Positions 1 through 64,000 of a stretch of 64,000 bases of DNA are shown here, one piece after another. Below the pieces are notes generated by a model. The model saw only the letters and a list, made by a program, of their open reading frames with translations. It ran no database searches and was not told the origin of the DNA. The stretch covers positions 1,639,275-1,703,274 of the forward strand of contig MU004234.1 of the NCBI GenBank assembly GCA_010405405.1, given 5' to 3'. The translations under genes were made by a program, and so were the position numbers. The stretch's first letter is position 1, and each line of letters opens with the position of its first letter. Origin of the DNA: Microthyrium microscopicum. Its lineage: Eukaryota.

Positions 1-1153
1 TGTCATCAGCAAACTACTCCACACTGGTGACTTGGTCCCAACATACTGCTCCTTCTATTATCAAACGGCTGTCCAAGAGCAGGATTCGCGGCCCCAACTT
101 GGATCCTACGTATGCTCTATACTGGGATAAGATTGCTTCCATAGCCACAAAACCTGGGGAAAGCTCTGCTCAGATCCAGACTCAAACCTTTTTACTCGCC
201 CATTGTCCCTTGGGACTGTTGCAACACCCTCATCAGTTGATCATCCTTTGCCGCAAGATCGGTCAAGGGCTTCCTTCTTGCAGTGCATCTTGACGAGCTA
301 CCTTGTCGAATCAAGGGTAGGGATTGTGTTTCTCTCATCCCCATACTTTCACGTTGAGCAACATTGTGGAGTTCGTTTCGTTTTGCATCATATAATCTAG
401 GCGCCCGCTGTTAAGTCAACGGTGTTTCTTTAGACGACCACTCCCATCAGAACGTTGGCAATCCCACGTTTCAGCCTATACCTCAACTTCAGGTCCAAAT
501 ACTCCGAGAGCCAGCACATCATTTCTGAAGAGTCTCGACTTTTGATCTGAGCCTAGATTCTTGGTACCAAGCAGCCTTGAATTCCGATCAGCTTCTATAG
601 ATTAACACTTCCCTGGCCGTGATCTCGGGTCTCCCTCTACAATACAACTCCGAACCGCTCATCACATCATTGATTCCGACTCACCGACATTCCACCAAGC
701 CAATTATATATATTGCGCAAACCAGCTTACCATACAATCTCCCATGCAACGCAATAAGCTCGGACACCGCCTGGACTCTATTCTATTGCTGCCTTCTCGC
801 ACAATCCAACAGATTAGGAAAACACGTACCGAATCCGTGCGGTAACCGTCTTAAAACTCTCTTAGTACCGTAAGTGAGGACTTGGGGCGAACAATTACAC
901 CCTGGTTTTCGCTGCCTGAATCCTTAGCGAATTCCATCAAATTTCTCCTTTGGATCGCGGAACACCCAGACCAATTGTTCTTGACATTTGATCTAACCTG
1001 AAGTTGAAGGAGCCGCGGATGTTACATTGTCGCCACTCACCGCAAGGCTGATATTAACTTCTCAGCATACGCATCTCCGAAAACGAGGCAACATTTTTCT
1101 CTCACCATAAACAAAATCTTCTTCACTCCGACTGGATATAGAATTTAACGACC

Positions 1154-3396
1154 ATGGCTGGTGTTTTCGGAGGCACCAAGCACTCGAAAAACATTGAAAT
1201 ACAGTAAGTTGTTCTTTGGAACTATCACTGCTCTAAGAAGTTGTTCTCTGACCAAATATTAGGTTGGATGACCCGTTCCCAGTCTTCTACGGTGACAGCC
1301 ATGAAGCAGAGCCTGTAGCTGTCTCCGGTGTTGTTATACTCAATAACCCCGATCATATGAATGTACGAGGAATAAAAATAAAGCTTGAAGGGAAATGGCG
1401 GGTCAATTGGACAATACCAGGAGCTCCAGGTAACAACAATGCGGCCCAAAATGTCGTACGAGACAAAGGAATTCTTGTTAGCGAAGAGCAACAATTCATT
1501 CCGGCTCCAGGAGCACCAGTAACCACGCATCGGATAGCTCCTGGGCGACATGAGTGGCGGTTCAAATTCATGTTGGATCCAAGTCTGCCCGAAAGTGTGG
1601 AAGGATTGTCATCGAGCTTCGTGGTGTACAACCTGACTGCAGAATTCGATCGTGGATACATGTCCAAATCGCTGACAGCAACGAAGCATGTTCGTGTTGT
1701 TCGAACTCTGAGTCAAGACATGACGGAAACAGTTCCATTTCCATATGTAAGTTTCTTAGAAACCTTGCAATGGTGAGATTCTAACAGAATATAGAGCAAC
1801 GAAGACACCTGGGCCGACAAGATCAAATATCACATCTACATACCCAGCCGATATTACGCGTTTGGTTCCACAGTACCAGTTCAATTCACTCTTCTACCTC
1901 TACGGAAAGGCGTGCGGATAGGAAAGATAAAAATGGAGGTTCTCGAACGAGTCGGCTTGGAAACAAGTAAACAAGGAGATCAAGCTCTAGCAACAACCCT
2001 TCCAGACAAAGTGGTAGCGAGCGTCGAACAGCACATGCCCGCAGATGCCAGCAGAACACTTATAGAAGAGACTTCAGGTCTTGCAGATGATTCGTATCAT
2101 TTCCAAGTCGCTTTACCTCTCAAAAAATCACTTAACGCATGTCGACAATCTGTCAACACTGATCATATCAAAGTCCACCATAACCTCAAGATTTACATCA
2201 ACATACACAACCCCGACGGTCACGTCAGTCAACTATGTCTTCGCAACCTCATTCACCTCTACATATCGCCTCGTATGCGCATCAGCGAAGACCAGGTTCT
2301 GGTTTCTCCAGCTTCAGATCCGTATGCAAATAGCATGAGCATGGGACTTGATGGTCAAAGTATCGATGCGCCACCAACATATGGCACTCATCTACTTGAT
2401 CAATTGTACGACGATATTGATCCAGCCGGCTATCTGTCCGGAATCGCTACACCCGCCAACTTCATGTCAAGAAACCACTCTGTCGAGAACTTTGCATCTC
2501 TCCTCTCCGCCACCTTCCCCAATTCAGCAGAGACTTCTGAAGAAGACAGTTCACGCTCATCCTCTATCACCGATTCCGCAGCAGTCCAACTCCAAACCCG
2601 CCTTGCTGCCCTCCAAGACCGCCGGCCCAGTATCCCTACCATAACTGAACCCATAGACGAAAGCATGCTGCCAAACTATACCGCTTCAGGTGCCTCCTCA
2701 GTCCGCCACTCGCTTGCGTTCCACAACCGTAACCGTGGACATAGCGCCCACAACAGTGTCACCCTCTCCAACGCTGCCATAGACCCCTACATCGCCTCCT
2801 TCGGCCAACCCACCACTCCGCCACACACCTCTTCCCTCGCTCCATCCTCTGGCTTCCAAAACGGCACCCGCCATGCGCCCCCGACGGCCTTTGATCTCGA
2901 AGCCCTCACCCGCATCCCCAGCTACAACACCGCCGTCCGCAGTCCCTACCACGCCTCACCCCATGCCGACGAACTCCCCTCCTACGACCTCGCCTGCCGA
3001 CTAGCCGTCCCACCCGCCACACCTGCAGCACTCACCACGCCACTACCACCAACACCTCCCGCAGACAGCGAGGACTATTCGCGCAATATGCTCAGTAGAC
3101 GCGGCTCTGCAATCGGTGCGGAAGCAGATCCCAGCCTCTTCAACAACTTCCAAGGCTTCACCGGCCGTCCGCACGCAAGCAATTCCAATCCACCGCGGCC
3201 AGGTACAACAACTGGAGAGTCAGGAATGCTGATGCCGCCAAAGAAAGCTCATGTGCGCGGAAGAAGTGTGAATGAGACACAGCCGCGAGAGAGGCCAGAC
3301 AGTGATGGCGAGAGCACGGCTGAGACGAAGAAGGCGGTGTTTGGGGCTGGATCGCTGGCAGGATTGTGGCATGGAATGCGTAGGGGTTCACATTGA
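1154..3396 (+). CDS. Alpha-arrestin / Rsp5 adaptor (CreD/Rod1-like), 3 exons
   Basis: ATG 1154 (MAGVFGGTKHSKNIEIQ). Introns 1204-1262 and 1747-1794 join the ORFs into an arrestin-N (…HEWRFKFMLDPSLPESVEG…) and arrestin-C fold, followed by a Ser/Pro-rich tail with PY motifs (PPTY, LPSY). Confidence 0.85.
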
Positions 3397-4193
3397 GACA
3401 GACCAACGACTTTGGTAGGGAGCGGCTGGAAGGCGGTAATGGTAGTTTGATGTTATGTTGACATGAGAGTATTTTTGTATTGCATGGCGAAGGATACCCA
3501 TTGCATTTGGCGAGATTGTTTGTATTGCTAGTGAAGAGAACCTAGGATTAGTTACTAGTATAAAATCAAAACTGATAGTAATGTCAGAATATAAATTTCA
3601 TTCTTGTTTCGAAGACTGTGAGCTTGTTACCGAAATTGTCAACAACATGGCGAATCTCCTCATTCAAGAAGGCCTGATCTGAAAGCTCTGTGGCTTACCT
3701 TAGATCCATCACGATATATCAGCAACAAGGCAACGAACGGCAAGGATTCAGTCCGACCACACTCTTTCCAGTGCATAAATCTTGGAAGCTTGGAGCCTAC
3801 AGTGCAGATAGTGATCGAGAGTGACGTCCGATACAAGGGAACAGGGCGAGCTATTGGATTTGGAGAACAATCCCGGCCCTGAACTTCAAACTCATCCAAT
3901 CAATAGCTCCTGTCAAGAAGATCAAGGATCAGGCCAAGAGTGGTGATGCACAAGGCTGAGGCTGTGCTATTGTGCAACTTGTGCTGCGGTGCATATGCAC
4001 GCAAGCTCCATCTCTGGGCAATCTATTGAAGTATTACAAAGATAGCACCAACTTTCTAACTGCTTCATATCATTGTTATCTACCTAGTTGTTGTAAATCC
4101 CCTTTATCCTCCATGAAGCCATCATATCTCTCCTACTATCTAGGGGAGCTATATACTCGCCGATTGCTCTACCAAGAACCTCCTTAGCATACG

Positions 4194-6497
4194 ATGTCCG
4201 ACGCTCTGGGGACTCAGGACGCGTTGACTGATAGAAGCTCCTCCGAGGAACACAGTCTGAAGATCGAAGCTCCGGTATCACCTTGCGAGTACTGTAGGAA
4301 CATATTTCTCCGCGAAAACGTACACATACTCCTTAACAAACGTCATGGCATCGAATATAATCGCAAGTACCGGAGCGTTCTACGTACAGCAATAGACGGC
4401 TGTGCTTTGTGCCGCGAGTTGCTTTGCATGCCTTACTTCTACTCTTTTCAAGATGAATCAAGCATATATGATGTTAGAGACTGGCTTGAGCACAAGAGAA
4501 TCTGGCCGGTGGAGAAGTGGAAAGCTACACTGGATACATACGCGCTCCACCAGCGACTTCGACAGCTTACAGGCAGAAAGAACCCGGATATTCGTTTCCT
4601 TTTTAAAAGAGACATCAAAAGGGGGCCATATGTTGATGTGATAAGACGACGAAGAGGGTTTCCCTCAGAACAGCAGTTACGATTTGAAATATCAGCTAGA
4701 CGTGGTAGGTCACAATGAAACCTATAGACCCCATTATCTAATAGTACGCTTGAAGGGGACCCGGCCGCAAATCATACCTCGAACCTGTCAATCAACCACG
4801 ATGTCTCCTCAGACAAGATATTTGGAATGATTCGAAAATGGCTCTGGAAATGTGATACTCAACATATGGAATGCCAAGCCAACCAAGATGTCCTCCCCAG
4901 TCAAGGCACTGGCTGGCCTTCCCTGATCCTCGATATATCTTCTGAAAGCACAGCATCAGATGTGATAACTCTCAAGACGGTTTCTGAAGACTCCAAGTTC
5001 GATTATGCGACTCTTTCATACTGCTGGGGTGGTGATCAGTCCACTGCAACCCGCACTCACAACTATGTGGACTACCTGCAAGGAATATGTCTGGCGTCAC
5101 TACCAAAGACAATTCAAGATGCGGTAACTGTAGCCAGGAAGCTTGACTTGAAGTATCTATGGATTGACTCCATGTGCATCATCCAAGACTCAGAAGACCA
5201 TAAACGACATGAAATAGGACGGATGGAATCGATATACTACAACTCTTACATCACTATCTCGGCAAGTTGGGCTTCAAACTGCCACGAAGGGATGCTAAAA
5301 ACTCGAAAACCAATAGATACCATGATCAATTTGCCATTTCAATGCGCCAATAAAGAGATTGGCACAGTGTCAATGATGTGTTGGGGCTGTCCAACTCGGA
5401 GTCCATCAATCGGTCCTTTTGACACAATGGAGTACTATCCAGAGAAAGAACCCATCAATGACCGAGCATGGACACTACAAGAAAGTTTCATGTCCCGTCG
5501 TCGACTCATCTTTACGCAGTTCCAAGTATTCTGGACCTGTCGCGATGTTTGGGGCAGTGATGGTGGCAGACAAGGACGTCCTTATAATGAAGAACTCTCA
5601 TGTCAATCGATTCGAAAGCTCGAGTATGCCGACTGGATCTCGATTGCTGAGGGATATTCCAGGAAAGATCTCACAGATCCAACTGATAAGCTCGATGCTT
5701 TATCAAGTATAGCCAGTTACTTCTCACGTTTTCTTCAGGATCAGTACTTGGCTGGCTTATGGGAGAAAGAACTTCTTCGACAACTTTGCTGGAGGGCCGA
5801 TACAGCTTATCGGACCAAGTTTACCGTCGGTACTCGAAAGACGAAGCGAAGTGAAGTTCGGTGTGCCCCATCGTGGTCTTTCCTGTCCATCATGGGCCCA
5901 ATTACCTTTAAGATGCCTCGGCTCTCTGCCTCTGGTGCTGCACTGGATCCTGTCTGCAGTGTCCTGGGTTGTGATGTCGAGCCAATATCTCAAGAGGCAC
6001 CTTTCGGGAAGGTATCTCACGGGCGACTCACCATCAAAGGACATTTATTACAACTCAACCCTCCCGTAGCTCGTCGTCCAAGCTTCCAAGAGCGCATGCC
6101 ATTTCGCAAGATTTCATGGAGCAACGAGATAAAAGTTGGTGAACCACAGATTTACCTCAGTAGAAACGTTTCCCTGCTATACGATACTTCGCGAGGCCAG
6201 AACGTTACAATTGGCCATCTTTATCACGATGCTATGGATGAGTCTGGACAAGTTATAGCCACCAACTATGGAACTTGGGACCATACTCAACCTGTCTGGT
6301 TTCTCCAGATCTATTGCAATTGGAATATGACCTGGTCCAAGGGAGAGGGAATATCTTGGGGTATTGCTCTGGCTAAGCTTCATGATGGTAGTTATCATAG
6401 GATTGGGTGGTTTGAAGGTATTGGTATTCGGACTGGAAGGCTTCCTTGGAAAGAAGCTTTTGAAGAAGCTCGACCTCTTGTTATAACGATTGCTTGA
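4194..6497 (+). CDS. HET-domain (heterokaryon incompatibility, PF06985-type) protein, 2 exons
   Basis: Intron 4705-4755 joins the 4194 ORF to …GDPAA…MIRKWL. HET signatures YATLSYCWGG, LPKTIQDAV, YLWIDSMCIIQD and RAWTLQE are present, as are the downstream YLAGLW and APSWS motifs typical of this family. Confidence 0.9.
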
Positions 6498-6752
6498 ATT
6501 CTTGTAATGAAACGATGAGCTAGACAATTGCTCTAAGGATGAAATGTCAATCTCATAAAGCTGTGCAAAATCAACCTCAGGCTCTCAGCTGCTCGAAGTC
6601 GCGATATTTGGAGGCGCTTGAGGCGTTTGTGGTCGAGGCCGCAGCGTACGGAAGCGCGTCGCAGCGCCCCCACAAGAAGGACCAAGCTGTCGAGTTCGAC
6701 ATAGGTATAGCATTGAACCCGCTACATCCCTCTGCTTTCAGTACAAATAACA

Positions 6753-8057
6753 ATGCACTTGAAACTCGCTGTCGTTGTCGCTACGCAAATCTGTGTTGTA
6801 TGGTGTCTGTCAGTCCCCACAAATCTCAGGATAGCTCGAGGCGACGTTACCCCTGAATCTGCCATTAACACCTCAACATCCCCTGGCCTGAAACATACCC
6901 AACCTTCCTCATCTTTATCCTCCTCATCCTCATCTCACTCGATATGGAAGCCTCTGTACCTGCCAGTCACTTCGTCCCAACCAGATCCCCTGGGCATTGC
7001 ACAAGTCAGTGGCTTCTATGGCCCAGGAGCATGGGCAGCATGGTTCATCACCGGCGTCGCATCTTGGCTCCGGATATTTCGAAGAACAAAGGACAAAGTC
7101 GACGTGAACACGGTGTTGTTCTTGCTTGGGACGAACTGGGCTGCAGTTGATATGCTTAAGAGCATCCACATGCTGGGGAATTTGCAGCCCAACGAGCCAG
7201 AATATCTTGTGAATGTCGAAAAGAGCATGGGTACTTATGGTGCTTCCTTCAATGTGGCATTCTGGGGGAGCATCCACATTATATTACAGGTTCCAGCCAC
7301 TTGGATACTGTTTGAAGATATGAAATCTCGTCGGAGGCGACGCATATTTATACTCGTTGTTGGAGCTTTGCTCCCGTTGATTGCTCTTACTGCAAATGGT
7401 TTCGGGCCCTCCCTTTACCAGATTATCGATTACTTTTACCTTTCATACCCGCAAGTTGGACTAGACTCAATGCCAGCCTTGTATTCCAAGGGAATGGCTT
7501 TGAAAACTCACCGATTCATGATGTTGCTAGGAAGTCATCTTGTGTTGTTATTCATTGTGCCGCTGTCATTGCTCACACTTTGGGAAGCTGCCATGATAGG
7601 GGAGTGGACGTGGGGATTGAAGATATGTCTACGAGCTATAGGTCTGTTGAACTTGGCCTTCTTCATCTTGATGCTTGCGGCCAGCTGGCTTGGTTTCTGG
7701 GCTTGCTATCCGTTTGCTTGCCTAGTTATGATTCAGGCCATAGTCGGACTCCGTTTCACCTATGGCATAGCGGCGTTCTGGGCGTTCAGCGTTATTATAT
7801 ACTGCCTGATTTATGTGCGTGAGGCCTACTTTCACTCTGGATCCCTGGCTTCGGAATCATGCTTCTTCATGCCATGCGCTTCACAGACGCTCTCCGACGA
7901 GGATCAACTGTTCGGCTTGTTTGCTGGTCTCACCACTTTTGCTGGATTCGAGATACTCCCACCTTTATGGGCACATTACAAAGTCCGCCACCAATTTGTT
8001 GAAGAGTGGGAAGAGAAGGCCCGGCGATTCAGGTTAAGACTCACACACCGAGACTAA
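6753..8057 (+). CDS. Hypothetical multi-pass membrane protein with signal peptide
   Basis: Intronless 434-aa ORF with a hydrophobic N-terminus, a Ser-rich linker and about 8-9 hydrophobic segments (e.g. SGFYGPGAWAAWFIT). No catalytic family recognised. Confidence 0.7.
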   Translation: MHLKLAVVVATQICVVWCLSVPTNLRIARGDVTPESAINTSTSPGLKHTQPSSSLSSSSSSHSIWKPLYLPVTSSQPDPLGIAQVSGFYGPGAWAAWFITGVASWLRIFRRTKDKVDVNTVLFLLGTNWAAVDMLKSIHMLGNLQPNEPEYLVNVEKSMGTYGASFNVAFWGSIHIILQVPATWILFEDMKSRRRRRIFILVVGALLPLIALTANGFGPSLYQIIDYFYLSYPQVGLDSMPALYSKGMALKTHRFMMLLGSHLVLLFIVPLSLLTLWEAAMIGEWTWGLKICLRAIGLLNLAFFILMLAASWLGFWACYPFACLVMIQAIVGLRFTYGIAAFWAFSVIIYCLIYVREAYFHSGSLASESCFFMPCASQTLSDEDQLFGLFAGLTTFAGFEILPPLWAHYKVRHQFVEEWEEKARRFRLRLTHRD

Positions 8058-8888
8058 TGATTCTGTCACCTTCAAATGGCATTAAAGAATCGGTGAAACT
8101 TCTCGCTTTGCATTTTTCATGCCTCCGTTCTCTGAGATTGATTTCTTCATACGTATTCAACAAGGCCATACCGCGAAGCAGCTTCGCTGTCACCTAAGCT
8201 CAAGTAGTGGCTTATTCAATTGAGGAGGTGACTTGACGACGAACTCAACAGGCTTATTCATGGCGAAGCTCTCGCATGGATCGATGCAGCCAAAGATTGA
8301 ATAAACTGGCGACATGTACAACAGCAGTCTGAAGTACATTTGGATTTGTTAGGTTGTTGCGCCGAATAGTCTTAAAAACCCCCCCTGGTTTTGAAATATC
8401 AAAATTTCAATTTTAGTTGTTGGAGTGGTAAAAGGTAGCAAGCAAGCTATTTTGGATTTCACAGGGCGATTCAGAGTCGGCAACAGATTCCCCCGAGTCA
8501 GGGTAGAGTCATTGCAACTGTATGGATTTGTAGACTGGAGTGAATTACAACAGGAAGAATCTTCTGCTCTAGCTCCAAGATTAGCATCAAAGGCGCTGCA
8601 ATATTCTCTTACCACAAGATCTCATTAGGACACCGCATCCTTGCATCATCCCCGCTCGCTGTTGCTCAATTGCACTGATTATTGTGCCTGAAGTGACCCA
8701 GAAGAATTAGTACGCTGTTTATGCGGACTCCGAACCCATTGAGCTATAAATCTTGATATTCCATTCTTGAATGAGCACCTATGGTCTGTATAGGCCGCTG
8801 GCTCGTCCATAAATATATCGTAGTGGCCAAATCTCATCACTTGAGCAAGGTTCCAACACAGAAAGCAGAGGTCCAAATCTTTTTCAGA

Positions 8889-11238
8889 ATGCCCTTATCA
8901 AAGAGATCAGCAAAGCAGGACGAAGGGCTCCAAATAACAGCGCAGCAATCGCGATACGCTGTCGATGCAATCGATGCGCCAGCCACCAAGGAAATCTTAA
9001 TCAAGGATCTTACCATCAGCGTTGGCCAGCGCGAACTCATCAGTCGCGCTACCCTCCACCTCGTAGAAGGCTTCAAGTACGTTCTGATTGGCAGAAATGG
9101 CGAAGGAAAAACCACAATGCTTCGAGCGCTGGCACAACAGCTTGTTCCCGGGGTTCCATTAAATCTGAGGATTTTACTTCTCGGTCAAACGCGCGAACTT
9201 TCTGCTGAGGAAGCAATTGGGGGACTTCAGATTGAAGAGATTACTGTGTTGCAACATGTTGTTCGCAGTGATGCGGTGAGAGAATTATACTTGAAGGAAG
9301 AGAAAGGTAAAACGCTGTGGCCACTAGCTGGTGTTCGAAAGCTAATGAGAGCTTGCAGTTCTGTCAGATGCTATTGATTCACAGGAGACAGATTCAACAT
9401 CAATCCCAAGAGCGTATAGAACGATATCTCATCAACGACTCCAGAGGAAGTGGGATGAAGGTAACAGTTATGCTGAGCGGAGAAGTGGAGCAAGAGGCAA
9501 AAATGCAAGAAAGGCCTTGCTGATAGTAGAGGAAGAGCTCAAGATGAGTCAGGAGAGGTAAAGCTACTCTCAGACCCTCGAAATCGTTTGCTAATAGTCT
9601 AAGGTTGGCGGAAGATCTATCTAAGTTGGATGCGACCGTTCTGAGTCAAGAAACACAAGCAGTATCGGAAATGCTGGCGGACACCCATACAGCTCTTGAA
9701 ATGGTACTACTCTGACGCTTCTCTTCCGCAGCCGCTGACAACTACAGATGGATGCCGCCGCAGCAGAGAGCCGAGCAAGAACAGTGCTCCTCGGTCTTGG
9801 GTTTCCTCCTGAGAAGATTGACGATTCCATGATGAAACTGTCCGGTGGGTGGAGAACACGCTGTGATCTGGCATGTGCTTTATGTCAGACTGCAGACGTA
9901 CTACTTCTTGACGAGCCGAGCTCTTTCCTGGATCTGCCTAGTATTATATGGCTGGAGAACTACATCAACGGCGATGAGCTCAAAGACACTACAGTGGTTA
10001 CCGTGACTCACGACCGCGATTTCGCAGACGCTGTAGGACAGGAACTAATTATCTTGCGTCATCAAAAGCTCGAAGTATACAAAGGAACTCTTTCAGGCTA
10101 CGAACACACCAAGATGAAAAAAATCAAGTGGCTCACAAACATGAAAGAGGCGCAAGAAAAGCAGAAGAAGCATATGGAATCCTCTATCCAAGGCAATATC
10201 CGCGCTGCTAAAAAGACAGGCGACGACAAGAAGCTCAAGCAAGCAGTAAGCAAACAAAAGAGACTCGATGAACGAATGGGAATGCAAGTAAACGAGAAGG
10301 GTCATCGCTTCAAACTCAATCGCGACCATGGAGGCTATCACTTGTCAAACCGTAGCGAGATAAACATACCAGAGTTTGATCCAATACCGAAGATCCGATT
10401 CCCCATGATCCCAGCAGATCTTCGATTTCCCGGTGCACTTGTAAACTTGGAAAAAGTTTCATTCCGATATAACAAGAAGTCGCCTATGATTCTCAACGAC
10501 ATCTCTCTCACGATTCACTACGGTGAGCGCCTTGGTCTCGCAGGTCTGAACGGTAGCGGCAAATCAACTCTTGTCCAACTTCTTGATGGCACTACCACAC
10601 CTACCACTGGTACAGTCACTCGGCATCCGCGAGTTAAGATAGCCCGGTTCAATCAACATGTCGTCGAGGAACTTGCTGCCATTGGCCAAGCGAACCCGGC
10701 ACTCACTGCCCTTCAACATCTCATGGAACTTAGCCAATTGCCTGAGAAAGATGTGCGCGGCTGTCTCGGCTCACTTGGTCTTCAAGGCTCTGTAGTCTCA
10801 GATGTACCTCTCCAACGTCTCTCAGGCGGCCAAAAAGTGCGTGTTGCGTTGGCGAAACTCGTATATTCGCCGCCGCATTTGCTTGTGCTGGATGAAATCA
10901 CAACACATCTCGACGTTGAGACGATTGTAGCTCTAGTGCCTGCGATTCGAGACTTCGAGGGTGCTGTTTTGGTTGTCACTCACGATCGGTTCTTTATGCG
11001 TTGTGCAGTCGAAGGAGTGAGTCCAGGCGCATTGTCGAGTCGCGCGGCAATGGAGGCTGAAGAAGACGAAGACAGTAGTGAGGATGATGAAGAAGATGTT
11101 CTGGACAGACACAAGGGCACCGTCTGGCGTATGTTTAAGGGTGGTTTGAGGAAGTTGGATGGCGGAATGGAGAAATATGAGGAGATTGCCTTCAAGGCAG
11201 CTGCTAAGTTGGTGTCGAAAGGATTAGGGAAAGCCTGA
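8889..11238 (+). CDS. ABC-F family soluble double-NBD ATPase (GCN20/ABCF-like paralogue), 4 exons
   Basis: Two NBDs and no TM domains. NBD1: GRNGEGKT, LSGGW, LLLDEPSSFLD. NBD2: GLNGSGKS, LSGGQK, LVLDEITTHLD. Coiled-coil linker between them. Introns at about 9307-9358, 9558-9603 and 9703-9748. Confidence 0.85.
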
Positions 11239-11554
11239 AATCGTAGACAGTGTTGTATTCTCTCCATAAGCCGCTGAATGATACCAGAAGAGCTCTTCGA
11301 AAACAACATACCCGTTTTGGATGGCCCATGCTCTTTTTCTAATGACAGTGTCAACCACATATATATTGCATCCGAGGACCTAATTTTGCCAATCAGTTTT
11401 TACGAATGACCTAATCAAAGTCACCTTAATACATCTCTTCCCCGCGAAAGATATAACTCTAATGAACCAGCAATACGAGTGTTAAACCGGCCCTTGAACT
11501 AGACACCGTACTTGTGGCCCAATTGACACCATCACTGCAACTTTACACTCTCCC

Positions 11555-12620
11555 ATGGCCCACGATCTCAACAAATCCTTTAGATTCCTCCTTCGCTACC
11601 TTGGCCTCCCTCTAGTCTCCTTCTACATCCTCTCCGCCCTATACCGCAAGCACAACGCCCCCAAGAAAGTCACCATGAAGCCACCATTTCCCTCCGTCAC
11701 CAGCGAGTGGCACAACGCACCATACGCCGCCATCTCTCCTACCCTTCCCGCTCTCTCCGTCGCCGGAAAAACCGTCCTCATGACCGGCGGTGGCCGTGGA
11801 ATTGGCAGCCGAATCGCCTACGCTTTCGCGGCGGCAGGAGCGAAGATCGTCGCCATCACCGGCCGCACCGCTGCATCTCTTGAAGAAAGCAAGGCCGCGA
11901 TCGAGAAGGACTTTCCAAACGTCACCGTTGTGCCCTTGACATCAGATGTGACAGATGCAGAAGCCATCAACACCGCTTTCGCCAAAATCGCTGCTATGAA
12001 CGGTGGTATCCACATTTGCGTACACAACGCTGGGGTTGCGCCGCCTGGAGCAAAAATCGCTGAGATCAGTAATGCGGCGGCACGTAAGGATTGGTGGAAT
12101 GGATATGAGATTAATGTGCTTGGCACATTAGTCGTGCTGAATGCGTTTGCGCAGCACAAGGCACAGGGAGCGAAATTGTGCTTCATCGGCACTGCGGCGT
12201 CAGCAGTGTTTCCGAGCACGATGTTGGGGACTAGTGCGTATAGTATGAGTAAGAGTGCTGCTGCGGTGTTGGTGCAGTATTTTGCGGCGGAGAATCCGGA
12301 GATTGGTGTGTTTACGCTGCATCCGGGGGTGGTATTGACGGAGATGGGGAGTCGGGGAAAGAAGTCGGGGAATACGTTGCCGACTGATGATAGTGAGTCT
12401 TTGAGCGACTAGATATATGGGCGGTACTGACAGTAGTGTGATAGTTGATCTACCAGCGCATTTCGCGGTTTGGCTGTTGAGTCCTGAGGGCGAGTTTCTG
12501 AGGAATCGGTTTGTCTGGTGTAACTGGGATGTCAATGAGCTGAAGGAGAAGACGACTAAGATCACTGAGACCAAGGGGTATCTGAATATTGGCATGATCG
12601 GTTGGCCATATCGATTGTGA
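11555..12620 (+). CDS. Short-chain dehydrogenase/reductase (classical SDR), 2 exons
   Basis: TGGGRGIG, NAG, YSMSK and HPG motifs. Intron 12393-12444 joins to …IDLPAHFAVWLLSPEGEFLRNRFVWCNWDV. Alternative start at 11675. Confidence 0.9.
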
Positions 12621-12673
12621 GGGTATGGAATCATATTTGATATAGCCAAATGAAAGAGCTTGTTTCATGGTCT

Positions 12674-13619
12674 TCAAATTGAGTGGTAGACGTCTACTTC
12701 TACGCTCACTACGTTGTTCATCCAGCCGCCATACTATGCGAGCATTAGCAAGGTTCTTCTTCATCTCTGGCTTTGCAAGACTTACTTTCGAACGAGCCCA
12801 AATACCAATTCGATCACCTCGCTGTAAGCTTCTGACGAACCCACCCCCTACTCCACATCCATCCAATGGCCATGCAATCTCCTCGCCTTCATTGTCTGGA
12901 TCCCAGGTGACAGTCATTGGCCCAGATTGACGACGCGCTACTCGATTCCGTGCCACCAGCCACTCAGAGCTCTCACCATTTTTAACTGTCTGCCAGCCTT
13001 GACTCTCCAGAGCTTCATTGTAGTCATCTGGATCTATTCTGTGATCCATCGGAGTAGCAGCCCGTGTTACATTGGTCATGGCATGCCCTCCCCATGGCCC
13101 CCTTATAGTTTCTGTATTGCTAATTCCATTAGGCAGTATCTCTTCTAGCGGTGCTGTCCCTCCTTCATCACGATAGATTCGTGCCTCAAACCAGGTGAAT
13201 GAGCCTGAAAATGTGCCGTGAATGCCTGTATCATCACACCATCCTTGATCATGTGCTTCAATCCGTAGTACGACGCGTCGCGGCTTTACAAGTGCAAGCT
13301 CTTCAAAGTATTCGCCACGACCAAGTGCGCCAGTGGTCAGATATAGAACAGCACCCTGTGGCGGGTCGTGCGTGAATTGAGCTTGCACTTGCACGTGTTC
13401 TCGTCTTATATAGTTTTGCCTTATCCAGTATTCCGCGTAGTCGAGAACGATGTCTACAAGCTCGAGTGGGAGACGGTTGGTTAGGACCGCGCGGGCTTCT
13501 TGGACTTGGTCGCGTGTGATGGCAGAGGCGTCGAAGGGCTCAGGTTCGGGGGCCTCATTGGAGACGAAAGATGAGATATAACTGCCTACGGAGCTGGCAA
13601 TGTTAGCTAGGAAGTTCAT
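12674..13619 (-). CDS. Conserved fungal hypothetical protein (LPLELVDIVLDYAEYW … HDQGW … FTWFEA family), 2 exons
   Basis: ORF from 13619. An intron at about 12737-12785 gives the C-terminus …WARSK|YGGWMNNVVSVEVDVYHSI*, with the stop at 12674-12676. The N-terminal segment resembles an F-box-like motif. Confidence 0.7.
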
Positions 13620-14351
13620 CGTGCGATTTTTACTGTTGTGGTTGACGAGATTAGTTGAAGTTGAAAGGGTGGAGGGCGTAGAAGGTTGACATGACGTCCG
13701 TAGGATTTGCGTTTGTTAGGGCCGCCTTCAACAACACTTCCATGAAGCACCAAGACCGACCTTCACTATCATGGGTTCGATATCAAAGCAAAACACAGTT
13801 CAGTGCTGCAATTTCCAATGTCACAGAGCAACCCAATGTGGGATACATATGGGCACTCTGACTTGGCACAGTTTGGTAATGCGCTTCGTGACCACAGGCT
13901 ACTAAGTCGTTGAAGCATACTACTACTAGTAGTAGTAAAGATATCGTTACGAACATATTCAATATTCACTGCGAAGAGGAAATGATTCAGAAATATTAAT
14001 CAATTGATCATCGTTAACCTCATTCAGACAAGAAAAGCAGTCATCCTGAAAAACAGCCGTAACGCCATCCCAATGCTGCTGTGGAAAACCCGCCTACAAA
14101 CAACGCCTTCATATGCATCGTGACGAGTATGATGAAAAGCATATACAGACACCGTCATATCCAGTCCAGCACATCGGCAGTAATGCGCAATGCCCAAACC
14201 TCCTCTCTCATCATCCACCCTCTCACACACCCTTCCCCTTCATCTGCCCCGTACTACATCGTGGCGCCTTCTTCACACCCAACCGCGTCGGCACTCCTGG
14301 CGAACTCTTCGCCTTGCGCCCACCCAGTAGTCCATCAAGCGACGGTCGGCC

Positions 14352-16241
14352 CTACGACTTTGCCTTTGGTACTGGCGGTGCATTTCCCAAACTGCCCACA
14401 CGGCCGCTAACTTTCCGCACACTGCCTGGTCCGCTCTGCGCACTTGCTGCGCGACGCTTGGCTTGTGCTGCGCTTGGAGTTCGTGAAGCGCGACGTAATC
14501 GCATGTGTACTTGCAGTTCGTCGGCACTATCTTCTCCACTGGCATGCTCCACGTGCCGCTGCATCGCAACGATCTCAGCGGTCGCATCTTGATGGATATA
14601 TGGTGCAGAGTTTTCGCTGCCTTTACTAGAGAGCTTGCCGTAGGACTTGCTAGTCTTGCGGGGTTGACCGGGCGTTGGCGCGGGCAAGAATGCATCGTCG
14701 ACGGCATTGGCGGGTGAGTGGTCATTCGAGTGGATTTCGCCTAGAGCAGAGCGTTTGGCGTTTGGTGGTGTGCAAGCTCCGAGGGAGGCTTCGCGCATTT
14801 TGCTGTTGCGAAGGATGCTGCGTGGTGGTGTGGAGGGTTGTAGGAGCGCCATTTTCTCTTTCATGCTGTCTTCGAACCACCATTCGCGAAAGGTGTTTTG
14901 GTTGAGATGTAGCCAGTGCTGTTGTGGGCCGACGACCATGCCGGGGCGCATAAAGCGCATGAAGGCGATGACTTCGTTAGCGGTGAATCCGTGGCGGTAG
15001 ATGAGGTATGCGCCGATCAGGCAGCCAGTTCGACCAAGACCTGCTTTGCAGTGCACACCGATAGCCTTTTTCTTGACGTTGATCATGTCGTGTGAGATGC
15101 GAATGAATTTGCGAACGGTGGGCATGGTTGGACATGTGCCGTCGTCAAAGATCATGTCGAGATGTTGGATGCCGTTGGCTGTGAAGTAAGATGGCGAGTA
15201 TAGAGGATCGTTTAATCGGACTACGAGACCAACGTTGCGTTGCATAAAGTAGCTGAGAACGTTCTTGAATGGACCGCCCATGTCTTCGTTTTTCGGTATG
15301 TCTTCTACTGTCCGAGGGATCGTTGCATGCTTGGGATCGGATTTTGAGATTGGTTTTTGGATGGAATCTTGAGGCGATGCAAGTGCAATGAATGATGGAC
15401 TTATCCAATTGAAGTCGCCATTCTCGACGCGCTCATACGTCTCATACCTATATCAAGTCAGATGCAGAAATGAAACTTGGACATAATCATGCTTACTCTT
15501 CAAGGTTGAAGTTGTCCAACGTAATCAACTTTTCTTCTTTTGCTCGCCACACACCATAGACAATGTCTTGAATTGTGAGGCCAAAGTCTGCAACACTATA
15601 TCCAGCATCGCGGAAAGGCATGCATGGAGGATCCATCTGCGCAATTGGCGCCAGCGCCAAATGAGGAGGCCAGTTTTGAATGAGAACCATGTAGCACGCT
15701 AAAATAGCTGCCGAGTTAGCTCTCCCTATTATCATGTTAGTAACTGGTCGCCAGGTCCATCTTTATTATAGTACTATTCAACTTACGTCTTGAGTCCGCA
15801 TAGCTCCAGAAAACCACAACTCGCTCGGGATTGTCAGCCAATACCTCATGCAATGTTATTGCGAAGCGGTAAAGGTGACCAATGTGTAGTGGACCGAAAT
15901 CGGCGTGGAAAGCGTTGTACATCAAAGTCTGATCAATCGAGAAGTACACTATCGATTTTCGAGCGGCAGCTGGTCGCGCAACTGGAGTGCTTCTGGAAGA
16001 TGTTTTGTGATGGGTGCGCCGAGGAGTTTTGGCTTCGCGATCTGGCCAGGGGAAAGGGGTATGTGAGGTAGGCGGATGGGTGTAAGATGCCAAGTAGAGT
16101 TTATCTGTGAGTTTAGTTGTTAGAAGATGTTTTGCTTGCTCATGTTCAATATTTACCTTGAATAAACTCGATGACTTGGCCATAACAAACCGCAGTCGCA
16201 CCACTTGACTTGGTCGGCGAAGCGCCAGACTCTCGAGGCAT
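14352..16241 (-). CDS. CDC14: Dual-specificity phosphatase Cdc14, multi-exon
   Basis: Start MPRESGASPTKSSGATAVCYGQVIEFIQ|DKLYLASY. Contains YNAFHADFGPLHIGHLYRF, MPFRDAGY and the catalytic HCKAGLGRTG, then FMRFMRPGMVVGPQQ. Confidence 0.95.
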
Positions 16242-17014
16242 GTTGACGGGAGAAAGTTGAGAAGCTCACAAAGGAGCTTTTTGTGAAGATGTCTGGTTGC
16301 ACTCAAGTACAAAAGTTGCTGTTGCGGTGAGTAGTTTAATCTAGACGGTCTCGGATATGCAAGCAACCCGCTCGGTGCGTCAAGCTCAGATGCGCGGTAT
16401 GTGTAAGGAGCGCAGTAATAATTGCAAAGAATATGCAGTAATGGCAGTGCAACAAATGCAAGCGACGCTGAGAGCAGTCTATGGAGATTATGGTGAGAGA
16501 CGGAGAATGGAGTGACGATGCTGTTGATGAGATGTTGTTGTGCGGATTTAGAGACACTTTAAAACTGGAGTCAATGTTATGGTGGCGTAGCGTCGTTGCT
16601 GGGGCTACCCAAACAAACACACATAACATTGACTGAGGCTCAATTTGACTGACCCTGGTCCTTGTTACAGTACAGAGTACAACTGAGGAAGTACAACTTT
16701 AAATGACAGCAGAATAAACAAATGATTCCTGATATAATCCTTTCAAATCATCATGTCAGTCTTGATGTCTTCGTGATTATAGATTTGTAGTAGATCATCT
16801 TCAATAGCTCCTTCCACAACAAAAGTGAGACATAACAGTTCCTTCTCTTCGCAAAACAAGCGCTCGCGTGCCTCTTCCACGTGCTTAGGCTTGGCATCAA
16901 ATCCATCCCACGTCCTCTCCCACTTTGGTTGGTTCTTCTTCTCCATCTGCATTATTGTTGTGGTTCATGAACTTGTCTTGTTCCACTGCCTATCATCTAC
17001 ATCCGCTTTAACAA

Positions 17015-18733
17015 ATGATTCGCTCTGGAAAGTCCTCGTCGAGTCCCTGGCTGACTTTGCCGCCTGATGCATTTCATGCCTGGGCAACCCTCAACGGCAT
17101 ATCTCTTTCTGAAGTAGCTGTTGCTATCCCTGCGTCCATCTCAAATTCTGGAAGCGCATCTCAAGATGGTTCTGAACATGCAGACCCAGCTTCATCTATC
17201 AAAGGCTATGGCCTCGTAGCAAGTCAGGACATCAAGTCTCATGATACGCCACTGTTATCTGTGCCTAGAGATATGGTGCTTTCTGAAAGAAGAGTCCGCG
17301 AGCTTGCCAGCGGCGATGTTCGATTAGCCGAGTTGCTCAAAGCCTGTGGATCATACGCTACTGTACGATATCATCTATCGAGAAAAACATACACACAATT
17401 TCCTGACACGAACTCAGTCCTCGCGCATTGTGATTATGATCTTCCTCCTCTACCAAATCACTATCGTGAATCCAAACATCAAGACAAAAATAGGCTTGCA
17501 GACTCCATTCATTGAGTATATAAAATTCATGCCACTTCCCCAACTAACCACTCTCCTATCCGAAGACGAACTGCTTCTGTTTGAAGGAACAACAATAGTG
17601 CCAGCGACAAGAGTAAAACTCAACAAACTCCTTGCCGAATATACTACTTTACGACAAGCGACAAAATCAATCTCATGGCTAGCACCGACCTGGTGGGGCT
17701 TCGAGAGTCCGCCCGTTCCAATCGAGCTGTCTGTAGCAATGTCCGGACTCGAAATCGACGTGGAGGAAGAATTTGCCAACTCAGATCCTCTAATCACACT
17801 TGAAGACTGGATTTTACTTGATGCCATGTACCGTTCAAGGGCCCTGGAATGGCCAGGTGAAGGGGAAGCCATGGTTCCTGCAATAGACATGGCAAACCAC
17901 ACCGTCCCTGCCAACGCTGAATTCCAAGTAATGCCCGGTGGTGATGGCGCCCTACTAGCTAAAGACGACACGCCAATTAAGTCTGGCGACGAGATATTAA
18001 TCAGCTACGGAGATCATAAATCTACCCTGGAGATACTTTTCTCGTATGGTTTTCTGCCAGACTACGAGCCTACGGCTAAGTCTATCCTGCTGTCGTTACC
18101 GCCGCCTGGAGAAGATCCACTAGGTCCACCGAAAGCATTCATTGCGCAGAAAGAGAACTTTGCACCTGGTATCAGGATACATGAGGAGCAAGGAGAGATC
18201 AAATGGGACAGTGAGGTATTGTGGCTTATGATCCTTAATGAAGAAGACGGTCTCGATTTTAAAGTCGCTTATGGGCCTGATAGAGAGAGGGAATTGGATA
18301 TGACGTGGAAAGACGAAGTTGTCCGTCTCGGTGTTATGAAAGATTTGCTAATGCAAGATTCTATGGCGGAACTCTTTGAGCTGCGAGCAACTGTATTGGT
18401 CCTTGGTCAGATCGAACGACAGCTTGAGAGACTGACGGGAGGGTCTGGTGTTGACTCGAATGACGGAGTGGAAGTTTCCAAGGATCTCTGTGTCGTTGCT
18501 GAAAAGCTTCGAGAAATGGAGACGAGATTGCTAGTTGAGGCTCGCGATCAGCTCGACACTCAGGTACGTATATCCTTCCAAAGTAATGCTCCAGTACTAA
18601 ATTCGGTTTCTAGAAGAGTAAACTCGTACAATCAGAAACGGTACAGAGCTACTTTCGATCTATACAGCACCCAATCGAAGATACTATCGAGAGCAATGAT
18701 AACGAGGATGGTGAAGAAGAGGACTTCACCTGA
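17015..18733 (+). CDS. SET-domain protein lysine methyltransferase (Rubisco-LSMT/Efm1-like), 3 exons
   Basis: KGYGLVA, MVPAIDMANH, ILISYG and LFSYGF motifs. Introns at about 17362-17418 and 18564-18613 give the acidic C-terminus …GEEEDFT*. Confidence 0.85.
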
Positions 18734-18835
18734 GTCATTCATAATCAAACGAAATCAAAGTCAAGTCAGCAACGACAGCAGCACCATGAGCTGCGATGAA
18801 CTGCAAAACTGAATCTATTACTGCCTAGGAAAACC

Positions 18836-20910
18836 TCACAGTCGTGGTCCTTCAACCTCAATCTCAGCAGCCAATATTCCTTCAACAACTTCCTCTCCAT
18901 CTTCAACTTCCGTTATCCACTTCACGCGCCCTCCCCTTTTAGCTCTGATCTCAACTTCCATCTTCATCTGGCGAACAACACACACTACATCGTCAACTTT
19001 GACCATGTCGCCTTCGTCTACGCATACTTCAACGAGCTTGCCTGGAAACGGTATGACAATGTGTCGAGGATTATTAGGATCGCCTCGCCTGTGCTGACAC
19101 GTCACCGCTGAAGCAGATGCTGTTGTACTCGACAGCTCTAGCTTGTACTTTTGCGGAGCCGAAGATGATGAGGATGCGAATGTGACTTCGGCCGTTAGCG
19201 CAGTTGGGAAATCATTTCGTAGGATCCGCGTGAGCTGTAGATGGTTTGTCGAGCTTGAGGCTTGACTTCTGTTCAACGGGATGAGATTTGCAGTGAAGGA
19301 ATCGCCTTTTCTGAAGATAGGAGCGCCCGCTGTGATGGCCGAAGTGGCACTTGTCGAACTGGATTCTTCCCGGCTCTCTATTGGCATGGCCAGATTCTGA
19401 GTTATGGTAGCTCCAAGCTCAAGCAGCTCCGCTTGCCGCGTTTCCAACCAAGTTGTATCGCAATCTCCAGCCGAGAAGTCTGGATGCGCTGCAATCCCTC
19501 GTAGTATCTCGAGATTTGTCTGGATGCCTTCTATTCTCGCCTCATTCAATGCTCGCCGCGCTTTCGCAACCACGATTGGCCAAGTTGGGCCAGTAACAAT
19601 GATCTTGGCCAACAAACTGTCAAATGAGCTTCCTATTGCTTGGCCAACTTCGAGCGCTGCGTCGACCCGGATACCATTCCCTCCTGGTAGCTTAAGAGCG
19701 GTGATCTTGCCCACGCTGAGACTCCAATTTTTGCGGACATCTTCAGCTGTGATACGAAATTGTACTGAATAATCGCTGGGCTCGAAGTTCAGACTGACCG
19801 TATCCAATGGTAGTCCGGATGCTGAGAGTGATGCTCCTTGAGATATTAGAAGTTGCGCACGCACGAGATCTATCCTGCATATCGACTCGGATATGGTGTG
19901 TTCTACTTGGAGGCGGGGGTTTATTTCCAAGAAGAAGAATTCTTGAGTCGTAGGGTTGGCTAGGAACTCGAATGTTCCCAGCGAGAAGTATTGGACCTGG
20001 GTTCTGTTTAGTAGTAATCTGCCCGCTGGATATACGAGCACCTTACTTTCTTGGCCATTGTGATAGCAGCCTGAATGATCTTTGCTATGAAAGCACAATC
20101 TGCGCCCACACAAGGTGCAATCTCGACGACTTTCTGGTATCGTCGCTGAATCGAACATTGACGCTCGAAAAGATGTATTACATCCGTCCCATCGCCGACA
20201 ATCTGTACCTCCACATGTAAACAGCCATCCACCGCCGCCTTCTCCGCAAACACGCTCTTTGAGACACTCTCTTCGATCGCCCGCTTTGCCATGCCCTCAA
20301 GCTCTGATTCTGATCTTACCAGTCGTATTCCGCGCCCTCCGCCGCCGTCGACAGCTTTTATCATCACAGGATACTCAACATCAGCAGCAAACCTACGCAG
20401 CGCGGCGACATCTGCCGTGGGTTCACCCAACGCAGCTAGAACAGGCACAGAACATTCTTCAGCCAGTTTCCGTGCGGCCAATTTATCTCCAGTCCGATTC
20501 AATAGCTCCCATCCTGGTCCTATCACCACCGCGCCTGCCTCTTCCCATACTCGGCGACTGAACTCGGCACTCTCGGATAAGAAGCCATAGCCTGGATGCA
20601 CGGCGTCAACTTTATGCTGCTTGATAATGTTGACGAGCGCGTCAATATCCAAGTAGGCTTCTGGACTAGGTAGCTCAACTGCTTCCGAGGCGCCATGAGT
20701 GTGTGCTGTATCTCCCCTGGAGTACAAAGCGATAGTAGGTAATGAGAGTTCGGCAGCGGCAGATATTATGCGCGCTGCAATTTCTCCTCTGTTAGCGACG
20801 CTTTTGACATGTTAGACAAGTGCTAAATTGGAGAATGGAAGATGAAAAGAATCATGAACTTACAGTAGACGGCTTATGGGACGAGTTAGTGGGCGGCCAT
20901 TAAGGGACAT
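18836..20910 (-). CDS. Biotin carboxylase + biotin-carboxyl carrier (alpha subunit of an acyl-CoA carboxylase), 3 exons
   Basis: LL|VANRGEIA (intron 20801-20863), HPGYGFLSE, KAVDGGGGRG, CSIQRRYQK and FLEINPRLQVEH motifs. C-terminal biotinyl domain with QMKME. Second intron at about 19998-20046. Confidence 0.9.
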
Positions 20911-21277
20911 GTTCGCGCGTGAATGGTTTACTTTATATCTCTCTAACTCATATAGAGAGTTGTTGCTGGTGCTTTTCTTCAATTCCAAGCTCTTCAATGA
21001 AATGATTAGAGACCGATTCTATATGCTCCACGAATGTGATGGCAAGAGCTCCCAGATTCTGAAGAGTTGAGAATCTACCACCTATTGAAGAAAAGCTACT
21101 GGTATACAATTATGAAGCTATCTTTAAGGCAATTACATTGATCGTCAGATCGTCCAATGTGTGGGGAAGCAGCCGAGGTACCCCATGCGAGCTCAACGTT
21201 TCGAGCTCTCCATCATCAACACCAACAGCATTACCGTTTTTCTTGATACTTGCAATTGATCATAAAAGATTCTCACT

Positions 21278-23249
21278 ATGCCTGACGACAGCAATGGTTC
21301 TCCGTCCGCTTCAAAATCTAAGGAGATCGCCTCCGAGTCACAATCTCAGTCCCCAGCTCCGCCTCCGTCAACCCCAGCTACTATCGAAGCTACAAACGCT
21401 GCAGAACCCTCTCAACTGACATCCACAATAAACGAACGCTTATCACAAGTCGCCTCCCATGTTTCTCCGTCGGCAAAACCCAACACCTCCCGACCGCGAC
21501 GCCGTTCGCGCAGGAAATCCTCCAGTGACGACCTGCCAGCCGATTATTCAGATATACTAAGCCATGTCGCCAAACTACGCGAAATTGCTGCGACACCAGA
21601 CCATAGTAATCGTGGATACCAACGGCAACTAGCCGCTGGCAAGCTATGGGTTAGAGAAAGGGTAGAGAAATTTGTGGATCCGGGCTCTTTCAAAGAGGTC
21701 GGAAGCGTATCTGGCACTGTGACATGGAAGAAGACTGGCGATGGCAGAGAAGAGCCAGTGGCGTTCATACCTAGCAATAATGTTCAAGGGTTTGGGAAGT
21801 TGAACGGCAGAACGATCGTCTTCACCGCGGACGACTTTTCCATACGAGCAGGACATGCTGATGGGAGCTTGGCGGCGAAGACGATGCATATGGAAGAGAT
21901 GAGTCTCAGTCTGAAGCTGCCCACTATCAAATTGGTAGACGGATCATCTGGTGGGGGGTCCGTGACAACTATCATATCAACCGGCTGGTCATATTTGCCA
22001 ACAGTCAGGACGTTTGTGACAGTTTCAAAGGCACTTAACGAAGGCATACCAAATCTGGGAGCTGTTCTTGGACCTGCAATTGGACTTGGAGCGGCACGAG
22101 TGACAGCGTGTCATTTCAGTGTCATGGCTGCAAATGTTGGGAGTCTTTTCAATGCTGGACCCGCTGTAGTTGCGGGATCAACATTTGAGGAAGGTTTGAC
22201 TTTGCAGGAACTCGGGGGTCCAGATATCCATTGCAGGAACGGAACGATTGACAACAAAGCACAAAATGAAGAAGAAGCCTTTGAACAGCTGCGTACAGTC
22301 CTCGGGTTTTTACCTAACCACGGCGGGGAGTTGCCCCCACAACTCCTCAACGACGATTCACCTACCCGAAAGTCTCCAAATCTACGCAGCATAATACCAC
22401 GACGTCGCGAGCGCATGTATGATGCCCGCAAAATCATCACCACCGTCACCGATACAGACTCATGGTTCGAGATTGGTGCATTATGGGGCCAGACTGCGAT
22501 TGTTGGTTTAGCAAGGCTGGGTGGATTTCCTATAGGAGTAATATCACTTGACCCTGAAGTCGGAGCTGGCGCTATTGATGCTTTAGGAAGCCAAAAGGTT
22601 ACGCGGCATCTCAAGTTCTGTGATATCTTCAACTTGCCCATCATACAGTTCATTGATTGTCCAGGTTATGCGATAGGCACAGTAGCTGAGCGCACTGCAA
22701 CAATGCGCCATGGAATAAACCTGGCCCTAGCATATCATGGGACCACCACTCCCATTGCTTCAATAATTACCAGGAGATGTTATGGTGTTGCTGGTGGTAT
22801 AATGGTTGGAAGCAGGTAAGAGTTGTCTCCATTATGCTTTCATCGATCTGATCGCCAAAATCTCGCGTGCCGGCCTTCCGAGCTATGTCATGGTTACTAA
22901 TAGCTCATAATATAGAGATCCACGATTTGTCGTAGCTTGGCCCTCTGGTGTTTGGGGATCGCTGCCCTTGGAGGGTGGCATTCAGGTCGGTCACAGTTAC
23001 GAGCTATCGCAGATCGAAAAGACCCGAGGCACTCAGGCGATGAAAGAGCGATATCGCGAGCTAGAAGAAGAATATACCAGACTCATGAATCCGGTGAGAA
23101 CAGCGAACAATTTCGGCGTAGAGGAGATAATAGATCCTGCAGAAACGAGGACGATATGCGCCGAATGGTTACGGCATATGTATAAAGTCTTGTTGCCGCA
23201 GAGAGTGATGGACCGAGCTGCTGGACGTATAAGTCCTGTATTCTATTAG
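21278..23249 (+). CDS. Carboxyltransferase (beta subunit of an acyl-CoA carboxylase), 2 exons
   Basis: GKLWVRERV, ADDFSIRAG, GPAIGLGAAR, LGGPDIHCRNG, LARLGG and FIDCPGY motifs. An intron at about 22816-22915 joins to …AWPSGVWGSLPLEGG…EEIIDPAETR. Confidence 0.9.
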
Positions 23250-23701
23250 ATCAGAATATTAAACCACATATCAATCCAGACTTGCAACGACATGCAGAAT
23301 CCTACGATGAAATGCTTCTCGGGCATGCAGGAGAGAGCATACGCCGCCACATCGCCAGGTGATCAACAACGTCTCGAACGCGTAAGGGATAACGAGCTTC
23401 ACTTCGATGATGCAAGAGCTCATCTTGATCGACGTTTTATGAAGCTGAAGTTGAGACGTTAAACTTCTTGACCAAATGTCGTTGAAATGGTTGATTGTAG
23501 TAAAAAGTTGCGTTCACAGCCCCAAATCTAATTTTATTGCCCCTGCTCTTCTCGAAATCCAGAAACTTCAATTTCTCAGGTCATCGAACCATCATCGCAA
23601 ACCATCCGATTGTTCCAAAAAGACCTCTGGAACCCAATTTCTATTTGCAAATAATGCCTATGAAATGAAAGATCTACGTAGCTCGGGATTGCACTCGAAC
23701 G

Positions 23702-26065
23702 ATGAGCTTATGGGGTCGGCGCGTCGTGTCCGTTGTGGTAATTCTTCTGCTGCTCTCCTTATTCGACTCATCACCCGGCTCGCGCTCAACCAACAAAGAG
23801 GTTGACAATGCTGTTGCGACAGAGGACAGTGCTTGGCATTCATTGAATGGATCTGTCTTTGGAGACTTCAACCCATCCGAAAACAAATGGCTTAATCTTA
23901 CCGGTTTCAGGGAATCAGATGGCTGGGCTTGGGAAGGTCTCGTAAAAGCACGAAACAGAGCCCGAGAGCAAACCATTCATGCTCTCGGGGAAGGTGATGG
24001 TGAGCAATATTTAGGGGGAAATATACCAAAAGATGCCACCATACCATTTTATCGCAATGTGTCTGGATGTATCAGAGGCACGTGGATACGTTCTTCGGCT
24101 GGAGAGGCTCTGAAACGACCGACTCCAGATCTGGAAACTCTTTTACCTGACAAAATCCAACGAGAGAAGCATCATTATCACCGAAACGTATCTGGCACAA
24201 CTGGCAAGATTCAAATCTCATTCGGAGAGAAAGGTGAAGCTGACGAATGGGATAATCTCCATGCTAGAGGTGTAAAGGCCAAGCTGTATATTGAACATGG
24301 GAGGAAGCTCGAAGACTCTTCATATGTCATATTGAATGGCCTACATCTTCTGGAAACTGGAAGCATGATTTTAGTCACTCAAAGTGAAAAGTTCCCGGGA
24401 TTGTTTGCATTACCACACTTTGCTCTATCCGATCGTCATTTTTCAGCATATCAACATCGACTCAATAGGACCTTGAAAGATATCATTGATTTGCAAAAGT
24501 CTCATCGCTTCCACGATGCGAACCCCTGGAGATCCTCTCTGGACGAAGAAAGCATTGATTGTGAGATTATTCTTTACTTACAACAACATCCCATTTCAAC
24601 TGTTTTTGATGTATCATCATTGGAGAAAGAGCTTAGATTTCCTACAGGACGGACCGGATACTCTGTAGACAGCCTCAAAATTTCCATGACTTTATTCTCC
24701 CCGGACTGTGGATATATCCTCGAATCAGCGGATTCTGCCCAACTCCCTGGTGGAGCCAAACATTTGGTCGGAGAGAAAACCGAAGTGTTCTTTTTCAAGG
24801 CGAGAAGGCATCTTATTGCTTTTGGCGTCGCTCTTCTTCTACAAGCTCTCTCGATTATGCGACAAACGAAAGATTCCTGCACACCTTCAACCAAAAATAG
24901 AATCAGCGTCACATCAATCACCATATTCACGATAGGGGATGGCCTCGTCTTACTGGCGCTGTTCACCATGACCACCATAGCCGATATGACCTTTATCACA
25001 ATCCTAGCCATGACATATCTTGCTGGCATTTCTAGTATCATGTTCGATACGAATTTTGTTGTCGGTATTTACCTTGTACAGCTTGAAGATGACATACGAA
25101 TGCGACGTCAACAAGAAAGCCAGTCACCCAACCGCTCCTCGACTCCTCAAGTGACGCATCCTCCCGTGGATATTGATGTACTACCTCTCCCTGTAACAGC
25201 TAGCCGGGCATTCACACCAGAAGCTCCAATGGCTTCTGACGGCGAAGGTCCTATGGAGGTCCCTACTGACGAAGTATCAACAAGTGAAGCTAGCCGCCAG
25301 ATGTTCAGCCGAGTAATCTTCTCTGTGGTTTGTATTTTCATACTAACCTTCTGGGCCATGACTTGGGGAACTTTTATGCGTAACGCGTACTTCAACTTAA
25401 TGGCTTTCATCTACGTCTCATGCTGGATTCCACAAATCTATCGAAACGCGATTCGAAACTGCAGAAAGGCTCTGCGTTGGGACTTTGTTGTTGGCCAGAG
25501 CACTTTACGACTGCTACCACTAATGTATTTTTACGCTTATGACGGCAACCTACTTTACCTCGCGCCTGAACGAAACAAGGCAATATTTTTTGCTGGATGG
25601 GCATGGACTCAAATATGCATACTGGTCATACAAGATGTGTTTGGACCGCGCCTGTTTGTTCCCAAATCATGGATGCCACCAGCATATGACTACCATCCAA
25701 TTCTACGAGAAGATGATGAGAACGCACGTATCATTCTTGGATTCTCATCTTCTCCAAATGCAACTTCCCCAACTACCAGTCGTCCTGGTCGCATACGAGA
25801 AGATGGAACAGAATCTCGAGATTCTAAGTTCAAGAGATTGTTTGATTGTGCAATTTGCATGCAGTCGGTAGAGGTGCCAATCATTCCCAACAGTAATGCG
25901 CCAGATGGGAAAGCAGCAGAGGGTTTGACTGGAAGTGCATTTTTATGGCGCAGGAATTATATGATCACACCTTGTAGACATGTTTTTCATACAAAATGTC
26001 TGGAGGCGGCAATGCGTTATAGGCTGCAGTGTCCGATCTGCAGGGAGGGATTGCCGCCTTTATAG
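23702..26065 (+). CDS. TUL1: Transmembrane RING-H2 E3 ubiquitin ligase (Tul1/Dsc1)
   Basis: Signal peptide, lumenal domain (FSPDCGY), about 7 TM segments, WIPQIYRN and YDYHP motifs. C-terminal RING CAIC…TPCRHVFHTKCLE…CPICR…LPPL. Confidence 0.9.
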   Translation: MSLWGRRVVSVVVILLLLSLFDSSPGSRSTNKEVDNAVATEDSAWHSLNGSVFGDFNPSENKWLNLTGFRESDGWAWEGLVKARNRAREQTIHALGEGDGEQYLGGNIPKDATIPFYRNVSGCIRGTWIRSSAGEALKRPTPDLETLLPDKIQREKHHYHRNVSGTTGKIQISFGEKGEADEWDNLHARGVKAKLYIEHGRKLEDSSYVILNGLHLLETGSMILVTQSEKFPGLFALPHFALSDRHFSAYQHRLNRTLKDIIDLQKSHRFHDANPWRSSLDEESIDCEIILYLQQHPISTVFDVSSLEKELRFPTGRTGYSVDSLKISMTLFSPDCGYILESADSAQLPGGAKHLVGEKTEVFFFKARRHLIAFGVALLLQALSIMRQTKDSCTPSTKNRISVTSITIFTIGDGLVLLALFTMTTIADMTFITILAMTYLAGISSIMFDTNFVVGIYLVQLEDDIRMRRQQESQSPNRSSTPQVTHPPVDIDVLPLPVTASRAFTPEAPMASDGEGPMEVPTDEVSTSEASRQMFSRVIFSVVCIFILTFWAMTWGTFMRNAYFNLMAFIYVSCWIPQIYRNAIRNCRKALRWDFVVGQSTLRLLPLMYFYAYDGNLLYLAPERNKAIFFAGWAWTQICILVIQDVFGPRLFVPKSWMPPAYDYHPILREDDENARIILGFSSSPNATSPTTSRPGRIREDGTESRDSKFKRLFDCAICMQSVEVPIIPNSNAPDGKAAEGLTGSAFLWRRNYMITPCRHVFHTKCLEAAMRYRLQCPICREGLPPL

Positions 26066-26501
26066 ATGTATTTGTAGTGCGTATACGAAAATGACTCTAT
26101 CACATGTTTCGAGGTTGGATTTCGATGATGGATCCCTAGTATAATTTAAGTGCTCAAGCTCAAGCTACCAGTGTCAAGATTGTCAAGTCTTCACATTCGG
26201 GGGCAGAGTCGAGCATACGCCTCGGAAACGTATCCGCTATGTTCAAGGGCTATAGCCTTTCAGGTCGGTCGCGATAGGTAAGTGATTGCGCGGTTAACAA
26301 TGGTAGTAGGAAGAAGTGAAGAAATGGCAGGCATGGCAAGCTAATGAAGCTACAGGGATTGTTGAGATTAAGTCAGTCACGTGAGCATATCCACGCCACC
26401 ATCGGTCCCACTACAATCTTGTTGCTGCCCTCTACCCAAACACCAAACTACATCCCGCTACATCATAACACTCTCAAATACCAGCCGTTTCCAACGCAAA
26501 C

Positions 26502-27357
26502 ATGGCTGAAAACACGGATACCAAGGCTGTTGATACCAAAACTGGTATTGTCGACACCGCGAGCAACGCTGCCGCCGCTGTCGCCTCCACCGCCACAACT
26601 GCCGCTACCACTGCCAAAGACAATGTCTTTTCAATGTTTGGAGGTGGTCCTGCAAAAGTGAAGAAGGAGGAAGAGGATGTAGACGAGCCAAGCGGTTCCT
26701 CCAAAGCTAAGAAAGATGCTGAAGTAAGTTTGAACACAAAACAATAAAGTTATTCGTTGCTAAGACTTTTGAATTAGGAGGAGGACGATCCCGAAAACCA
26801 GGAGCCAGATGCACATTTCGAACCTGTTGTCCACCTTACCAAAGAAGTCGAGACCAAGACCAACGAGGAATCGGAGGACATGGTTTTCAAGATGCGGGCC
26901 AAGCTTTTCAAGTTCGATCGCGAGAGCCGCGAATGGAAGGAACGCGGAACCGGTGATGTTCGTCTGTTGAAGCACAAGGAAAACGGCAAGACTCGTCTCG
27001 TTATGCGACGCGACAAGACACTCAAAGTTTGCGCAAATCACTACAGTATGTTGCGATTCTTGTGAATATCACTTTCCATGAGATGCTAATTGATTATCAG
27101 TTGTCCCTGAGATGAAGCTCTCTCCCAACGTTGGTAGCGATCGTTCTTGGGTTTGGAACGCCGCCGCCGACGTCAGCGAGGGCGAACCTGAAGCACAAAC
27201 ACTCGCTATTCGCTTTGCAAACTCTGAGAACGCCAACAAATTCAAGGAGGCATTTTTGCTCGCCCAGCAAGAAAACGAGGGTCTTATGAAAAGCGACTCA
27301 ACCGAAGCACCTGCTGTTGAGCCCGCTACCACTGAGGAGCCCGCCAAGGAGGCATAG
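26502..27357 (+). CDS. YRB1: Ran-binding protein 1, 3 exons
   Basis: [47 protein letters not shown] and [11 protein letters not shown] motifs. Introns at about 26724-26777 and 27047-27100. Confidence 0.95.
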
Positions 27358-28859
27358 ACCGCCAAAGACTGGGGTCCGAGATACTAGAAGGCGTGCAATT
27401 ACTATTGTCATGCCTGCTAAAAGTCGAAAAGTTAGATCAAGTTGGGTCAGCAGGACGCAGAAAAGCACCAAATTGGCGGGCCGAGTCTGAGCAATGTCAA
27501 CAACCTCACGCCTATCGCACTTCATCTCGCCCGTCATACTTCATCCCATCATAACCCATTACGACCACCATCCCCATCATACCTGAATACCATCAATCCA
27601 CAATGCCCATTATCCATTGCCGAATACACTTGATCCCCCTTGTTGCCATGGTTGAATAGCCCAGCAGTGTTCTGTACAGAAAGCAGAGACAGTTGCTCAT
27701 GTAGAGATGACATTATGTATGTAGACAGGATAGCACAATTAAAAAAATGTACTTTTCCAATTCTCATACTTGCTGATAGACAAATAATTGACGCTGGCGC
27801 GTTGTACTGAATGGCTAACCTTTATAGGAGGTTTAGAAGCAAAGATTACAGTTTCCTAGACAATTTGAGGACTATCGGCTGGTAGCATGGTGGGCAAAGG
27901 CGTTGAGTTCTCCGATGTCTCCGATAATCTATATGGTTGATGTCACGATCAATTAAGCATCACATATTTTATGTATATTTGCGCGACTACATATGTACTT
28001 GATAGGGACTGAAATACCATGTAAGAAAGCGTAGCATATGGCAGCCAACAAACTTGATGAGACAGGCCACTTATTGTCCATTGATTGATTTAGTACTGAC
28101 TAAAGTGACCCACAAATGTCATTCAAATGGGCATTTGAACTAGTTGGCATATAATGAAGCGATAACAAGCTTTATGAAATCATGATTTTACTGCGAAATT
28201 AGGATTGAAGAAGGGGCAAGGAGATGAACTTCAGAAAGACGAATGGCACGCTTCCCATTCCGAATATTCGCATCTGCTACGCTTTGCTGTTGATTAAGTT
28301 TTTCTTCTTCAATACGTAGAAATGGTTGTGGAGTATTGAATGCGATGAGGATCAAAATATATGTTCTTCATAAGATGCGGTGGTAGACATCGCACTCGGT
28401 GGGAGCGTGCCCAATTATTTTCTCGATCAATTACCTTAGAGATCGATGATGAAGAATGGAAGCTCGTCCGTTTTCTGGGAAGGAGTAAGTAAGCTAGCGT
28501 GGGCTAGCCAACCAAGCTTTGGCAGGCCTAGCCGATAGCCAGGATTCCAGCTTCAATTACTATCACTCCAACCTCAATCATCACCAACCATTTCCAACTT
28601 TCTACAACAAAGAAACACCCCATCAGCAATTATTACCTGCCCTCATTCTCCCTGAAAACCTAATTCTATCACTCCCCACAACCTCACCTCTCGCATAATA
28701 TATTCTTCCAACCTTTGCTGACCTCATAAACTATCCGCCGAGTACCTCAAGAAACATCGATCGGGCCGGTCTATCTTCGACCTTCACTTCGACCATGAAC
28801 CCTCCTGGGGCCCACCAACCGCTGTCTCCTTCTTCGCGAAGGTAGTTTATACACCCGCA

Positions 28860-31800
28860 ATGGCACTCCCCAATTCGTCCCTACTCTCCTTTGTGCTCGG
28901 CGCGCTCGTCCTACTCTACCTGTCCACCTTTGTGGTTTTCGCCGTCTTGCGCGTCCTTACTGGCGTATCTATTCAACGACTCTGGGGTCTTGGTCTAAGG
29001 CATGTCTCCTTCAGCCCGCGCGAAGGCTTGCGCATTGATATTCGCGGATTGGGGTTCTCCTTGCATCGACCAACTTTCTCACAACCAACTTGGATAAGCA
29101 TCGTCGTATCCGAGCTAAAGGTCACAGTCGATCTGCGGTTATTGGGCTCCAAGAAAGTCAAGCGATCGGCTTGGGAGCGCTGGACTAATGGTGGGATCAT
29201 TTCGCCTCCGGCGTCACCAGGCCCACCCGTGACGCCTGTCATGGACGCGGACTCGGACACTGAGGATCGGGAAGATACGTCGGACTCGGAAGATGGGCAA
29301 AGCAGAACTTGGGAGCGGCTGACGCAAATCAAAGAGCGCATCAAGCGACTGCATCGTAGTATCAGCTACCTACGGATGGTGGATGTCGTTGCGACCAACT
29401 CTTCCCTTGTCATCGTCGACGTAGGCTTTTTCCAGGTCTCCAACTTCACAATGGGAGTCGATACGCGCAAAAAGACGATTGACCGCGGGCGACTCTTCCA
29501 GCATCGAAAGACGTCGGAGGAGGATAATCGTAGGCCAGCGGAATGGATAATGACGGGCAGAAGTTTGCTATTTTCTACGGATGGCGTGGACTTCAACGAG
29601 TTATTGGATCACGCTACTCTCAATATTCATGGAATGCTCTCGCAAAAGCAAGAGGGCTTGCGAGATGCTTCTATTGCTCTCAAGCTCGGACGACTAAGTC
29701 TGCCAGTCGACGATTTGCAACTTTGCCTTGATCGAATTCACAATTGTCGCAAATCCCACTCGCGCCACTCAAGCCGCGCAAGTCAAATGGACGCATCATT
29801 ACTGGATCTCCTTGATGCCCCGGATAGCCCTGGGTCCCCAAAGGACCAGTTTTCCAAAGCCGTCGCTGACTCGAAAGGCTTCGTTGCTTCCATACTGCGC
29901 GGCATTCAAGAAATACAATTCGCCATCAGTTATGTTGGCCTATCTAAGCGCATCGATCCAATTAAACTGAAGGGTGCGCCAGCCTACTTGAACATGTCAA
30001 TGAAAGAAGTTGGCGTGGATCTTCTGCGATTGGATTCTCGGAGTCCTGCACATCTGACATACTTCTCGCCGAGCGATGTGGCCCATCAAGCTCTCGTGAC
30101 GGCAATTAGTATATCCGTTGGGATTGACGATGGCCATGATCATCCAGAACGGCTGCTTTATATACCCCTTGCTACCGCGACTTTGAAAACAACGCTACCT
30201 TCAAAGGCCATACAACTTTCCACCGAAAAGAACCTTGCGCAGAGAAACTCCAACATTCTATTCGCAAATCTAGTCATCACTTCGCCCTCTGTTGACCTTG
30301 ATCCAAAGCATCTTCCTCTTACCCTTGCACTTCTCGATCGTTGGCGCGACCGGTCCTCTTCCCTCCCACGGGGTAATAACCACCGCCTCATTTTCAAGCT
30401 ACTGCCCAAAGCCAATATCAAGGTATCTATTCATGAACCTGTTTTTCGAGTATCACTACCGGCCATGGATGTGGAACGGCGTGGAACCGGGGAATATGAC
30501 TTGCTGATTTCTGCCATGTCATCCATGTCGCTTGATATCGAGTCATCCCATGCTCCAACTGGCGACACCCACTATTCTTTGAACTCGAGTTATAGAGTGA
30601 CAACCCACCAACTCTACTATCAGACCGCAAGTGGCGACAAACACAATCTACTTATGACTGATACCTTCGAGATCAAGCTTCAAGTCAACGCAGCTCCAAA
30701 TGTTGCTGTAGCAGCTAGTGTTAATGCACAAACGTTCAACTTGTACATGATACGACCAGAAATCAGCGAGGGTGTACGGCAAATTATCATTCAACTACAT
30801 CGAGATGCTCATAAGCGACGGCGTCCCGCTGCTGAAGGACCTAAAATGTCATTTTTGAGGCGCCTTCCAACATGGCTGCATCATGTTCACATCTCTGGGG
30901 CTGACTTCAACCTCGAAGTTGCCGGAGTTGACGCAAGTGTCAGTGATCAAGCCAAAGGGGCATCCATTCATCTCGAGTCTTGGACTGCCGAGTACAAAGT
31001 GGATCGAACCGACGAAAGCTCATCAAGACCAGCTAGACGCAGAACAACAAGTCGATCCTTCCAGAATGATGATTTATTCTTACGGCCCACATCAAGCCAC
31101 TCTAGTCGTAAACTCATATCTAATAGTACAGATGGTCGCAGATTGGCTATCCATACCTACGGACTCGAAGCATTTGTCATTGAAGCTGCAGACACTTGGG
31201 AATCCGAACCATTCTTGTCGCTACCTCGATTTGAAACGGCCATAACCACCCTCACAGATCAACAAGGGCCGGTTCAAAACATCCACTCCTTTGCTCGCCA
31301 TGTGTATTGCCATTATTCTCTTTATCGACATTTCGCCATTGGTCTTGCAAGCTCTGTCTTGCGAAAGACATTTTCAGTTCCACGTGCAGAGCAGTTGGCT
31401 TCTGATCAGTCTCATATGCGTTCTAAATCGGAGGACTTGCGACCTCTATCGCCAGGAACTCTTGCAAGAACGGAGATTACCACTGTCGACTTCAAATCCT
31501 CCCTCATTCAAATCAAGGCCGCAACACCTAGTGATCCTAATTTAATGATACAACTCTTCGCTGTTGAAGCAGGACAACATAGATGGGGCTCACCATTTGC
31601 AAAAATCCAGCTTGCACGCTTATATGCCGAAGCCCCTCACGTCAAGAAGGCATGGAGTCGTATCGTGAGCTCAAGAAATCTTCAATTTACATATCGATCT
31701 TCAAAGCGAAAACAAGGATCTTCGGTGACAGAGGAGAGGTCTGTTGATATTGTCACTGATGCTATCCGCGTGGCTGTACCTCATCAGCTAGTAGTGCACA

Positions 31801-34800
31801 AGATATTTGACAACATCACAAACATCGTGAAAACAGTGGAACAGCTGCATCATCGAGTCCGGACTGGAACTTCCGAGTATGTTTTGAAGAAAGGCCCCCA
31901 AGGTCCGAAAAGGGTGCCGAAAGTCTCTTTCAGAGCCTCGACGCTATTATTTGAGATCGAAGATTCCGCATTCGAGTGGAAATTGGGCCTGATCTATGTG
32001 CAAGGGCTCCATGAGCAAAAACAGCGGCTCGCTCGACGGGAAGCATTTGAACTCAAGAAAAAGAAAATCTTGGAGATGGAAGCGGTCATGTCTGCTCGTC
32101 AAGATACACAAGAATCCAAAGAGCGTCGAGGGTGGCATATCCGTGGTCGGTACAAGCGTCGTTCATCCGACGATGTCACGACCACGCAGAAACGTAGCAA
32201 AAGCGCCGGAGATGAAACGCCTCAGCTGTCACATAGTCCAACTCGGCCAACGTCTAGAAGATTACGGTACGATGCGGAAGGTGTCTCGTCTCTCAGTGAA
32301 CACGCTCTGCGATCCATTAAAGATTCGGAGGCAGCACTTGATCGCTTCAATGCCAGCAGCTGGAAGAAACGCATTAACAAGGCATATCAATTCCAACAGC
32401 ATCGTATGCGTGACATTCACTCCATGGCTTGGGGTCAAGACGAGATTCCCGATAACATCGAGCAAAAAGAGAAGATTACAGCTACTCCGCTGCGGCCTGC
32501 GCTGTTTGGATGTATGGTGCGCGACTTCAACATCACCATTGACAAGCCATCATTTGCTCTGAACGATTACCCAAACTTTTTACATAAAGTCGGTAAAGGT
32601 CTACCACGAGATATGCAATATTCTCTTTTGATTCCAATGCACGTCACAATCACCATGGGAGATGCACGGGGAACTCTTAGAGACTATCCAATTCCTCTAA
32701 TTCACATCCCTCCAATCAAGTCGGGTCAGTCTGCTAGACTTTCTGCTCTTTCTTTGAGTACCGATTTTGTCATCGCAGAAGAATACCGGGACGAGGAGTC
32801 AATACGGCATGCAAAGATTGTCGTTGTTCCACCTAACCTTGGGCCAGACGGTGATCGTACGAAAGGGCTGATAGTCGATGTGCGACGTACTGTTGGATCG
32901 ACCAAAACATACTCGGACATCAGTGCCGAAATCAATACAGCTTCGCCTACCAGAATCACATGGGGAGCATCTTACCAGCCTGCCATACAAGATATGATGC
33001 AGGTAGTAGAAAGCTTCATGAAACCTGCTGTTGATCCATCTCAGCGGGTTGGATTCTGGGACAAAATTCGACTTGCGTTCCACTCGCGTATTAATGTTGC
33101 TTGGAAAGGACAAGGTGATGTCCACCTTATCTTGAAAGGTTCACGCGATCCTTACTCAGTAACGGGTGTTGGCGCTGGCTTTGTCATGTGCTGGCGAAAT
33201 GATGTCCGCTGGAGCATTCGCGAGACTGATGATCCCAAAAAGTTTATGACTGTCAACAGTGGCGAATACGTCTTAGCAATTCCTGACTTTGGTCATTTTG
33301 CTCGCCGAGCCCTCGAAGGTGATGTCGTCGACAACACAAATGTAGCCAACACCTCTCCCGAGAATGCCGGAAAATTCAAGAAGACCGTCATGAAACTATC
33401 TGGCAAGGTCCAATGGCTTGCCGGCATCGTGTTTGAGCGAAACATAGATGGTGGTGGCCGCTCTTTTGAGTTTAGGCCCCATTATGATATAGTTTTGAAG
33501 AACCCCAAGTACGCCAAACCGTCAAAGTCTGGCGAGCAATACGATGCCTTCCGTGGATTCCGAAGTCATCATATTCATCTTTCGATTGCTGTTGCCGCGC
33601 CAGTGGATCGAGATTGGACGGTTACAAACCTCAAGCCCTCTTCGAATTACAACAGTGTGCATTTGACGCCTCGATTTTTCAGCCATTTCTTCAACTGGTG
33701 GTCCATGTTTTCTGGCAACATGTCTTTGCCTATTAGACAGGGTAAGCTCTGGCCAGGCGTGGACAAGACAAGCAAAAAGTTTGGTCGGCATCTGGCCACC
33801 ATCAAGTACAATCTGCTACTATCACCTCTTTATTTGAGCCACATCTACAAGTACAAAGGACCAGACCAGGAGGGTCAAGAGTGTATCTTTGCGGCTGGAT
33901 TAAAGGTCAAACTGGACAGCTTCATGCTCGATCTGCATCAGCGCCGAGAAATTTTCCGCAAATTCATGCAGGGAAATCGTCAAGTTCAAACTAGTGGAAT
34001 AAGAATCAACAAGGCTCAACTTGACTTTATCTCTGCCGATTTTCGAGCCGTCTCGGCTACAATGCGAGAACCAACCCAGGCTGACTTGGACGAGGCATCA
34101 GATGAGACACTTGCGACGCTGTCTGATCACATACCAAAGGCTAATTTGGCAAACTTTACTATCCCCGATCGTGACACAGGTTGGGTTGACATGGACGATT
34201 TCGTCGAGCTTGATTGGATATTGCCAATGGGGTCAACACCAGAGACTGTGATTCTTCCGCTTGCGTTCTCGCCTCGCTTCACCTATTTCCGGCAGACCGA
34301 TCATCAAGATGTCATTTCGGGTGATCCCACTCGATCTAGCCCGTTCGGCAACGAGGATACTCATTATTGCGTTATGTCAGCACGAAACGATCCTCGACGT
34401 GTACAATGCGACCTTATTCAAGGCCGTCTTGATCGAATCGCAGAGCAACTCTCCCATCACAAGCGGAACATAGGTGAGCACGAGCTTAACGTCATTCGTG
34501 ATCGTGAATCTCAACCCCAGCTCAAATTGCGACTGGATGCAATGCAGAAAAATCATGACATGCTCGTGCGGAAAGAAGCTTTCTTGAAGGCCATGCATAA
34601 GAATTGGATCCGCCAGCTAGAAGACGCAGACGACCGCTCAGACGGTCCGGCACCAGAAGACGAGTTCTTCGAGGCTCACGAGGATGGCTCTGGCTTTGAA
34701 GATGTAGAAGGCATGGCTAACGACCCACTCGCTGAAGACATTAGCGATTTCAGCAATCGTTTCATCGTGCATAATGCGCAACTCAAGTGGAGCAATCCGC

Positions 34801-37800
34801 TGCGAGATATTATGCTACGGTATATCCATCAAATAAGCCAGCGACGAGGTTTTGTCTACTACATGTCTCGGCCAGCGGTCAAGTTCATCATTGACATTGT
34901 TGAGGAGCAAAACAAAGCTCGCGAAAGCTCATCCAGGCAACAAAGTGAGCGTCGGCCTGGTAGTACAGAGCCAGTCACGCCTCTGACGCCCATGCCGCCC
35001 GATTTGCCAAGTGATCGTGATGAAGAGGCACAAGGGATGATTCAGCAGCTACTCGAAGATGGTAAACGCTTTGTCGAGGCTGATGACAACCCGGAAGATG
35101 AGACGCCGAAGAGCCCTGGACATGGCGGCCCAGGTGATGAGATTTCTCGCGAATTCCTCGCGCAGAACTCATATCATGTGCGGTTGATTGCTCCTCAAAT
35201 CCAGATGCAGAGCGAAAAGAACACCAAATCCGCGGTGCTTGTAACGGCTAAAGGAATGCAACTCCGAGTGGTCCAAATCATGGACAAGGACCGCATTACT
35301 GACGAAGTAAGCGGATTGGTGCAGCGGCGGTTCACTGCAAACATGGATAGTGTCCAGGTTTTCGTAACCAGCAGTAAAACATTCTCTTCTGAACTCCTTG
35401 AGCTGTATTCTGGCAATCGATATGGAGCACCATCCGGAACCTCCTGGCCACCTTGGGTCCCACTCGAAGACATGTATGACTTCCACGTCGATCCGTATGG
35501 CTTCTCGCGTGTTGTACAGCGCACTTCTGCTAGCATGCAGTACAACAAGTACAATACGCTTCGTCTCAAATACAACGATGATCTGACAAATGGCCAAGAA
35601 AACACGGAGGGTGACGAGAACGAGAGTCGTATGGACCATATCTGGGTCGACTTTCCCCAATTGCTCACGAAATGCAACTCCACCCAGTACTATGCTCTCT
35701 ACGTTATTGTCATGGATCTACTGCTTTATAGCGAGCCCCAAGAGAAAACCCGAGAAGAAAAGCTGGAGAAGATTATTCTTGCTTCGGATTTCAGCGATTT
35801 GAGCGAAGCACCAGACATGGTCACCAAACTTCAAGAAAAAATTCGCACTTTGCAGGAAATCAAGCTCATGTTCCAATTACATGAGAGTCTTCTCACGCGA
35901 CAGCAGTGGAAGGAGCGTATATTGCTCGAAGATGACATTGCGAAACGTGAAGATGAACTGTTCTTCATTATGAAAGCCATCACAACATCCCAGCGCCAAA
36001 TCGAGGACCGAATGCAGACCGGCCAGCCTACCGGTACACTGAAGTATGAAATCGCTGCCAAAGAGCTTGTTTGGCACATGGTCCGTGGACTGAATGAATC
36101 TTTGATTGAACTCCAACTCAAGGATGTCCAATATCTTAGGACTGACAATACTGATGGTTCAAATGACAACACCATGGAACTTGGCAAGATTGAGGGTTGG
36201 ACTTTACTTTCCAACGCAAACTACCCACAGCTGATCGCGCCATTCGAAGAAGGCACCAAGAAAGGCGTCGGACAAGGTGATTCTGGACCTAGTCCCATGG
36301 TTCGTGTACATTGGTATATGCTCGAAGCTGTGGCAGGCATCGTCGTCATGGAGAAATTCGAAGTCAGCATCTTCCCCATCCGGATTCAACTCGAATACGA
36401 CACAGGCATGAAAGTACTCGAGTACATCTTCCCGGGTTCTCTTTCATCTGGAAAAGACGCAGAAATTACGCCGTTCCTGAAGCATCTCTTGCCTACACAT
36501 CAGGAAGAGGATGAGAATGAAAGTAAAGAGCAAGAGGATCACGATCCGGCCCCTGATATCATACCTGACCATCATTTGATCACACCTACCGACAATTTGA
36601 CTGGGGCAGGTGATCTAGAACTCCGCCTACAACCTACGTTGACACTGCCAGACTCGAGATCACCGAAATCGCCACGTAAGATGAAGCAATCGACGGCCAG
36701 TAATTCTGACCTCAAACGCTTGAAAAATCTTGGCCATGCAGAGGGCACTGATCTGCGCAAGCTGCTGGCGCGCAAGAAAGACGGTGCCTCGACAGATCAG
36801 TTTCCTGGCCCAAAGGCAATGTCCAGAACCAATTCTCAAATGTCTGAAATGACCAAGGCCACAGAAACACCAAAGAGATTCGGCCTTCTCCGATCCACCT
36901 CCACCGCTAGCAATATTGCAGGTAATAAGAAGCAACAACAACAAAGATCGAACGATGTTTCTGAGATGATGGATCGAGCGTCAAAGTATATGACTCTCTC
37001 TTATGTAAATGTCTCCTCCATGGTGCTTTGTCTAAGCTACAAAGGCAAAGGCGAACGCAACATCGTCACCGCCAACGTTCACGATCTTGTCTTCCGCCTT
37101 CCAACGCTCGAGTATCGCAACAAGACGTGGAGTACCTTTGACCTGGTCAATCATCTCCGCAAGGAAGTTGTGCAAGCTCTTCTCCGACACAGTCCTACCA
37201 TTCTTGGCAATATGTTCACCCACCACCGTCCGAACAGAAATCAACAAAGTCGCCTGAGGGAAATGGCTAACTCGAGTGTCATATTGGGTAATGGCCTGAA
37301 CGACTCGGCGGCAGCTCTCTCAATCCGCGATCCCAGCAAACACTTCTCTGATGTTAGCTCTTCCCGCGCTATGAGCACCACCGACTACGATATCAGCTTC
37401 AATGATGATGAGTCTGGCTACCACTCGCGCGACCCTTCATTGCCTCGTGGCTCATTTGCTTCCAACCGTGAATCGCAGTACTCACGCGACGAGGCTGGTC
37501 ATAGCGCGACCAGCTCCGCGCCCTCGTCATCATTCCGCAACTCACATCATCTTTCCATGACTCCAGCTAATGGCAATGGAAATGGTCATGGTGCTGACAT
37601 CCCTGTACCCTCCATCGAAGCGGCGGACCGAGACCAGCTGCTCAAGTCACGCCCTAGAACGGCTTCTGGTGCAATGGCTCGTCTATCCGGCGCATTTCCG
37701 GCTCGAAGACCTAGCACTGCCCATTCAGAGTCGACTACGCCGTTCGTCACACCAGCGGGTTCGCCCGCGCCGGCAGTCCAACCAAGTTCCGCAAGTGGCA

Positions 37801-38054
37801 AAGATGTCGGTCGCGGAATGAGCTTTCGGGACCGCGTTAGGCGTCGTTCAAGGAGAACGACACCAGAACCACAGGATAGTCCGGGCTCAAGTCTAGCTGC
37901 TAGTCGAGAAATTGAAGAAGGTGGTGAGGAGGAGGTGAAATCGGAGCGGTAAGTCTATTTCATGCCAAAACTATACCGAATCAATACTAATGAGGCTTGT
38001 AGGAAAAGTAAAATACCGCTCGCGCGCTTCTTGCCTCATAGGCGGGAAAAGTAA
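28860..38054 (+). CDS. FMP27: Bridge-like lipid transfer protein Fmp27/Hobbit (BLTP2 family), ~3045 aa, 2 exons
   Basis: N-terminal TM anchor; GFWDK, LKGSRDPY and DAFRGFRS motifs; C-terminal Apt1-like region (LSYKGKG…LPTLEYRNKTWS). The apparent stop at 37950 lies within the GTAAGT donor of intron 37949-38002, so the final exon reads RKSKIPLARFLPHRREK*. Confidence 0.9.
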
Positions 38055-38784
38055 TCATTGGGAGCTTCTTCTTTGTCATTAATTATGTTTTTTTTGTTTC
38101 TATTGCATGGTGTTGGGGAAGGGGTCAAGCATATTGATACTCAATCAAGGGCGGCGGTTTTGGTAAAAGTGCCTCTTGTGTGCATTGTCGGGGTGTTGAG
38201 GACTTGGTAGTTTCTAGTCTTAGCGGTGGTATTCTTACTTTGAATATATATGGCTACTATGGTGGTGTTTGTATCATGTTGCGCAAGACTTCATTACTTG
38301 TTCTCTAGGAACATCCGTTAGCTTGCTTTCAGTTGCTTCTTGTTGGTCCCAATGTGCTTTATATCAACAGCCACTGACGAAAGGGAGATCTTGGTCAGTC
38401 AGGTCGTGGCACCGTGAAATTTGTGCTAGTGAGAAAGGGAGAAACTTCTCGTTATACCGGCGTCCTCGTCTGATGAGAAGCGCATAATCCGTGATTAGAA
38501 GTCTTGGTTATGTTATGAACAGAATTGACCAAAGACTGCAGAGGCATATCGAGCTCTTTACCTTTGAAGTATTGGCCAGTAGAGTATATGCTAAGGTTTA
38601 ACCTGTTAGTAGCTTGAATATAGTAGTAATCAGGCACTGCGACCTAGTTCAATATACAATTAATATACTAGCACATATAGCGAAGTAATTGCTACATTGA
38701 CTACAAGCCCTGTGTCAATCTTGAATTCTCCTTGCACTAGCTATCATGATATAACATGAAAACTGCAGGTCTACAATCTACTCC

Positions 38785-39771
38785 ATGAAAACGTTACAAC
38801 TTCTGGCCGTCTGGGGCCTTGAAGTAGTGGCTGTCTCAGCCGCCTACTGTGTAAAGACTCTAGCACCCATCGGCGGCGGTCCACGACAAGAGCAAAGCGT
38901 CGTGGCAGCCGGAGACAAGATATACATCGTCGCGGGTCTTCGAAAAGGCGCGGGCCTGCGAGGCGAAAACATCACATCCGCAGTTGAAGTCTACGATACT
39001 GTTAAGGACACCTGGTCCGACGTCGCTCCACTCCCATTCGCCGTTCACCACAGTAATGTCGCCGCCGTAGATGGCAAGCTGTATTACCTAGGCGGCCTCT
39101 ACAGTGCCACCGGCAGCATCTTCCCATCCGTCGTCAGAGCAGACTCGTACCGCTACGATCCCACCACCAACAAATGGGAGCCGCTTGCGCCAATGCCAAA
39201 TGCTCGTGGCAGCGCAGCCATGGGCGTACATGGCAAAACTATATATCTTGTGGGAGGATTGCTGGCTGATATGCAAGCAGTCGACACAGTATCCTCATAT
39301 GACACAGTCACAAACACATGGAAAAGTCTGGACGCGCTCAAATTGCCCGAAGCACGCGATCATGCGGGCAGTGTAGTTGTCAACAACACGTTCTACCTCG
39401 TCGGCGGACGCGTCGGAGGACCATGGCAGAATCGCGGCACGGTATTGACGCTTGATTTGAAGAACCCGTCCACGTGGATGCCAAAGGCGAGTATGCCAGT
39501 TGCGAGAGGGGGACTGGCGGTCGCCGAGGCAGCAGGCAGGATATGGGCATTTGGAGGAGAAGGAAACAAGGCGAGTGCGAAGGGCGTGTTTGGCGACGTT
39601 AATGTTTATGATATCAAGAAAGATACTTGGGAGACAGCCGCGCCGATGACGGCTCCAAGGCATGGCTTTGGGGCGGCTTCAGTCGGTGGTCGCGTGTATG
39701 TGCCTGGTGGAGGAGCTAATCAGGGTGGCGGAGGAATGGTGGATGTCAATGAGGCCTATTATGCATGTTAG
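38785..39771 (+). CDS. Secreted kelch-repeat (six-bladed beta-propeller) protein
   Basis: Signal peptide followed by six kelch repeats (IYIVAG/LYYLGG/IYLVGG/FYLVGG/IWAFGG/VYVPGG … Y-D…W). Intronless. Confidence 0.85.
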   Translation: MKTLQLLAVWGLEVVAVSAAYCVKTLAPIGGGPRQEQSVVAAGDKIYIVAGLRKGAGLRGENITSAVEVYDTVKDTWSDVAPLPFAVHHSNVAAVDGKLYYLGGLYSATGSIFPSVVRADSYRYDPTTNKWEPLAPMPNARGSAAMGVHGKTIYLVGGLLADMQAVDTVSSYDTVTNTWKSLDALKLPEARDHAGSVVVNNTFYLVGGRVGGPWQNRGTVLTLDLKNPSTWMPKASMPVARGGLAVAEAAGRIWAFGGEGNKASAKGVFGDVNVYDIKKDTWETAAPMTAPRHGFGAASVGGRVYVPGGGANQGGGGMVDVNEAYYAC

Positions 39772-39923
39772 TGGTAGAACTTCTTGACAGAGAAGCAAAT
39801 TCTAAAATCGTGAGATCAAGATCTATGTCAAAACGCACGGACCGCTTGGTGTTTTAGACCTTTCACTTTGCCATTTTTCAATGTTGAGCCATCCATCTCC
39901 CATCTGGTTAATTTCCATACGCT

Positions 39924-40541
39924 TACGGAAGCGCATTGCGGCCTACCCTTCCACATCACAGAACACCAAAATCCAAAAAAATTCTAACAGCATGTCTACA
40001 TAAGATAGTATCCCTAGAGCCCCAATTTAGGATTTTAAACATAGTTTTAAAGATCACTAGAGAGCTTAAGATAAGGGCTTACTTTTGGTCTCTTCAAAAA
40101 TAAATTTAAAGTATTTTTAGTTAATAAGATTAACTATACTTAAGCTATAAGGTTGATATTACTTTTTAGCTAAAATATGTTTGGCAAGTTAAGGCAGAAA
40201 GTATCTCTCTTGCTAAATTAGTAGGAAACCTACTAAATTAGTAGGTCGTTAAGCTAGGCTAGTGACTTCTCTACTAAATTGCCACTATTATGTCATTCTA
40301 GCGATATCTTTACTAATATAGCGACAACCTTACTAAACCGTAGACTCATAAAAGACGGAATTTTGATCTTATTAACTTAAAAGAAAGCCCCTCGTCTATA
40401 ATATAGATTAGCCTTTTTAGATACCTTAAAAAGGGTAGAATAGGGACGTAGGAAGGCCGTAAAGTTGTCAAAATGTGCATATTTGATGTTAGATTTTGGA
40501 TGTTGCTAATGTGGAAGGGTAGGCCACAATGCGCTTCCGTA
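39924..40541. mobile_element. Non-autonomous TIR DNA transposon (MITE-like, 618 bp), probably RIP-mutated
   Basis: 33-bp terminal inverted repeats TACGGAAGCGCATTG(C/T)GGCCTACCCTTCCACAT at 39924-39956 and 40509-40541 with one mismatch. Flanked by the direct repeat TACGCT (39918-39923 and 40542-40547). Interior is AT- and TpA-rich, and the ORF track shows no ORF in it. Confidence 0.85.
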
Positions 40542-41291
40542 TACGCTCAAGGAACTGGTCATAATTAGTTAAACATCGAATGTGTCTTTGACTCATTCCA
40601 ATTTAGATTTAGTCCATGATAACCAGCGGACGTCCGCAAATACGGTAGCCCGTGGATCCGCGTTGACCCTCAGGGAATATCGAAAACGACACCAATTGTC
40701 TTCCACAATTCATTCCCGCCGTGCGCTTCCATGATTATTGAGCGAGCCCATTTTCTTATGCAGCTTCCCCTCATCTCAACACCTGACGCGTATTCACGTG
40801 GCTACGCGAGATGCCAAGCATATTCGGGACAATTATTGTAGCGACTGAGGCCCGAATTTGGTCAGAGTTGAGTAATCAGGCTTCAAAATCCTCCCATTCT
40901 CGCTCTGTTACTGCATGGTTGCGGACCGGGATGCAGGCATAGGGCGCGTTATGTCGCGTCTAGCTGCGGTCCTTATGCAATCATGCCGCATTCTCTTCGT
41001 ACCAAGTCCAAATGTTTGGAATCGCTTCTTGAACAAGAAATACAGGCTTGCTCAATTGGGCGTTGCTTAGCTAATGACTAGATCCATTATCTGCTGTAGG
41101 TGATTATGACTCAATCAGAAATGCTAACACGAGGTAGGTAATACAGGTGTGCTATATCCTGCATCTTGCTGTTGGTGATCTGTATAAAGTTGAGTACAGT
41201 CACCTAGTACTTGAAGTTGACCCTACTCTCATCAACCATCCTTCTTACCAACCAAAAACTAAACATATCAGACCCCAAGCAAATAGCCAAC

Positions 41292-42065
41292 ATGTCTAAA
41301 GCCGCACAAAACAAGCTCGCCATCCTCCTCAGGAGCCTCCACAAACCTGGCGACCCAGTAATCATGGCCAACGTCTGGGACGCTGTCACCGCCGAAGCTC
41401 TCACCAAAGTCCCCGGTGTCAAAGCCGTCGCCACAGCATCCTATGCTATTGCAGCAGCTCGTGGCGTTGCGGACAACGACATGACATTCGAGCAAAACCT
41501 TGACGGCATCCGCTCAATTGCACCCAAAGTGGCCGCCGCAAACCTTCCACTCAGCGTAGATCTTCAAGACGGGTACGAAGATGTTGCCGCTTCCATCAAG
41601 GCTATCATCGAGCTTGGTGTCGTTGGCTGCAACCTTGAGGACTTCAACGACCGCACCAACTCACTTAGGCCAAAAGAGGAGGCCGTGGAGCGATTGAAGA
41701 TTGCCATGAAGGCGGCAAAGGAGGCAGGTGTGCCTGACTTCTGTATCAATGCACGCACTGATGTGGTGGTGCATGGCGGATCGATCGATGATGCGATTGA
41801 TCGGGCCCATGCATACCTGGATGCTGGTGCACATAATTCCTTTGTTTGGGGTGGTGGAGCACGCGGATTGAGGACTGAGGAGGTGGCAAGGTTGGCTGAG
41901 GCATTGGATGGGCGGTTGAATGTCATTAGGAGGTTGACGCCTGAGGGACTGACGCTGGGCGAGTTGAAGGAGATTGGAGTTGCGCGGATTAGTGTTGGTC
42001 CGACGCTACAGTTCAAGGCACTGGAGGCATTCAAGAAGGCGGCGCAGGATATGTTGGAGAAGTAA
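41292..42065 (+). CDS. PEP-mutase/isocitrate-lyase superfamily protein (not a true PEP mutase)
   Basis: ANVWDA, AVATASYA, LSVDLQDGY, GCNLED, INARTD and ARISVGP motifs. Lacks the EDKx5NS signature of phosphonate-forming PEP mutases. Confidence 0.85.
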   Translation: MSKAAQNKLAILLRSLHKPGDPVIMANVWDAVTAEALTKVPGVKAVATASYAIAAARGVADNDMTFEQNLDGIRSIAPKVAAANLPLSVDLQDGYEDVAASIKAIIELGVVGCNLEDFNDRTNSLRPKEEAVERLKIAMKAAKEAGVPDFCINARTDVVVHGGSIDDAIDRAHAYLDAGAHNSFVWGGGARGLRTEEVARLAEALDGRLNVIRRLTPEGLTLGELKEIGVARISVGPTLQFKALEAFKKAAQDMLEK

Positions 42066-42322
42066 GACAATCTTCTGCGAAGTATATGTAGCAGGATACA
42101 ATGAAAGTAGAATCTTCACTCTCTAGTTAACGAAGTTTTGTTTAAGCAGTGTGACTTTTGAAATGTACCATAAGTTCAATGATACGCGACGATAGTAAGT
42201 GGAAAACGGTACAAAAGAGATAGGATTCAAAGCTAACGTCATTAAATAGAATATCCATCGAGAGGCACTTCCCATCCTTCCCAAACTCCTGCTTTACAAA
42301 CCAAGAACAAATATTATGCCTA

Positions 42323-44010
42323 CTAGTGCACTCCATTTGTACCATTCTCCTCTACGGCGACAGTTGTGCCATTTGTACCATTTTCTTCTACGGCGGCAGC
42401 TGTTCCGTTCGTAGGCTTCTCGCCAGCGGCAATTGTGCCATCAGTTCCTGGTTTGGGAGCACCAGTGGCCTTATCCTTCATGAAACCACCTTCAATCAAG
42501 TTCATAGCAGTCTTGAACGGATCACTCTTTGACTTTGTGGCTGCTGGCAGACCGGCGGCAATGAACGCTTGCTCAAAGTCATGTTGGATATCCTCAAATT
42601 CCTCCAGACCGACACTGACGCGAATGAGATCAGGGGTGACACCTCCCTTGATCTTCTCCTCGTCGGGTAATTGTTGATGGGTAGTGACCCAAGGGTGAAT
42701 AATGAGTGTCTTTGCGTCACCAACGTTGGCCAAATGACTGCAGAGTTTCAGATTGTTGACTACATCGCGGACCTGATCGACGTTGCCGGCCTGGTTATAG
42801 GATTAGCAGATGCATTTCATGCATAGAAGAGGACACTTACCACGCCGAATGTGAGAACACCGCCTTGACCATTTGGCATGTTCTTTTGCCCGTACTCATA
42901 GTCAGGGTGTGACTTCAAGCTTGGATGAAGAACCCAGTTGACAGAAGGATGCGCTTCAAGCCACTCGGCAAGCTGCTTGGTACTGTCGCAATGGCGCTTG
43001 CCTCGAAGTGGCAGTGTTTCTAGACCTTGAAGGAAGAGCCAGGCATTGAAGGGACTCATACATGGGCCAAGATCGCGCATAGAATCCATGCGAAGCTTGG
43101 CTGCTAAAGCACCATAACCATATGTTTCCCAGAAACGCATGCCGTGGTAGCCATCAGCAGGCTCGGTGAATTCCGGGAATTTGCCAGAAGCAGACCAGTC
43201 AAAATGGCCACCATCGATTACAATACCGCCCATGCTGGTGCCGTGGCCTCCAATCCACTTGGTGCAGGAATGTGTGACAATGTCAGCACCGAGAGTGAGC
43301 GGTCTAGAGACGAAGCCACCCATTCCGAATGTGTTGTCGACGATCAGTGGGATGCCATGTTTGTGGCATACTTCTGCAATGGCTGCAATATCTGGAACAC
43401 TGTGCTTGGGGTTGGAGATGGTCTCGATGTACACTGCTCGAGTGTTCTCGTCAATGGTAGCGTCGATATCAGCTGGCTCGTTACCAACAACCCACTTGAC
43501 GTCTATCTTAAACTTCTTCATATACACTCTGAACTGATTGTAGGTGCCGCCGTATAGCCAGCTGGTGCTAACAAAGTTATGTCCTGGTTGGCAGCAGTTG
43601 GTGATGGCCATGAACTAAGAACATAATGGTTAGCTGTGCCTGTAAAGCATATGATAGTACCTACTTGAGCAGCATGACCAGAAGCAGTAGCTACAGCTCC
43701 AACACCTCCTTCAAGCATGGACATGCGTGTCTCAAAAACGTTATTGGTGGGATTGCCCATGCGTGTGTAAACATATCCTTCTTTGGACCAGGCGAATTTG
43801 CTGGCGCCATCTGCAGCGTCGGTGAAGTTATAGGCAGCGGTCTGATAGAGCGGAACTGCTCGCGATCCATTGACTGGATCTGGCTCTTGACCTCCATGGA
43901 GGGCGACTGTAGACCATGCTGGCGTCCTATATCAGATGATTAGATAAGCTTTTGAAATGAATGATGGAACCTTACTTGGAGACGTTGGCTAGGGAACCGG
44001 AAACTGTCAT
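42323..44010 (-). CDS. O-acetylhomoserine (thiol)-lyase / sulfhydrylase (Met17/CysD family PLP gamma-replacement enzyme), 4 exons
   Basis: [10 protein letters not shown]…[22 protein letters not shown] and IVDNTFG motifs; PLP lysine in [32 protein letters not shown] and IRVSVGLE. Introns at about 43927-43975, 43616-43664 and 42791-42840. Confidence 0.9.
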
Positions 44011-44308
44011 ATTTTCTGATATGAATGCTTAAATAGTAGATAAGGTGAATTGCTAAAGGGAGAGTAGCTTCAAGTTGAATGAGTTTCAAGTCAAAAGTGG
44101 TACTTTTTGAGGGAAGATATAAGTGATGTGATCGTGTAGTTTGAAGTAGACTGAGCTAATTATCGACCTGATTGCAGATACCATCTCGTTATAGATATAT
44201 AAGTATCTGATTTGTATCTTAGTCTTCAAAAGATGCTCGATTCAGTATTCGGCTTGCTCAATCAGGTTTCATGATGTTGCGGCATGTCAACGCGGCCAGG
44301 GATCTATC

Positions 44309-44350
44309 AAATCCCGAATCCATCCCACACCTCAACAACCAGACACCGAG
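44309..44350. promoter_or_regulatory. Putative cluster TF sites upstream of the OAH lyase
   Basis: AAATCCCGA at 44309-44317 and AGACACCGAG at 44341-44350. Nearby TGCGGCA at 44278-44284 and CGGGATT at 44409-44415. Confidence 0.55.
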
Positions 44351-44862
44351 ATGCCTGTTAGCTCTAATGCGGCCCCATAAGCTCTGCTTCATCTATGAAC
44401 CCGAGATCCGGGATTGTGGTAGGCGTAGTGCGTTCTTCTAATGCGTTGTACGATGCTTGTATGCTCCTGGGAGACCGGAAGTGCTGACAGGCTACCCTTT
44501 GAGGTAGTTTGAGACAGTTGTCCCAATTAGAGGCATCAACAGGAAGACTGTGGTGAGGCATGAGCATTAGATACCAAGCTTGTGCGGCTAGCTAATAGGT
44601 TCGAACTCAAGATCTTCCCCATTGTGAGATTATGCATGATAGGACCACTTGCTGGAAGATTGGTCTACAATAATTTTCCATCTCATGTTTTCTGATTTGC
44701 CACTACGACAATCGGTATTATTACATTCTATAAGCTATCGAGTATTTTGTTCCAAGCATTGGTATCTATTGGCTACATAATCCTTCAAGCCAAACCAGTC
44801 AGCCGCTCAACACTATTCTACTTGTTTTGATGTAGTCACACTCCATGCAATTGGGATCAACA

Positions 44863-47369
44863 TTAATTCCCGAAGTGGGTCTGAATGAACTCTTGAATTT
44901 GATCTAAACATTGTCAGTGAATTCATAGACTTGCAAATCCAGTACCTTTACATACCTCGCATGCCTGCTATGGCTTCGGAAGCTATCGAGTAGTTCTCCA
45001 GAGTGCTGGCAATAGAGACAAGAGCTCGGTGCATTTTGATGAACAGAGTTTGTACATAAATATCATTAGAAGCATTTTTCTCTGCCAATGTCTTTTGCCG
45101 CAGCATTAGAAGAGCATATCCGGCTTGCATGGCACAACAAGACATGGAAGGCATCGTTCGAGGCATAGGCTTGTTCGAGATCAGAAATGGATATGGCAAG
45201 GTCTCAAATGATTGGACAATATTGAGCGCTGACTTGAGGCATATCTTCTGGGAAGCTCGACTGCTGAAAGGGAAGAGCTCAATCAAATCACCGGTGCTCC
45301 GGAAGTCTTGTCCTGATGAAGCAACTGTGGGCTCACTTGGTGTTAGTGGTAGGTCCAAATCCATGTTAATATTCATGGATATCATGGATGTGCTGCAGCA
45401 TGCCATGGAAGACATGGAGGGTGTGCGGTCTCGAAAATCCAAAGGAGACGAAATCGGTTTCAGGTCGCAGTATTTCTTGCTGAAAATGGGGTGATCGAAG
45501 AAGGCACAAAATCTGTGCAGTTTTATTCTCGCACTGGATTCATCTCGTTAGTTCTGGGAAACAAAATATAGCATTCACATACCTATTTAGTTTCACACGA
45601 GCCATGCTTTTGAGCGTCTCAGCAACAATTTCTTCATCCGAGTCAACAGGGTTGAAGCTGGGCATGCATTGGGCATATTTGTCCGCCTGGGCGACGAGAG
45701 GCGCCATTTCTTGCTCAAGTTGTTGCATACGATCACATATTATGTCAAGATTTTCGTTCCTCTCAAGTGTCTTGTTTAGATCGACCACAAATAGCGTGGC
45801 AGATAGTATTGTTTGTTGAGCTTGAATGAAGAAGGGCCATGCCTATGATTTGTCAAGAAGATTTCCATGACTGAGCCACAGGATACTTACGTCTATATCG
45901 GAGTTCGTAGAAGGATATAGAGTCGTAAACGACGGATCGTAAAGTGATATGATCGGTGGCTGTTCAGTAAAGTCAGGCTAGCGCCAGGCAAGTCTTCAGA
46001 AGGCAACTTACACAACTGCTATAAATTGAAGCCTGACAGACACATATATACTGTACACATGTTAGAGTTTGGAGTAGTGGAAGAACGTCTTTTGGTAACG
46101 TACAGTCATCCACCAAGCCCTTCTTCTTGACTCCTCGAACTGGTCAAATTCTCCTCCTCTGGAGTGTAGGGACAAATTCATTGCGGCAACTAAAGCTTGG
46201 CCTGCACGGCTGCGCATGCGGTTGATGTTGCCTCTTTGCGAATACTCGTATATGCTGAGAAGATCCAGTGCTATAATGCTTTCTAGCTCTACCGGAACCA
46301 TGGGATGAAATGACGCTCGCATACTACGATCATGTGAGTCTGTAAGAGTATCACTAGGATCAACTGAAGAACCAGGAAGTTCAGACTCGATTTCTATGCT
46401 TTCAAGAGCAGATTGGACCAGAAAGTAGGAATATTTTCTTCGAAACAGCACCGCTTCTTCATTTGCCCAATCTGCATCCTGCTCATGTGGAATTAAGGCC
46501 AGAATAGCCGCAATGACGAGGCTTAAGGGTGACGAGGGATGATACTCGTCATCACCTGCTTCCAAGTCGTCCATGGAATAGGCAATAGCATTGTCACAAA
46601 GTGAGGCTGATAGGCTAGGTGGAGGTAAAATTGGAAAGTACTGGTGTATGAATATGTAATAGCCGTTCAATCTAAACTGAAATTAGCCAGCCGGCTCATT
46701 ACTAGATAGGCTGCTTCTTTGAGAATGGTCTCTTACAAATCTGAATCGCTTCCATATGCTCGAACAATGGGTGTGGCTGGCAATGAGGGTTCTTCCTCGT
46801 ATAAAGATCCGGAGCCTGGAGTCGTGGAGGGTGGTGTCGGATAGTTGAAGATGCTGTCAAAGATCATGTCGCTATCCTGATCCAATTCTTGATGACCTTG
46901 GGTTTGCGCCAGCCCTGCGCCAGGGTTCACCATCGATAAGACCTCGCCAGAAAAGTGTATTGAGTTAGGAAGATCTGTGTATCGTGTTGGATCAGTCAAA
47001 GGGAGTGGCGAGCAAAGAATCGAATCCTGATCCGCAGGTTGCGTGATTGATGATTTTGATGATAGGGCTTTAGACGCAGCTCGCCGTGATACTCGTGGAC
47101 CACCTCTTTTGCTAGGAACGTATATGCATTCTCTACTTTTCTTTACACACTGTCCCATTGTCAGCCGAATTTCAAGGAGATCTCGCTTTCGACTTTGACT
47201 CACACTAGTGCAGTCTCTCTTCCCATCACATCGCGTTCTAGAAGCACGACTAGAAGCATAGCATGTCAGCCTGGGTACTTCGTTCTTCGATTTCCTTGTC
47301 ATGAACTCACCAAGCTGTACATGCTGCTTTGACTGGAGGTTGAGCGAGCTTTTTTCTTGTCGTATGCAT
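44863..47369 (-). CDS. Zn(II)2Cys6 transcription factor with fungal-specific middle homology region, multi-exon
   Basis: The spliced N-terminus MHTTRKKLAQPPVKAACTAC|RASRTRCDGKRDCTS|CVKKSRECIYVPSKRGGPR contains all six Cys. Downstream YYIFIHQYFPILP and EESRRRAWWMT motifs. Last exon DQIQEFIQTHFGN* ends at 44863. Confidence 0.9.
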
Positions 47370-47383
47370 TTTGCTAACGGTGT

Positions 47384-47636
47384 TCGGGATTCAATTACGA
47401 GATAATAAACCTAGAATGCCGCATTGTAGGGGGCTTGTATCTCTATTTAGTCAAGGGCACACCGCGTGGCGATACATTGTGAAGGAAGAAGTGATAAGGC
47501 TACATATGTGTGCGGCATCTGCGGCATCTCAAGGGATACGCTATCCAGGTATTTCTGACAGGCCTTATCGCACATCTGCCGCAAGCACCCCACAGATAAA
47601 TGTAATTGTGCTCATGTTGAAGGTAGGAAATCCCGG
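47384..47636. promoter_or_regulatory. Putative autoregulatory sites upstream of the Zn2Cys6 gene
   Basis: TCGGGATT at 47384-47391 and AAATCCCGG at 47628-47636. Four TGCCGCA/TGCGGCA copies at 47417, 47511, 47520 and 47577. Confidence 0.55.
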
Positions 47637-48010
47637 ATTCCTGGTTAGAACAAGCTGTTGTGGCTGTCAAACAGCTTTTCTACTTGTTGAGTCTGGGCTT
47701 CAGACTATTGGGATACGGAACGAGCGGGAACTGGTTGTACATGCTTTTTACTTTCTGTTTTATCAGCACAAAGGGACAACGGAAGAAATGGAACAGGTTG
47801 GTTGTCATTCGAGCACAAGAGGCACCCATGGCATGGACAATAGACGATAAGTTAGTGGATAGTAGGATAGAGATTGAAGTTGGAGAATGTTTATATACCC
47901 CTATTATGATGGTCCGTGCACATATTGAGCTTTTCCCTCCTCCATTTCTTATTCCACTGCTTCCACCACTACAACAACCCTTTATCCAAAGATATCCATA
48001 TCCATCTCGC

Positions 48011-49281
48011 TCATCCTTGAAACTGGACGTTCACTGCAGGCTTGGTGTTCACAGTCAAGGAGCTGCTGTATGTCAGAAATGTGCTTCTTTACCAACGCGC
48101 CGAAGAACTACTCACAAAACATCGGGACGAGAATAACTGCCCACAGGATCAAAGTCGAGCTGCAGGATCGTTAGCGGGAGCAGCATAGATTTTACATTTA
48201 CATACTCGTGCCTCGACGATGTCTGATAGCTTCAGTGTCGCGTATACGATCTCTTCTTTATCCCACACGGGCTCAGCGATGAATGTACCCAAAGGCCCTA
48301 TGATGCAAGAACCACCATGCGATAGAATATCGTTGGGCTCCCATCGAGAACCATCTGGCTTGCGATCATAGTGACCTTCCGAGAATGGCGGGTAGTCTTT
48401 TGGAAAGTCCGATACCTTTGCAAACTGATTGACGTTCATCACAAAACATCGTCCTTCTTTCGCGATATGCTTCATTGTTGCTGTCCATTCTGGAAGATCG
48501 TCTGCGTTTGGAGCAATGTATATTCTGGTAACAAGAGTCAGCTGTAATACAAGAGAAGATCACGTCATATACTCTATTCCTTGTTGATAGAGAGCCATTC
48601 TTGCTGCGGGCATGTAGTTTTCCCAGCAGATGAGGCCACCAATCTTGCCGACCTCAGTTTGTGCCACTGTCAGGCCATCTCCAGCCCCGCGTCCCCAAAC
48701 AAGCCTTTCTGCGGCGGTTGGTATCAACTTCATATATAGTAAGTAGCTTCGAATATATTGGAACTGGAGCTCACTACCTTGCGATGGCGTGACAGAATCG
48801 CGCCCTCTCTGGATAAGAGTAAGGAAGTACAGTACAGCGTTCCTTGATCTTTCTCAATGATACCGACCGATAGGAAGATCTCATTGCTTCTGGCTACCTC
48901 TGACAGGAATTCCGTCTCGCTTGATGGTATGGCAACAGCGGATTCGTAGTATCGGGCATACCACTTTCGTCCTGCACACTTATCAGCTCCGCAAATAGGT
49001 TTAGATAAGGAGAGAATAGCCAACCACGAGGCTCACGAGCACCAATGGTTGCATCAAATGCATATCGCCAAGGATAAGCCGTTAGAAATCCTTCCCTATT
49101 GGAAGAATTAGTGAGCCGCACCAATCAAGCACAGAAACTCGTACGGAAATGCAACAATCTGGGCTCCATTGGTCGCAGCTTCAGTGGCTAATGCCGATAA
49201 TTTCTTCAAAGTATTTGGCAAGTCGAATGAAACTGGGGCTGCTTGAACAGCAGCAACCTTCACTACTTTTTGGCTTGACAT
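48011..49281 (-). CDS. Nitrilase (carbon-nitrogen hydrolase branch 1, CWEN type), multi-exon
   Basis: KVAAVQAAP start. The Glu-Lys-Cys triad lies in FP|EGF, HRK|LIPTAAERLVWG and GGLICWENYMP. C-terminal DFDPVGSYSRPDVF. Confidence 0.92.
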
Positions 49282-49717
49282 GCTTGAAACTGCCCTTTGG
49301 ATGACTGACTAAGGATTCCGAGGTGGCCTGAATTTGGGAAAAGTGGTTTTTACGACTATCGAACAGACCGGGAAGAATGTTTATGAAGCGATCGTCTTTC
49401 CACTTGCCGCATATCCTGCCATTCTGACACCCTCGCGGCTCATAAGTTTGAGGCTCGGTGTCTGACCCAAAAGCAAATCCCGACTACGGCTGATCTTCCC
49501 ATGGCTGCACAAATGCCTGGAAACGCATCTGGGATCGAAAACGGAGTAATTCTTAAGCTTAGGACGACAATGTGTTTTGCCGAGTGTGTTGGGTAAATAT
49601 CAAAAGTTCAAATTACTGCCACAACGGTGACGTTTCACGCTTCCACATTACTACTTGCCCACCATGACACATTATAGTCATGCTGTCAGCACCACGCTCA
49701 AGCAGAACCAAAAGACA
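49282..49717. promoter_or_regulatory. Bidirectional promoter, nitrilase / homoserine O-acetyltransferase
   Basis: Head-to-head starts about 435 bp apart. Contains TGCCGCA at 49405, CTCGGTGTCT at 49454-49463 and AAATCCCGA at 49475-49483. Confidence 0.65.
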
Positions 49718-51106
49718 ATGCACTTGACTTTGGAAAATACCGAAGCTACACTACTGGATACCCATCTGGAATCACAGAATCTTTATTCCGAGTTCATTCG
49801 CGATCAGAATTTCGCGGTGATACCTTCTTTCATACTTGAATCTGGAGAAGAGCTTCTCAACTGTCAAATTGCTTACAAAACTTGGGGACAGCTTAGCGCT
49901 CGAAAGGACAACGTTCTAGTTGTATGCCATGCTCTGACTGGCAGCAGTGACTTGGTAGATTGGTGGCGACCACTTTTTGGACCAGGGAAAGCACTTGACC
50001 CAACAAGATATTTTATCTTTTCTGCCAACACTCTAGGCTCTCCATACGGTAGTAGCTCTGCTCTGACTCTGGATCCAAGAACTAAAGCTCCATACGGATC
50101 AAACTTCCCAAATACTACCATTAGAGATGACGTGCGGTATGCCACCTCTTCATGCCTCATACCGATACAGTCACTGACACAATATAGAGCACAGAAGCTT
50201 GTACTTGACGCGCTTGGCATAATCTCTGTTGCAGCTGCTGTGGGAGGCTCAATGGGAGGCATGCATGCCCTTGAGTGGACTCTTTGCACGCCACGGAACT
50301 ACGTTAAGAGTCTTGTCGCTGTCGCTACCTCGCTTTATCACAGTGCATGGGGCATTGCGTGGGCAGAAACACAACGGCAAGCCATATACATGGACCCCGT
50401 GTTCGATGAGGGAAACTACGAGCAAAATCCCATGGGCCAACCAGCAGCTGGCATGACAGCCGCCAGAATGATAGCCATGTTGACATACCGGTCGTCTGAG
50501 AGCTTCGTCGCCCGCTTTGGTCGCAAAGAAAATACAACTGCCAGACAGGGTGTCAAAGTCCGTAACATCGCGCCTCATCTGTCAAGGCCTGTGTCGGCAA
50601 ACAAGAATATTGACATGAGACCTCTTTCGAGAAACTCCGATCCTTATTTTTCTGTTCAAGGTTATCTGGATTACCAAGGATCGAAGTTTCTGTCTCGATT
50701 TGATGCCAACTGCTATCTTCACCTGCTTAAGAAAATGGATTCTCACGATATCTGCCGTGGTCGAACGACCAATAAGAACGGCATTAGTCACTCAGACGAT
50801 GTCATCAAAGCTGTTTGTTCAAGGGCGCCGTTTGGCGCATTGGTGGTGGGTGTCAGCTCAGATGTCTTATTTCCTGTGGCAGAGCAGAAACATATTGTAG
50901 ATGTTTTGCCGGAAGCCAAGCTCCGCATTCTGCAGTCGAGAAATGGTCATGATGGCTTCTTGTTGGAGTTTGAAGAGTTGAATCGCTTGATTATAGAGCA
51001 TCTCCAAGGAAAACATCCCGAGATGTACAAAGGGGCACCAACGCCTTATCAAGTTCCTAGTCTTGTATATCAACGTGCGCCAAGCATGGTTGGTGAAATG
51101 GAATGA
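49718..51106 (+). CDS. Homoserine O-acetyltransferase (Met2/MetE family), 2 exons
   Basis: VCHALTGS, NTLGSPYGSSS, TTIRDDVR, nucleophile GGSMGG, ARMIAMLTYRS, YLDYQG, RFDANCY, SDVLFP and GHDGFLLE motifs. Stop-free 51-nt intron at 50137-50187. A start at 49664 is also possible. Confidence 0.92.
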   Translation: MHLTLENTEATLLDTHLESQNLYSEFIRDQNFAVIPSFILESGEELLNCQIAYKTWGQLSARKDNVLVVCHALTGSSDLVDWWRPLFGPGKALDPTRYFIFSANTLGSPYGSSSALTLDPRTKAPYGSNFPNTTIRDDVRYATSSCLIPIQSLTQYRAQKLVLDALGIISVAAAVGGSMGGMHALEWTLCTPRNYVKSLVAVATSLYHSAWGIAWAETQRQAIYMDPVFDEGNYEQNPMGQPAAGMTAARMIAMLTYRSSESFVARFGRKENTTARQGVKVRNIAPHLSRPVSANKNIDMRPLSRNSDPYFSVQGYLDYQGSKFLSRFDANCYLHLLKKMDSHDICRGRTTNKNGISHSDDVIKAVCSRAPFGALVVGVSSDVLFPVAEQKHIVDVLPEAKLRILQSRNGHDGFLLEFEELNRLIIEHLQGKHPEMYKGAPTPYQVPSLVYQRAPSMVGEME

Positions 51107-51447
51107 TGATCATTGTATATTAGAACATTTTATAGATTTCAGTTGATTCATTGTACAAAGACAGAGGCTTTTCCGTAGTGTCCTTGTGTCCTTGTATGTC
51201 CCAGGTTATCATTTGTCCACGAGAAATAAATTAGAGAAACGATTTGGCCCCAAAGTACATCATAGTAGGCATCGAAATGATCGCTAGCATGTCAAGAAGA
51301 CGAATTTCAACCCAAGAATTTTTTCCTTCATAGACTTCAACTCAAGGTGGTTAAGGTAGTACATACCATAGACTTCTTATGTACGTTTCTTCAAAAGAGG
51401 CAAAGATATCTTCAAATCAAGATATAAATTTGAATATAACAATATAT

Positions 51448-53307
51448 CTAGTATAACCAAGGCCCCTTAATAAAATTATTTTCCATCTCCGATTTCGACG
51501 GAATCTTCAGCACATTCTCATGAATAACCGACGTAGCCAACAATGCCTGATCTTTTCGAACAACGACACTGCAATTTCATTAGTTTCCTCAATGCAAAGA
51601 CAGCGGATAGACACTTACGATATATTGATCTCACTGGCTCCCTGACTGATCATATATATGTTGATCTTTGCCTCCGCCAACGCATCAAAAATCTCACTCG
51701 ATACACCGACCATGTTCTTCATCTTATGTCCTACGACGGAGATGATCGCCCTCTCGTCCGAGACATTCACAGTTCCAAACGTCTCCAGATCCCCGATCAG
51801 CCGCTGCAAGCGCTCTGGGCTGTCGATATTCTCCAATGCAACGGATATGCTTCGTTCGCTGCTTGTTACCAAGTCGATGTTGAGTTTGTGTTTGGTAAAC
51901 TGCTCGAGCACGCTGACGAGAAAGATGCTGAATTTGCGCTTCTGGTTGCATAGCACGTTTAGAACAGTGATCGGCTCTTTTGCTGTCACCGCTGTAGGCA
52001 CGCGACGGTTTTGGTGCTTTCCGTGGTAGCCGTTACTGAGCAGGAAGGCTTGACTTGGTGGTGAGGCTGGACGGGTCGGTGCGGGCGAGAGCTCAGGAGA
52101 TGAAGAGGTACTGCGAGTGGGATAGATTCGTGTGCCGGCACCGCTAGGATTGAAAACGTTCTTCAGTTGTAAGCGTATGCCAGCGTGGCGAATTTGATCG
52201 ACTGCAAGAGGGTGGACGACCTGAAGTATAGTTAGATGAGAGTCTCATAACCAGCTATAGGCAGTAAATCGTACCTCACTGCCGTAATATGTAAGTTCTG
52301 CAGCTTCCTCAACCGTCACTGCAGGCAGCAAACGCGCAGAAGGTATCTTCCTCGGGTCCGACGTGTATATCCCGTCCACTTCCTTCCAAATCTGAAGTTC
52401 ATGAGCTCGAAGACCGAGAGCACATAGTGCGGCACAGAAGTCTGAGTAGCCGCGACCAACTGCTTTCATCAAGGAATCAGGCATGATGCCAAAGAAGCCT
52501 ATATCTACTTAGCAACAAGCACACGGATCAAAGAAGCCACACGGACCTGTAAGAACCGGAAGACGTCCATCACATTGCTCAATCTTTAACGCAATCTGTT
52601 GAGCCAGAAGAGGGTAGACTTCAGATCCTAATTGTTCTATAGCATATCTTTGATTGCTGACAGAAGAGCCGAAGGCTTCTTCCACGAGGTTGTCAAGGAA
52701 TACCGCTTGTGCCGGTATACCCTACCAGGTTATCAGTAACCGGATGAAGACCAAAGTATATCAAAGAGAACTAACCTTGACTTGAAGTGCCGCAGCAACA
52801 ATGATACAAGCAAGTCTTTCTCCAAGCGCAAGTATTCGATCCTTCGCTCGAGGCGAGAGCTCTCCAACTGTCTACCATTTGTTAGCATTCGAACGAATTA
52901 GCATCCACAAACTTGCTCACCTGCGCTGCGATCATAAAGGCTCGTATCTGCTCGCATTCCTTGGAAACTGTCAGACAAGCGGCTTGTAGTGTTTCCTTCG
53001 CGCTGGCTTCAGTCGACTTTGAAGCAAGATTTTCGAGTATAGAAAAATGATGATCCTTGAGGACATCAAAGACATTGTTCATTTGAATCTGTGATGCTAA
53101 AGATGTAGATGAGATGAGCTCGATGCATTGTAATAGCAAACTTGTTGTTCCAGAGTTCTTCGTTTTGCCAGAGATGGCTGAACAGACGACCGCTACGTTG
53201 TTTCGTGCCCAGAATGATGGTATGATTTCACCACAGATGCTGTCTAGTAGCTTTCCTAAGCTTGTTCCTCCATACTTTTGAACAATCCAATCTTCTTGAC
53301 GATGCAT
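51448..53307 (-). CDS. Aspartate kinase (Hom3 family, divergent ACT region), multi-exon
   Basis: WIVQKYGGTSLGK, VVCSAIS, LGERLA, GRGYSD, WKEVDGIYTSDPR, EAAELTYYGSE|VVHP and MISQGASEINIS motifs. Last exon …KGPWLY* ends at 51448. Confidence 0.92.
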
Positions 53308-53456
53308 TTTGTAGGTTAGTATTTTTGACTGGGGAGAAACGTTTCAGTGACGATGACAGGTAGAGGAGAGCTATTTGATATATTGTGAGTTAATACAGAC
53401 GACGTAACACTTTAATGCATTTTCTAAATGCCATGCCTGGGAGCATTGTTGGTTGA

Positions 53457-53511
53457 TGCCGCACTGGCGGCACACAAGCAACAACTCGGGGTTTGCTGGG
53501 CTTCGGGATTT
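53457..53511. promoter_or_regulatory. Putative cluster TF sites upstream of aspartate kinase
   Basis: TGCCGCA at 53457-53463 and TCGGGATTT at 53503-53511 (reverse complement of AAATCCCGA). Confidence 0.55.
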
Positions 53512-53862
53512 GGAGTATCGCTCAAGAGCCCATCTCAATGGAACTTGAGCATTTAGCCTTTGGACAGCTCCTATTGCAGAATGCTTGAACAAAGGGCTGA
53601 GTGGGAACTCCGAATTGGATTCTAGCCCATGGGACGGCGTAGAAGTGATCTGAGAGTATAAACAAATTCTTTGCACTAATGTCTCTCATTCGATTCCTTG
53701 CCTTGGGGATGTGAAGTCCAGAGTCGTGTGCAGTTCCTATTCTTACAACTAAACTTACAAATTGATTTACAGGATGTGGCCACTACGAAATTTCGCTATG
53801 TCGCTGATTGAGGGACAATTCTGCCATAGACTAGACGTTTGAACAGAAGAACTGAGCTGAAT

Positions 53863-54891
53863 CTACGTCTTAGGCCCGTTCTCTACTGAACCAGCCTCTG
53901 GTACGAGTTGAGCAAGTACTTCTTCTAGTTTACTCTTGGCTAAGTCGAAATGACTGCCATCGTACTCTGTGAGAATACTGTGAGGTAGTCGTTCGTTCAG
54001 GTAACGGATTTGCTGCACCGGCGCGTTTTTGTCCTGAGTTCCGTGCCATATTTGCACTTTATCATAATCAACATCTTCGAAGTCGAAGCCCCAGTCCAAA
54101 TCAGATAGTAGCTCAGCTTCCTGTGTGGTCCCTCTTGCACCTTGCGCAAATGCTTCAAAAATAATGCGGAATATAAGTTCTCTCCGCTCAGCGACAGACT
54201 CTTCGGCTGACACCGTCTTGTCTCCAATTTCAGGCTCTCCCCTTCTTAGCTGCGACTCTTTCTTCTCATCCTTGAGCAGCCCATCAAGATAACGCGTCAC
54301 GACATCTGTCTGCGCCGTCCTCTTGAGGAAATTCACCATTGCGTCTGCAACCATTGTGAATCCAGCAGGCCACGACCGTACCGCCATAGCAGTCATATGG
54401 CCCAGCCGTGGTACACCCGCCGTCCCCGCGCGCCATGGCCCTGCACTTGCAAAGAGTCCCACCGCCGACATCATCTCGTGAGGTAGTACGCGCGCACAAG
54501 CCAGCGCATACGGCCCTCCACCTGACCCACCAAGCACAGCAAAGCGCTCGATGTTGACATGGTGTGCAAACTCGAAGACATCAGCCGGCCAATCGAGTAT
54601 TTTGCGGTTAGGCTGAAATGTGCTGAGGCCGAAGCCTGGACGGTCAAGAGCGAAGAGCCGGATGTTGCGCCGATGGGCTAGCTTCGTGATGGACCCAGCT
54701 TCGAGCCGTGAGGAGGGGAAGCCGTGGAAGAACAGGAGTGGGTAGCCGGTGGGTGAGCCATACTCTGCGAAGCCGAGAGTACGGCCATCGGGGAGTGTGA
54801 GGGTCTGGTTCTCGAGATTTGGTTTCGACGTGTGGATGAAGCGCGGTGGAGATGAGGATAGCGAGCGGGTGAGTGTCGTAGGGATTTTCAT
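53863..54891 (-). CDS. Alpha/beta-hydrolase fold protein
   Basis: LPDGRTLGFAEYG, FHGFPSSR and DRPGFGLS motifs; nucleophile GGSGGGP; WHGTQD; GSHF. The Ser/Thr/Arg-rich N-terminus resembles a mitochondrial presequence. Confidence 0.85.
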   Translation of the reverse strand: MKIPTTLTRSLSSSPPRFIHTSKPNLENQTLTLPDGRTLGFAEYGSPTGYPLLFFHGFPSSRLEAGSITKLAHRRNIRLFALDRPGFGLSTFQPNRKILDWPADVFEFAHHVNIERFAVLGGSGGGPYALACARVLPHEMMSAVGLFASAGPWRAGTAGVPRLGHMTAMAVRSWPAGFTMVADAMVNFLKRTAQTDVVTRYLDGLLKDEKKESQLRRGEPEIGDKTVSAEESVAERRELIFRIIFEAFAQGARGTTQEAELLSDLDWGFDFEDVDYDKVQIWHGTQDKNAPVQQIRYLNERLPHSILTEYDGSHFDLAKSKLEEVLAQLVPEAGSVENGPKT

Positions 54892-55204
54892 GGCGCCGGT
54901 AGAACCAAGAACAATTAAAGCATTTTGAGCGATCAATGCTGACAGCTGTATTGCTTACAACTTTTCCTCCAGAATGTGAAGCTTTTCTTAGAGTTGGAGT
55001 TGTTGATGTTTGTTGTTCATGAAGAAGGAGAAAGAGAGCAAAAAGCGTGGCTACAGGGATATCCCTGTCTTTAGCTGGGACCCCTGCCACTTGACGCATT
55101 CAAGGGCGAATTTCGAGAGTTATTGGAACTTTTTGACATCCAATCGCCCGACTTCGCTTCATAACAATCACCATCAAATTTCGTACTATCGACTTGATCG
55201 TGAG

Positions 55205-57546
55205 ATGACTGTTACAATGCCTGAGCTTGATCTGGTTGATCATTCACCTCAACAACCGGTAGCGAAAGCGCCCATTGCCACCGCCTCAAATGTCATCCTG
55301 ATCGATAATTATGACAGTTTCACCTGGAATGTATATCAATATTTGGTTCTTGAGGGCGCCACTGTAACCGTATATCGAAACGATGAGCTCACGGTAGAAG
55401 AGCTTGCTAGCAAAAATCCTACCCAGCTCGTTATAAGTCCTGGACCAGGACATCCAGATACCGATGCTGGTATTAGTAACGATGCCATTCGCCATTTCGC
55501 AGGCAAAATACCTATTCTAGGCGTGTGTTTGGGCGAGTAAGTACAGATCCTAACAATCGATCAATTGATGCTCAATGGAACAGGCAATGCATGTATTCGG
55601 TGTTTGGCGGCACAGTTGATGTCACTGGGGAGATTTTACATGGAAAGACGTCTCAGTTGGCTCATGATGGGAAGGGATGCTATAATGGTTTGCCACAGAA
55701 CCTTCCGGTCACCAGATATCATTCTCTAGCTGGGACTCATTTGACTTTACCAAGCTGTCTCGAGATCACTAGCTGGACAAACAGTTCTGATGGCGAAACT
55801 AAAGTCATTATGGGCGTAAGGCATAAAGAATACACCATCGAAGGAGTACAATTTCACCCGGAGAGTATTCTCACAGCTGAGGGTCGGCCAATGCTTTGGA
55901 ACTTCTTGAAGCTTCAGGGTGGTACTTGGGCAGAGAGTGAGCAACTAGCGAAGCGAACAACGACAGTGAAATCCTCAAGTGGCGCATCATCTGGCAAGAG
56001 AAACATACTTGAGGATATCTACGACCACCGAAAAGCAATGGTTGCTGAACAGAAACGGATCCCATCACAGAGACCAGAAGACCTTCAGTCTGCATATGAT
56101 CTCAATCTCGCTCCACCACAGATTTCGTTTCCAGATCGTTTAAAGCTATCTCCATATCCGCTGTCGTTGATGGCCGAAATCAAGCGAGCTTCACCATCAA
56201 AAGGCGTTATTTCGCTGTCAGCATGTGCACCAGCCCAAGCTCGCACATATGCTCTGGCTGGGGCCAGTGTTATCTCAGTCCTTACGGAGCCAAAGTGGTT
56301 CAAAGGTAGTATAGAAGATCTACGACTCGTCAGACAGGCGTTGGACGGAATGCCTAATCGGCCAGCAATTCTACGGAAAGAGTTCATCTTTGACGAATAT
56401 CAGATATTGGAGGCTCGATTAGCTGGCGCAGACACGGTACTCCTAATTGTGAAAATGCTAGACCAGGCTCTTCTGGAAAAGCTTTACAGATACTCTCAGT
56501 CGCTAGGAATGGAGCCCTTGGTCGAAGTGAACAACGTGGAAGAGATGGAAATTGCTGTGCGCCTAGGGTCAAAGGTCATCGGCGTCAACAACCGCAATCT
56601 TACCAACTTCGATGTCGACCTCGAAACCACGAGTCGACTAATGAACTTGGTGCCCAAAGAAACGACTGTATGCGCTTTGAGCGGGATATCAGGCCCAAAA
56701 GACGTAGAGCCATACCTAAAAAATGGTGTTGGTGCCGTTCTTGTCGGAGAAGCACTTATGCGAGCTCCCAACACTATGCAATTCATCCAAGAATTATTAG
56801 GATCAACAGTTCGAATCGCGCCACCAAGTACGGCACGTTTTTTAGTCAAGATATGCGGCACACGGACCGTAGAGGCAGCGCGAGCAGCCGTGTCAGCAGG
56901 TGCCGACATCATCGGCATGATTTTGGTGACAGGACGCAAGCGATGCGTCTCACAACCGGTCGCACTCGCTATTTCTGATGTTGTACATGCGACCACAAAA
57001 TCAACGGCTACGCATCCAGCACTATCAGCCAGTGCGGTAGCTAAGAACGCGTTTGAACATTCCTCAGGACATATCTACCACCCTGAGCGCGTCCTTCTCG
57101 CTGGTGTTTTTCAGAATCAACCACTCGAGTATATCCTTCAGCAACAACGCCTCCTGGACTTGGATATCGTGCAACTACACGGCTCAGAGCCTATCGAGTG
57201 GGCACAACTCATCCCAGTGCCAGTCATTCGAAGCTTCAAGCCGAATGAAATTGGTCTTGGTACCCGAGGCTATCATGCAGCACCACTCTTAGATTCTGCT
57301 GGTGGCGGGACTGGGAGACAGCTTGATTTGTCCGAAGTGAAGCAGACTCTGCAGAAAGACGACGGATTGCATGTCCTCCTTGCTGGTGGATTGACACCTG
57401 AGAATGTGGGCACAGTGCTGAAAGAATTGGGCGCGAGTCGGGACCAGATCATTGGCGTTGATACGGCAAGCGGAGTGGAAGTGAATGGCGAGCCAAATCC
57501 GGACAGGATTCGAGCGTTTGTTGCGGCGGCGCGAGCTGCTTTGTAG
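55205..57546 (+). CDS. trpC: Trifunctional tryptophan biosynthesis protein (anthranilate synthase component II GATase + IGPS + PRA isomerase), 2 exons
   Basis: GATase: [21 protein letters not shown] (intron 55537-55583), [52 protein letters not shown]. Start may be 55217. Confidence 0.97.
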
Positions 57547-58324
57547 GTTCGATGAATGTATGAATATTTGTCTAGGAATTCGATTTCCTTCCCAATGTTC
57601 GCAAAGATTGTATGACTGTCTTCAACGTCGATGACTTCTGCAACGGTGTAGCGTTTAGCTAAATCCTCGTGGATATACCGATTTCCGGAATAACCATTCG
57701 AGGCAAGACCTTTGCTAATCTTCTCATCGATGATGATAGACGTTTCCGGACATCACGATGCAAGGTAGCCTGAAGGTGTTTTGTTCTCAGATCAAGGTCT
57801 GCGAGAACATCTCGCCATCTCTCTGTGAGAACATCTCGCCATTCCTCTGAACGATACTCCAAATAAAGGGAGGAACCGTGATAACCAAAAGCAGCAGGAT
57901 TTATCAGGTCGCGAATAACGCCAACCTCCCTTCCAGGCCCTGACAGCTCGGTCATCTTTCTTTGGTTCCAAAGTTATCTGCTCTCGAGTAAATTACATGA
58001 TCTCTCGCAGAAAATACCGTACAGCGCCACTTCCCATCAGAGGCGTTGCATCTGAGTCCTCGCCCAATAGAAGCTGCTCCTTCCTACTTTAGTGAGAAGC
58101 ACCAGGTAACAGTATCTCAACTTTCAGAAAACCTTCAGTCCCTCACTCCGTCGAATCCTCACTCTCTTGCTAGTTGTGTTGCACATTTAAACCTCCGCCA
58201 TCCTCTTCTACTTCTTCTCCCCTACATCCTCCCTCCAACAAATGCTTATTGGCCACAAAATATCTACCTTGTAACTCAAACTTCTTTATCCCTGCCTCGA
58301 CCATCATCTCCCCTTGCAATCAAC

Positions 58325-59886
58325 ATGGCTCGCGGTAAGGGAAGTGGCTCCACACCTACTGGCAGAGGCCGACTTAGAGACTGTGTCATTGCCTTCGCAG
58401 GTGACTTCGGTTCAGACCGCCCCAAAACCAAGCTCAAGATCTGGGTGGATGCGAACGGTGGCCTTTACGAGACCAAGATGACCAACAAAGTCACTCAGTA
58501 AGCACTCTACATCAACTGTCGAGATTATTTCTAACATTTGATAGCCTGGTCTGCTCCGGTGAGAACTACAAGACTGATGCTCCAGCTGTGAAGGTAAGTC
58601 ATGATTTGGCTCCACAGCCGCACGGGGAAACGTGACTGCGCTGGGAAATAAGGCTCTACCTGAATGTTTTGTACTGATCCCCAACAGGAGGCTCGAATCA
58701 TTGGCAATGTGTCCATTGTGAACATGGATTGGTTCGAAGACACCCTCAGTCAGGAGAATACAACTGGCAAACGACGCGGCGAAAAGAAGTACGAGTGGTC
58801 CAACATCTTGAAGGCCGAGAAGCAAAAGGAAAAGTCTCGCAAACGAGCTGAGAATGCCAAGTTGAAGGCGGACAGTGAGTCTTCAATTCCTATGCCTTTC
58901 CATCTGAGCCTATGTTGAATTTGGCAGTGCAGCGATTTGCTGATGGTTGTGAAAATGCTCGCTCTGACATATTTTCAGGTGAGTCCAAGTCCAAGCCCAA
59001 AAAGAAGGTGCTCATGGGATCCATGAGCAAGGAGGTCCTTGGTGCCTTTATGGACGATATGAAAGCCCAGAAAGATAAGGCCAAGGCGGATAAGGCAGAA
59101 GCTCGCAAGGCCCTGACTGCGAGCAAAAAGCGCAAGGCGGATGGACCAGCGTTCACCGTCGCTCTGGGCAAGCGTAGACGCCAGGCCACTGTCGATACAG
59201 ACAATGAGTCAGTGTCTGTTCTTGTTCAGAACAATGTGCAAGGTGAGCGTGACGATGAGATGCGAGCCAACTTTGACAACGAATTCGCAGAGGCCGGCAT
59301 CCGATCGCCTGCAAAGAAGAAGCGAGCTCGCAGAAAGACTACGTTCGATAGTTTCGGGGGCTCAGTCTTGGTGCAAGAGAGTCCAAGAGCAAACCCAGAG
59401 AATTACATTCCAGCCCCGACCCCATACGATATCAGAAACGGACTATTGACAAAAGCTAACGATGAATGGGAATTTCCAGACAACCACCACGTCTACCGGG
59501 ACCCAACCACTAGCCTGGACTATGCAATTGTCCTCATCCGCGTTGACATGAAGTTCAACAAAGGTGCCGAGCGTATCTACATGCGCATGTACGAGAGCAA
59601 CTCGATCCCTTCCACTTACGCCATGTACTACCGCGAAAATCAACCGGATGGCACTGAAACTCCTCACATTGCTGCTGCAACAGGTTCCAACTTCCAGGAT
59701 GCATACAAGAAGTGGCAGGAGGTCTTCAAGGACTACACTCATGTGGAGTGGAGTGACAAGCAAAATGCTCGCGTGATGCCTGGACAAGGACCACCAGAAG
59801 CGGTGTTCTTCACCAAGTCGACAGGTACGGAAGTGGTGGAGATTCCATTCCGATACATGCCAAATCAGCCTGGCGAGACTGTTTGA
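58325..59886 (+). CDS. BRCT-domain protein with C-terminal WGR-like domain, multi-exon
   Basis: The spliced N-terminus …CVIAFAGDF…WVDANGG…KVT|HLVCS…|…IVNMDWFEDTL is BRCT-like. Lys/Arg-rich middle. C-terminus HHVYRD…Y…LIRVD…YMRMYES…F…FKDYTHVEW resembles WGR-like domains. Confidence 0.7.
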
Positions 59887-60216
59887 GGGAAGATTTGATG
59901 GGAAATCTCAGGCTGACCGAGATTATGTGCGGATGTTTTAGTTGATGGTCTCCTCGGATTTATATGCTCTTCTGTTGTGTTCATCAAAACTTGACAGATA
60001 GCAGGAAAATTGAAATTGCTCTTGTACTATTTGACTGCTACTCTAGTGTGCTTAAATCGACGACAGTGTCCGTTATCGTGTGCGATCTCGAAGGAATATT
60101 AGCAATCGATTGATTTTGATTGTTTGGGCATAATTAGACTGTCATTTTACGTTCGACCGAGATTACGACGTGTGATATTCGAGATATTGTGTACCAAATA
60201 GTGATCAGTCAGAATT

Positions 60217-62445
60217 TCAGATGTAGGTCAGTTTACTTCTCCTCACAAATTCATCCCAATTATTGATCAAGGCATCACACTCTTCTGACTCTGGAAAATC
60301 AATACAGTCATACTCACCCAACGTCATGTCCTGATACTCATCATCTAGAACCGCGATTGCCGACTTCTTTGCCTTGCTTTTTGCTCTTAGCAGCTTGGGA
60401 TCTTCAGGGTCATCAACCACGGTGCTCTCACTCCCACTGAGTGTGCATTCGCTTTCATGCACAGTAGCTGAGCTTCTTCTCCTTTTTCTAGGCCTTGACT
60501 CAAGCGGCTCTCTGGGCTTATGCAGCATATTGAGATGCTTGATTCCAGCATCAGAATCAAAACTGAGGCATACCAGCTTTCCATACCGATCACTAGCCGC
60601 AGCACGCATGAGTAGGACTATCATTCGCTCATCTGCCATGGCTTGAACACCAACGCTGCCACATGGTCCAGGTTCATGGTGAATACCGATATGCGGACTC
60701 AGCACGTGGTGAGCTGCCGCAGCTGGAGCACTCGAGCTATCTGACTCGGGCCAGAGCTTTATCTTGGTATACCGATACGGACTCGGTAATTCTGGAACAA
60801 ATTTATCTTCAGGTCGAGGGAATGTTGGCTGTGCACCAATTGGTCGAGGAGATAGTGGCTGTTTGTTCTTGACGTAGCGACTAGGCTCTAACATGGGAGT
60901 CTTATGCTCAGATGGTATGGGAGCAATGGAGCGTGATCCAGACCGCAGGCGTAGATAGGAGCGTTGCTTGGATACACCATTCTCAAAAACAGTCTCTGTA
61001 TCCTCAACAAGATCGATATAAGCGCTGGCTGCCACATTGTACAAGCGGTGCTTTGTGTGTGCCAGGATATACGGCCTCACCGGCTTCTCGTCAAGACCTT
61101 TAGCTGCCACTACATTCAACGCCTCTGGGTGAACCTGCCAAAATGCACGATCCTGTGATTTCGCAAACTTGGCGTTGCTTGTGGCGTAAATGTTGAAGGG
61201 ATCATTTTCGGGCAATCTACCTCGATGCGCGCTGCTTTCGGATGCGCCCTCCTCTCCAAGGACGACATTCGTGATATAGAACGAGCGACTGCTCTGACTT
61301 GCACCATGTAGCCACTCTTTGCGTGATTCCACAATCAACAGATCATTGGTGCGCTCGCATGCCTGAAGGCTCAAATCAATCCAGCCATCATCAATGGGAC
61401 CCTCACGGTGCTGACGACGCAGCATTTCGCCTCTACGCATCCGTTCTTTGCGTGGGTCGTCAACTGGAAAGGAAATACAATAATAAAAGCTAGTCCAGTC
61501 TACTTCGACGACATCGAAATCATCACAATTTGTTAAAGCATAGAAATGGCCTTCGTGGACCTTGAAAACTGCGGTTGAACCGACCTCTGAACCAACAAAA
61601 TCGGTAAGATGGACTTTGAGGCTTTCCATCTTCTGATCCGCATATGGTAGAGTGGTCTGCGCCTCGGGTGGAAACGGCTTCTGAGGATTTAAAGCGATGC
61701 CTTGAAGCACCCACTCCTGATGCCCGTGACTTCCAATATAAGAATGAGTTCCATAGTAAACGAAATCGGCGTCATTGCGAACGAAAAGCTTTCTCGAGCT
61801 GACAAGTTGTATAGCAGTCTTTCTCATCGGTGTCTTGTGCGAGTTGACAAAGACCTGCACAACGAGTAGCCATTCGTCATTGTTGATTGGATCCTGATAT
61901 TTGATACTCAAAATATCTTCCGAGTAGTGTATAAGAGTTAAAGCATCTGCGTCTTCGACGAATTGAAAGCCATCCAGAACTCGTGTTATGTGAAAGCTTT
62001 TTGATTCGCCCGTTTTCAAGGCGTCCAGTACGTGAATTGTGTGATCGTGCAGAAAGCAGACTACGCCTTGATTGTACACGAACATTTCTGCGGATCCGAG
62101 AGAAACGGCTATGCGTGGTATCCCTCGTTTTAGTGCCGCCCTGCGCCTGTAGATTCGTCGTACGACTTGTTGATAGTCCATTTCGCCATCTGGTGTGTCT
62201 TCCATCGCTCGCCTTGTCTCTAGGGCATTCAAGGCGGTCTTCTGCTTGACCTTTAGTATATTTTGCTGGCAAGGCAGAGTTTTCTCATTTATTTCTCTTA
62301 CCTGGAGAATGTGGCGATTGAGAGTCCTGTCTGCACAAAGGGCCCGGAAGGCGCGGCATGTTGCTCCTAGGCTTACTAGATCTGATATGTCTAGACACAG
62401 TCCTATATTGCATAGTACCTCAACTGGGAGGTATACAATTATCAT
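60217..62445 (-). CDS. F-box domain protein (fungal-specific C-terminal region)
   Basis: N-terminal F-box LPVEVLCNIGLCLDISDLVSLGATCRAFR. Probable in-frame intron at about 62245-62301 (GTAAGA…CAG). Conserved-looking GTHS…GHQEW, EVDWTSFY and RRQHREGPIDDGW segments. Confidence 0.8.
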   Translation of the reverse strand: MIIVYLPVEVLCNIGLCLDISDLVSLGATCRAFRALCADRTLNRHILQVREINEKTLPCQQNILKVKQKTALNALETRRAMEDTPDGEMDYQQVVRRIYRRRAALKRGIPRIAVSLGSAEMFVYNQGVVCFLHDHTIHVLDALKTGESKSFHITRVLDGFQFVEDADALTLIHYSEDILSIKYQDPINNDEWLLVVQVFVNSHKTPMRKTAIQLVSSRKLFVRNDADFVYYGTHSYIGSHGHQEWVLQGIALNPQKPFPPEAQTTLPYADQKMESLKVHLTDFVGSEVGSTAVFKVHEGHFYALTNCDDFDVVEVDWTSFYYCISFPVDDPRKERMRRGEMLRRQHREGPIDDGWIDLSLQACERTNDLLIVESRKEWLHGASQSSRSFYITNVVLGEEGASESSAHRGRLPENDPFNIYATSNAKFAKSQDRAFWQVHPEALNVVAAKGLDEKPVRPYILAHTKHRLYNVAASAYIDLVEDTETVFENGVSKQRSYLRLRSGSRSIAPIPSEHKTPMLEPSRYVKNKQPLSPRPIGAQPTFPRPEDKFVPELPSPYRYTKIKLWPESDSSSAPAAAAHHVLSPHIGIHHEPGPCGSVGVQAMADERMIVLLMRAAASDRYGKLVCLSFDSDAGIKHLNMLHKPREPLESRPRKRRRSSATVHESECTLSGSESTVVDDPEDPKLLRAKSKAKKSAIAVLDDEYQDMTLGEYDCIDFPESEECDALINNWDEFVRRSKLTYI

Positions 62446-64000
62446 GGAGCTAAGTTCCTGACGTGTTCAGAAAGAAGAATGAAAGTAAAGAAGAATCAGA
62501 TAGCCGGGGGCTTCCAAAAATATCATCAGGCTGAAGTTTATTGTTTCTGTGGGGGCCGTCATGCTCACTCCTTGTGCTCTTTATGTCAAAAGATGCAGAG
62601 CCTCCTCTTTGGCATCTTAGTGGTAATGGTAAAGAATCTCTCCTTCGGTCAGGCTGAGCCAAATCTGGTGATAGCTGGTCCACGAAGAAAAGGCGGACTG
62701 TTGCCCCATCCATGTTACAATGCCGGCTATTAGGCTCGAGGTAGCGCAGCTTTGCATTGGCTCTGAAGAAGTTTTAGGCCAAACGCGACTGTTGGCATTA
62801 CAAGCGTGGCAGTTGGAGTGGTGTCGTGTTGTTGTGCGGCTCGAGCATCATTGAGCTACCCAGCCATGGACCATTATGAACGCTGGTTCAATGTGAACAC
62901 ATGTCGTACAACCTTTCCGTTAAGGTGCATGGCCTTACGGAGCTAGAGGCTATTCTTGTAAAAGCACATGTGCATGTCATGCTGCTCATGCATGAGGCTG
63001 AGGCTCAAAGGAAAAAGGATTTTTCCTTGAGCTGGTTTCACTGAAACCGGCCCGAAGTGCTCGAGCAGTACATACAGATACTTCTAGCCCAGTATGTAGT
63101 TTGAGGTGCAAATATCGCACATATCTTCCCCTCGTTGTGTCCAGATTTGATGACGATACTGCTTGTGGGCTAAAATCTAAATCATATGGATTGGCGGGCG
63201 ACAACCCGTGCCAATCACGGCCCGAATCTACATGAGGCGGGACACAGCCAGCCTTTACTTCAACAGTACAGTAAGATGTGCTGCAATAGGTAAAGTGACT
63301 TGGTGTATCGTTCAGGACTGGACGTGATAGGAGTTTGGGAGAGCAGGGAGTTGGAGATATCCACTTAATCCGGACTAGTGCGGCTCTGCGATACGTACTA
63401 GAGGAAACGTTCGCGCCGCTCAGGACCCGGCCGATTCAACTTCTTTCATGTAAAGGACTACAGTACAACCTCGCTCATGTGAGCATCAAATCACGATCAT
63501 ATCGCTCCTTAGCCCTTCTATCTCCATCAAATCCTGCAAGAGTGTTACTGTCTCCCTGCATGTAGGTCACGACGCATGAACGCGTGCCCATGGTATCATA
63601 CATAATTACGGCCAACTTCGACAAGGCAGACTCTGGGTATCGCTGGCCCGAGGCGCACGGTAATCTACAAGGTTCTGGTCAACAGTTGGAGCTTGTGGGC
63701 AAGCTCCGACGTTGGTAGCGCAGAGCCTCAACTTCCACGCTTGCGTTGACGCCCTTCGTACTGATTGCCACTTCCTCGCTGATATCTTCGAACTAAAGCT
63801 TCGTCGCGGTCAAGTCTCGGACTTTCCTTGGCCTTATCCTGCGGCCTTCTGCCGGCAAATAGACAACAAATGAGACCGGCATACTAAGCGCGTACAATCA
63901 GATATCAATCCGATCCGCACCGACGTCGGGGAATGCCAACTTATTCCTCGTAGTCAAAGACTTGCAGATCTTGATGTTGTCACCGTCAGTCGTCCTACAG

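Follow-up and report, generated by a model that had tools for sequence, protein, structure and literature searches.

A conserved five-gene cluster of Microthyrium microscopicum joins a NIT4-like nitrilase to O-acetylhomoserine genes and may assimilate cyanide

Results

Gene content and transcription of the locus

The window analyzed here is a 64 kb stretch of Microthyrium microscopicum DNA. Positions 42323-53307 are occupied by five intact neighboring genes, which code for a Met17-like O-acetylhomoserine (OAH) sulfhydrylase (OAHS), a Zn2Cys6 regulator (TF), a nitrilase, a homoserine O-acetyltransferase (HAT) and an aspartate kinase (AK). The features are listed in Table 1. An earlier note on this DNA had proposed this five-gene set; all five were present and intact where it had placed them, and its outer limits coincide exactly with the stop codon of the OAHS gene and the start codon of the AK gene. 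The remaining 18 long ORFs of the window included neither PKS nor NRPS genes.

The predicted introns of the OAHS, TF, HAT and AK genes were absent from contigs of one public sequencing run. Contigs that skip introns indicate that the run consists of RNA and, therefore, that these four gene models are transcribed and spliced. The RNA joints were visible for two OAHS introns, all eight TF introns, the HAT intron and three AK introns. After removal of its introns the TF frame is open over 690 codons, and an in-frame stop located 3' of the ACT domain of AK falls within a 50-nt intron. The nitrilase gene was covered in the same run, the pieces displayed being unspliced. The spliced models of the nitrilase and HAT were identical, letter for letter, to the deposited proteins P0001 and P0104, respectively.

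Table 1. Genes, domains and promoter elements of the cluster (positions in the window)
Feature	Position	Strand	Description
OAHS	42323..44010	-	Met17-like, PLP gamma-replacement enzyme; 4 exons, 512 aa
TF	44863..47369	-	Zn2Cys6; 9 exons, 690 aa
Nitrilase	48014..49281	-	branch-1, plant NIT4 type; 7 exons, 323 aa
HAT	49718..51103	+	predicted MetX/Met2-type; 2 exons, 1 intron, 445 aa
AK	51448..53307	-	6 exons, 534 aa
Bidirectional promoter, nitrilase/HAT	49282..49717	.	436 bp between start codons 49281 (-) and 49718 (+)
Pfam Cys_Met_Meta_PP	42323-43931	-	three ORF pieces
Pfam Fungal_trans	46062-46682	-	ORF piece
Pfam CN_hydrolase	48149-49032	-	three ORF pieces
Pfam Abhydrolase_1	49631-51106	+	ORF piece
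Pfam AA_kinase + ACT	51615-52508	-	ORF piece
TCGGGATT	44310..44317	-	upstream of the OAHS gene
TCGGGATT	47384..47391	+	15 bp upstream of the TF start codon
TCGGGATT	49476-49483		in the nitrilase/HAT bidirectional promoter
TCGGGATT	53503..53510	+	upstream of the AK gene

Predicted functions of the proteins

The closest solved relative of the nitrilase is by far the beta-cyanoalanine nitrilase NIT4 of A. thaliana (6i00, 294 bits; next best match, 170 bits); the solved cyanide hydratase was a much weaker match (121 bits). The catalytic residues E47, K134, E141 and C168 align with E76, K163, E170 and C197 of NIT4 and were invariant in alignment A1. Residues R66 and D294 align with the lid-loop arginine of NIT4 (R95) and its aspartate partner (D317), a feature conserved in enzymes that accept beta-cyanoalanine. 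Within the fungal nitrilase clade the arginine was found in 77 of the 78 sequences having a residue there and the aspartate in 83 of 92. Two specificity positions, on the other hand, are unlike NIT4: A140 stands in place of L169 (Ala in 76 of 91 members of the fungal clade, otherwise V, G, S or T) and D195 in place of S224 (Asp in 91 of 92). Therefore, the window enzyme is a relative of NIT4 rather than a strict NIT4. The conserved fungal pocket would fit a small amino-acid nitrile related to, but not identical with, the NIT4 substrate.

The best solved match of OAHS was yeast Met17 (8ovh, 319 bits), with which its PLP-lysine motif aligns, and FUB7 scored 296 bits. The protein is 57% identical to Trametes MET17 and 74% identical to its orthologue from the metagenome locus L002; it was this orthologue, rather than the spliced window protein, that was scored against TIGR01326 (596 bits, cutoff 495). 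OAHS ends in a low-complexity C-terminal tail of about 70 amino acids. It looks like an ordinary sulfhydrylase, and its sequence carries no sign of a preference for cyanide, which counts against a cyanide route.

HAT is predicted to be a homoserine O-acetyltransferase of the MetX/Met2 type. P0104 scored 351.9 bits against the NCBIfam model NF001209 (MetX; cutoff 331) and 410 bits against TIGR01392, below the cutoff of 500; its serine and histidine motifs align with those of CefG (2vat). Fungal serine acetyltransferases belong to the same family, and homoserine is the putative acceptor. The AK exons of the window contain the Pfam domains AA_kinase and ACT_9, and the L002 orthologue scored 285 bits against TIGR00657 (cutoff 209). 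The TF motif C-x2-C-x6-C-x5-C-x2-C-x6-C is complete once two RNA-confirmed introns are removed. The middle domain, Fungal_trans, reached 20.1 bits in the window piece, below the cutoff of 23, and 28 bits, above it, in the Cladophialophora orthologue. The six-cysteine motif of the window protein and the middle domain of the orthologue together identify TF as a Zn2Cys6 fungal transcription factor.

Promoter regions

The start codons of the nitrilase and HAT genes are divergent and 436 bp apart, and thus the two genes have a bidirectional promoter in common, as previously proposed. The same divergent pair is found in L002 and in a second metagenome locus, L007. The statement that all the cluster promoters carry common motifs stood only in part. 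The sequence TCGGGATT is present once in each of the four cluster promoter regions, and these account for four of its six copies in the 64 kb window. However, when 1000 random sets, each of four equal-sized window segments, were inspected, 45 also shared some 8-mer in all four segments.

Conservation of the cluster in other fungi

The earlier note had named missing linkage of the nitrilase in other genomes as one of the findings that would count against its proposal; the linkage recurs in many fungi, which favors the cluster. Of the 120 HAT relatives listed, 34 lie on contigs whose length is matched exactly by a contig of the same species that carries a nitrilase relative; some of these contigs are small, measuring 18.7 kb in C. 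sojae and 49.9 kb in Melanomma. In all seven species in which both numbers are visible, the nitrilase and HAT have consecutive gene or accession numbers. The OAHS gene lies 1-10 genes from the nitrilase gene in five species, and the contig of the nitrilase also carries the AK gene in Aulographum and Colletotrichum sp. SAR11_59. Several gene models are merged: HAT, AK and OAHS in Cudoniella, AK and OAHS in Thermoascus crustaceus, and nitrilase and TF in Cladophialophora and Grosmannia. L002 includes all five genes in a different order; L007 includes four, AK not being found in its 21 kb.

Flanking genes differ among the window, L002 and L007, and no PKS or NRPS-like gene was found in the window ORFs examined (20 + 18) or in the flanks of the two metagenome loci. 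Four fungal metagenome loci with an OAHS of the same clade had none of the other four cluster genes in the flanks examined. In 80 prokaryotic loci that code for a nitrilase 44-52% identical, no OAHS, HAT or AK gene was found in flanks of up to 10 kb on each side, indicating that the pairing has not arisen independently there.

The linkage of the nitrilase with the acetylhomoserine genes is not due to chance. These observations support a real cluster that has been kept, with rearrangements, in no fewer than five classes of Pezizomycotina: Dothideomycetes, Sordariomycetes, Eurotiomycetes, Leotiomycetes and Candelariomycetes. The lineage was looked up for three species, and the remaining cluster-bearing species presumably belong to the classes to which they are assigned here. 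The literature searched yielded no description of such a cluster.

Relationship to the housekeeping enzymes

HAT, AK and OAHS belong to patchily distributed clades, apart from the universal ascomycete housekeeping set, and their nearest outside relatives are basidiomycete enzymes. For both reasons they look like accessory copies. It is highly improbable that they are plain housekeeping copies of HOM3, MET2 and MET17 with a nitrilase gene as a chance neighbor. The linkage recurs in many genera with differing gene orders and flanks, and the cluster versions are divergent, with identities of only 42-50% for AK and 48-63% for HAT. Among the matches listed, the best non-self match of HAT was only 61% identical. 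The best 120 HAT matches either fell into the cluster-type ascomycete clade or came from basidiomycetes (18 were labeled so), and none could be recognized as a known housekeeping ascomycete MET2.

Discussion

In our best explanation of the locus, the five genes are an accessory metabolic cluster with its own Zn2Cys6 regulator. As to what the cluster does, we infer that its most economical function is a cyanide route, from OAH and HCN through 2-amino-4-cyanobutanoate to glutamate or glutamine; this is the best available reading, and we hold it tentatively, at a little under an even chance. AK and HAT would raise the supply of OAH, with the two intermediate dehydrogenases borrowed from primary metabolism. 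The Met17-like PLP enzyme would swap the acetate of OAH for cyanide, and the NIT4-like nitrilase would hydrolyze the resulting 2-amino-4-cyanobutanoate to glutamate and ammonia, to glutamine, or to both. Cyanide would thereby be detoxified and its carbon and nitrogen would both be recovered. Which substrate each enzyme takes, which nucleophile is used, what is formed and what induces the genes are all predictions from the gene content.

The route is favored by the families of the four enzymes and the regulator, by the conserved linkage and by the closeness of the nitrilase to NIT4. The conserved set has no enzyme able to make another nucleophile, and the OAH module is accompanied only by the nitrilase. 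There is also chemical precedent. The Bacillus report to which the earlier note appealed was confirmed, an OAH sulfhydrylase that forms gamma-cyano-alpha-aminobutyrate having been described by Omura et al. (2003), and fungal homologues of NIT4 are reported to prefer beta-cyano-L-alanine (PMC7503981). Moreover, 2-amino-4-cyanobutanoate is accepted by the E. coli methionyl-tRNA synthetase (PMC13320846), which would explain why a hydrolase gene and an OAH-forming gene are under one promoter. In a bolder variant, this cyano amino acid, a methionine analogue, would be deployed as an antimetabolite and the nitrilase would protect the producer. Against the cyanide route count its cost in comparison with cyanide hydratase, the ordinary sulfhydrylase character of OAHS, the four OAHS loci that had no other cluster gene in the flanks examined, the absence of AK from the 21 kb of L007 and the lack of the pairing in the prokaryotic flanks examined.

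Three further readings assume another chemistry. The cluster could make or turn over a different gamma-substituted amino acid, with OAH joined to some nucleophile besides cyanide, perhaps one already bearing a nitrile group, and the nitrilase serving to mature or detoxify what is formed, following the logic of FUB3/FUB5/FUB7 in fusaric acid synthesis. We regard this as unlikely but deserving of real weight, since in the FUB cluster a C-C bond is formed with the help of the AK, HAT and OAH lyase trio (PMC6738028), OAHS gives a strong match to the FUB7 structure (296 bits) and the Cudoniella kinase is named 'FUB3' in UniRef. However, the window, L002 and L007 have no conserved nucleophile-making gene (PKS, NRPS-like or oxidase) next to the cluster genes, the PLP enzyme is nearer to Met17 than to FUB7, and the nitrilase retains the Arg-Asp pair of the closed lid, by which the length of the substrate is limited in NIT4. 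The near-canonical character of the PLP enzyme agrees with a linear salvage or sulfur assimilation pathway, which appears to us quite improbable all the same. There, the nitrilase would hydrolyze plant beta-cyanoalanine to aspartate or asparagine, or would free ammonia from other nitriles, after which AK, HAT and a true sulfhydrylase would carry aspartate on to homocysteine and methionine. A single path from beta-cyanoalanine to homocysteine would accommodate all four enzymes, and the characterized fungal NIT4 homologues are reported to work best on beta-cyano-L-alanine (PMC7503981). Yet two of the three specificity positions set the fungal nitrilase clade consistently apart from NIT4, and no pairing is tighter or better conserved than that of the nitrilase with HAT, which are four steps apart on such a path. 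Since aspartate is abundant, supplying it from a nitrile by dedicated, regulated genes would also have little obvious value.

Very improbable, finally, is the assimilation of thiocyanate or another soft nucleophile, with a gamma-thiocyanato amino acid cleaved by the nitrilase to homocysteine, CO2 and ammonia. From general chemistry it would be conceivable, in that enzymes of the OAHS family take various soft nucleophiles and an organic thiocyanate has a C-N triple bond, but we know of no nitrilase of the NIT4-like type that acts on organic thiocyanates.

We thus propose, with confidence that stops just short of even, that many Pezizomycotina have a dedicated, self-regulated pathway in which free cyanide is trapped on OAH as 2-amino-4-cyanobutanoate and converted to glutamate or glutamine. 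If so, it would be a third fungal answer to cyanide, after cyanide hydratase and an undefined aminonitrile route, as well as the gamma-series counterpart of the plant beta-cyanoalanine pathway and a second, independent invention of HCN fixation on an activated amino acid followed by nitrile opening. A nitrilase clade known in ascomycetes only as 'hundreds of hypothetical homologues' would thereby gain a function, and cyanide assimilation in fungi living on cyanogenic plants and litter a genetic basis. The genes could then provide enzymes for producing labeled glutamate or the methionine analogue cyanohomoalanine. Whatever the nucleophile, this is a compact, widely conserved five-gene cluster with its own regulator and a directly testable function.

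Comparison with known systems

Fungal cyanide hydratase is a nitrilase-superfamily answer to cyanide in ascomycetes, but it is a single enzyme that converts HCN to formamide without an amino-acid carrier. For the OAH sulfhydrylase of Bacillus stearothermophilus we know of no linked nitrilase or supply genes. That enzyme, described as gamma-cyano-alpha-aminobutyrate synthase (Omura et al. 2003), is like the cluster OAHS in family and proposed reaction and unlike it in being bacterial. The Fusarium genes FUB3, FUB5 and FUB7 also bring together an AK, a HAT and an OAH (thiol)-lyase homologue, accompanied by Zn2Cys6 regulators (PMC6738028). The FUB cluster differs in having a PKS (FUB1), an NRPS-like enzyme (FUB8), dehydrogenases and a transporter, none of which is present here, and in lacking a nitrilase. 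Assignment to a fusaric-acid-type cluster was rejected, no PKS or NRPS-like domain being found in the window ORFs examined or the flanks of L002 and L007.

NitTv1 and NitAb are fungal homologues of NIT4 that act best on an amino-acid nitrile (Rucka et al. 2020). The same authors refer to hundreds of uncharacterized homologues in Pezizomycotina; the portion of their text available to us says nothing of gene context, has no hits for 'homoserine' or 'glutam' and does not contain '2-amino-4-cyanobutanoate'. The spacing of the catalytic residues E47/K134 indicates that the extra loop of NitAb is absent from the window nitrilase, which resembles the NitTv1/NIT4 layout, as compared through the residue numbers given by Rucka et al. 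(2020) rather than by alignment. The snow-mould basidiomycete of Strobel (1966, 1967) converts HCN to glutamate through an amino nitrile opened by a nitrile-hydrolyzing activity (PMC6928751). Its intermediate, unlike that proposed here, is 4-amino-4-cyanobutyrate, an alpha-aminonitrile formed from an aldehyde, ammonia and HCN (PMC6928751), so that the carbon of cyanide becomes C1 of glutamate.

The plant pair of beta-cyanoalanine synthase and NIT4 follows the same plan as that proposed here: HCN is fixed by a PLP enzyme onto an activated amino acid, and hydrolysis of the resulting cyano amino acid by a NIT4-type nitrilase yields an acidic amino acid or the corresponding amide. The cluster nitrilase is a clear NIT4 homologue (294 bits) that keeps the lid arginine, although two of the three specificity positions of NIT4 differ. 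The PLP enzyme of the cluster, in contrast, belongs to the gamma family (Met17/MetY) and that of plants to the cysteine-synthase family. Since the predicted acceptor is OAH, the cluster nitrile would be one carbon longer and the product Glu/Gln rather than the Asp/Asn of plants. Unlike their plant counterparts, the cluster genes sit together with precursor-supply genes and a regulator.

Gene Models and Transcripts

The five-gene cluster claimed in the earlier note was borne out. Pfam searches of the ORF pieces between 42323 and 53343 identified Cys_Met_Meta_PP, Fungal_trans, CN_hydrolase, Abhydrolase_1, and AA_kinase plus ACT families. The genes code for a Met17-like O-acetylhomoserine sulfhydrylase (OAHS), a Zn2Cys6 regulator (TF), a nitrilase, a MetX/Met2-type homoserine O-acetyltransferase (HAT) and an aspartate kinase (AK). 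Exon models were built from deposited proteins, RNA joints and the intron-poor orthologous metagenome locus L002, and all five have an open frame after splicing. The window is fungal, and the deposited nitrilase and HAT of Microthyrium microscopicum, a member of the Dothideomycetes (proteins P0001 and P0104), match the spliced window translations letter for letter. The six-cysteine motif of the TF is masked in the raw frames by two introns. A premature stop truncating AK was considered and rejected; the in-frame stop near the 3′-end lies within an RNA-confirmed 50-nt intron, and AK is therefore untruncated. The nitrilase and HAT, said to share a bidirectional promoter, do have divergent start codons, separated by 436 bp.

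Features of the window
Feature	Position	Strand	Description
Biotin carboxylase/carboxyltransferase pair	18836-22819	-/+	Divergent; biotin carboxylase with biotinyl domain (-), carboxyltransferase (+)
Octamer TGCGGCAT	40983		About 225 bp upstream of PEP-mutase-family gene
PEP-mutase-family gene	41208-42065, extending to 42250 with suggested intron	+	Pfam PF13714, E 7e-67; convergent with OAHS
RNA joint	42195-42249	+	GT..AG; near 3′-end of PEP-mutase-family gene
OAHS C-terminal tail	42326-42540	-	Low complexity, about 70 residues
OAHS	44010 to 42323	-	4 exons, 512 aa
RNA joint	44552-44610	+	GT..AG, 59 nt
TF, Zn2Cys6 regulator	47369 to 44863	-	9 exons, 690 aa
Nitrilase	49281 to 48014	-	7 exons, 323 aa
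HAT	49718 to 51103	+	2 exons, 445 aa
AK	53307 to 51448	-	6 exons, 534 aa
Alpha/beta-hydrolase	53863-54954	-	Directly past AK promoter; no informative curated family

The RNA evidence came from one public run labelled only "RNA?". Its contigs are spliced, and the run is therefore RNA. They skip exactly the modelled introns of OAHS, TF, HAT, and AK, showing that these four genes are expressed and that their splicing follows the models. Two RNA contigs with retained introns cover the nitrilase (48111-48738 and 48796-50135), the second of which is continuous with the spliced HAT transcript. These unspliced contigs may stem from carried-over DNA, from pre-mRNA before splicing, or from a long 5′ leader of HAT that runs antisense to the nitrilase. 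The 59-nt joint, located between the OAHS start and the TF stop, both on the minus strand, could reflect an unannotated plus-strand transcript or an assembly that merged sense and antisense RNA. The C-terminal tail of OAHS extends past the ends of the Trametes MET17 and Pfam alignments; the L002 orthologue also has a tail, with a different sequence.

Conservation of the Linkage

Linkage of the nitrilase in other genomes had been set as a test of the cluster. In 34 of the best 120 HAT relatives, the window's own pair included, the nitrilase relative of the same species is on a contig of exactly equal size; short contigs of 18.7 kb (Colletotrichum sojae), 49.9 kb (Melanomma), and 53.6 kb (Sporothrix curviconia) are among them. 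The nitrilase and HAT carry consecutive locus tags or accession numbers in all seven species where both are visible, namely Microthyrium, Penicillium canariense, C. sojae, Pycnora, Thermoascus thermophilus, Scytalidium, and Rasamsonia emersonii. In five species, OAHS and the nitrilase are 1-10 gene numbers apart (Hymenoscyphus albidus, Halenospora, Tricladium, Rasamsonia, and T. thermophilus), and the contigs of the two best AK representatives, from Aulographum and Colletotrichum sp. SAR11_59, equal in size the nitrilase contig of the species. Four mis-merged gene models show adjacency and orientation directly: nitrilase with TF in Cladophialophora psammophila and Grosmannia clavigera, AK with OAHS in Thermoascus crustaceus, and HAT with AK and OAHS in Cudoniella acicularis. 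Paraphoma chrysanthemicola has two nitrilase-HAT pairs on different contigs (1,384,901 and 1,458,942 bp), and so carries at least the core pair twice.

The DNA of 79 metagenome loci, chosen for an OAHS relative, was searched by tblastn. L002 has all five genes, in an order that differs from that of the window: TF(-), nitrilase(-), HAT(+), AK(+), and OAHS(+). Locus L007 includes TF, OAHS, nitrilase, and HAT, with no AK within the 21 kb examined; L019 has TF and OAHS; and AK and OAHS are divergent in L026 and L029. Four other loci (L003, L004, L036, and L038) carry an OAHS of the same clade, and the remaining four genes were not found in the flanks examined. The nitrilase-HAT pair is divergent in 3/3 loci with both genes. 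The genes around the cluster differ among the window, L002, and L007; therefore, the unit that is kept consists of the five genes, with AK dispensable in some versions. A prokaryotic counterpart was not found: across 80 genome loci whose nitrilase is 44-52% identical, no match to OAHS, HAT, or AK (E<=1e-10) was present in the flanks examined, up to 10 kb on each side. On a bacterial metagenome contig, L011, two tandem copies of a metY-metX pair are found at 1510-7767; their alignment statistics against the window queries match, and are identical for HAT and the last OAHS piece.

The window genes at both sides of the cluster are ordinary or unrelated. A Hobbit-family gene, a Kelch protein, and the PEP-mutase-family gene are found on one side, and the alpha/beta-hydrolase and a trifunctional tryptophan gene on the opposite side. 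The window contains neither a PKS nor an NRPS, and five further ORFs in the cluster gaps have no Pfam match. The PEP-mutase-family gene and the alpha/beta-hydrolase were considered as core members and rejected; neither had a match in the 79 metagenome loci (E<=1e-8) or in ten loci, including L002, L007, and L019, re-examined at E<=1e-3. The score of the PEP-mutase-like protein falls well short of the curated cutoffs for a true PEP mutase or a methylisocitrate lyase, and the RNA joint near the 3′-end of its gene hints at an additional intron and at overlap of this end with the 3′-end of OAHS. Farther away, the divergent carboxylase pair is arranged like the two subunits of an acyl-CoA carboxylase, for example methylcrotonyl-CoA carboxylase.

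The common promoter motifs described in the earlier note fared less well. A motif is shared by the cluster promoters of the window, but it is only modestly above the random control, in which 45 of 1000 sets of four equal-sized window segments had some 8-mer in 4/4, and TCGGGAT(T) is absent from the L002 promoters. In L026 and L029, TCGGGAT(T) lies between AK and OAHS, and in L007 it is located upstream of TF and OAHS. The TCGGGATT sites are thus weakly supported as a putative shared regulatory site of the cluster. The octamer listed in the table, found in three cluster promoters, also occurs upstream of the PEP-mutase-family gene.

Enzyme Identities and Probable Accessory Copies

HAT exceeds the cutoff of one curated MetX model (NF001209), and its alignment with CefG covers the catalytic Ser and His motifs; its predicted acceptor is homoserine. 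The L002 orthologues of OAHS and AK pass TIGR01326 and TIGR00657, respectively. The best solved match of OAHS is yeast Met17 (319 bits), with FUB7, the lyase of the fusaric acid cluster, behind (296 bits), and the PLP-binding lysine is retained. For the nitrilase, the best solved match is Arabidopsis NIT4, the plant beta-cyanoalanine nitrilase (294 bits), followed by a cyanide dihydratase (170); cyanide hydratase scores 121. NIT4 residues described in PMC6637149 were mapped onto the window nitrilase by means of this alignment. The window enzyme keeps the catalytic tetrad, the lid Arg (R95, as R66), and the partner of that Arg, D317 (as D294), and has Ala in place of L169 and Asp in place of S224, the other two specificity positions. 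Among 92 close fungal relatives, the lid Arg is present in 77 of the 78 that have a residue there, and the S224 position is Asp in 91; the L169 position is Ala in 76/91, with Val, Gly, Ser, or Thr in the rest and neither Leu nor Met in any. Both variable positions are mixed in 80 prokaryotic relatives. From this one alignment and one paper, we infer a closed and short pocket for a small carboxylate-bearing nitrile related, not identical, to beta-cyanoalanine.

Distribution and divergence point to the cluster HAT, OAHS, and AK being accessory copies. Beyond M. microscopicum itself, the best HAT match has 61% identity and the remaining ones 45-55%. Ascomycetes must all have MET2. The best 120 HAT matches are carriers of the cluster-type gene and basidiomycete MET2 proteins, and the MET2 of many sequenced ascomycetes is absent among them. 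In a FastTree phylogeny of the 120 listed proteins, L002, and Cudoniella, rooted with six bacterial MetX proteins, the ascomycete sequences form one group of 101 tips that contains all 36 linked sequences and no basidiomycete; the basidiomycete proteins fall apart from these in a group of 21 tips, of which three are unnamed (support 0.976). OAHS has about 30 close relatives at 66-87% identity, followed by basidiomycete and Kickxellomycotina enzymes at 56-62%, in a length-filtered search from whose list the window's own 512-aa protein is missing; because of the C-terminal tail, the filter probably hid many or most cluster-type OAHS proteins. After the two cluster-linked AK representatives come unnamed ones and, among named matches, basidiomycete kinases (Melampsora and Atractiella, 46-47%). 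These are followed by a 512-aa Xylariales kinase, whose contig differs from the nitrilase contig in Hypoxylon crocopeplum and Daldinia caldariorum, where both are listed. Between cluster versions, identity is only 42-50% for AK and 48-63% for HAT, against 74-78% for OAHS. Outside the cluster-type clade, HAT, OAHS, and, among named matches, AK are closest to basidiomycete enzymes (in the case of OAHS also to those of Kickxellomycotina) and not to ascomycete ones, a pattern that may stem from an ancient duplication or from a transfer.

Discussion

The reading that we tentatively put forward, as a serious possibility, is a cyanide route. AK and HAT would act as a precursor module supplying O-acetylhomoserine (OAH); OAHS, the sole gamma-replacement enzyme of the set, would convert OAH and cyanide to 2-amino-4-cyanobutanoate; and the nitrilase would convert the latter to glutamate or glutamine. 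Three precedents back these steps. The bacterial reaction cited in the earlier note is on record for an enzyme of the OAHS family (Omura et al. 2003). Among fungal NIT4 homologues, the preferred substrate is an amino-acid nitrile (PMC7503981), and in the fusaric acid cluster fungi have recruited just this trio of kinase, acetyltransferase, and lyase to feed a gamma-replacement (PMC6738028). 2-Amino-4-cyanobutanoate is a methionine analogue accepted by a bacterial methionyl-tRNA synthetase (PMC13320846), and tight coupling of the hydrolase to the OAH supply would therefore make sense.

That the genes came together by chance is hardly credible. With the nitrilase and HAT consecutive in every species where both are visible and all five genes together in L002, the five-gene linkage is more than chance. 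Several points count against the cyanide route: OAHS is a near-canonical Met17, and no sequence features showing a preference for cyanide were found; the OAHS clade also occurs without neighbours in the flanks examined; L007 is without AK in the 21 kb examined; the 80 prokaryotic nitrilase loci are without partners in their examined flanks; homoserine is only the predicted acceptor of HAT; and the promoter motif exceeds the random control only modestly and is absent from the L002 promoters. Use of a nucleophile other than cyanide is unlikely. The conserved set consists of AK and HAT, a single gamma-replacement enzyme, a nitrilase, and a regulator, with nothing able to build another nucleophile. 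A linear path of beta-cyanoalanine or sulfur salvage, to which the NIT4-like nitrilase and the Met17-like OAHS would each be suited, is improbable, and thiocyanate as the nucleophile very much so; the cyanide route is the only reading that makes both catalytic ends consecutive steps.

The earlier note knew of no description of the cluster, and a search of the full-text literature, with most subscription journals outside its reach, found no description of it and no paper linking a nitrilase with homoserine acetyltransferase in fungi. The nitrilase literature, in the parts consulted, treats the ascomycete homologues as uncharacterised and without gene context. The logic of the cluster is the same as that of the plant beta-cyanoalanine pathway, shifted to the gamma series and assembled into a gene cluster in fungi.
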